A stretch of 63,499 nt of DNA, the filler included, from Bigelowiella natans CCMP2755 (taxonomy: Eukaryota > Protista > Cercozoa): assembly GCA_000320545.1 (NCBI GenBank). It is 4 parts of 4 records of this genome, joined end to end, with 100 filler letters (N's around TTAATTAATTAA, not from the genome) between each part and the next. Parts side by side here need not be neighbours in the genome. Positions count along the whole stretch, not along the records: positions 1 to 28,477 come from ADNK01001119.1; 3 more parts are not named here. One strand, written 5' to 3'. Within the stretch, counting starts at the first letter, position 1, and each line of letters opens with the position of its first letter. The notes under the pieces are model-generated. The model was not told where the DNA came from, did no database searches, and saw nothing but the letters and a program-made list of their open reading frames with translations. A program made the position numbers and the translations under genes. Shown here one piece after another: positions 1 through 63,499 of the stretch.

Positions 1-32
1 AAAATATTTTCCAAATCCCCCCCCCCCCCCCC

Positions 33-83
<51 letters not shown>

Positions 84-129
84 TCCCTCACAGCATCACA
101 TCCTCTTTCATCATCCCCCCCCCCTTCAG

Positions 130-447
130 GTACGTCGAGGAGAGCTCTATCCAGAAGCAGCAGCAGATTCAGATCTCCAACCAGGATGCCATTCCGTGTG
201 TGATTATGGTCGGCAAACGGCGCGAAAGGCACTTCCTCGTCGTCCACCACACCTTGCTGCTCATCGTGCAGCATCATCCCACGCGTGCTGGCTATGCGCT
301 GGTTAAGTTGGTGGTTCCGCTTCGCATCCAGGAGGTCTATAAAATGGCGAGCGAGGCCTCACCGCCCAACCTAACCGTCATGATCCGTATGGGGGTATGT
401 CAGCTAATTATTCTCACGCATTGTATGAGCATCGTGTCGTGTCTCTC

Positions 448-498
<51 letters not shown>

Positions 499-926
499 CT
501 GTGTGTGTGTGTGTGTGTGTGTGTATTCGGTGTGTGCTCGGAGAGAAAAGAGATGCTAATACCATTCTGAATTGAAACAAGACAATATTTCCTTGTTTTC
601 GCCTTCGTCGAAGGAAAAGACGTACCAGAGCCATCAATATATATTATGTATATGTATATATATTGCTAGTGACATGATTCTGTGTTTTTCTTCAGCCAAA
701 ACCGCACCCCAGCGCACGAATGCAGGCGCTGGGCGTCTGGGTCCTATCGTTGCACTTCGATTCGATGGAAGATTGTGTGAATGCCAACCAGCACTTAAAG
801 TTGTCGAGGGAGAAGGCACGAGTGAAACTCATCAAGCAGCTTCTCATAAGCCTATCCAACGATATAGAAGGAGGCAACGACGAGAGCGATGAACACGACG
901 ATGACGATGACGACGATGATGTTTAA
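130..926 (+). CDS. CLEC16A: CLEC16A/GOP-1/Ema/TT9-family endosomal protein, last two exons (5' part outside window)
   Basis: Exon 130-394 (IQISNQDAIPCVIMVGKRRERHFLVVHHTLLLIVQHHPTRAGYALVKLVVPL), GT-AG intron 395-695, exon 696-926 (WVLSLHFDSMEDCVNANQHLKLSREKARVKLIKQLL plus acidic tail). Resembles the remembered CLEC16A C-terminal region. Confidence 0.7.
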
Positions 927-1679
927 AGATGAGACAGCAGTAGCTACGCAGCGAAGACGGCTAGACAGCTATCTAGCTTCATATGTTGGATTTCTCTTTC
1001 TCTGACAACTAAAGCAGCTCATGAATTGTGCAGAACTAGCTAGCTAGCATAGACAACATATGTTCATTGGTGCTAATTGTAGGCTAAAAGTTGCAAGTCT
1101 GAAGTGCTTTCTAGCTTTCTAGCTTTATTGATATTATTGCACTGATGATTGTAATCTGCTAGTGATGCTCTGTTGTGTCGATCATATCGTACTAGCTAGC
1201 TAGTAGCTAGATTATAGACAGACGCTACGACATCGTAGATGACTGTGACTCCTCTAGATTTATCCATTTATTTTAGTATCCTAGACTTTTACGTGAGAAT
1301 ATGTGCTGGCGTATTTTACATCGGCTACGCTAGTACGCTACACTGCGCCGATGTATAATAATAACGAATGCACTGAACTAGCTGAGGGCAAGTAGCGCGC
1401 TCTGCATGATCGTAAATCGTACATTATATATTTTTTCAGCGATAGCCCAGTAGTAGTCAAAATGTACATATATCATCTAGATATTTCTTCGCATCATAGC
1501 TAGATAGCATGACCCAAGTGATCCGAATCTTATAGCATGTAATAAAAGCAGAAGCAGGAAGGCATTAGGCATGAGCAGAGCTAGAGAGGCGCAGATTCAC
1601 GTAATAATACAAAACCCATGTCGCAATGCTATGCACTTTAGTAAAGCAAATAGTCGTCTTTGCTGTTTCACCACAAGCA

Positions 1680-3044
1680 TTATAGGAGCCAATCCTCTTC
1701 GTCTTCGATGTCCTTTGCATTGCAAAGCATGGCGAGTGTCGCCAATAGAGAGACGAACTGAAAAGAAAACGCAATAAGGAAGTAATAACAAGCAGAAGGA
1801 ACACCACCATGCACTCAAATTACGAATCCAGGTTTTTAAGGTAGATGGGGAGCGATGAGGAGATATTTATTCGACCACGACCACGACCACACACATACAC
1901 ACACACGCACACGCAAACACACAGACACACACAAAACATTTTTAGTTCATATATCTGGTAGCACACCTCTAATGAAGCAAAAACGATGGCAGCAATTGCG
2001 ACAGGGGTGAAGTACACCGACAGCCAATCTGAGAAACATTCAGCAGACTCTGTGTCAAGGACAAAGAAGGCACTTCGAAGCTCTACTTGTGGAATGCCAA
2101 CGATAGTAATGAATCGCACATGCCCCCTCCCCGCTTCTCTTCATTTCACACTTATTTATATGAAAAATAGGAAGCGACTATACCAAGGGTTGCTTGTTTG
2201 CATGTTGGAGGATCAACCCGACCGCATGGTGTGTCATATCCAGGAGCCCTCGAATCGTAGATGTTGTTCCATCCACAGCACTCAAAGAAATCTTGGTAGT
2301 CGATACGTTTCTGCCGGGCGTCTGGATTTGATAAACAAATGTCTATTATCGAAAAGGCGGGGAGCAGAGACAGAGGGGGAAGAGAGAAGTGTGTGACAAT
2401 CATTCTACCTGCGCCTTCCTCAAACCATTTATTCTCCACAAGTGTGTTTATGGCTTCTGAGGAGTCGTACTGGTACAGATAGATTCCGATGCAAAGCTGC
2501 AACTGTTGGAGATAAAAAAGTAGACTTGATTATGAGCCAAATGAGAAAGGAAAGAAGCGAACATCTCTTCTATAAACTGTTGAGATTTGCGTGCTAGTGA
2601 GACTGGGATAAAAATGTGGACGCACCAAGACAAGTGCGAAGATAACGAAAAGATAGACAGTAAGCATAATTCGTTGCTTTTTGAAGGCTCCAACTGCCCC
2701 AATGACACTGGTGATAGCGAGAGCAAATCCGAGCATCATCAACACGTAGGAGGTTTCAGTGATGGGGAGGTCCTGTAAAAGTTCCACATCACTCTCCAAT
2801 TGCTCAGCCTGGACGAGGAGGAAAATTCCGGCTGCTGCAATACCCAGACCACATGCCTACAGTAGTTTTCGTTTTTGAATCAGTTCATATGGTATCAATC
2901 AAGAATCTTGTTTTTCTAATTGAGTTTCCAAAGCATTGCGCATGCTTTCGAGTCTCATTCTTAATTTTTCTCTATGCAAAGCTTGACCGTAAAAATAATG
3001 TTGACGCCGATGAGGATATAGCGGCCTAGATCGTGAAGAGCCAT
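1680..3044 (-). CDS. Tetraspanin (multi-exon)
   Basis: MALHDLGRYILIGVNIIFT, then GLGIAAAGIFLL, GFALAITSVIGAVGAFKKQRIMLTVYLFVIFALVL, a large loop with FECCG plus further Cys, TM4 PVAIAAIVFASLE|FVSLLATLAMLC and stop TAA at 1680-1682. Confidence 0.9.
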
Positions 3045-3478
3045 GATCTCCCCAGCTGCAGTGTTTTCTCAGCAGGTCAACGAGAGGAGGATTTGCTCAG
3101 AGTTTCGAGGCAGAGCTGCTACCGATTTTAATGAAATTGTCTATAAATTTGATGTCGTCATTAGAAATTAAAAGATAATTCTAGCAATTAGCTGATTCTG
3201 AAAGCTCTCCGTTTCCGCATGGAATGAGGGAGAGAAGCGTTTTTATGAGGTGAGATTCTCTGTATTTCCAGATTTTCCGACAATCCTTTGGACGGTAGCC
3301 ATGCATGCCGTTATCCACCAAAAAGGGCTTCTTTGCAGCACAACTCTGTTCAAACGCAGGAGACAACCATCATTTTCCAACAAGCAGATATTTTCTAAGG
3401 TGTTTTCCCCCAAAGAAGAATCCAGCTATTTTTATCGCTGATGAAGGTGTGTGTGTGCGCGCGTGTGTATGTATGCGG

Positions 3479-3514
<36 letters not shown>

Positions 3515-3660
3515 TCATTCTTAAAATGCAGTAATAATCAATTATTGTGCATACATCAGAAAGCTCAAGATATAAAGTGTTCTCAGAATATTAAACCAGG
3601 AAAAAAAAGGTGGCTAGCGCGGGTGTATATTAGTGTTTGTTTTCGCATGCGTATTTGTTC

Positions 3661-3708
<48 letters not shown>

Positions 3709-3904
3709 GTGTGTGTGTGTGTGTTTGTGTGCGCACATGCATAGTGTTAACTTCACCGTCACATCACACACACGCTAAGCCCATACACGCGCTCTTAAGC
3801 TCTCTCACACACTAAGCACACACTCAAATGTACATACTGAATTCGCCAAGCACGCATACAAATACATACACCCACCAGGCAAACAAACAAACAAACACAC
3901 ACAC

Positions 3905-3960
<56 letters not shown>

Positions 3961-3973
3961 CATTCGAATTCAG

Positions 3974-5402
3974 GAACAACAAGACTGTAAAGTCATCAAA
4001 CACAGAAACACGTCGATGTTACGCTCACGTCGGAAGGTTCTGGTCAGAAAGCAAACACGACGAAGAAGATAAGAACGACGCCAAAGGCAAAAGAGAATGG
4101 AAGCTCCACACGTGTCACTTCTCTGACCACTCTGTAGATACTATTGTGAAGGATTACATCCAACGAGGAGTGCCATTGGTGATCCGCGGCTTAGGCCCGG
4201 CGCTATACGGTGATAAAATATTAGCGGCATTGGGGCATATAGGGCCTGATAGTTCCGAGGACTCCGAAGATTCTGATGATTCAGAAAAAAAAAAAAAAAT
4301 CAAGCAGAAAGACGAGTCGCCACCGCTCCCATCAACTCGCGATGTCTTGGAATACTTGAGCATGGTCGCAGGGACAAAGAGGGTGGGGATTTATTGCAAG
4401 AATAAGGCCAGTGAGCGTGAAGGGGGCGATGATTCGTGTGGAAAGAAGGATCCATTGGGCGGTGTTTGCTTTGCGAAACTTGAGGAGTATTGCAGGCATC
4501 TAATGGACAACCACATCGACAAAAAGGCTAACGGGCCGCAACCTTCAACCAATGAGAACGCTGGCAACACCGACGACGAGACAAATGTGTTTCAGGACAC
4601 GATCGGACATTATCTGTACGACGTGTCACTGAAGAAGCAGCTACCAATATTGCTAGATGACTTCAGGCTGCCACGCTACATTCAGAAGGACTTCTTGCAG
4701 CGCACAATGCGTAGGCACTATTTTGTTGAATCGTGGCCTACGCTATTTGTGGCTAGCCCGGACACAAAATCCACGCTGCACATCGATCAATGGCATGGCA
4801 GTTTTTGGATGGTGCAAGTGGCCGGGTCAAAGAGATGGACCATGTTCCATCCGGACGACTATTCAAATCTAGACCCCATTTACCACCCCGACAGCATCAA
4901 TCGGGCAAAAAAGGGAAACAACTCGGAGAAGGTGAAAGAAGAAGATGGGAATGGCGAGTCAGAAGCACAGGAGCCAATGCGTGCAGCCTTCCGCGATCTT
5001 CGAGAGATGGAGAAAGCAAATGTGGAGTCGGATGGAAAGGCACACCCTAGACTCTCAAGCGCACGAAGGGTAGAAGTCGTGCTCACACCTGGTGATCTTC
5101 TGTTTGTGCCTGGTGGCACACCACACTTTGTCGAGAATCTTGGCGTTACAGTGGCTTATGCTGGCAATTTTGTGGATGCAGGAAACTACAGGAAGGCGGT
5201 GCATTGTGATCTCTTCCACATGGCTAAACGCGGTGGGGTGTATGAGACAACCCATCGAGCTCTGTCTGAGGTCTGTTTCGAAGACGATGAAGATGAAAAT
5301 GGGACGGGGGAGGGCGTTCAAAATAAGAAGGAATCTAGTGCAGCCGATTACACAATAGATTATTTCGACGACTATTCGGGGCTTCAAGGGATGATGCCTT
5401 GA
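3974..5402 (+). CDS. JmjC-domain 2OG/Fe(II) oxygenase (JMJD4/JMJD6-like); long terminal exon, 5' exon(s) probably near 3305-3447
   Basis: PLVIRG, YLYDVSL, WPTLFVASPDTKSTLHID (HxD), GSKRWTMF, LTPGDLLFVPGGTPHFVENL (distal His), AGNFVD. The ORF start at 3828 runs through a (CA)n intron, so the true start is uncertain. Confidence 0.88.
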
Positions 5403-6310
5403 ACAACAGCGCGCTGTTCACATGCGATGCTTTAAAAGGACAACCATCGCATGTGATCTTTATTCCTCATTGCATCATTTTCTACCTCCTTCGACTTTAT
5501 TTCGTTGTGCATGTGCAGTGCACACTACCTAGACTACGCACGCAGGCGAGGCAGGAGAGAGCATGGGATCATCATCGATCATGTGTAAGCTTCTAAGCTT
5601 ATGATGATTGATAGCGCCAATAAACAAACAATTGCATTGCTGCGATGCGATAAACAAGTAGCGTGCGTACGTGCTGCTGCTTCGATTCTTTTCAGCAGCA
5701 GTCGCCGCGCAGCATGGTTGGCGCATTTGCATTATTAGAACATGACAATGGAATGCATGGTAATTTTCGAGTAGCAGAGCGAATGCTAACGCCCGCCGGC
5801 GGTCGTGCGCAGCCTACTAACGTAACGTGTAATATGTATGTGTGCGCCAATGATTGCTCACATTTATTATTCGCATGGATCAATAATCAACTACTGTGTA
5901 ATACAGTCCTCTAGTGTCTCATGCACATGCATGCTACCTAATAGCGCGCTAATATGTTGCCGCGCCTCAAGCTAATAATAAGTATGCACATGCGCTTCTG
6001 TTGTAGTCAGCGGGTGCTTCGATCAGTGGTTTGCATTCTGTCTGACAGTAGTTATATGCCCGCGCCCCAAATGAACGTGCGATGCAGCCGAGAAGGCGCA
6101 TCATCCTTTATTCAAAGAACAAGGAATTTTTCAACCTCAGCCAACACATATATGTGTGTGTGTGTGTGTGTATATATAGATATATATATTTAACATATTG
6201 GGTGATAATGTAAATTACTTGTGTATTGACGGCTGTATACGGAACACTATTATGTGTCTCTTATGCTTGAAATTTAATCTGATCCAATGCAACTTCATCG
6301 GCTACAACAC

Positions 6311-6348
<38 letters not shown>

Positions 6349-6467
6349 GTATGCATGCGTTGAAAAATATATAGAAGAGATACAGAATAACACAATATCG
6401 TGTTCACATTTATGCAGAAAAGAAAAAAATGTTTGGTGTAGTTATCGTTCGTGATGCAATGATTATA

Positions 6468-6498
<31 letters not shown>

Positions 6499-6684
6499 GG
6501 ATGCACTTGGTTCGTAGATTCCCTTTTTGTCGAACTTCTTGTCTCGAACACTAAAACCGGAGGATTATTGCTTCGATATTACCGGTAGAGGGAGGTATAC
6601 TAAGTTGTCTCAGGGGTAAAATTCCCTACATTTCTTGGAAGATAAGAAGCCGAGAACGTTCCACTAGATCTGGTTGGGGAGGGG

Positions 6685-7749
6685 ATGGGGATCACGTACG
6701 CTCACGGCTACGTGTCTCCTACCCAGCTTTACAACGAACTGAACAATGCTTTCGCGTGTGTTTTAACTCTAGACATTCGAGGTATATCTACGGAGGAATC
6801 TCATATAGATTTTTCAGTGCTTGTTGATATCCGAAATAGCGCCTCAAAAATAGCGGAACAGATTTCGAAAGCTGTGGATGATCAGAAGCTTATAGACGTT
6901 CACTTGGTGCTTGTATCGGATGGATTAAGAAAGTTGTATAAATTGCCTCATATTATAGATAAGGCAATTTACATCCACAACAAACAGGTAAGATCGAAGA
7001 GTGATTAGGACAATGATTGTAATGAACACAAGGAAGAATCGGATCCATCTCATCAGATATTCTTTTAGGCAGCTCAAAAGAGAAGGATCACAAAGAAAAG
7101 CATACTCATAGGAGGTTTCCAGTCTTTTTTGAACAAATGGCCGTTTATGTGCTCGAAAAATTCCAAATTCGAACATGGGCGAATTTACCCGAACTGTGTC
7201 TTTGAGAGTCAGGGCCAATATGGGAAGCCTCTACGTGTGTTCATCAGTGGTTACGGCATGGCATGTGATCCTGTAATATATGATCCTCTATGCATAAACT
7301 CCGTCGTCAATGTCACCCCTGAGGTTCCGTTCGTTGACCTGAAAGACGCAGATAAGGACAAGGCACTCCGCAAATTCCGAATTGCCATCATCGATGAGCC
7401 TGGACAAGGGGGGAAGCTGGTAGAGATGCTAGACGAAGCATTCGATTTCATCAATCAAGGGCTTCACCTTGATGTTAAAAAATTTAAAGGGCACCAGAAA
7501 ACTACTGTCGGTGATGAGACTCGTGGTAAGACAATGAGAGCAACAAAAAACGTGCCATTAGGCGTACTCGTCCATTGCAAACACGGTCAATCACGGAGTG
7601 TGGCCGTAGTAACAGCCTGGATGATGCATATGTGGAACATGAACTACCAGGAGGCTTCACAGGCCATAAAAACTGCACGACCAAAAGCACGGACAAAGTT
7701 CAAGGAACATGTCGAGGGATGGGTTTCTTCGAAACAACGCGTAAAGTAG
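6685..7749 (+). CDS. Dual-specificity phosphatase with N-terminal rhodanese-like domain (MKP-like architecture)
   Basis: Intron 6988-7068 (GTAAGA...TTTTAG) joins LTLDIR... to ILIGGFQSFLNKWPFMC (rhodanese C-terminal motif). Catalytic VLVHCKHGQSRS and general-acid IIDEP loop are present. Confidence 0.88.
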
Positions 7750-8465
7750 GCAGAGAACCAAGTTTGATGCTTGCATTGACATCATCCATTGCTAGATTGG
7801 TTGCCATGAACTTGCGCCAACATTCTTTTAGCGATGACAGCCGTTTTCATCGTCACCATGATTTTCCGTTTTTGTCCTCGAGTGAGTCAGTGTTATATAA
7901 TGATGGCAAGAAAATGAAAACTAGCTAGCTAGCTCACATTTCGCGTCACGTGTTGCCATCAGCCGCTACGACTGACCGCCTGTCATGCAAATGAGACAGC
8001 AGGCCACATGCGAAGCTAGAGATGCGCTGCATGGACGGAATCATTGATCATGCACTTTTGTGAAGGTTGAGCTCGCTGACAATGAGCAGTCTGCACCACG
8101 CTATGTACATGCTAGCATGCGCCGTTGAACCCCCCTGGTCATGAGCATGTAGACACGTGTGTCATCATGGCGATCACAACAATCATGATGATGCTCGCAT
8201 GCACTGGATGACTGCAATGAAACTCTGCTGCTGTTCGACTGGTCTAGTGGTGTGTCTAGCCATAGCGGTTGCGATGCGTGCAATGTATAAATGATGCATT
8301 TCGATCAGGAAAGTCATTGCCTACACATATGCCACACTTCACATGACTATTGGAAAGATTTAATCACTTCATTACATCCGTCTCACATCTTTGAAATGCG
8401 CGACTACTTTGCACACCGAAACAACATGCATTTGATTGCATGAAACGTAACACATCATGGCGCGG

Positions 8466-8578
8466 ACGCCAACAGATTCAACATTAGCGCTGTAGCGCTG
8501 CATTGCGCAGCTACATAAGGATGACCATTGAACAAATCTAATTGATTAACTATATCCGTCTTACATCTTTGAAATGAA
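8466..8578 (+). repeat. Dispersed intergenic repeat, copy A (partial direct duplicate at about 8350-8398)
   Basis: Shares 24 identical nt (GCCAACAGATTCAACATTAGCGCT) and a 57-nt block (49/57 identical) with 33854-33948. Confidence 0.85.
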
Positions 8579-8622
8579 TTTGACAGTGCATGCAATCTGG
8601 TTAATGGACATTTTGGCAACAC

Positions 8623-11221
8623 TCATTCCCTGTTGGTTCCAGTACGCTGTGCATCCTCAAACACTTTTGATATCTCTTCAATATTTCCTCGATCTACACT
8701 TTTGCTTTTGACAGCTTCGTCTAGCCCTACCTCGATTTTCTTGAGCATATTCACATCATAATTCGGATCCGCTCTTATCCCACGTTGTGCTTGAATCGGA
8801 GACGTGCCATTTCCGAGCAATGTGATGCAAACTCCATTCTGATGTACCCGATCCTGGTCTATTCGACCGCACCTTCCCATTCGATGAAGGTGGATATCCT
8901 GTTGATAGGGTACTTCGAAGTTGATGACTACACTAACATCTGGAAGATTGAAGCCTCTCGAGAGTACATCGGTGCACATACAAATTTTATGTTTTCCTTG
9001 TCTAAATTCCTGCACGACCTGATAATAGTCATTGGTGAGATGATGAGGTGAAATGGTGGACAAGTTTCCACACGATTTACATGGTGGGGACCCTTGACTC
9101 ACGGTGATCAAACATGAAGAAAAAGCTTTTCTGTGTACCTTGTCACGTTCATCACCCTTCAATCTTCCGTGCAGTACGAGCACTTTAGTGTCCTTCATTT
9201 CTTCACTTTTTTTCACAAACCGATCCAGCTCATTAAGTGAAGGATGACTGTTACAAAATACGATGCACTGTCCCAAATCTTTTGTTTCCTGTTTTTGTAA
9301 ATATTGGCAAGGCTCAGTCAGAATCTACGTATATAGCTCAACAACGTGTCGCTGTACAGACCCAAAAAAATAATATATAGTTCGTCACCAGGGAGTCAGT
9401 TCAAATTGAATGTCACATACAGTAACATACAATCCCGCTATTTCTTATATTTCAACATGAAAAATACACGTCATAGCTCTAAATCCTAATTCTTCTTTCG
9501 CTCCCCCCCCCCCCCCCCCTTGCTATGAACAATAATTATCTCCCACAATGGGAAGGGGGGGGGGGGGGGGGGGGTCATGCTTCATAACCCATGTTTTGAT
9601 GGTACTTACCGCTTGGATTCCGTAGAGGTCAACGAGAAATTGCATTTTATCTTTGAAGTCGTTACACTAATAATAAAGGAAGATCTCCCGTTATTCTAGA
9701 CGTATTCACGAGAACACAATTCATACGCGTCGTGGGTCTGTGATATACCTGAATACAAATGCTACAGATACAATATAATGGAACAGATTACCTTAATTTT
9801 GTATTTCTTGATATAATCTCCTGCTAGATCTTTGGTGGTAACAGTTCGCACACTGTCGAAATTTTTACCAATAATGGTTTTGAAGCCAGTGAGAACATCT
9901 TTGTCCTTTTTTTTCTGTGAACTGTCGTCTGGGATCGTCGCTGACACCAAGATAATCTGATTACCAGAGAATAAATTCAAATTTCGTACATTATCAGAAA
10001 TGTATTGTACCTTCGATTTAGGATTTTTCTTTTTTATGCTGTCTGTGATCTTCTTGATTTGACTAAACGTCCTTTTATTATTTTCGCTCTTAATCAAGAT
10101 CTGAAGATAAAATAATTTCATTCGTTTTTCTCGATTAACACTTCAAAAGGATTCTCTAATTATAATAATCTGGAAGACAAAGCAGGTTCAGTGAGTGCAA
10201 TTGTCTTGTAAATACGATTCAGAGCAATTAACGTCAGAGCAATGTTCAATATTCATTAGTCGCTTGTGTTTTTGTGTATGGGGAGAGTAATACCTTATCC
10301 GCTTCATCTACCACGATCAGATCGATATCCTAATCATCCGTAATGATGGCAAATAGTAAGATCTTCTTGAAAAGATCTAACCCATCCTCAATTTTTTTTC
10401 AGTTGTTACCTCCCTTTTGAATCTCCTTTCTTTAACCATGGTAAAGTTCACAGATCCAACAGTGCCGACTAATACGCCATGAAGGAACAGAGTCCCAAGG
10501 AATACAAGTAAAATAAAAATTGAAGATTACATATCTATACTGAAGAGGAACTCTGTCGTTAGCTATTTGGACATTCAAATTATATGGAATAAAATTTAAC
10601 ATTTGGGTTACATATTACCGATTATGTGTGGAGCCCCATCTTTCACCTCGTTCCTGATTTTTCCTACCTTTTCTTTAACGCAAACCCAGACACGTACATC
10701 ATCTCCAGCCAACCTGTAGTTTTGTTCATTAGAAGCGTGTTGCTAGTTACATTGTTGCCCAGTGTCCAAATAAGAAATTATGTTTGTAGATGAGGGTGGA
10801 GAGACGAGAGAGTTATAAGAAGACTGGGAGATGAAGATTAAATCACTCACTTCGATAGTTCCTCTGCAGTCTGTGTTGCCAACTCTCTAGTGTCACAAAA
10901 GATGACAGCCTGTAATCCTTTGTTAAGATCTAGCTTCCTCAAAACGGCGAAACCAAACATTCCCGTTTTCCCTGAACCCAATTCAGCTTGTGCCACGATA
11001 TTTTTCTCAGAATTAGCATCTTCATTGGAGACAATTTTCTTCAAGACTTGCACTTGAATCTCTGTAGGACCTGATGTCCATCCCAGAACTCTCTCGGCAT
11101 TAGTGATGTATTTTTGTGGAATGGCGTCCTTGACGTCTTCCCAAGAGAAACTTCGCACGCCTCCGGCATTTTTGCCTTCGGCTAAACTGAGATTTTCCAT
11201 TGTTGAGGGGAGCTCGGCCAT
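8623..11221 (-). CDS. DEAD-box RNA helicase, divergent (Dbp5/DDX19- or eIF4A-like)
   Basis: Spliced motifs: PTEIQ (Q), AELGSGKT (I), DTRELA (Ia), GTVG (Ib), LIVVDEAD (II, about 10295-10330), VSAT (III), IVFCN (IV), TDVLSRGFN (V), HRMGRCGR (VI). Confidence 0.9.
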
Positions 11222-11929
11222 GTTTTATGTCACAAAGCGGTCCTTGCAGAAACAGCCTAGTCCGTCGTCAACCCAATTCTCAAACACTCTTCTTTTATCA
11301 GATCAAGCTGTACAATTCCTCATTAGATAAAAACTTGAATTTTATCCTGCGTCAAATGTTACCACGTGTCGTTGTTTCATCAATCATTCGCATTGTGCAG
11401 AATGCAGATCTTGTCTGCAGTTTATTCTTTGTCTTCGAAAGTTGGGCCAGATTTGCCGGGGATTTAGATGGCTGTGCCATTGTATCGGGTAACTGCAGAA
11501 AATGTTTGAAATTCCTGGGGGAATTCGGGAGATTCGCAACAAATAACGGAGTTCTCTGTTTTGCAAGCTAGCGGTAGTTTCTCAGTTGTCGTAGGGACTT
11601 GTTAAATGCTGATTATTGAACATTCTCCTGAAGAACGAAGCTCACAATTACGCATATTCGTGGTTTAAATCCTTGTCGTAGGGCCGAAATCCCATTTGCT
11701 TTGGTAACGTCGTCGCATTTTGCAGAAAGGATCGTACAGAGAAGCAATGTCCTCCGCACCCAATGACTCCAAATCGTCTCAGCCAGGCACTTCATCCAGT
11801 TTGTTTGTATTATTGCACGAATGCGTGATTTTTCCCGCTGTTGGTCACGGGGGGTGGGTGGGGAGAGATTATCGTATCACATCATTTCTGCAGCTAGTAC
11901 CGATATACGCATTCTTCACAGAGGCCAAG

Positions 11930-12848
11930 ATGGAGGAGCTCAAGTTGAGCTCGGGCTATACGATGCCGATTCTAGGGCTCGGCACCTGGAAGTCTAAGGT
12001 TGAGAACATATGATCATGTCAGGAATTCCTTTAGAAAAATAACACACATCATGGGGAGATTCCCTTCCCACGAATGTTGTCGTTAACATCATCATGGACG
12101 TGCGTTCGTCTGGTTTTGCTGCGTTACCTTACCGATAATAGCCCGGGAAAGTTGAGCAGGCTGTCAAGTACGCAATATCAGAGTGTGGATATCGTCACAT
12201 CGACTGCGGTAGGGGGAACACACCATTACGAAGGACTTAAACCAACGAACTCACCGACATGAACATTCCAACCTTCCAGGACCAAAGAGAGAGGGGGGGG
12301 GGGGGGGGGTTCTTCTCTAAGCATCTCTCTTATTTCCCACCACTATAGCTGCCATCTATGGGAACGAGGTTGAGGTGGGCAATGCCCTGAAGGACTGCAT
12401 GGAGAATAAAGGTGACTCTTTCTCCCGTTTTCTAGTGAGGCTCAATATATAGCAAGAAAAGTGGGATGGAGAAAGGCAGAAGACTGCGTTATCAATACAC
12501 ACAATGAACATATTAATAATGATCTGCATATAGGGATAAAACGAGAGGAGCTGTTTATTACCAGCAAGGTGTGGAACCTGTATCACGCAAAAGAGGAAGT
12601 CCTTCCGGCCTGCAAGAAGACTCTGAAGGACCTGGTCAATGTCACTCTAATCTCGTGGCGTATGGGATCTGTCATACTAGCACGAACAATGATTTTTACG
12701 CTGTTGTTGTTTGCGAAAGAATGGGCTTGGTAATGAGTTAGCTTCGTAATTGGTCAGGGCCTCACTTACTTGGATCTCTATTTGATTCATTGGCCAATGG
12801 GGTTGGTGGTTGCGAATGATGTATATAATAGTGCACATGAAGATATAA

Positions 12849-12895
<47 letters not shown>

Positions 12896-13751
12896 CTGCT
12901 CACCCTCCCACAGTTATTACCATGCTCACCCTCATCATCAGTAGATAAAGGGAAGGACCAGCACGTTTCATTTTTCTACCAATGCATAATCATCACTGCT
13001 GCTATTGCTCTAATGCCAATCGGATTTGTTATTATCACCGTCTAGTGCCGATGTAAGAACATAGGGACACTAACATATCACCTGCCATCCTCGCTCCTCC
13101 CCATCCTCACAAGAGTAATATTTCTCACCTAGTTTCACGCTTATCGACGGAAACTATAAGCTCAATAAAATTCACTACACGGAAACATGGTATATCCTGT
13201 AGTTTCTGGAAGGCAGGCGGGGGGGGGGGGGGTGATATTGCAAGCTGGAAGCTGCATCTCGGACATAACTCTACCTCTCTTTCACACAGGGCAGCAATGG
13301 AGGAACTTGTTAAAAGCGGCCTGGTGAGATCCATTGGAATCTCCAACTTCAACATAGAACAGGTTGTCAAATGATAATACATACACGGCGAGAACAGGGG
13401 AGGGGGAGGGGCGGCGAGGAAATCACAATGTGGATTGAATGTTTATGTCCGGTTCAGTACTGCTATCACCATTATCATCGTTATCTTCGTCATCATCATC
13501 ATTGCCATCATCTACATTAGGTTGATGACATTATGAAGATGGCCAAGATCGCTCCTTCTATCAACCAGATTGAGGTTTTTCCCTAATCATTCACTCGCTG
13601 CCGATAGGGCTGCCTCATTTTCTTTGCACGAGTTTAGGTCTCCACAATTCATGTGATGTGGTCCATTGCGGCAATCTCGTTTTCATATTCCTCGTTATCT
13701 TTCTCTTTCTACGTCACATGTGTAAATTCACAGCTGTCAGTATTACACACA

Positions 13752-13788
<37 letters not shown>

Positions 13789-16077
13789 ATGCACGCATCA
13801 GTCCAACCCTTATATCGCTCAAACGGAACTCATTTCCCACTGCGAGAAGCATGGGATTAAGGTCTCCCCCTCCTCTTCCCCCCCCCTCCAGTCTCACCTC
13901 CTTGCTTTCTACCCCAAAGACACAGTTTTTACACGTATAATCATGTCTGCTTGGAAATTTTTTTTTATGATATTTCGCCGTTTACTTACTGCTGGCGCAT
14001 ACGAGTTGTCTTTCCAAACACCAGATGTATTGCGACGACGATGCATCATCATCATCATCATTATCATGAATCTTGATCACGATCTTTCAGATCACCGCCT
14101 ACAGCCCCCTCGGGTCGCAGGACAACCCAGCACGGCAAGAACGCTGGCCTGTACTGCTCAAGGATAAGGTGCTGCTTAAGATACGCGCTGCTGATGTATA
14201 AAGATCTGAATTGTGATGTATGCAATCCAACAATTCACGGTGGTACTGTTTAAATAAACTCTGCTCTTTTGTTTCGACTCCACAACCCGCTCTTTCTTTT
14301 CTTTCTTCACCGACGCTGCCAACGATCGCTCACTGCGCACTGCGTGCGTTGTTAATGTTCGGACTTTCTAGGCCGTCGTGGCGCTCGCGAAAAAGTAAGT
14401 TCTCTGTATGCCTCTCCTCCCGTCTACCATTGGGGGGGGAGAAACCTTCAATGAAGAGCACATAGATAGTTCTTCGTTTTTCCTTCTTGTTGCAATTCCG
14501 CTTTCATATTCGTCCATAGCTGTTGTTATGGATCATGATGGCCTCGGCGATGGGGATTCTGCTTGTGCTTCTACTTCCACTACTGCCTCCTCTTCTGCTC
14601 GTGACATATTGTGATAATTCATTATTAAAGATACGGGAAAACACCGGCACATATTTGCCTACGCTACCACATCGAACGGAAAGTCTCTGTCATTCCCAAA
14701 TCAGTGACTCCATCACGAATTGTACTACGCAGAAACACACATATACCAATGAGAGGAGGAGGGGAAAGGGAGGGGAGGGGGGAGAGGTACAACAGCAGCT
14801 TACTTGGAGGGATTGTGGAAACTAGTGTGTTTTTGTCATCATACCCATTCCATATGAACTCTTCGCAGAATGAATGTCCTCATCACCCTTCTCCCCCCTC
14901 TTTCTCTCTCGCCCATTCTCTCTCTCGCTCTGTCTCTTCTTTTCTCTTTCTTTCTGCCGTATTAAGCTTCTTGCCCACCATGTTCTCGTACACCCATCTC
15001 GTGGGAATATTACTCAAAATTGATACTTCCGATAGAATTTTTGGGTAGTTCCGGCGATATTTTTTCCCGTGAAAAGGCTCGGAGTGCCTCGCAGCTCTTT
15101 GCTTTCATAACAGCCACCATTCTTCCTTGTAGTCTTCCTCAGTCATTCGGTGGTGTGTATTGTTGTTGTTTTTGTTGTTGTTGTTGTTGTTGTTGTGACA
15201 CAGGCCGCGAATATCGATGTATTCAATTTCAAATTGACGGCTGAGGATATGAAGGTGATGATGACTTGGGAACAACAACACGCCATTACGAAAACACAGG
15301 CAGCACACTCCCAGCAGCTGGGTTGCATCTGATCACGTGACCACGGGATCGCTTGCCTATTTGTTGAAATGTTGTCCTTCGTTTGCACACATCCATTGAT
15401 CGATCAGGACTTGGAGAAAACGGAGTTCTTCAGATCGTGCTGCCCTCCCAAGGAGATCGAATGGAAAGGTTGTGAATATCGCTAGATTTAGATAGGGAGG
15501 GGTAGCAGCGAGTAAATGTATTATGCGAAAATATCACGTGCATATATTCTGTATCTTGTCTCGCCAGCATGCAGCGGCGTAGCGAAATGATTGAGTATTT
15601 TTGCCTCCCCGTTACCTATCCGTGTATCAAATACGTTCATGACAGGGGAAAAGATTTTTATTCCACGAGATCTATGCCATCCCTACTTCCCCTTCGAGGT
15701 CGGTTTTTTCGTTTTTTATCTCACCAGAACATGAAACCGGGTACCCGATTGTATTCTTTAATTCGGATCCGAAATTTGTGTGAAAACAACGGTGATTTTT
15801 GACCTGTAACGTGGCTGCATGTGACGAGGGGCAGAGATCACGGAGATTCCGATTTCCCCAGAATTTCTCCGAATATTTCAATTTAGTTTATGTGATATTG
15901 CGTTCTTGCAGAAACCAGTTGAGAAGAAAGGTAGGGGGGGGGGGGGGGAAGGAGCATCTCAGCCTGCCCTCATCAAATAATTCAAATCGGTGGTAATCGT
16001 CGCAGGAGTGTCTGGAGAAGTTCAAAGACATTCGGGCGGAGTATCAAGATGAAAGGGGCTGGGCTCCTGAAAAATAA
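11930..16077 (+). CDS. Aldo-keto reductase (AKR1-like), 16 exons
   Basis: MPILGLGTWKS, GYRHIDCAAIYGNE, REELFITSKVW, LDLYLIHWP, MEELVKSGLVRSIGISNF, ITAYSPLGS, VIPKSVTPSRI, HPYFPFE and ERGWAPEK-stop. All 15 introns are GT-AG and keep frame. Confidence 0.95.
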
Positions 16078-16689
16078 GAATCGTTTGCACGCGGCGTTTG
16101 GATGTGTATGGGGAATGTGAGGTCACTGTGCAGAGACACAACAGCAGCTTTCTATTTCGGTATTATGTCGCAGTATGCGACCAACATATGGTGCCTCAGG
16201 AATTTTAAGTTATAACTTGCTGTGGCTATGCTGTCTCGCACGTGTAGAAGCTGCGTGTACTGTACAAAGACTTTCATCAACATTGCCACCAGTCGGTGCT
16301 GGCCTTGGCAGCACACAAATGGCATAGACTGATAAATGCACCATGTCCTACCTGGATTACATGGGAATGAGCTGAACCAAAATGACGATGCAGCGCAAAT
16401 ATTGGGTGAGCACATTTCATTTACACACAACAGTGTAAATGATATTCGTATCCTAGAGTAGACATCGCTCGGCTGAATTGCGTAGGGTAATACATTTAGA
16501 GGACAGGCACGACCATTATTGCAGGTCGAGAATATAAGTCAAAACTATATCACAATGATACTGAATAACTAGCTAACGATGCACCCCAGCTAGCCAGGCA
16601 CATGCGCAGGCCATACTAGCATATACTAGCATAGCTAGTATGGCCTAGTACATTAGAACCGATTAAATGCGCGCATCAATTTTCGACGG

Positions 16690-16930
16690 TTGTGCAATGC
16701 TAGAATGGCCAAGAGCTAGCTATATTGTCTTGTCCTACAACTGGTATGATGGCAGCGCGTCGTTACATATGAGATGGATGTAATGAATTGATACATATAT
16801 GGCTGGATTTTATAATTTTAATTCACTGTAGCCGCTACATTCTAGCATTGCACAGCTACATCAAGGTGGCCATTGAAAAGATGTAATTAATCCATTATAT
16901 CCGTCTCATATGTATATAGATGTCGCTGCA
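16690..16930. repeat. Cluster of the same repeat family in both orientations (inverted arrangement)
   Basis: TGTGCAATGCTAGAATG (16691-16707) is the exact reverse complement of 16837-16853. ACATATGAGATGGATGTAATG (about 16765-16785) pairs with CATTATATCCGTCTCATATGT (about 16893-16913). Confidence 0.75.
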
Positions 16931-17251
16931 TGCGCTTGTGTTGAAAAAATACTACAGCTAGAGGGCGCTAACTACGATATACATACGCCCGCCTTACATC
17001 TAGAAATGCGCATTTTAAGCGAGGTCAATAAAGGATAGAGGATAATAAGTAATAACGATAACCAACAACAGTAATAAATAACAAGCCGCCAAGTTGAGAA
17101 GATATAACTAGATAACGCAGCATCTATGCCACTAGCCGAAACGCGCGGCTTTTTGATATGGTCTATGCGAGGCAATAAGTAGAAAATGCGAACACATGTA
17201 TATCATTATCGCACTGTTAATGTGTTAGTTTCCCCCCTTGCAGGCTCTGCT

Positions 17252-17846
17252 CTAATTGCCTGCCTTTAAGGAGCGCAGCTTAGTTGCGAGCTGCTTGTTC
17301 TCGACTTTGATCTGCTTCAAATCGCCCTCCACGCGCTTCATGTTCAACCCGGTATTCTGCGCCTCGAGCGCCTCAATCTGCGTTTCGTAGGCGCGGATCT
17401 CGTTCTTGGTGCGGCCGGTGTCCTCCACCGTCTTGACGAGGCTATCGAAGCCCTCGCGTAGAGTCGCTAGGTTCTCATACGCCTTCAGCCCGGCGGAGGC
17501 GGAGCCTCGATCGGACGACTTTGCGGCATCGAAGACCACTTTCTCGCAGATGTCAAAGCTGCGGCCTGAGGTGTCGGAGACGCTGTTGATGTCGCGCTGC
17601 ACCCCACGGACGTCGTTGAGGATGTTCTTGATCTGCAGCTTCTGCTTGTCGAGGTTCTTCATGATGTCCATTATCCTCCGGATGTAGACCTGCCTATTGA
17701 TGCTCTTGGGCATCTTGTTCAGCTCTGCGACGAGCTGCTTGTACCTGTTGTTCGTCGTAGTCGTTTTGTTGTCCAAGGTAGAAGGTTCGCAGTCAGTTGC
17801 GCGTGCATACATGTATTGTGTGTGTGTGTGTGAGAGAGGGAGAGAA

Positions 17847-17896
<50 letters not shown>

Positions 17897-18027
17897 ACGT
17901 GCATGACAGAGCTCCTCATCCTTCCTCCATCTCACATGAAAATTCTGCTTTCCCCCTTTGTTTTTCGTTCTTCTTCTTCTTCTTCTCATTCTTCTTCTTC
18001 TTTCTCAAGTAGGATGTATATATATAC

Positions 18028-18066
<39 letters not shown>

Positions 18067-18309
18067 CAATTAGCCATAATGTTTGTGATCTCATTACTGT
18101 TCATCCTTCTTCCTAATGTCCTGGACCATCTGCTTCATTTCTGAACGCATGCGACGAATAGCATCGACCTTCTTCCTCACCTACTCAATAATAATAATTT
18201 TAAAAAAAGGGGGGGGGGGGGGGGGGGGGGGGATTGTGAGCAGTTGGCACACGGCAAATAGAAAACCACAATGCAAACAAGGAAAACAGTGACAAGTAAC
18301 AGATCACAA

Positions 18310-18355
<46 letters not shown>

Positions 18356-19392
18356 TCTCTGTAAAATATAAAAACATCGATGATGAACCTCATTCTTCCT
18401 ATCGTTCAGCAGCTGCTTTTCCCTTCGGAACTTCTCGATCTGCGGAGCACGCCACTTCTCCCATTGGTCGCCCATCTTGAGGATACGCGCCTCGGTGTCA
18501 TCGCAAATCTGCTGCAGCTTCTTCAGGTTCTCCTCGGCGTCGGGGAGCAGCTTGAGCGTTCTTTTTTTGAGGGTGTACTTCTCCAACAAGTCCTTGACCT
18601 CCTTCTCGTTAGAGTTGACGTCGGACGAAATCTGCCGCGCTGTCGAAGTGAATTCCTCCATTTTCTTGTTAATTGTTTGGATCTTATCCTCAATACCTGT
18701 TGAAGGAGGGAGGGAGGGAGAGAGGGAGAGAGGGGGGGAAGGGAGGGGGCATATGGGCAGTCATGCTAAAGCATATATATCTTTCTCTCTCTGTGTATGC
18801 AATATGTTTGGAGTGAAAAGTCAATACTCATCGTTTTCCGTAACTATTGTTTGTACGAGGGAGACCGAGCACCGGTGCAGCAATAGTAAGCATCTGCACG
18901 TCAACTAACCGAACGATAACTATGGTAGTAGTAGTAGTAGTAGTAGTAGTAACGCTAATAATACTAACAATCATGCTACCCTTTATCTCATCCTGGAGCT
19001 CAGCGAGTCTTTTCTCTTGTTTCTCTTTAATAGCGTCCTCGTCCTCCTCCTTGACCTCCTCCCCTTCTTCTGTCACTTGTTTCACCGTTCCATCCTGCAC
19101 TACCTGTGCAGAATCACTTGATTCCTGCTCAAAGGCCGTTTTACGTGAAAATTGGCTTTCAGCTCCTTTCCCCCCAGCTCCCTGAGTACCATCGGCGTCA
19201 CTGCCCCCCCCCCCTCCGCTATTGCCATACGCTTTTGCAATGTCCTCCATCACATCTTGGAGCTTCTTTCCTCGCTGTGAAACAAAATGATGACGGGCAA
19301 GATCACGCATCGACCGATCATTTGATGATTTGATTATTTCTTTTCCTTTGGATGGATGCTAGGGTGGCGATGATTGTCAAGGTGGGGAGGAA

Positions 19393-19428
<36 letters not shown>

Positions 19429-20313
19429 AGACATAAAATATATAGCATTTGATTACCTGCTCCGCCATTCTCCTTTCCGTACTAAAGGCTTGGCTCATCA
19501 TCGCATTAATGAATTCCAACTTTTCAGCTGAAGATCTCTCCCCTTGGTCGAAAGCTGCCTGACGCTCTTGCGCAAGACAGATTTCTGTGGTGTTGAGCTC
19601 CATCACCGAGGGCGCGAGCGTTGGATGCTGAAGAGGCTGGAAGCAGGCAAGCATGCGATGTCAGCGAGAAATGCAAGAGAAATCACACAGCAAGCATGAG
19701 AAAATGTAGGTTATAAGAAGCAGATAGCTCGCTCATGGTAGCCATCCTTATATTTGTCTTCGTGTTTACTTCCTTCTTTCTCTACCCTGCCCACCTGAGT
19801 GCTTGCGGGGAGTTGATATTTGCGAATGTACGTCTTCTCGTATTTACTGCAATCTGCCTCCGAGGCCCTCTCAGGCGTCATCATCGTGATGGTGCTCAGT
19901 GAGCGCGCTTTCGAGGCGGGGTGTGGTGATTCGTAGGGATTGTACTTCTTTTGGTACCTACAGGAGAAAAGAAGAAGAAGAAGAAGAAGAAAAAGGCGGA
20001 GGAGTCACATGACTCGATGTGAGGAGTAGGCTTCTTAGCGAAATATCTCTTACCAAGACTTCAGAGCCGCTAGGATCGAGACCGAACTGTCGTTAGCGGC
20101 GTCGGTCTCCGCAGCTTCCTCGTCCGCCTTGGGAAGCTTGTTCATAAGCCAGATGAGTACTTTGCGCGTATCAGCGTCTGTTGGGTATAGGAACTTCTCG
20201 TATCCAAGGTCACCTTGGTATCCGAGTTCCTAATATGATGTGGTATGTAGTGTCAAAGCATGTGAGACAGCAATGACACATTCTTGAATGCCTGTGTGAT
20301 AGAGAGGGGGAGT

Positions 20314-20369
<56 letters not shown>

Positions 20370-20987
20370 TGTGAGCGCGTAAGGGACTGACTTGGATAGC
20401 GTTCGAAACTGTCGTACAGATGCGAAAACGGGCTGCTTTCGACTTGGGAAGTCTGTGGGGAACCGGCTGCTCGGGTTTTATTTTCATCACCATTAGAGCC
20501 GCGGCTTGTACAAGCTCCTCGCTCTTGAAGCCGGCTAAAGTCTTTGTTTCTCCAGCGAATGAACTGCAGTAATACGATTAGTTAGCGATACAAGGAATAA
20601 GGTGGTAAAATCTCTCGCTTTGCTTGAGTGCCCTATTAAACTTAAATTAATGAGTTCAAGAAGGGCTGAAAAAACAACACGAATTTGCCGCATGATGATG
20701 ACTAGTTCGATAGCATTCTCGGCGTGCTTCAATCTCGCACAATAAGCTCCCAAAAAGTAAAATTGAATATTGTCAATATGAGGGTCGTGGGGAGTGGAAC
20801 TGACCATCCTATCTCCCGTAGGATTGGAATGACGATATCGTCAACCTGTTGCTCCTGATGAATCAATAATTGCGAAAAGTGCATTTTTAGTGTGGAATGA
20901 ACACTCGCCTTATTGTGCTATAAATTATCATATTCTACAGAAAGAACATGCAATGGAAGGTGAGAGTCGGGCATGCCATACCGCCAT
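17252..20987 (-). CDS. CCDC22: CCDC22 (Commander/CCC complex coiled-coil subunit)
   Basis: MA|EQQVDDIVIPILREIGC|SFAGETKTLAGFKSEELVQAA, ARFRICTTVSNAIQ|ELGYQGDLGYEKFLYP, then C-terminal QWEKWRAP, RQVYIRRIMDIMKNLDKQK and RSFDICEKVVFDAAK. Confidence 0.9.
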
Positions 20988-21608
20988 GATACGAGAAGGT
21001 GAGCACAGATCTAGGCAGGAGGGTCGGAGATTCAGCCTTAAATCTCAACATTCCATGAATCATTCAAATACTTTATCCTATATTCATCAATTACGACATG
21101 CAGTGATTCGTAAATTTCTCATCAAACTGGGATTCGCAAGGGCCAAAATTATCTCTCGTTGGCCTTTCCGTCTTGGAACGCCAAAGGAGGCTCCTGCGTT
21201 TTTAAGGAAAATAGCCTGCTATCTCGATGTTTGAATTGAGAGACTGAACATGGAAAGGTAGCTATTACTGTATGTCTTATATAAAAATTCGAGTATAATT
21301 CTTTGAATAAATGTTACTTACAGATATCCCCGGGCATTTACAGTCCAAATTTATGGCGGACCGCCTGTCAGACACCGTAATACAACAGAAAGCCTAGTCG
21401 TAGGCCTCCTCTCTATCATTGAGCACACGTCACGGGTCAGGGGAAGGCGTTGAGGGAAAACTTTGAGATCTTGATATTGCGGGAATACTCGGGGAAAAAG
21501 AGAGGGGAGCCGGAAAAAGGCACGGGCCTCTTCTCTCCTCGCCCACCTGCGCATTCTCGTCAGCAAAGAGTTCACAAATCCTGAAAGCACGAGAGAGATT
21601 TATTTAAT

Positions 21609-22634
21609 ATGAAACCCGAAACTTCATCTTCATCTAAAATTGTGATTCAACGCAATGAGGGAAAAGAAATTACAGGATCCAACAAACGCAAGCACGGAGA
21701 AAGTGCTGAGGAGGGGCGCGCACGCAAAAAAGCAGCAAAAGCAGCTGCAAGTGGGACAGCTGCTCTATCAGCCCTTGGTCTTGGAACATATGGAGGATCA
21801 GACGATGACGAGGCATCAGAGGATGAGAATAATGGGGTGGCAGGTCTAGGTCTGCTCAGTTACGACTTCGAAAAGGAAGATGAAAAGGATGAGGAAGAGG
21901 AGGAGGACGATCCGGATGTGTTCGACATAACGAAGTCGAAATTCCGCCATCTGTTAGAATTGAACCTTTTGCCTCCTGAACCAACCGGTCGTGTCGAGCC
22001 AGGGATTCAACAAATTGTGGAAAAGCATGTAAACACAGTAAGCAACAAGAAAGACAAAAAGAACAAAAATAGTGCAGAGAATAAGAGACCGAGCGTGAAC
22101 GAGTCCCTGCGCTCGTTGAAGGGTTTCCACAATCCGTACATCCTACAGAAGGTGGCGGAAGAGTTCAAGATCTATCCAACAGGTTCTAACTACCCGCGCC
22201 ATCTATTCGATCCTCGCAGCATACCACTTAGAGACTTCTACGAGGAGGTAAGCAAGGCGCAGAAGGCCTACGAAGGGCAAAAGGCGTCATCGTCGCACGC
22301 ACAGCAGCAGCAGCAGCAAAAACAGCAGAAACAGGGATCACAAATAAAACCGATTGGAATCGGTGGCGGGCTCGTCCGAAACCACTCGGACTCCAGTGTG
22401 GCCCTGTTGTCGGCTCAAGCTCGCGTCGCTGCGGCGCGGAACTCTGCCGCTGCTGCTGCCGGCCTCGCCTTCCAGCGCGCCCGAAGCGTTGCTCAAGCTG
22501 TTGCACAGAAGGTTGGATCCGTGGGTGGCGTGCCCATCATCGCTCAGAACCCTGTGATCACGAACCCGAAGCTGCAGAGCATGATCGCGCAAATCCAGCT
22601 GCAAGTGAATAGGAAGAATAAGGGCGGTATCTAA
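21609..22634 (+). CDS. SAP30BP: SAP30-binding protein / HCNGP-family protein, intronless
   Basis: Acidic N-terminus; LLPPEPTGRVEPGIQQ...SVNESLRSLKGFHNPYILQKVAEEFKIYPTGSNYPRHLFDP...FYEEV matches the remembered HCNGP core. Confidence 0.85.
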   Translation: MKPETSSSSKIVIQRNEGKEITGSNKRKHGESAEEGRARKKAAKAAASGTAALSALGLGTYGGSDDDEASEDENNGVAGLGLLSYDFEKEDEKDEEEEEDDPDVFDITKSKFRHLLELNLLPPEPTGRVEPGIQQIVEKHVNTVSNKKDKKNKNSAENKRPSVNESLRSLKGFHNPYILQKVAEEFKIYPTGSNYPRHLFDPRSIPLRDFYEEVSKAQKAYEGQKASSSHAQQQQQQKQQKQGSQIKPIGIGGGLVRNHSDSSVALLSAQARVAAARNSAAAAAGLAFQRARSVAQAVAQKVGSVGGVPIIAQNPVITNPKLQSMIAQIQLQVNRKNKGGI

Positions 22635-23754
22635 AGGTCATCGTCTAATTCGACAATCACCACCGACGATAGTTGGTGGGGGCATGCGCGTAATGAATGA
22701 GCAGTAGTGTAGTCATTGTAAGGCGAACCTCCTGTACAGTAGTACGCCCTTTTCAGCTTTGGAAATATTAGCTCATATTTATGCAAGACGTGACCCCGCA
22801 TGTTTCTGTCAGCTTTCGTCATATGCCTATCCTTTGAACGTTCTTCGATTTTCCCCTACGACTCACTCATTTCCAACCATCGAACATCTTTCCCCCACCA
22901 TATCCCAAACTATCATTCCTGGCAAGCAAGATTATGAAATATAAATGAGCTTCATTTGACAAGGTATTTACATGAGTAGTCCAACACGATGAGATTGCGG
23001 AATCTGTTATATATTCGTAACAGCCAGTAAATACATGGATATGTACATGTATACTAGCGTATATATATCGTGGAGACTGCTATTTATATCTAGATCGACG
23101 GTTCATGTTTTGTGACACACAGCTTGTGTAAGCTAGCTAGCTAGTAAGCCTGAGTATTTAGTATATTAGTCTGCAAGCACGCTGCCCTTGATCTAGCACA
23201 ACCTCTCTAGCGAGATCTAGGAGATGGGAACATGCTAATTTGTGTTGCAAATGTGATGCGATGCTGTGTGAATTCTGCAGTCTATGGCGGCAGTACTAGC
23301 TAGCTAGCAGAGTACGTGGCGTGCCGCTGCGACATAGCAAATTTGTTTAGTGCATCGTGAATGTGCAACCTACGCAGCCATCCGTGGCTATCTCGGCTAC
23401 ATCGCGCTAGCTAGCTTGTGGCGCCTGCACACTGCTATCTTGACGAGGATTCGTCATGACATAATGTCTAGAATTCAGTGTGAGATGGATGTAATGAAGA
23501 TGTTAATAATTCAGTGTACACCACGTACACAATCTAGCAATGCCTACACAATGCGTTCCTGTTCCATGCAGCCCTAGAACTTGCGCCAATGTAACGCATC
23601 ATACACACGCTAGACACGGCTCACGAGCTCGATATGTTCAAGCTAAGCGCTGCTTAGCATCTAGCACCATAGCATGGCTGTTGAGTGCGGGCGTACACCA
23701 TCCTCTATCTAGTCGCAGATGATTCTATCGGCATGATCTCGCGTTGTCCACACA

Positions 23755-24523
23755 TTAGTTTCCCTTACTATTCCTCTTCTTCTTTTTCTTCTTGCCGCTG
23801 CCACCGGCGGTGGCAGCCCCTCCCTTCCGCTTATTGGCCTTCTTCTTCTTCCTCCGATCAGGGTCAGTAGCTTGAATAGAAACGCTAGATACCGCAGCAC
23901 CATTCTTCGTGGCCTTCGCCCAGTCCTTATAAGTTCCTTGTACAGCGTATTGCTTCAAGTCTATGCTCTCCAGCATCGTCCGCTGCTTGTCACTGAGTTG
24001 TGAAGGGGGAGGAATAAGAAGTTCGCAGCTCACAGAGTCGGATCCATGGCGGATGTACGTATATCAACGGATGTGTTTGTGTGTTTAAGTCGCAGACAAC
24101 AAGATAGTGTGACTTTTTAATTAACAAGGCTGTGGAACACAATTGGCATGTGCTTTCGCTGGGACCCCTCCGAGCCTTCCTTCAAACATATCTATCATCC
24201 GCCGCTTACCGAATATCATCGAGAGCTTTGCCTCCACTCTGCTTGAGATCTGTGTCCAGCTTCGTCCGCACTGCCTTCATCGTCTTCTTCGCCTTTTCGG
24301 ATTCCTTAATGCCGCTCGCAACAGTGCTCTCCATGTCCTTTGCAGCGACTTTCTCCTCGAGAGACCGCAAAAACTTGGATATCTTCCGCATGCCTTCGTT
24401 TGGAAAGTTGGTGTAGCAGGAGCAAGTGAGGGGTAGGAGAAGGAAGGGGGGAACAAGACGAGACGAGAGAGGACGCAAGAACGAGACAATTGTTTTTAGT
24501 TTTTAGTGCTTTTCTTAACTTCT

Positions 24524-24562
<39 letters not shown>

Positions 24563-24778
24563 GAATTTCCTCTTTCTCTCTTGTCTCTTATCCTCCCACT
24601 CTAATGTGCAAACTCACTTTTGTTGAATAGGGCTAAAATCTGCATGTTTTCCAGCCGCAACAGCGCCTCGAGATCTTGCACACTCTATTGATATTATTGT
24701 GATCAGTCTTTTTTTTTTCCCAAACATACCGCACATATATAAACATAAACATGCATTTGGAAAACATACATTTACACA

Positions 24779-24818
<40 letters not shown>

Positions 24819-25258
24819 AACACACGCGCGCGCACATATATACTCCATATATTGTTTGATGCTAGTCGTGGTTACTCTGTGAAGGAAACATGATTGGGCC
24901 ACCCACCTTACACTGCAAGCCTATCCCCATGAGGATTGCACTCTGCGCCGCTGATAACGCCACGCCGGGAAGGCGTCGCTCGAAGAACAAGCGTGCACAG
25001 ATCGGAACAAGGTCCAAGACGAGGTGATAGTCCACCTGCCAGTGGAAGGATTTCGAGGATAATCAGAGATGCAGCAGCAAACATCTAATGAAAAGGACTA
25101 TATTTTTCTTAATTGATGGCCTGCGTTAACGCGGAGGCGGTGGTGGCGAGGGGGGGAGGGGGCATAGTGAAGAATGACCAGATTGCGCGAGTAGGACTCC
25201 AGCCGTTTCAAGTCGTATTTCGAGAAGTACCTGCAGAGAGAAGAAGTGGCAACGATCA

Positions 25259-25304
<46 letters not shown>

Positions 25305-25869
25305 TACACATACACATACACGCGCAAAATATTAAGAAAATATTATCTTTACAAAGCATTTAGAAACGAAACCATCGCTGCAGTCGCAAGAAGAATGGAT
25401 GGCAGTAATCACGAGAAGATCTCCGTGGTGTGATGATGATGATGATGATGATGATGATGTCGGGAAGAGAACAATCGGGAAGGAAGCATATACGATTGCG
25501 GCGCGGCCGTCATTTCACGGGAGAGGACCAAAAAGTGCATGCGCCGGTGTGTTTCGCGGAATAATCGTTGATTTGATTTATGAGCTCTATATCTACAGAT
25601 TACATATCAAGCGTTTCTCCTTGAATAGGCTGGCCGTATCCAGCCATGTCGTTAGTGCCGGCCCCGTAGTGCGCATTCTTCCCGTGAGAATGGTAGATCG
25701 TCAACGCCGTCTTCGAGTCGATGTTCTTGAACCCCCCGGCGAGGAGTGAAAGAAACCTACCGTCAATGGGGGCGGGGAATTATGATGGAGGAGGCGTGGA
25801 GAGGAGGAGAAGGAGGAGGAGGAGGAGGTTTCGAGGAGTGTTCAATGAGAGGAAGAATGCACAGCGTTG

Positions 25870-25941
<72 letters not shown>

Positions 25942-27899
25942 ACCCACCTTTTTTGGAAGTCCTTGGAGAAATTATCAAGCCATCCTTCACTGGGCATTAC
26001 ATCTGCGCTGGAGCGCTGCAGCGGTTTGATCATTATGCACGTGTGCTCCCCCGTCAGCTGATTCTTTGTCTGCCGGATGTAAACAGGCGTGAACCCGTTC
26101 TTCTCCCAGAACTTCAGCAGCGTGAGAGTGAGGCCTTTTTTTAAAGTGTAAAAATTCATATCTGTTTGTTTGTGTGTGTGTTTGTGTGCACGGTGTTATA
26201 GCTAATTGTACGCGGTAATCAGCCTAGTAAATTCGTGCAAGCAGCGAAGCGCAGTCGCCACTTAGATAACAACAGTCAATTGTACTACTACTTACTACTT
26301 GTACTACTACTACTACTACTACTACTACTGCTACTACTACTTACCGTAGGATACGCCAAGATAATGAAGAGCTTCCGGCGGTCTTTCTGTGAGTTTGATT
26401 AGCATCGGTTTCATCCCTTTCCTCGGCTTCAAGCTCTCCTCGAGCAAGGTCCGCGCTCCACGTTTTGCCTCATCGCTGCGGGCGGCGTTGTTGCTGCTGC
26501 TGCTGCTGCCGCTGTTGTCGTATTGCTTCGCATCTTCATCGAGGTTGATGATGTCCCCGGAGTAGTACGCAGTGAGCAGCTCGACGGCGCGAGTAGAGTA
26601 CCCTGAGGATGATAAGCAACATGCGCGGGACATTCAGTGACGGCAATGATGCGTTTGGTGACGGCGCTTGTATGTGATGTAATATCATTTTGATGATAGT
26701 CTGGTATTTGAAAGAGAAGGCCCACCCATCCGGTTCAGCTTCGGGTGCACGGCGATCCGCACGATGCGCGCTCCGGACAGGGACGGAAATCGGTCGTCTT
26801 GGAACTGCAGGTAGTAGTCGCGGCAGCAGGATGTTTGCTCAGTGTAAAGATGGTGATGATGATGGTGATGATGATGGTGATTATGATGATGGTGGTCTAA
26901 GAACAATATCTAGCATGGACAAACATACACACATACACGCGCGCGCGCGCGTGCGGCGCACATCTTACATAAGATCTTGCTTCACATTTGTGTATTGGTG
27001 GTGAGATGATGACCTGCTGTGACATGCACCACGGAATAAGATCGCCCGCCTCTCTCTTTCCCCTCGCCAAAGTCCTCTGGACAGATTTGCGATTGATTCT
27101 GCCCTCCAAGCACACCTGAAGGACGCACAGGATCTCCGGCAGTGTCCTCCCCTTTGGCTTCACAGGGCCAAGGAGCACGAACAACCTAGGAGGGGAGGGG
27201 AGGAGAGGAGAGACAGTCAGCTCAGCGCTAAGCATCATCAGGAAGAAGAAACAAGAGAGAGAGAAAGGGGGGGGGGGGGGGGGTGAAAGAGCGCACGGGA
27301 TGGTACAGCAACACTACTAATACTATTGCAGTAGTAGTGATTACCGGTGAGCAGGAGCGTCACTCATAAGCTGCAAGTCGTTAGGCGTATTCTTGTAGTG
27401 CGAGGAAACGTAAAGAGACATCATCTGCTGCAAGAACCGCTCAGCCGCGCGATGGAAGGAGAACAGGGTATCACGGTTCACGGCGTACAGTTGGCATTGA
27501 CTGGGGTGGGGCAGCCCGCTGGATATCTGGTGGAAATAGACAAACTGAATTAACCCAAAACAGCCATCGCCAGAAGATCGTCTGCGGAACGTTTATCTCT
27601 TCCGAGTCACGACGAAAGTACGATACAATAAAAATAAGGAGGGGGGGGGGGGCTTGGAACCAATTTAAGGTTTGTTAGGATGAGGATATTGATGATAAAT
27701 TGCAGTGGACGATATGACTAGATCAAGGGGGAAGTTGAAGATCTCATCACGGCTGCCAGGCAGGCGATGTAAAACAAGATCAGGGGGGAGGGGGGGGAGA
27801 GAACCTCAGGAACCGAGTCAGCGCAGTCGAGACACAGTAATCCTGTTGGGAATTATATTTTATATGTGTTTTAGTAATACACACACACACACACAAATA

Positions 27900-27936
<37 letters not shown>

Positions 27937-28051
27937 CATATTTTCACATAAATACTAAATATAAGAACTCATCATTAACAGCGTAATCGTCGTTCGGTCC
28001 TCGTTGCAAAAATCATCATCATCATCATCACCATCAGCATGATGACGACGA

Positions 28052-28082
<31 letters not shown>

Positions 28083-28467
28083 CATCAACAGCCAACCATT
28101 CAGCCATGCTTCAATCGGATCCTCTGCTTGGTAACGAATGGGTTCCTTGAGCTCCACCTGATAACACACACGACAACGACAACAACAACAACAACAACAA
28201 TATGCATCATCAATGATGATGATGATAAATAATCGCGGTCAGATAATTTGGCCGTGAAGAATGGCATTGACCTCTTTCAGCGTGCGACCGAGTCCTGATG
28301 TGGAAGAGGACGTTGCCCCTCCTTCCGTAGCAGCGCTGGATGACCGAGCACTGCTCTGCCCCCCTCCCTGAGACTGTGTTCGTAGCTGCTTCACCAGCTT
28401 CAGCGACAACGAGCGCCCTGTGCCTTCATATCCGTTGATTGTGGATGACATGAATACTAGGTAGTAC
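23755..28467 (-). CDS. NAT10: RNA cytidine acetyltransferase NAT10/Kre33, 3' part (5' part lost in gap)
   Basis: LVFMSSTINGYEGTGRSLSLKL, EPIRYQAEDPIEAWLN, YVSSHYKNTPNDLQLMSDAPAH, GDLIPW, SGARIVRIAVHP, NQLTGEHTCIM, DLKRLESYSRNL and a Lys-rich C-terminus. Confidence 0.95.
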
Positions 28468-28477
28468 CTACGGAAGG

Positions 28478-28577
28478 NNNNNNNNNNNNNNNNNNNNNNN
28501 NNNNNNNNNNNNNNNNNNNNNTTAATTAATTAANNNNNNNNNNNNNNNNNNNNNNNNNNNNNNNNNNNNNNNNNNNN
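28478..28577. other. Assembly gap/linker (N44-TTAATTAATTAA-N44)
   Basis: Identical 100-nt construct occurs three times; the core gives stops in all frames. Confidence 0.97.
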
Positions 28578-28654
<77 letters not shown>

Positions 28655-28684
28655 CTCGCTCTCTCTTTCTCTTTCACCTAATAC

Positions 28685-29089
28685 CTGCGACATTCGTGTG
28701 GAAGGGTGGACTCGGGGATACCTTGAGGAGTACATCAGCAGCGGCACTTAGCCAATGCGAAATTATGCACGATGACGAAACGACTTCTGCGGCGCACGTT
28801 TCAACCGCACGCCGTGGTTTACAGGTAGAGCGCTCGAGATTGACAATTCGGTAATCCCTTCTATTCAGACACAACACTCCCAACACTACGTGCCCCCTCC
28901 CCCGCCGCCGCACTTACAGATACACGTTGGAATAGTCGTGCGGGGGGAACAGTCGAAAGCGCTTCCTGCCTGATATTTGCGTATACCTATGGAAGAATGG
29001 TTGATGGGGGGGAGGGAGAGGAAGAAGGAGAAGAAGACTCTCTTTGGTGCTGCCAATGCTGCTGCTGCTGATGCTGCTGATGATGCTGA

Positions 29090-29125
<36 letters not shown>

Positions 29126-29349
29126 AAGGTGCAGCAGTACAAAATGGAGGTTCATTTCTCTTCACATCATCCAAGGATTCTTGGGCATTATTATTACATG
29201 TTGTGAGCGACGTCATAGTGCAAAGGGCTCCCGACACCGCGAGTGGCCATCCATAGATTCGTCTGCCATATCACAACACACAGGCGTTTCTCAGCGAAGG
29301 AGCAATAGATGACAAGGAATTGAAACCGAAAAATGCCTAGATGTTTGTG

Positions 29350-29390
<41 letters not shown>

Positions 29391-30144
29391 GAAATGCGAG
29401 GTTTAAGGGGATGATGAAGTCGGGAGGAGACAGGAGAAAACACGCGCAACCGTGATGACAGATTGTGTTGATGGAATAATACTGAGCGAGTCGATCATTT
29501 TTCAGGCGTGTTTGTGCGGTTAAGTGCGAGGTTGAGGACCTCCATGTGCGGACGGAATCTTGCCACAAAGGAGCTTTTATCACCAACGTCACGCTGAATC
29601 GTCTTTGGCATGGCAGCCATTGGAGAGAAAAAGTAGTAGAATTGACCGTAGCTGCTCCTCATATTGTTGTTGTTGTTGTTGTTATCGTCGTCACCCTTCT
29701 CTTCTCCCTGCTTGAGGGTGCTGGGAGGGAAGAAGAACTCGGAAACGGTTACAGTAGCATTGGCCCAAGGACGATTCCATTGCACACCTGAAGTGCAGAC
29801 GAGTGAGGAGAGAGCAATAATACCTCAGAATTCTTTGTATTTTGGTCAAAGCACCCCCCCCCCCCCCCCTCTTCCCTTCTCTTTTTCTGTTCCTAGTCTC
29901 GAACACAACAAACCTTTCAGCTGGCCTATGGGATGGGCCACTGTATGCATGCGCACCTAGAGAGAGCAGCAAAACACACACAATCCGCGTTTTCTCACTA
30001 AGCTACATTTTCTTCTTTCAAGATTGAAGTATCACGAAATGACGATGCCGGTGCTCTGGAATAAGGCCGTCCTATTCGAGTGGTTCACTACCTTGGCTTT
30101 GGCACTCGCGTGCACCTCTAAATCGACATCCTCCATGTGCTGTG

Positions 30145-30180
<36 letters not shown>

Positions 30181-31150
30181 ACATATATATACATCTTTAT
30201 ATTGTATAACAGACACTAGAAGACTTCCAAATGAGATGATACAAAGGGTCAAAATAACGGATGCAATGTTTAAGTGTCCAACTAAACAAATCGCCCTCCC
30301 CCCTCACCCCCCTGCCCCCCCCTTATCTTCACAGGTCGAGAATTTAGCTGTTGTTCTTCACCTTTATAAAATACTCTGGAGACCACAGTTTCATTGCTGG
30401 CCACTGTGTACATGCGTATAATCCACAGTGAGGAGGGGGGGCAGAAGGAGGAGGAGGAGGAGGGCGGAGCAGATAATGCAGGAATAACATTGGTAACCAC
30501 TCTCAGTGAATACATTAAACCGTTATTTTCCTTACTTTTGAACGTTCCCCATAATATCATTAAGCACTGGGAAGATGATGCAAACAGTGGTGATGATATT
30601 GACTGCTACCTGCGTGGCTTTCGAGTTGCGAATGATAACAGGCTCAGCGTCCTCGAAAATCTCCTCAGCAAACTGCTCATGGATATCGACCTGAAGAGTG
30701 AGAGTATATATATAAATATATATACAACTACAAATCCTACGGATCATCATTCAGTGGGTTAGATTATCTTCGCTTTTACGCACAATAATGATAGGCACTT
30801 GCTCTACTCGTGGGAACAACGTCAGGAAGGGCAACACGCCTGCTTCGGCCTCTTCTATATGGGGAAACGAGCACTCATCACGCTCCGAAATCCTGTCGCC
30901 GCTGCTACAAAACCTGTATATTCAAAAGGCCGTTACATCGGGAAAACCGATCCTTCAAGAGAAAGGAGATTCTTTCGAATGAACGATCGCGCAATCTGAT
31001 TTAGACGTAATAATTTTCTCAGCAGACCCATTGTTGGCCCCAGTTTCTTGTTTTGCTGGCTGCCGCTCCCGCACAGAGGATGGGATGAAGATACAGATAC
31101 TACATAGCCACGCTAGCACAACCAAGGCGGTCCCAACCCAGCGCAGAGTC
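28685..31150 (-). CDS. JmjC/Cupin_8 oxygenase (JMJD5/FIH/HSPBAP1-type) with N-terminal hydrophobic anchor; 3' end lost in gap, start unresolved
   Basis: Spliced: WVGTALVVLAWLCSICIFI, EPVIIRN, WPAMKLWSPEYF, NLWMATRGVGSPLHYDVAHNM|YTQISGRKRFRLFPPHDYSNVYL|YPRVHPSTRMSQ. Confidence 0.85.
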
Positions 31151-31250
31151 CTGGTTATTGTGATCAATGGGTCATTATCGACGTTTTAATTTATCAATGA
31201 ACAATAATCTTTATTTCAACCACAGCACACACACGCACACACACGCACAC

Positions 31251-31304
<54 letters not shown>

Positions 31305-31703
31305 TCATACATGTTCTATAATCCAATCCAACGTATTCTCTTCGCAATGACAAGGGACGGCTCAATAGAGAGAAGATTCTCGACGATCACGAGGACGTTT
31401 CCGCCATTCCGGGAGAGCTACCGCTCGGAACATGAGAAAGGTAAAAATCCACGCATTTTTTGATCCGCGACAAAGGAAAAGTGGGTTCGTTGTCGCAGAT
31501 AAAGAGCATTGTGGCATTTTGACACTGCGACATATCCATTTGCGGGTAATTATTTATCTAGATTAAATAACAAAAATTGTACATAGATTTACTGGTAACG
31601 TCCTGCGGCTGAGAAGGAAAACAGACGGATATTGATAAGACTCGTCCGCTGCTATCACGGCTGGCTTTCCAGGGGCTTGCTAGCAACAAGGGGAGAAGGG
31701 ACT

Positions 31704-33251
31704 ATGAATTCCGCGTATATTTATCGTGATAGCGATATTGAGGAAGGCGAAAATCCCGTTTCCGCATACATCGATTGTGTCCCTTATATAGACGGAGATA
31801 GCAAAAATCTCGTTACCCCACGTATACCCATATATATAAATGCCACCCATCATGGCGCCTTTGAACGGTGGGTCAAGAGCAACTTTGGCATCATCCACGG
31901 GGAGGATAGAGAGTCGGTGTCTGAGGCTACTTGGAGGGACATGTATAAAAACTTTCTTGCACGCTGGAAAGAGCTCGAAAAATACACGGCATCTGTGAAG
32001 ACATTCTCGCCAGATTCCCTATCTCTGGATGAGAAAGACGGACCCATCGGTGAGGGAAAGGATGCTAACATATTCGTTGGGACAATCATCGAGAGCAAGC
32101 GGTGCGTTGCGGTTAAGACTCCGCGGCAAAATATGACTATTTCCGACATCGAGGAACTAAAGCTCCTTATGACACTGCCTAAGAATAACTGCCTTGTAGA
32201 TTGCCTCGGGGTGTATAAATACAAATCCGGCAAGCTCTCTACGGTTCTTGAGCTTTGCGAGGGTGGCAGCATGTTCTCATTTCTCCGGCAAAATTCGATA
32301 ACGACACACCGCATCTTCCTTAAGATGGCTTTGGACATGGTCAGCGGTCTGACACACCTGCACCTTAACAAGATCCTGCATCGAGATGTTGCCGCGCGCA
32401 ATTTCCTCCTTCGCAATGACGGCTCGGTCGTCATCTCGGATCTGACAAATGCTCGCAAGGTTGAAAGCAAAGAAGCTGAGAGGCAGCTAACGCTACTTCC
32501 GAGTCAAGCCCCCTGCTTCTGGCAAGCGCCAGAGACTATTCCAACCCACTTCAAACAGCCTTACAAGAACTTTTCTGTGAAGTCTGACGTGTGGGCGATG
32601 GGCGTGACGTTGTGGGAGATGCTCAATCGGGCAAACATGCCGTACATAAGCAAGGAGGACATTGAGGCTCTGAAATCAGCTAGCCGGAAGCAAAAGAGAG
32701 AAATGGTACAAAACAAACTGCAGAGGATTAAAAAAGGAGAGCTCAAACTGAAGCTTCTCAAATGGGAGGAAGATGAGGGGAACACTGGAACTGCCATTGA
32801 AAATCTCATCTACTCATGTCTTCATCTGAGGCCACAGGACAGGCCCTCTGCTGCTGTACTTAAGCAGAGGATAAGCAAATTGAAGGCTTTAATAGATAAG
32901 AATATCCTCAAGAAAGTTCTTTCTGACGCCCGTTTGGAGGAGTACCTCGATAGTTTAGCGAAGCTGGACATTGACGAGTTGATAAATGGGGACCAGAAAT
33001 TTTGGGAAGGCGTATCGGAAAGGACCGAGGTGAAGAAAAAGGGGCATTTAGCGCGTTTGAGGCGCCATTTCAATCTCCGAAGAACCAACACATCAGCCCG
33101 AAACAGCGGTGAGACACGACGAAAACGATCAACAACTACTTCCAAACATTCGCATGCATTATATGCGACTACCCCCCCCTTTCACATAGAAGCTATTAGG
33201 TCGTATGAAAGGGAAAGAGGGATGATGTTGAGACGCTTATTCCATGACTAA
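31704..33251 (+). CDS. Tyrosine-kinase-like/TK-type protein kinase with C-terminal SAM-like domain, intronless
   Basis: IGEGKDANIF, VAVK, HRDVAARNFLL, SDLT in place of DFG, FWQAPE, SDVWAMGVTLWEM, PQDRPS. SAM-like segment VLSDARLEEYLDSL...KKKGHLARL. Confidence 0.9.
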   Translation: MNSAYIYRDSDIEEGENPVSAYIDCVPYIDGDSKNLVTPRIPIYINATHHGAFERWVKSNFGIIHGEDRESVSEATWRDMYKNFLARWKELEKYTASVKTFSPDSLSLDEKDGPIGEGKDANIFVGTIIESKRCVAVKTPRQNMTISDIEELKLLMTLPKNNCLVDCLGVYKYKSGKLSTVLELCEGGSMFSFLRQNSITTHRIFLKMALDMVSGLTHLHLNKILHRDVAARNFLLRNDGSVVISDLTNARKVESKEAERQLTLLPSQAPCFWQAPETIPTHFKQPYKNFSVKSDVWAMGVTLWEMLNRANMPYISKEDIEALKSASRKQKREMVQNKLQRIKKGELKLKLLKWEEDEGNTGTAIENLIYSCLHLRPQDRPSAAVLKQRISKLKALIDKNILKKVLSDARLEEYLDSLAKLDIDELINGDQKFWEGVSERTEVKKKGHLARLRRHFNLRRTNTSARNSGETRRKRSTTTSKHSHALYATTPPFHIEAIRSYERERGMMLRRLFHD

Positions 33252-33850
33252 TTTCCTTCTTTCGATGCAAACCCTTCATTTTTTTCAATATATACAGATC
33301 ATTCACAGCTTCCATCCAAGCTTCCCATCGATGTCCACGCCGCTGCACTAGGTAGAAACAGCTTACAGCAACCACAGCTCGACAGTCCACCCTCACCACC
33401 ATCGCGTCCATTGTTACAGCGAGATCCAACTGGTGATCTTCATCCAGCAGAAGCAGTGTATATATATGATATATAATTATTATGCACACGGCGAAGGACC
33501 GCCTATATAAATGATTATCTTGGTGCTCCTATTTATTTTGAGTAAGAACAAAACGCTACATCGAAAGTTACTTGTTGTGGGCATGAGCTATGCACATCTT
33601 TTCCTATATGCGCACACAGCAGTCATGTGGATGGTATCTGGCAACGTGATAGAGTGATAAGCGCCAGGGATGCTCCGTGCTCGTAGCCGTGCAGCTGTTT
33701 TGCGTGATCGAACTAGACACTTACACCGTCATCGATGCGTACACTAACTAGTGTAGTCGTGGAACTAGGTACGTCGCCAAATACATGGAGCATGCATGTA
33801 CGTAGTCATCTACAAACACACACGTGTTTTGCACGCATGGGTCTTCAAAT

Positions 33851-33948
33851 GATGCCAACAGATTCAACATTAGCGCTATAATTTTACAGCGGCTACATGA
33901 GGATGGCCATTGAACAAATTTAATTGATTAGTTACATTCGTCTTGCAT
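33851..33948 (+). repeat. Dispersed intergenic repeat, copy B
   Basis: Direct visual alignment with 8466-8566. Confidence 0.85.
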
Positions 33949-34006
33949 GCGCACAGCAGCGCACAGCAGGAGTAGTGCTCTTCGCGCTGTTGTCGCCGGT
34001 CAGCCG

Positions 34007-34416
34007 TCACAGAACTGTGCAAATAATCTTTACACACGGCGGTACATTTTCCTCGTCTCTTCCGGCGCAGACATTCTCTATTAGCGTCTTCATAAAAGCC
34101 TAATTAGCAACACAACACCACTCTTTTAGGTGTTACTGCACTCACAATGATGGTTGTCAGTAAGAGAGTCAGTAAGAGCGTGTTTTACCATCCCTTCCTC
34201 CTCTTTTAGATACAGAATCTTTTCTTGGAGCTCAACATGCGAGTTTCTGTCCTCTTTCTTATCCGGGTGGTCAATGTACGCGTGTTTGAACCTCCAAGTG
34301 CAATTCATTAGTAGTATCATTTGCATGAACCTAACCAAACAGTCAGTAGGTTGGCTTCGTGAGCAATCACACGACCGCCCTACATATATGTGTACATTAT
34401 AATTTATATTTATATA

Positions 34417-34452
<36 letters not shown>

Positions 34453-34901
34453 AACCGGGGAAGGTGGGCCTTTTCCTCTTTGGTCAGACATCTCCTCTGC
34501 ATATATCTGTTTGTTGTTAAATGTTTGACGCCCTTAGACTTGTGCTCGTCATGGGCTTGTTAAGTTTCGAAATGTGAAGAAAGAAGGGTGACGACTCAAT
34601 GAAGCATATTGACGTAAAGGCCTAAATTCAGTTGATCCTCTAGTACAAAATGTTCACTGCTGCTGTTTTTTGTTATTGTAGGAATATTAATAGGATGTTT
34701 CTTCTTCATTGTAGGAATCATAATAGAGGATGTTGCTACCCGCTTATGAGAGCTTTGAACCGTTCCTGGTCTACTCTTATCTTGTTTGCACTATACAAAG
34801 ATATGTATGTATATATAAACTATACACAACCAGCAGCACGCAGTCTTGTCCGCAACCAAGGCAAAGCGTAGTATCAAACTATTCAGCTGAACATGCGTGC
34901 A

Positions 34902-34934
<33 letters not shown>

Positions 34935-34944
34935 GAGAGAGAGA

Positions 34945-34984
<40 letters not shown>

Positions 34985-35207
34985 TGTCAGGTAAGAACCC
35001 ATACATACTTATTCCATCCAATGCCATATTTTGCTTTATGCGAAACTCTCCACCCCCACCCCTCTCCCTCCCCCCTCCCCTAGAAAGTGACAAGTCAAAC
35101 CACGCCACCTGTAGCAAAGTGCCTATTATAGCGCACGCAAGGTCGAACAGATAAGGGCCGACCTTTTAAACAAAAATAATGATCGCCGAATCAACACAAA
35201 CCAAGAC

Positions 35208-35246
<39 letters not shown>

Positions 35247-35430
35247 ACGGTACAGTCGTGTCCTCCCAGTCAATGAAGGCGACGAAGTTCCCAGATTTCT
35301 CGTCCAACAGAATGTTGTCAAGAAATGGATCCCCGTGGATTATTCCTATACAGTAGTAGTGTTGGGGTGGTGGTGAGAGCGGCTATGGACGTGATAATAA
35401 TGACCATGATGGTGATGATGATGGTGATGG

Positions 35431-35462
<32 letters not shown>

Positions 35463-35964
35463 GGGAGCATGGTACCACGACGAACCCTCATTTTTGTTTT
35501 CTACCCTCCCACCCCTCACCCCTCTCCTACTCACATAGCCTCCTGTGCCATACCAAACGATGATCGTAATCAGCATAAGGAGACTCTCACATGCCCTCGG
35601 GGAACTGCTTGTAAGCACCGGCGCGGCTCGGTGTAACTACTTGCAAACTCCTACCGATGCTGCTGCTGCGCGTACTGCTACTACAACTGCTGCTACTACT
35701 ACTGGTAGTAGTACCTCTTGGAAGTTTATCGTTGTTTAAGCAGTCGATCAGGTTGACTAACTCTTCCTACAAATAAGTGGTGGTAGTACAAAGGGGCGCC
35801 ATATTAAAACATGGTACACATAGCGGCTGTTGTGACGGGGGTGAGGGGGGGGGGGGGGGGGGGGCACCTGGTAGAACTTAAAGAATGTGTGCTCTCCAAG
35901 GGCCGACCCCTCATCAAACTTCTCCTATGTGGTAATTATGTATGCAACACGCATAAGCATCCGA

Positions 35965-36005
<41 letters not shown>

Positions 36006-36884
36006 GTGTGTAAGTGTGTGTGTGTGTGTGTGTGTGTGTTATGTATGTGAATGTCCGATCCGATCATACATGTATTTTCAAGAAAAATAGCTCAACTCAT
36101 CAGTAGCAAAGGAGGAGAAGGAGGGAGGAGCACACAAAAAAGAAAACAGCAAATGGCTGATTGGTAAGAAATCAATTGCGGCATCACATCTTGCGACGTA
36201 ATGTTCTTACGAGGTAGATCCCGTCTAAATGCTCACGGGCAGTGGCGACTCTACATACGAGTGTTGGAGGCAAAATAAGAATAAAGAACATGTTTCTCCA
36301 ATACACAAGACTAAATATATATAAATATATTATGTGTCAGTGTGTGTGTGTGTGTGTGCGCGCGCGCGCGCAAATGCGAGCAAACTGGAAATACTCAATC
36401 GCAGGTACGCGCACGGACACGAACCCATCACCGACCCCCCATACTACATGCAGTAATCGCTCATAAACTCGATGTTGGTGCTGCTGCTGTTTTACCCCCC
36501 CGTTGAAAGGTCTCTGAGCTTTGCGTCCGGTGTGACGGCAACGCTAAAAAGCAGAAATGATTATCATGTTAAGATTACACAAGATATGTAGGCATCAGCA
36601 TGCTCTCCGTGACCGAACATCGCCAGGAACAACAACCTGTGCAATGCGGCCAGCTCCTTGCCAATATTGCGAAGAACCGTGTTTTCGTTGAGGGAGAGAG
36701 CTGGAAGAAAGAGCGATGAGAATAAACGACAAAACAAAAATCGCTTTAAAAACCTGTATTTTGGTGTTGGTATGTAGACACGTACTACGAGCCAATGGCC
36801 TGTTTACTACCCCCCCCCCAACCCCTCTCTCTCTTTCTCTTACACCCACACATATATACACGCATACACCCCCCTATTTTTTCC

Positions 36885-36921
<37 letters not shown>

Positions 36922-37021
36922 AACCCCCCTCTTAGATTTTCCAACCTATTTCCCTAAAATCAATGGGTGGAACTCCCTCCATATATCTCAACACACAGTA
37001 TGGAATTCCTTGAAAATACGC

Positions 37022-37062
<41 letters not shown>

Positions 37063-37875
37063 CAATTACGGGGGCATTGTCTTCTCCACAAAGGCAGAAA
37101 TCGCCTTGTTATCATGAATGCGGTGAACCTTTGAAGCTTGTGACATACTCGTTGCCTTTGGAGCTGCCCTTATCCTATAGCAAAGGGGAGAGGGAAGGGA
37201 GGGGGTGATGATGAGAAACGTGAAGTCGACCGTAATCAGTCAGTACAAAAGCAATTTACCTCGCCGTCCATTGGAATGGCGGTGCATGCCCCTGCGAAGT
37301 TCCGCTTTCTAAGATACTCCAAGATTCTTATCTCCCTGAATTAATTGACGACGATGGAATTCGTCCATGGATAAAAGAGTTAGTGAAGTATATCTTAAGA
37401 AGCGGCACCGGTGGCGCTTGACCCGTGGATTTTTCGTAACACACTTACCCCTTGAGATTGTCCTCGGAAACGTTTGGCTTTAGCTTGAGAACGGCATGGG
37501 TTCCGTCTTTGCCGACCACTCTGCAATTTGTGAGCATCAAGAAGATTATCCACGGATGGATGTAGCAAATTAGTTCTCTAGGTTTCAAGCATCACCCTCG
37601 ACGACAGGAAAAAGGCGGCTATCGAATCTATCAACTGTTCATCATCAACAAACGGGCTACTACTACTTGTAGTTTTCCCCAGAATATCCGCTGTGCAAGC
37701 GTTCGCATCGTGAAAGTTCGAACCCGAATCTTCTCTGAGAGGATATGAATTTCGTTGGTTACATCTGGCATCGTATTTGAAGAGAACACATGTTTGTTTC
37801 ATCTGAGACTACCAGCATGTTGGCCACATCCCGGTTGGAGGGCTTTTGCGGAGACGCATCAACTCTAGCCTTCAT
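34007..37875 (-). CDS. APH/choline-kinase-superfamily phosphotransferase, homoserine kinase type II-like, ending in CaaX (CTVL)
   Basis: Spliced: GYSGENYKV, AVLKL, EIRILEYL, CVLRYMEG, RNIGKELAALH, LPR|GIIHGDPFLDNILL...AFIDWED, GPYLFDLACAI, GYMQRRCLTKEEK, CTWRF and KIICTVL-stop. Confidence 0.85.
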
Positions 37876-38346
37876 CAAAAGAACTAACGGCCGTGCTTCC
37901 TCTTCCTCCGTTCAAGGTGCAGATCCGCCGCTACTGTAACTTGTGGCTTCGGGGAGGGGGGGCACAAAATTCGTTCAGAGGTGGTCCATGGGTTCTGACT
38001 TCGTCGTCTGAACTCTGAACATAACTTTTGAACGAAAATATATCGAATATCGCCAATAATTATAATCTGCGACAACAACCTTAAAAAACTGTTGGTAAGG
38101 TTGTTTGTAGGCTTGACCTTGCTCGATTTCTGGACTGGGTTTCTCTAGGGATGAAAACGCGTTCGTTTTTTACTAAGCTAGTTTCATGTTTGGTTCATGT
38201 CGCAAGGGATAAACGAAGGCCGTTTATCATTGTTTTCGGGGGGGCTTGTGCTCGAAGAAGGAGTCATCATCAGAGGCAACATTGATGGACGAAGTGCTTC
38301 CTGTTTCTCCTGAGGTGCGCACGTTCTGCCGCGAGTAGTAGCAACG

Positions 38347-39004
38347 ATGACGCAGCTCAAAGAAGTGCCATTGGAGGCAGCAGATTTAGGCCTCTCGGTC
38401 GAAGGAAGCAATACAGCAGGTCATGCAGGAGAGTGCTCAATATGTTTAGACATCCAAAAGGTAGGGGATCTTGCGGTGAAGTTAGCGTGCGGCCATTTCT
38501 TCCACAAGCGCTGCATCGGTCCCTGGATTAAGCGCTCAGCAATTTGCCCTACCTGTCGCAATCCCATCTCGTCCACACCTCGAGGAGGTTCTAATTTTGC
38601 ACAGAGAAAAGAGGCAAACAAAGACGCCCATCGACAAAAGGTTGAGATGATGGCGAGGATGATGCGTGAAATGGAAGAAGAAGAGAGGAAAGCCCAGGCA
38701 GTTCGCGATGCTGCTGATGAGGATCCTGTGTTGAGGAGGCAAGCTGATGAGCAGCCTTCATCATCTAGTAATGATGTGATAGAAGAGAACAAAGGCCATA
38801 CAAGGGACAAACGACTACATAAGGGGAATGTAGAAGACGACGAAAAAGCAGCCCGATATCAGCCCTCAGCTGCTTCTAGCAATGGTTCCACAGAAGATAA
38901 GGAAAGAGAGGGTCCTGACACCATCTGCTCAGCCTTAGATCTCGATAGCGTCTCCGTGAAGGAGCTTAAAAGGAGACTCAAACGACTTGGTGTATATGCA
39001 CACC

Positions 39005-39091
<87 letters not shown>

Positions 39092-40147
39092 CATTCTATT
39101 TCTAACACCCGTTCCTTTGAAAGAAACCGTCTTCTATACATCGGATTGTTGCATCCACCGAATATGAGTTGGAAATCAAATCAGGCGTTGATAGTGGCAT
39201 TGCCATCGAGCGAAGGGACCTCTCGACCTTATTGAATAAGGCTTGTTCGCGGAACTTTCTCAAGACTCTCACAGTATTAAAAGAAATAAATGTTTTTTAA
39301 AGTGCTTTGTATTGAGCTAAGACCTACGATCGGCCTGCTCAATGCAGCAAACACGTGCATTTTCCATCACAATATTGCACCCTTTTCAGTGTTCTTGTTT
39401 TATTAGGTGAAGGAGTTAAAGCAACGACTTAGGACGTTAGCAGTCGACCACAAGCATCATGTGGTGATGAAATCGGAATTGGTAGATCTGCTTTTCTCGG
39501 CAACGAAAAAAGAGGTATGATGGATGCTTTACGTGCGCAAGTGTGTATGTATGTGCCGTACATGCGTGTTACAGCTCCATTCTCATCTACATAGCTTCGT
39601 CTACAACTGGTATCGTATTTTCATCGTGGTCATGATCATCATCATCATCATCATGATCACCATCATCATCATAATTTCAAGTCACTCTTCTAACTTACCA
39701 TTCGGCGGGATATGGTATAATGGTACTACTACCCCGAAGGTGAGCAGATGGGGGCCTGTGGCAACGAACCAGTGGCATGCGAAGAAGGACCATGCAACAT
39801 GCAACTTGTGCAGCAAAAAGTAGGGACATTCAAGCTTCTTAGTCTTGCTCCACACTTTGACCCCTTGATTTTAACTATTCTTCAGTTTTTCTCTTCTAAG
39901 ACGCAAACACCATTGCCGATATTGTGGGAGAGTCGTCTGTAACGCATGCTCCAAAGGCCGAGCAAACTCTAATTCTAGAGTGGGTCATGAGAGTAAAAAT
40001 TTTAAAAGATCTCCAAGAAACCATAGTGGAGATCAATCCAATGAGAAAGGGCTTAGGATCTGTATAGAGTGTTCCGGAAAATTGCGAGCCCACGCAAAGA
40101 TACAGCGAGACCGCCAGAGCGTTAAGAATGGTTGTAAAACTCAATAA
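38347..40147 (+). CDS. RING-H2 + helix-extension-helix-like repeats + FYVE protein ending in CaaX (CKTQ); probable endosomal E3 ligase
   Basis: CSICL...CGHFFHKRCIGPW...CPTCR; repeated VKELKRRLKRLG and VKELKQRLRTLAV; WHAKKDHATCNLC...RRKHHCRYCGRVVCNACS...LRICIEC; ends NGCKTQ with TAA at 40145-40147. Start uncertain. Confidence 0.85.
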
Positions 40148-41733
40148 TATGTGTAAGAATCTCGAACATAGAAGTAGCGTATCGATAGTCGTAAAGCGTA
40201 TACGCAAAATTGTGTTGGCGTAATGTGCTTGGTGCTGCTCGCTGCATGCACGCACGCGCTGGTTTGATCTCCTGCGTCCTTAGAAGTCTCAAATGCATGC
40301 ATATGAACATCTAGATATGCATGTGCGCAAATAGCACGTACTATCGTACGTATTAGTAATATGACATGCGCGATCCTGCTTGGGCTGCGCAATGCTAGAA
40401 TGGTTGCTCCCTCTTTCGGTTTGAGCTGAGACATAGACGCTCAATCCGTTGCTTTTGATCATTGTTGTCCCAATTCATCAATTGGTCGCTCGCCCAAGCT
40501 AGCAAGCCTGCGCGGCTGTAAACATGCTGCATATGTTGTTAATGTTGGAAGTTCTGAGAAGTTTCGGGAGGCTTCGGGTAGCTTCCGGAAACTTCGAGAA
40601 TGCGACTTCCGCACGAACCCAATGTGCATGCATGTGACAAGAAGTCAAAAATCATCACACAATTCAAATGGACAAGTGACCTTTCGCTCACAACACATGC
40701 GCTGACTAGACGTATTCAGAGACGCTACCTGCTACCAATTTCTAGAACTGCAGTGTCTGCAAAAACATGTGCTCACATTGGAAGATTGCACAATGAGTAG
40801 TCAATAAACCTACAATGAATAGCTAGTTGTCCATGCATGATTTAGCAGGTGTGTAAGAGATGGGTGTGTGATTTTACAGCATGCTAGCATGCTGGAGCAC
40901 AGCTGCATGTAGCTAGTGTGATGACACACAATGTTGCACAAATATTAATAATTTGTGATTCGACATGATGCTAGCATGCCAGTTAGCCAGTCTAACAGTG
41001 CATGGCATGGCGGTGTGAAACCAGTTTGGTGGCATTCATGGCAAAGCTAGGAAGTTTTTAGCGAATTGCAAGCGATGCAACATGCTGACGGACGTTGCGG
41101 GTCATGCATGGTGACTAGGCTGACCATATTTACCTCGTGCACATGGCAACATCTAGACATGCACATGTGATTCATGCTCTCGCCACCGCACCATGTCTAT
41201 AGCAAATGCACATGATTTTGCATCCTCTTGCCATCATGCCACCCTATATGAGATGGCACACAGTCCGCCTTAGGTGCGTCTATCGCTGCATCGCGCAAAT
41301 GGATGCACGCACAAATGAACTGTTTGTTAACAGGTAGGTATAGGTCAAACACCACGAAGCATCTCCGTGTTACTATCACGCCCTCTGTCGCTTCAACAAA
41401 CCCGAAACATACGCTAACATCATTCATCACGCTGTTCTGATAGCTGCAATTTTTCGAGCGTTGGAATTTCCGACAACGGTCCAACAATTGGAACTCCCTT
41501 ACAAAAAATCATCAATGTCATAATGGCACGAGAAGGGTGGAGAAAATTTGTACCGCTGCTATGTATTCGGCGACGACCTGCGTTCCCTTTTGTGCTTGCA
41601 ACCTTATTTTTATTCCCACATCCATGATTCCCCATCATTAATATCACATTACAAAATCGATTTAACGACACAATGTGGATGATTTGCATAAGTGGATCAA
41701 CGAACACTATGGACGCCTTCTTGTAAAGACGGC

Positions 41734-42491
41734 TCAGCTACAGGACCGGAACTGTTTCTCTCACCTCACCTGTGCGGAAGCATTCTGATCTGGATCTCCA
41801 CCAATTTGTGCAAAGGGCCAAGCCATTCCCTCCTGGGATTATTGAATGAACTTGTTTGTTGGCCATCTAGGAATATACGCTCCGCTGTTGTACCATCTAA
41901 TATCTAGAAGTAGAGTTGAAGCTATTTCCGCTACCTGTGCCGACTTGCTAATTCCGGCTCTAAAACCTCCAAAGCTGCGATCGTTGCCCCCAGTGTGCAC
42001 ACGAAACCTGCAAGATGTCGCAGAGCACACAATGCATCATCTAAAAGCTTCGCATCTGACTGTCTCTTTTGGGTTAGTGTCGGTGAGTGAATGCTCGGTT
42101 CTCAGCCATACTTCCAACGTTCGCATTGCGCTTACATCGACGGATCATGAGCCTGGTGGCCACACACAGCAAATAATGATGTACTGTGGAACGATGAAGG
42201 GCGCGAGCAGCAAGCTCACGCCTTTGGAAGGAAAGGGGGAGTTTCAGGTGGAAGGAATATAAGTACAACGAGGTTGCCTGGAGACATGTGATTATCTCAA
42301 CGACCTTCCATCAGCTTTTGCCGCCAGGTTTATTGGAAGAGCTGCCTTTGGCAGGTTACTCAATTGAGGAATTCCTATTTCATTCATTGGTATCATCGGA
42401 ACAATGCGGTGGGGCATGGAAATGAGAGGATGGCAGTAGAGCGACTGCAAGCAGCGGCGCAAGCATGCGAGGAGAGAGCGAGAGCGAGAGC

Positions 42492-42533
<42 letters not shown>

Positions 42534-43988
42534 ATTACTAATATTAGAATTTAGAAGTAATTCGAAAAAAATGAGATAAGTATCAGCATGGATTATTTGA
42601 AATTGGATTTCGGCTTCTATCCGCATCGTATGGTCAAAACCCATCGATGGGGTTTCGCAGTCGTCTTAAATCCTCCAAAAACACCATTTCCCCTTAAATG
42701 ATATAGGCTGATTTGTTCAAAGATCGACTAACTAACTGCCTGACTTCGGAGCAGCTCCTTCGTCTCATGCCAGGTCCCATCCAATACCTGAGAGGGAGAG
42801 TGGCACAAGGAGATACATGAGCGATGGAGAAATAATCCTACGACGGTGAAATTGGACAAATTTGGGAGATGGATCAAAATGATGAGGGCATTCGATGGGG
42901 GAAGGGGGAACTAGATACAGAGAGCGCAGCGCGAAGCTACCAACAAGAAAAAGATAAAAACAAAAAATGCGTCGGTTAAGAGAATCCTAACTACGGTCCG
43001 GTTTACAAGTAGAGTCTCGACGGATTGACGACTTTCTGGAGATTCCGGGGACGGCATTAGCATCTTATCCAAATCAACTGCATCCTTCCCCGGGTAGAGG
43101 ATGATGGTCCTGCGTTATTCGATGGTGTGTTATCAGCAAACTGCCATATCGGAAAGCTACCCCACATAGCGCAACAATACAATTTCGACTTCGATTTCGG
43201 CGTTCTAGCGTTGCATGGAACTATTGTTTGGGGGGGGGGAAGGGGTAAGTTCTGTTTCCTCGTAAAACACAGTCGTAACTACAGTTCTCTTAGGTAGATA
43301 AGACTGCGCGGCGTGGGTATTCTTTTCGTGAAGTGATAACCACCCGTTACGGCCCTCTCCCAGCGCTTGATCCAGGCTCGGATACCTTGATATTATTCAG
43401 CAGCCAGCCCATCGGAGGACGACAAAGATCTTAGGAGAGACTTCACGACACACTATGGCAAACTAACCAGTTTTTTTCTTTCTAATTTCTCAACTCCATT
43501 AGCGACGAAAATTACATTCTGAGCAAAGATGCGGTCTCCTCTTGGGAGCCCGATGTTCCTGAGAGCGAGAAGAACCACCGACACGTATTCACGTGTACCA
43601 TGACAAGGGACGGGGAAGGAGGAGGAAAGGACGAATAGCAACGAAAACTCAACAAGTCGTTGGATTGCTGTCACACATTATGTTTGCCTTTGTTTCGGGA
43701 TGACCTTCCGGATGCACATATCGGCACTCGATTACTTCACAGCCGGCGAACACACCTGAATATACAACTCAATTGCCACTCTACACTTTGCAATTGCGCG
43801 GCGTGGTTAGTGTGCATACCCACACGCTCGTACATAATCATATAATACTGTGGGCAATATGAACGGTCATTTTGTTCCTTCTCCTATCTGTTTACTACCA
43901 GGGCATAAATAACCTGATATGATAAAATCAAGGAAGAGAAATCGAGAGGAGGAAAAAAGGAGACGATAGAGAGAAAGAGAGGGAGAGA

Positions 43989-44033
<45 letters not shown>

Positions 44034-44049
44034 GGAGAGAGATGGAGAA

Positions 44050-44090
<41 letters not shown>

Positions 44091-45707
44091 TTTTTCAGAT
44101 CTGGAAAAACTTACATAAAACGTGAATAGCACAAGCGATTATATGATATTTTGGTTATCGTAGATGGCGGGTTTCGTTGATTCGTCGTTGTATCCTTTCC
44201 AACATACACGAGCATGCATTCTGTCTCACCCGTGCCTACGGTCCTCTTAGCCTCCCTTCATGTGTTGCCGACAAAGAGCACGGTAACATCAAAGAGAACA
44301 TCCATATAATTCGCGGATAAGACAAGAAGTCATGGGACAAAATCACTCACGCCTTTCTACTGCTGCTTCTACTATTAAATCATTGCTATCTTCGAGGAAA
44401 TTAAAATTTTAATAGCATCGAATAAAACAGAGATGAGTAGAATAAAGAAGAAATGCCTCATAAGGACTTATTACGGAAGATTACTGACCTTTGATGCATC
44501 AAAATCAATATTTTTGTCTTGATCTGAACATCATTCTCAGCGTAAGGGGATGCGCACATTTTAAGAAGCCCTTACAGACACCCGCCACAACACAAAGTAG
44601 TAATGAAGCGGGGAAAAAAGGCTGTTTCCTCTGACATCGCAGCGCTTTAGTAATGAAAATTTTTGTATCATCTCCCACCTTTGTTGGTCCTGGTTTCGGA
44701 AACCATGCGCACACACAGACGTGGCTTGCTCGATGGCATTTGTGACACATATCCCTTTGTGGAGGGATCTCTTCCCCGTCCGACGTGCAGTTGATAGTCC
44801 TTGGCTGAAGGCATGGCAGTTGAATAAAACAATGTGCGATTTGAATCCTTCATTCACTGGCCCACTCACACGCACAGGTGTAGATCGCACACACGCACGA
44901 ACAATCCCCACTCACCATACACAACGCCATAGCGACGACTACAGTAGAATCAGTCACTGATGTTCTCTGTTTCTCCCTACTCCATCTCCCCCCCCCCTTC
45001 TCTTTTCTTCGTGTTCCCCCCACAACACATCAGCACACCTCCACTGTGGAGCCAGGGAGTCGTGTCGGCAATCTGACACCTCCGTAAGCCCTTCGGCGCT
45101 TTGGGGATCTATGTTTGAGCACAGCTGCTGTTTTCGCAGCGTCCTCATCTTGGCTACTTCCAGCCTCTATGCTTTCACGATTGCTGTTTCCCTGCCCCCC
45201 GATACCGGCTCGGAGTCGTCTCCAACGGCCTCCTGAGTGGCGGCCGAGATCTCGCAACTTGAAGAGGGTACTGCTGGCGCCCCAACACTTATTTGCCGTC
45301 TTTCCATGCTCCACACATGAGCTTCTTACCGAGGTGAATTTGAGGAGAATAAAAAGGAGGAGGAGGAGGGGACAACGGAGGGGGGACAGGCTACCGGTAG
45401 GCAGTCTCTTACTTGGCCTTCCTGCTGCATAACAGTAATTCATGATAAACACGAGGTGGGGGGCGAGTTCATGGTTGATACTTGAAGGATATCTAAAATG
45501 GACAACGAAGCCTCTGCAACGCCACAGTAGAAAAAGGAACACGTGGGGGAGGAGGGGGGGGAGTACCCGCCCACATCCGCTGAGAGGGAGCCTGTCGTCT
45601 TCGCCGAATTTTCCGGGTGCGATTCTTGCCACCCGGCTCCGATGAGAGAGGCAGAGCTGACTTGCTCCGAATTCACGGCAAAGCAAGTTGGAGAAGAAAC
45701 GCAACAT
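41734..45707 (-). CDS. DTW-domain tRNA-uridine aminocarboxypropyltransferase (DTWD2/TapT-like); 5' end uncertain
   Basis: Zn-knuckle RDMCHKCHRASHVCVC (about 44710-44755), HPEGHPETK, IILYPGKDA, VLDGTWHETK (about 42760-42787), LMIRR, FVCTLGATIAALE, LGPLHKLVEIQ. Confidence 0.78.
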
Positions 45708-46288
45708 GGAAATGACCTAAAAAAACATGCAAGGAAGATGATGGAGCCCCCTAGATCTATCTACTCCTCTCGCTGGGTTTTGAAGCATTTTTGTCATTCT
45801 TTCACAAAAACAAAACGCATCGTTGGCTGCTTCTGCGGAGTTTTTCCGTCGGCCATTTCACCTTTTGCATCTTGGCAGTTTTCGCTTTTAACCTTTGTAA
45901 TGGGAAAAATGAGTTTTATCTAATATTTCGAGGGATGCCGGGATTTACTTATGTCGCTTGTAATGTTCCACCACCGTTTTTTTTTTAAGTTTCGCTGAAA
46001 CGTAGTTTGTGTAAATCTAACACACGGTATTTGTCGTAAGTAGGTAATACAACACAACAGCGTTGCCCAAAACCGCGTCGGAAACAAAGTGTTGTTTTCT
46101 TTAGCGCCGATGGAAGAATTCTGGGAAGAAAATAACTAGATGTTTCTCCGGTAAGCATGACTACATGTTTGCGCAAGGTAGCCAGTAGAACGCTGCAGGA
46201 GAAAAATGCAGCACCACATCTTAAGGAAAACCGTAAATTGGTAACCGAAAATAGCTTGTAACTGACAGAACCGCTCGCTTCTTGGAGC

Positions 46289-47346
46289 ATGGCGGCCAAG
46301 GGGGATGGCCCACCAGCGCTGGGAATGGAGGACGTTGGCCATGCAGACACCAAGCACGGGGATACGGAAAAGTCACACATTTCCCGGAAAAATGTAAGTG
46401 AGAAGTTTGATTCAAACTTAGAGAAAAATAGCGCAGTGAGACGAACAAAAGGCTCACGTGGAAACAGAGACTGTGTGCTCCTCGATCAAGGGTGATTTAA
46501 AGGGGCTGGGGGATAGTCAACAAACCAGTCTGGCATTTGCAGGCTTGGTGTTAAGATAAGATTTCATTTCCTATGACATGAATATCATTAACGATCGATC
46601 TTGGCGCGAAAGCGAGATGCCAAACTTTGTAATAGTGGAGCACAGATCAAAGTCATCTATCTGAATATGCTCGTTCTTAGGGTCCCCCTAATGATGAAAC
46701 AATTAGATATTTTATCAAAATAATCTTTGGGGAGGATAATCCTGGATGGTTTACCAGTCGTTATAAAAAGTCACGCTCCAAACAATTAACGGAGAAACCA
46801 GCAGCCTTGCCTGGCCAAATTCCCGGAAGAGAAAAGCCCAGCGACGGCGACGGCGATTATAAAACTGATCGTGGCACAGAGGATCATGCAATTGAGAAGC
46901 GCAACAATTTACCTGATCGGGGATTAATGGAGAAATTAAAACCTGACCGGAGATTCAATAATCTTCGGGTCGAAAGATTACTGCTAGATTTCATTCGGGT
47001 AGACTCAACTTGCCAACAATTGTCATGACTTCTCACCAATCTGACTCTGTGACCTACAAAGATAATCTAATCTTTTCTCACATTTTATTCCTCTTGTCTA
47101 TACAATTTTTGGGTCTCGATTCCCCTTTTCCTAAACGCACGCGCTCTTGCCTAACTACACGTGAAAGGACACCGAGCCGGCTGCGACTCGCGGGAAACCG
47201 TTGGGGTTTACAATAAAGTCAGAGCATCTAGAATCGGAAGCAAACTTCCTAGATCTATTGCCCTGCAGTATTGAAAAAAAGAAGGGTGAGAAGTTTTCAT
47301 CCATGATACATCTTCACGTTGTCTCTCTTGCGTTTGAACCCAACCG

Positions 47347-47381
<35 letters not shown>

Positions 47382-48028
47382 TCCTTCTCCATAAATACAC
47401 ACACACATACACATACACACATATACAAATCACTCACCGTACGCCTGTCATTTGCCACAGCACCCTCGACAATTACCAAAACCATGCTAAAGATTCGCCT
47501 TCTTATTACTTCTCCGTATGTTACATCGAAGGGGGGATTTTCAACTCTGAGAAAGTGTTCGTCTCTGGAAACGATGGTTTTTTTGAGATGGAATCGGATC
47601 CTTCTCATGTCACGAATAAGTGAGCACTGTTACCTCACACAAAAAAATAAAATCCATCTTATGAGACATTGGAATATTGTTGACTTTACCATTCTTTCAA
47701 AGAGAGAATTATCAGTGCTACATGATTTCAAATCTCTTTTCAATTCACCCCTCCTATTCATTGGATTATGTTGCGAAAAATAAGCTTGCTGGTGTGGACG
47801 AAGGATTTGAATAACCGCGGGTAGTATCTCCCAATTCCAAAGGAAAATACGACTACGAAAAGCATACTAAAGAGGGGCATATCGCTCCATTGAAAGATGA
47901 CTGGAAGTGACTTTGTCTTCTTTATCGATCTCACCCGCAGATATCGTCTGAGAGAAAGATATTTATCGCTTATCTTTAGGTAAGTAGGCACTTGTTTTTC
48001 ATTCAAGAGCTAAGGAGATACTGAGAGA

Positions 48029-48072
<44 letters not shown>

Positions 48073-48867
48073 GGAAGAAATCCTAATGATTTGTTTGCTA
48101 GATGATTGGTGTACACACACGTCACACAAGCACCCACAAATACTCACGTATGCATATAGTAATAATAATAATACTAATAATAATAATTATATTATACTGA
48201 CAATGTGTGTGCTTGTGTGTGTGGGTTTTAATTTAGTGAAACTCCCGAGCTTGGTGATGATAAGAAAGTTGATGAATATCTGATATGCATCTGTAAGCTC
48301 TTGGACTCTGAGGTACTACTACGAAACCTCCCTTCGTCTGCAGACTTCAAAAAATAAATTTGAAAAATACTTCTATACGAGGACATGTGAAGCTAGTGTC
48401 CAATTGCAATATTGAGATGATGTCGCAGTTTCTCTCCAATCCTTTGCCTTCGTCACTGTAGCGTCCCTTTTAATTGATTAATTCCTTCTCTCTTTGTTTG
48501 CATTAATTTTGCACCTCGTACATTCACAATTAGATGTCATATAGTGGAATAAAAGTGGAGCATCTTAAAAAATGGGAGAAGTTTAGTAAGGTTCTTCTTC
48601 CATTGATGATCTACAAACGCACGCAATTAGACGCAATATTCAATGTTCATATTATATATGCTATGTCGTTCGTGCTTCTTTGTCTTTCTCATCCATTTTC
48701 CACTCAATTCGACAAAGTAATCGCGTATTTATATGCATTTGGTCTGATCCCCCCCCCCGCCCACCACCAGGGGGTTTTTGCCGGAAAGGGGTGTGGACGG
48801 CGGGAGGGGGACGGCTTCAGACTCGGGTGTGTCACCGAGTGCCGCTTCCTGATAAAAGATTCATACG
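46289..48867 (+). CDS. Multi-exon hypothetical protein (3' end lost in gap)
   Basis: Chain of GT-AG-bounded open exons: MAAKGDGPP...SRKN|gtaagt, ERLLLDFIR, LESEANFLDLLPC, YYFSVCYIEGG, YRLRERYLSLIF|gtaagt, MSYSGIKVEHLKKWEKFSK. No family recognised. Confidence 0.55.
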
Positions 48868-48892
48868 GTAGACCTGGACCGCGAGAACGACA

Positions 48893-48992
48893 NNNNNNNN
48901 NNNNNNNNNNNNNNNNNNNNNNNNNNNNNNNNNNNNTTAATTAATTAANNNNNNNNNNNNNNNNNNNNNNNNNNNNNNNNNNNNNNNNNNNN
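48893..48992. other. Assembly gap/linker
   Basis: Same N/TTAATTAATTAA/N construct. Confidence 0.97.
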
Positions 48993-49028
48993 AAGGGGGA
49001 CGGAGCGGAGGACGAAATAGATCAAACG

Positions 49029-49070
<42 letters not shown>

Positions 49071-49148
49071 CTGTTATTCAATGACTCTTCGCCGACGACA
49101 TACCCCATACAGCCTGACTTTCTGCTTGCTCCGTCCCTTCGGTCTCAC

Positions 49149-49771
49149 CTTCGGCTGGTTAGAGGAGGGGTTGGATGCACTGGCTAATTTGGCCACCGAA
49201 AGCCGCTTGTGAATTGCGGTAATGCTGGAACGACGTCTCTGTGAAAGCTGTGACTTCGTGCCAGGAGCGGGCTGCGAAAGCGTCTTATCTGCCGCCGCAG
49301 ACAACGCATCGTCCCCTCCCCTGTTTTCGGGTTGGCGAAGGCTTCGTCGAGCGTGTAGATCTCTTCGACGTCAGGGAGCGCGTCGATCTTGTGCTGGTCC
49401 TCCTTGTGTGTGGCAATGATCTTCTCCATCTCGGCGACGATGCCTTTGAACTCCGATTCGGCCCCGTCGTTTTTCTTCTCCGTGGCGGCTGCCCCGTACT
49501 GCAGATCTAAAAGCTCCACCCACTCACCCAACTCCCTCTCCTTGAGGTATGCCCTCATGCCTTTGATGTCCAACACCGACCCCTTCGTGAATTTGTGCAG
49601 CAGGTCGAGGTGCACGGCGTGGAAGAAGTTGAAGGTGACATCATACTGAAGATCCAGCATTCCGGTTCGGTAGCTTGATAGCTCCACAGCATCCCATCCG
49701 GATGGAGTATGGACCTATTTTGTGGGTAGTTGGGTGGGAATTTCGGGGACTCGGTTATGTGAAATGTGAAG

Positions 49772-49821
<50 letters not shown>

Positions 49822-50312
49822 CGCTTTCACCTTCGGATTCGCTCCAGCTTTCAAGAGGCCGTTTATGGCCTTGGATGAGCCGAACATACATGCTATATGA
49901 AAAGGTGTGTATCCAACTTCCTCTTCCTTCTCTTCCTCCAGAAACTTCGGCCATGACAGCTTTAGGATCTTTCTGACAGTCTTGAGCTTCCCCGTCGTCT
50001 TAGTGGAGATACGGCTGATAAGACTTTGCCGCAACGATTTTGAAGAGAACACCCAATCGCTGCCCGACATCGCAGGTATAAGATGGCATGGATGAAACCC
50101 CTGAGAACAAACATTCGATACATCATTCTAGAATGGGGGGGGGGCTGATCTCGCTCCTCTGGGTTTTGGAAAACAAATTGCCGCCTCTGATGCTTCCTGT
50201 TCTCTTTCTTCACTACCTTGAAACGGTCGTTCCCTTCCAACGCTTCCTTGACCACCTTGCTCTTCCGGCTCGCAACGGCCTTGCGAAGTGCCTCCAGGCC
50301 CTTGGAGTCCAT
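49149..50312 (-). CDS. Ankyrin-repeat protein (3' end lost in gap)
   Basis: MDSKGLEALRKAV..., ankyrin consensus GYTPFHIACMFGSSKAINGLLKAGANPK|VHTPSGWDAVEL, followed by a long coding exon. Confidence 0.75.
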
Positions 50313-50936
50313 TGTTGTCACCTTCTTGCCCCTCCTCCTATTATCGCTCTCCACAAGAAGTTGTTCGCCCTAAATTCGAGGTGAACAGTTGTCGTTTTTT
50401 ATCTGCGACAAGAAAATATAGGCGATTTTATTTAATTTATTGCGATTTTGCCTTGGAATGGCCGCATCTGGAACGACGAGGCTACGAGAGTTGCTCTATC
50501 CTGCTCGCAACCACGAGAACAAAAAAAAGTCCTCCGAGGTTCGATCCTGGCAAGATTACATCGGGATAACATCGTAGATATGTGGCTCCAGATAAGTCGG
50601 CCTGCACTCGGAGAGGTTTCAAGGATTCCCCCTGCGTTTCCTGCCATGCGGCAGTAGGTGGGTCTTCGTAACGCGGCGGTTTTTTGATGAAGAGCACGGG
50701 AACTGAATGTCGCAGGATAATATCGCATGTCATTTTAGATGATTTTCCGACCAAAAAAAGCTTTTTGCTTGTCGCAATGTATTAATTGTTATTTGCTCAG
50801 CTCACACAAGGGCCCTGTCCTTGCGCCTTGCTCCTCCTCCCACCTCCTTTTCACGGTAGGCCGCCCCACCAGGAAGGCGGGGAATCTTCGAGGGCAGAGC
50901 GTTGTGGTATTGAACTCGTGATTGGCGCGGATACCT

Positions 50937-51855
50937 ATGCTCCGGCGTGTAGGAAAGGTGCAACCCCCCCCCCTTTGTGACTCTTCGGGGAAGAAGTGAG
51001 CGGGACGTGCTGTTTTCTGTGTTCTTCTCTAGATTGCTTTCTACACGGTGCCGACGGCGGTTTACTTCCATGACAACATTGCACAGGCAAGGAAAATAGC
51101 TCATGCTCCTGTGTTGCATGCGCGTGTGCCTGTGCGTGTGGTGTTTGTTTTGTGTGAAGATTCATTCACGGTGAGGTTCGTGTCCATGCGAAAACTTCTT
51201 CTTCCGCATATAGGGCATGGTTATTCATGTCTATCTTATGAAGACTGCTGCTTATGCTGTCGGGAGGGATGTCCACTGCCTCTCACTAATCTCACACCAC
51301 CCCATCAGATCACCAAAATAGAGGGATCTTCCATGCAGCCGACTCTCAACCCGAACAACAGCAGGTTAGTTTTCCCGACAGAATTAGGGCAAAAGGGCGA
51401 CTAGGACGATACGCCATGTCTAAACTATCATTTATGAGAGCGAAAGTGCGTGTGTGTTTCGAGTTGGCAGCTTGAGCGTGTTATGTTGGTCTGCTCAGAA
51501 TGAGCGACGATTATGTGGTTCTCGCAAAGTGCTTCTACTCTCCGAAACGCGGGGACGTGGTTGTGGCAAGGTCGGTGCGTCGCCGAAGCTCATCGCAGCT
51601 GCCGCTGCTTAGAGTTAGTAGTTTCCGGGCAACACGGGGAAGGTTTGATGTGAGTGGGAATCTATCATCAGTTTTTGTGTCTACACATTTTAGATCGCCA
51701 ACCTCCCCTCGTGAGAAAATAGTGAAGCGCATCATCGGTAGTAGCTCTACTCCTTGCTATTCTTTCTCTCCTATTCATTCCGAGCATAGTTTTATGCAGA
51801 GAACCACCGTGTATTACACAAGTATTTTCAGATAGTTACTAATCACGTACACACA

Positions 51856-51892
<37 letters not shown>

Positions 51893-51916
51893 TTACACAC
51901 ACTTAATATGCAATAT

Positions 51917-51962
<46 letters not shown>

Positions 51963-52783
51963 TGAACTTATCCCCCCCAAAACAATTACTAAGCATCTGC
52001 TGCGTAACTCACCTCGCCACTGTGCCTGCACGTCCATTGATGAGGTCGTCGTTTCCATGTCCTCCTCTTCCTCCTCCTCCTCCTCCTCCTCCTCCTCCTC
52101 TTCCTCCTCCTCCTCCTCCTCCTCCTCCTCCTCTTCCTCCTCCTCCTCCTCCTCCTCCTCCTCCTCCTCCTCCTCCTCCTTTCCTATCGCTTAGGACTGC
52201 CTGGGGATATCATCCGCGAGAGGGGAGGGGACGATGGTTTTGGCGTTACTCGCGTCCCTAAGGGCCATTGCTGGCTGGAAGGTGCGGATTTATTTGAAAT
52301 GCGCACAGGTGCGCATAGGCACCGCCATTACCTTTCTTTACTTATGTAAGAGGGCTTTTGGCACAAATTGTCAGTTTGTGAGAGTATTGACTGTGGTATT
52401 GCTTTCTCCCTCGTCGCACTGGGTCCCCTCCCCCCCGCCCCTTGTTGCAGGTGACAACAAGTCCTCGTCGTATGACTCGAATGGCTTCGGACCGGTAGAG
52501 ACTTTCGATTGCTCTTGACATCCCACAGTGTTTCCCTGTCCTTACTAAATCAACCTAAATCTCTATATCGGCCGTTCACCATCACCATTGTTTAATCCAG
52601 TTTATGACCACCCCTTTCTGACCTCTGCCCCACCCCCCCCCCCCCCCTGTCTTGTCTCTTCCAATGGCCCTTTTTTAAAGGAAGGTTTCTTGTTTTTAAT
52701 TGGCCCCCCCCCCATATTGATGTACGGTTGGGCTTGACACTTTGAAGTTGATAACTTTAAGAAAACCCCAAGGATTCTCAATG

Positions 52784-52814
<31 letters not shown>

Positions 52815-63499: not shown

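What the first reader, a model, noticed from the sequence alone, without database searches (positions are those of the whole stretch)
927..1679. Tail-to-tail spacers switch to palindrome/RY-alternating DNA
Seen by eye: the convergent spacers (927-1679, 7750-8622, 16078-17251, 22635-23754, 33252-34006, 40148-41733, 52929-54213, 57630-58971) are packed with CTAG/AGCT/TGCA/CATG/GCGC. Examples are ACTAGCTAGCTAGCAT (1035), CTAGCTAGCTAGCT (7921), AGCTAGCTAGCTAGT (23131) and GCATGTACGTATCATGTGATGTGCACATGATGCACA (about 53997). They nearly lack the microsatellites and homopolymers typical of the introns. Inference: a distinct sequence compartment, such as a modified-base or heterochromatic boundary, a termination zone (compare base J at trypanosome convergent regions), non-B DNA, or the mutational scar of cytosine methylation.
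Basis: partly seen in the sequence, partly recalled or inferred. Interest (0 to 1): 0.72.

Follow-up and report, generated by a model that had tools for sequence, protein, structure and literature searches.

The report
Algal gene-end DNA hosting LINE tails
In what is likely the marine alga Bigelowiella natans, the DNA just past the ends of genes has its own purine/pyrimidine-alternating, CTAG-rich, microsatellite-free make-up and carries short 3' stubs of an abundant jumping gene (a LINE), so it is likely a gene-end zone that doubles as a landing ground for that element rather than a methylation scar.

Summary
All 8 spacers have purine/pyrimidine alternation 0.556-0.615, against 0.424-0.552 in 6 divergent spacers and a mean of 0.493 in 43 introns. 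They hold 1 microsatellite in 8.9 kb, against 45 in 8.3 kb of intron. It is not specific to tail-to-tail spacers: the one head-to-tail 3' flank (5403-6070) scores 0.615, though without CTAG. CpG and TpA are not depleted, so neither a CpG-methylation scar nor this alga's TpA mutator explains it. Gene-oriented GTGTA and TTATT motifs point to 3'-end signals. New here: six stubs in four spacers are the last codons and 3' UTR of an APE/RT LINE. A full-length copy has a 9-bp target duplication and a window copy a 14-bp one; summed contig depth is over 1,000-fold single copy. The stubs are only 5% of the spacers, and the composition persists without them. Verdict: a real gene-end compartment, cause inferred, used as a LINE landing ground. 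The scan earlier noted the CTAG-sparing TpA mutator on other pieces of this genome; its look-ups returned neither this compartment nor this LINE.

The parts
927..1679 (.). S1 convergent 3' spacer (unidentified + gene / tetraspanin); richest in CTAG
   Evidence: RY 0.556, CTAG O/E 7.0
5403..6070 (.).
   Evidence: RY 0.615; no long minus-strand frame; single-copy depth
7750..8622 (.). S2 convergent spacer (dual-specificity phosphatase / DEAD-box helicase)
   Evidence: RY 0.588
8343..8387 (+). LINE 3' stub S2a (45 bp)
8398..8565 (+). LINE 3' stub S2b: about 40 last ORF2 codons plus 3' UTR, inserted at the 3' end of S2a and flanked by a 14-bp target-site duplication (about 8385-8398 and 8563-8576)
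   Evidence: summed depth peak
16078..17251 (.). S3 convergent spacer (aldo-keto reductase / CCDC22)
   Evidence: RY 0.589
16768..16792 (-). short LINE 3' stub in opposite orientation; with the next part it forms the 29-bp inverted repeat
16824..16910 (+). LINE 3' stub S3 (87 bp)
22635..23754 (.). S4 convergent spacer (HCNGP/SAP30BP / NAT10-like acetyltransferase); RNA contigs reach 22976; the covered part is ordinary (RY 0.504, 0 CTAG), the rest RY 0.613 with 19 CTAG
23479..23516 (-). degenerate LINE 3' stub (38 bp, 10.4 bits)
33252..34006 (.). S5 convergent spacer (protein kinase / phosphotransferase-like gene called by eye)
   Evidence: RY 0.585
33826..33943 (+). LINE 3' stub S5 (118 bp)
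40148..41733 (.). S6 convergent spacer (RING/FYVE gene / DTW-domain gene); right border uncertain, 41420-41733
   Evidence: RY 0.577
52929..54213 (.). S7 convergent spacer (peptidase S26-like / phosphatase-like); includes an AT-rich degenerate repeat at about 53640-53830
   Evidence: RY 0.615
57630..58971 (.). S8 convergent spacer (unidentified + gene / RING gene)
   Evidence: RY 0.570

Best explanation
The DNA downstream of gene ends here, tail-to-tail and head-to-tail alike, is purine/pyrimidine-alternating, poor in homopurine tracts and microsatellites, and carries 5'-truncated 3' ends of a LINE retrotransposon; it is likely the alga's gene-end zone (3' UTR, poly(A) and termination region), into which the LINE inserts and is likely tolerated. 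Shown: the composition; its presence in a tandem flank; gene-oriented GTGTA and TTATT motifs; the identity of the stubs as the ORF2 C-terminus plus 3' UTR; target-site duplications; and that the full-length copy landed in DNA that was already CTAG-rich. Inferred: the composition builds up because this DNA is free of codon, splice-site (polypyrimidine) and promoter constraints, is turned over by short slippage of self-complementary four-base units (CTAG, ATGC), and keeps UGUA-type and U-rich 3'-end signals. Also inferred: the LINE, which shows no poly(A) tail and joins CA/TA/TG-rich targets, ends up here through a mix of target preference and removal of insertions elsewhere.
For: Composition in 8 of 8 spacers and the 1 tandem flank. 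The signal starts within 100 nt of the stop codon (0.557) and peaks at 400-500 nt (0.631) over 17 gene ends (11 in the peak bin). Sense versus antisense counts in the first 450 nt: TTATT 21:2 (p=7e-5), GTGTA 25:4 (p=1e-4; 512 pairs tested, so borderline after correction), TGTA 54:31 (p=0.017). The most frequent period-4 runs in the spacers are ATGC (9) and AGCT (7), neither among the ten most frequent in introns. Pyrimidine triplets have O/E 0.5-0.84 against 0.95-1.3 in introns plus divergent spacers. LINE: L005 encodes Exo_endo_phos_2 plus RVT_1; window 8416-8538 matches ORF2 residues 1122-1160; 11 of 16 related proteins end at the same motif, and 7 of the 16 are jgi/Bigna1 models. Target duplications: 14 bp (S2b) and 9 bp (L005, 4.9-kb insert). 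Summed contig depth at 8507 is 21,575 against 12-16 and 90,771 against 64-75, from 81-82 contigs, with a sharp right end and unlike flanks. A profile built without window copies finds 6 hits above 7 bits, all in spacers. All 4 independent metagenome sites carrying the stub have RY 0.57-0.63 around it; two lie just downstream of a host gene (L001 kinase, L007), one probably does (L002), and one is the full LINE.
Against: The cause of the composition is not shown; there is no genome-wide test because no genome is held. There is only one tandem flank, and it lacks the CTAG component. Divergent spacer D1 is intermediate (0.552). The RNA-covered 342 nt of S4 is ordinary in composition, so the signal is not simply 3' UTR sequence. 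AATAAA runs 1:9 and TGTAA 11:10 sense to antisense, so no known poly(A) signal was identified. Only 2 of 9 stubs show a convincing target duplication. Variation among stubs is not biased to third codon positions (8 of 21 changes). The metagenome loci were fetched with the stub itself and their flank values include it. Depth ratios are a rough index, not a copy number, and the two DNA runs may be the source of this assembly.
Confidence: 0.5

Rival explanations
1. The spacers are graveyards of older LINE 3' ends and other repeats decayed beyond recognition; the composition is inherited from them.
For: The 3'-most 500 bp of the L005 LINE have GpC 1.6-1.7, CpA 1.6-1.9 and CpC 0.4-0.75, like the spacers. 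Stubs cluster: 2 in S2, 2 in S3, 2 in L002, and several genomic contigs join one 3' end to another (table 5).
Against: Detectable stubs cover 481 of 9,556 bp (5%), and masking them leaves RY unchanged. Outside the stubs, T1, S2 and S3 are at single-copy depth at 80% likeness. No upstream ORF2 fragment was found in any spacer by tblastn or a protein profile. L005 inserted into DNA that was already CTAG-rich.
Confidence: 0.15
2. A damage-driven mutation bias in poorly repaired, untranscribed DNA past gene ends, for example UV lesions at adjacent pyrimidines without transcription-coupled repair, erodes YY steps.
For: Cytosines next to pyrimidines are depleted (TCC 0.51, CCC 0.53, CCG 0.49, CCT 0.59), while GCA (2.16), ACA (1.50) and GCG (1.54) are enriched. 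In S4 the signal is stronger beyond the RNA-covered part.
Against: UV C-to-T changes (recalled) are transitions, which keep YY steps and should raise TT, yet AA/TT rho is 0.84 and TTT 0.84. GCT (1.66) and CTAG are enriched. Divergent spacers do not show the shift.
Confidence: 0.12
3. The known TpA-to-CpA/TpG mutator of B. natans, which spares CTA/TAG, acts on the spacers and turns TA-rich repeats into TGCA/CATG while leaving CTAG.
For: The mutator is reported in this species (10.64898/2026.01.13.699255). In the L007 LTR body 46 of 49 surviving TpA are in CTA/TAG. S2 and S6 have reduced unprotected TpA (O/E 0.28 and 0.60).
Against: Spacer TpA rho is 0.95, higher than in introns (0.79), divergent spacers (0.68) or coding DNA (0.56), against 0.20 in the scrubbed LTR. 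CTAA, the best-spared context in the LTR (0.84), is low in spacers (0.57). The scrubbed LTR has normal RY (0.481), GpC (0.99) and CpC (0.91). It may act patchily but cannot be the main cause.
Confidence: 0.08
4. The spacers are a modified-base or heterochromatic boundary (base-J-like or methylated), with the palindromes as recognition sites.
For: CTAG stays at 77 against 27.6 expected after all masking (z 10.6), and AGCTAG is 47 against 5. B. natans has an H3K9me3/H3K27me3 state on transposons and silent genes (10.1101/2025.03.17.643675, passages).
Against: No CpG or CWG depletion. CTAG is near background in T1, S7, S8 and absent from the L007 flank. No modification data could be examined.
Confidence: 0.1
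5. The sequence is selected to form Z-DNA or cruciforms at convergent ends.
For: Short palindromes and inverted repeats exceed dinucleotide shuffles (z 5.0-8.6), and RY runs of 12 or more number 24 against 11.
Against: After collapsing period-4 runs and removing the S7 AT patch and the stubs, z falls to 0.5 (6-mers) and 2.8-2.9 (8-mers, hairpins). Convergent transcription builds positive supercoils, which disfavour these structures (recalled). The perfect (AC)n and (AT)n tracts lie in introns, not spacers.
Confidence: 0.05

Closest known systems
ApT/TpA-rich inverted repeats and UAYRUA efficiency elements at S. cerevisiae gene ends (Miura et al., PMC6420913; abstract, first part of Results and one Discussion section read)
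   Same: RY-alternating, self-complementary words concentrated downstream of stop codons, linked to 3'-end formation.
   Different: In yeast the words are AT-rich and lie about 20-90 bp upstream of poly(A) sites. Here the bias is GpC, CpA/TpG and CTAG, spans 0.7-1.6 kb, and in S4 is stronger beyond the RNA-covered UTR.
APE-type non-LTR retrotransposons (LINEs) with 5'-truncated copies; those with simple-repeat rather than poly(A) tails (CR1/L2/RTE-like, recalled)
   Same: ORF1 plus endonuclease/RT ORF2, a cysteine/histidine motif near the C-terminus, shared 3' end, variable 5' truncation, target duplications of variable length.
   Different: The 3' UTR is only about 25 nt, most copies seen are under 170 bp, and they sit in gene 3' flanks. 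The clade was not determined.
TpA hypermutation of integrated viral DNA in Bigelowiella natans (Mettrop et al., bioRxiv 10.64898/2026.01.13.699255; parts 1-3 of 5 and passages read, supplements closed)
   Same: Same organism (inferred); both give CpA/TpG enrichment; the mutator has hit the L007 LTR and the 3' 1.2 kb of the L005 LINE.
   Different: The spacers keep TpA and gain GpC and RY alternation, which scrubbed elements do not.
Base J at trypanosomatid convergent strand-switch regions
   Same: Location between converging genes.
   Different: Genes here are individually oriented and spliced, and a tandem flank shows the same composition. No modification evidence was obtainable.

Membership tests
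APE-type LINE (non-LTR retrotransposon), for the dispersed stub | Autonomous copy with endonuclease and reverse transcriptase in ORF2, preceded by ORF1 | tested here: met
   L005: 1160-aa frame with Exo_endo_phos_2 (1e-17) and RVT_1 (2e-16); upstream 489-aa frame without Pfam hit
APE-type LINE (non-LTR retrotransposon), for the dispersed stub | Copies share the 3' end and are variably truncated at the 5' end | tested here: met
   Window stubs of 25-168 bp end at the same 3' motif; sharp right end with unlike flanks in genomic contigs; 11 of 16 related proteins end at the same residue
APE-type LINE (non-LTR retrotransposon), for the dispersed stub | Target-site duplications of variable length | tested here: met
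   14 bp at S2b and 9 bp at L005; none convincing in the other 7 of 9 copies
APE-type LINE (non-LTR retrotransposon), for the dispersed stub | 3' tail of poly(A) or a simple repeat | tested here: inconclusive
   No poly(A); junctions continue into TA/CA/TG steps, at most a few bases of tail
APE-type LINE (non-LTR retrotransposon), for the dispersed stub | Clade placement by RT phylogeny | not tested
MITE (Tc1/mariner- or Sola-type) | Terminal inverted repeats at both ends of most copies | tested here: not met
   The 29-bp inverted repeat in S3 is two opposed stubs; L001, L002, L005 and L007 have no left repeat
Helitron2 / Helentron-associated HINE | Asymmetric or subterminal inverted repeats, 3' hairpin, insertion in TT without duplication (PMC3627910, PMC4067079, passages) | tested here: not met
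   Folding z -0.2 to -1.1 for 7 of 7 sequences; flanks are not TT; target duplications and coding origin shown
CpG-methylation scar | CpG depletion with matching TpG/CpA gain | tested here: not met
   CpG rho 0.95 in spacers against 0.83-0.99 elsewhere
TpA-hypermutated (RIP-like) DNA of B. natans | Strong TpA depletion | tested here: not met
   TpA rho 0.95 overall against 0.20 in the L007 LTR; partial only in S2 (0.48) and S6 (0.73)
3'-end processing / termination zone | Gene-oriented 3'-end motifs downstream of stop codons | tested here: inconclusive
   TTATT 21:2, GTGTA 25:4 and TGTA 54:31 in sense; AATAAA and TGTAA not enriched in sense
3'-end processing / termination zone | Mapped poly(A) sites and polymerase run-off inside the region | not testable with these tools
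   Only assembled contigs were available
Base-J or other modified-base boundary | Modified base mapped to the region and the modifying enzymes present | not testable with these tools
   No genome held; no modification calls available

The most novel reading that the evidence does not exclude
B. natans marks transcription ends with a dedicated sequence and chromatin domain (CTAG/GpC-rich, pyrimidine-tract-free), and a LINE with thousands of stubs actively homes to that domain, even to the 3' ends of earlier copies, as a terminator-targeting retrotransposon.
Probability: 0.2. Interest if true: 0.75.

Novelty: new variant of a known kind. Interest (0 to 1): 0.45.

Why it matters
Nothing on 3'-end signals, intergenic composition or this LINE in chlorarachniophytes appeared in the listings of my searches (listings only, and subscription papers are not covered). 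The compartment gives a sequence marker for gene ends in a model rhizarian. It also shows why some gene models are wrong: at least two jgi/Bigna1 models fuse host domains to the LINE C-terminus. ATAC/KAS/Hi-C (PMC8887012), histone ChIP (10.1101/2025.03.17.643675) and mutation-accumulation data already exist for this species, so the boundary, non-B-DNA and mutation-bias ideas can be tested without new experiments. If the LINE truly targets termination zones, it would add a new safe-haven rule to those known for compact genomes.

Tried and rejected
Whole-genome test: no genome is held. The repeat finder on the whole window was swamped by microsatellites. MITE reading from the S3 inverted repeat, and Sola or Helitron2/HINE readings: rejected once L005 showed the coding origin. 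Rfam: 0 matches at gathering threshold. Viral contigs: 0 hits for the core pattern and no CCDC22 relatives; 49 hits for a shorter pattern had unrelated flanks shared among themselves, with no profile match. L003 and L006 were chance pattern matches and were dropped; L004 is the same site as L001. RNA contigs from four marine metatranscriptomes cover the spacer cores and the stubs little or not at all; lack of cover is not used as evidence. The codon-position test on stubs was uninformative. A substitution tally in 7 stubs (26 transitions, 15 transversions) was too small and partly misaligned. CWG or CCWGG methylation as a source of CTAG: CAG/CTG O/E 1.14, and CCAG 0.63 is no lower than other CC words. 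Literature: no paper with Bigelowiella + DNMT5 + bisulfite; the 6mA survey PMC12695648 does not mention the species. Look-ups of earlier findings by sequence and words returned nothing on this element or compartment.

Full report
Organism and layout. The window is intron-rich eukaryotic DNA with three assembly gaps. The HCNGP protein at 21609-22634 is held exactly by JGI/IMG, Logan and MMETSP, and one of its three other relatives is a Lotharella protein at 40% identity. Relatives of the LINE found below are jgi/Bigna1 gene models. The source is therefore a chlorarachniophyte, likely Bigelowiella natans (inference; earlier scan notes say the same). No whole genome is held, so all statistics rest on this window and four metagenome sites. 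Pfam and RNA joints support the gene orientations on both sides of S2, S3 and S4. The other spacers have one side called by eye or by a weak hit.

The observation. With microsatellites masked, the eight spacers have purine/pyrimidine alternation 0.556-0.615, against 0.424-0.552 in six divergent spacers (p=3.3e-4) and a mean of 0.493 in 43 introns (p=2e-5). The dinucleotide signature is GpC 1.56, CpA/TpG 1.39, ApT 1.26, TpA 0.95, CpG 0.95, ApA 0.84, CpC 0.66. There is 1 simple-repeat array in 8,888 bp, against 45 in 8,316 bp of intron. TGCA and GCGC follow from the dinucleotide bias; CTAG does not (3.3-fold over a first-order model; 77 against 27.6 after all masking). So there are two layers: a general RY/GpC shift in every spacer, and CTAG clusters in S1-S4.

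Not only tail-to-tail. The 3' flank of the JmjC gene (5403-6070), which is followed by another plus-strand gene, has alternation 0.615 and GpC 1.94 but only 2 CTAG. No hidden minus-strand gene is evident there. Across 17 gene ends the alternation is 0.557 in the first 100 nt after the stop and 0.631 at 400-500 nt (11 ends in that bin). RNA contigs from marine metatranscriptomes extend 342 nt into S4; that part is ordinary (0.504, no CTAG), while the rest of S4 scores 0.613 with 19 CTAG. In the first 450 nt after stops, TTATT (21:2), GTGTA (25:4) and TGTA (54:31) favour the sense strand, while AATAAA (1:9) and TGTAA (11:10) do not. This fits a gene-end zone with oriented signals near the genes and a stronger symmetric signature further out.

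A CpG scar is not seen: CpG and CWG are not depleted, and transitions cannot alter RY alternation. The TpA mutator reported for this species (bioRxiv 10.64898/2026.01.13.699255; parts 1-3 of 5 read; supplements closed) was tested against an LTR element in L007. There TpA rho is 0.20, 46 of 49 survivors are CTA/TAG, and RY (0.481) and GpC (0.99) are normal. The spacers keep TpA (0.95) and are low in CTAA (0.57). Only S2 and S6 show partial loss of unprotected TpA. Short palindromes exceed dinucleotide shuffles (z 5.0-8.6; introns and divergent spacers do not), but most of the excess comes from (CTAG)n and (ATGC)n runs, the AT patch in S7 and the stubs described next (z 0.5-2.9 afterwards). Base J and chromatin marks could not be tested. 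An H3K9me3/H3K27me3 state on transposons and silent genes is reported for B. natans (10.1101/2025.03.17.643675, passages).

A self-comparison showed a roughly 100-bp sequence shared by S2, S3 and S5. Laying genomic contigs of two DNA runs on 5400-17400 gave summed depth 21,575 and 90,771 at position 8507, against 12-16 and 64-75 for single-copy DNA, from 81-82 contigs, with a sharp right end followed by unlike flanks. The rest of T1, S2 and S3 stayed near single copy. This is a rough index of over a thousand copies, not a count. A metagenome scan returned 7 loci, 5 genuine, representing 4 sites. In L005 the sequence is the end of a 4.9-kb element with ORF1 and an endonuclease/RT ORF2, bounded by a 9-bp duplication. 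The window copy S2b matches ORF2 residues 1122-1160 and is flanked by a 14-bp duplication at the 3' end of the older copy S2a. Of 16 related proteins, 11 end at the same motif. The stub is therefore the 5'-truncated 3' end of a LINE: the last codons, the stop and about 25 nt of UTR, without poly(A). A profile built from non-window copies finds six stubs, all in spacers S2-S5, and one chance-level hit elsewhere. At L001 and L007 the stub lies about 120 and about 350-470 bp past a host gene end, in DNA with alternation 0.62-0.63; L002 is probably similar. Two Bigna1 models fuse host domains to the LINE C-terminus, consistent with the same placement. MITE and Helitron2/HINE readings were considered and failed their tests.

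Cause and effect. The stubs cover 481 of 9,556 bp of 3' flank, masking them changes nothing, and the full-length copy landed in CTAG-rich DNA (12 CTAG in about 210 nt of flank, nearly all of it on the 3' side). The compartment thus does not depend on detectable LINE DNA. My best reading (0.5) is a gene-end zone whose composition reflects release from codon, polypyrimidine and promoter constraints, local slippage of self-complementary four-base units, and 3'-end signals. The LINE accumulates there through target preference for CA/TA-rich sites and tolerance. The composition and the LINE are shown; the forces behind them are inferred. Rivals are decayed older repeats (0.15), damage-driven loss of adjacent pyrimidines (0.12), a modified-base boundary (0.10), the TpA mutator (0.08) and non-B DNA (0.05).

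Comparison and verdict. The nearest known case is the ApT/TpA-rich inverted repeats at yeast poly(A) signals (PMC6420913; abstract, first part of Results and one Discussion section), which differ in base content and extent. Searches for a description of this compartment or LINE in Bigelowiella found nothing relevant in their listings. Distinct 3'-flank composition and transposons collecting in gene-end spacers are known kinds; this version is strong, apparently undescribed, and testable with existing data. Interest 0.45, new variant of a known kind.

Noticed in passing
L005:250-1450: Only the 3' 1.2 kb of the full-length LINE is TpA-scrubbed (rho 0.22 against 0.61 for the rest). A 99%-identical protein keeps Tyr/Ile residues that L005 lost. 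Because 3' parts are the high-copy parts, this hints at a copy-number- or homology-guided mutator; the shortest stubs keep their TpA.
   Followed up: partly
L007:2400-6162: LTR retrotransposon (integrase zinc-binding domain, weak hit) with TpA rho 0.20; 46 of 49 surviving TpA are CTA/TAG and none is ATA/TAT. It sits directly beyond the RY-rich 3' flank.
   Followed up: partly
window 8343-8576: One LINE stub inserted at the 3' end of another. Genomic contigs show several other end-to-end joins (table 5), suggesting repeated insertion beside earlier copies.
   Followed up: partly
window 11784-11918: First intron of the aldo-keto reductase gene appears to be GC-AG (RNA joint).
   Followed up: no
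window 8623-11224: DEAD-box helicase gene has a diverged second genomic copy with different intron joints (tables 3 and 5).
   Followed up: no
window 41420-45443 (-): Multi-exon DTW-domain gene (weak Pfam hits) whose first exon reads like a signal plus transit peptide (by eye); its last exon is uncertain.
   Followed up: partly
window 53640-53830: AT-rich degenerate repeat with a 46-bp near-perfect duplication at 52-bp spacing inside S7; the one TA-rich patch not eroded.
   Followed up: no
window about 28478, 48893, 62335: Assembly gaps with a 12-base all-frame stop linker between runs of N; the genes next to them are cut.
   Followed up: no
proteins P0007, P0008: jgi/Bigna1 gene models that fuse a kinesin or an LTD/LCCL protein to the LINE ORF2 C-terminus, probably annotation errors.
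   Followed up: partly
L008-L056: 49 viral contigs share an 18-base match to the LINE 3' UTR inside one conserved sequence context, apparently coding; unrelated to the element.
   Followed up: yes
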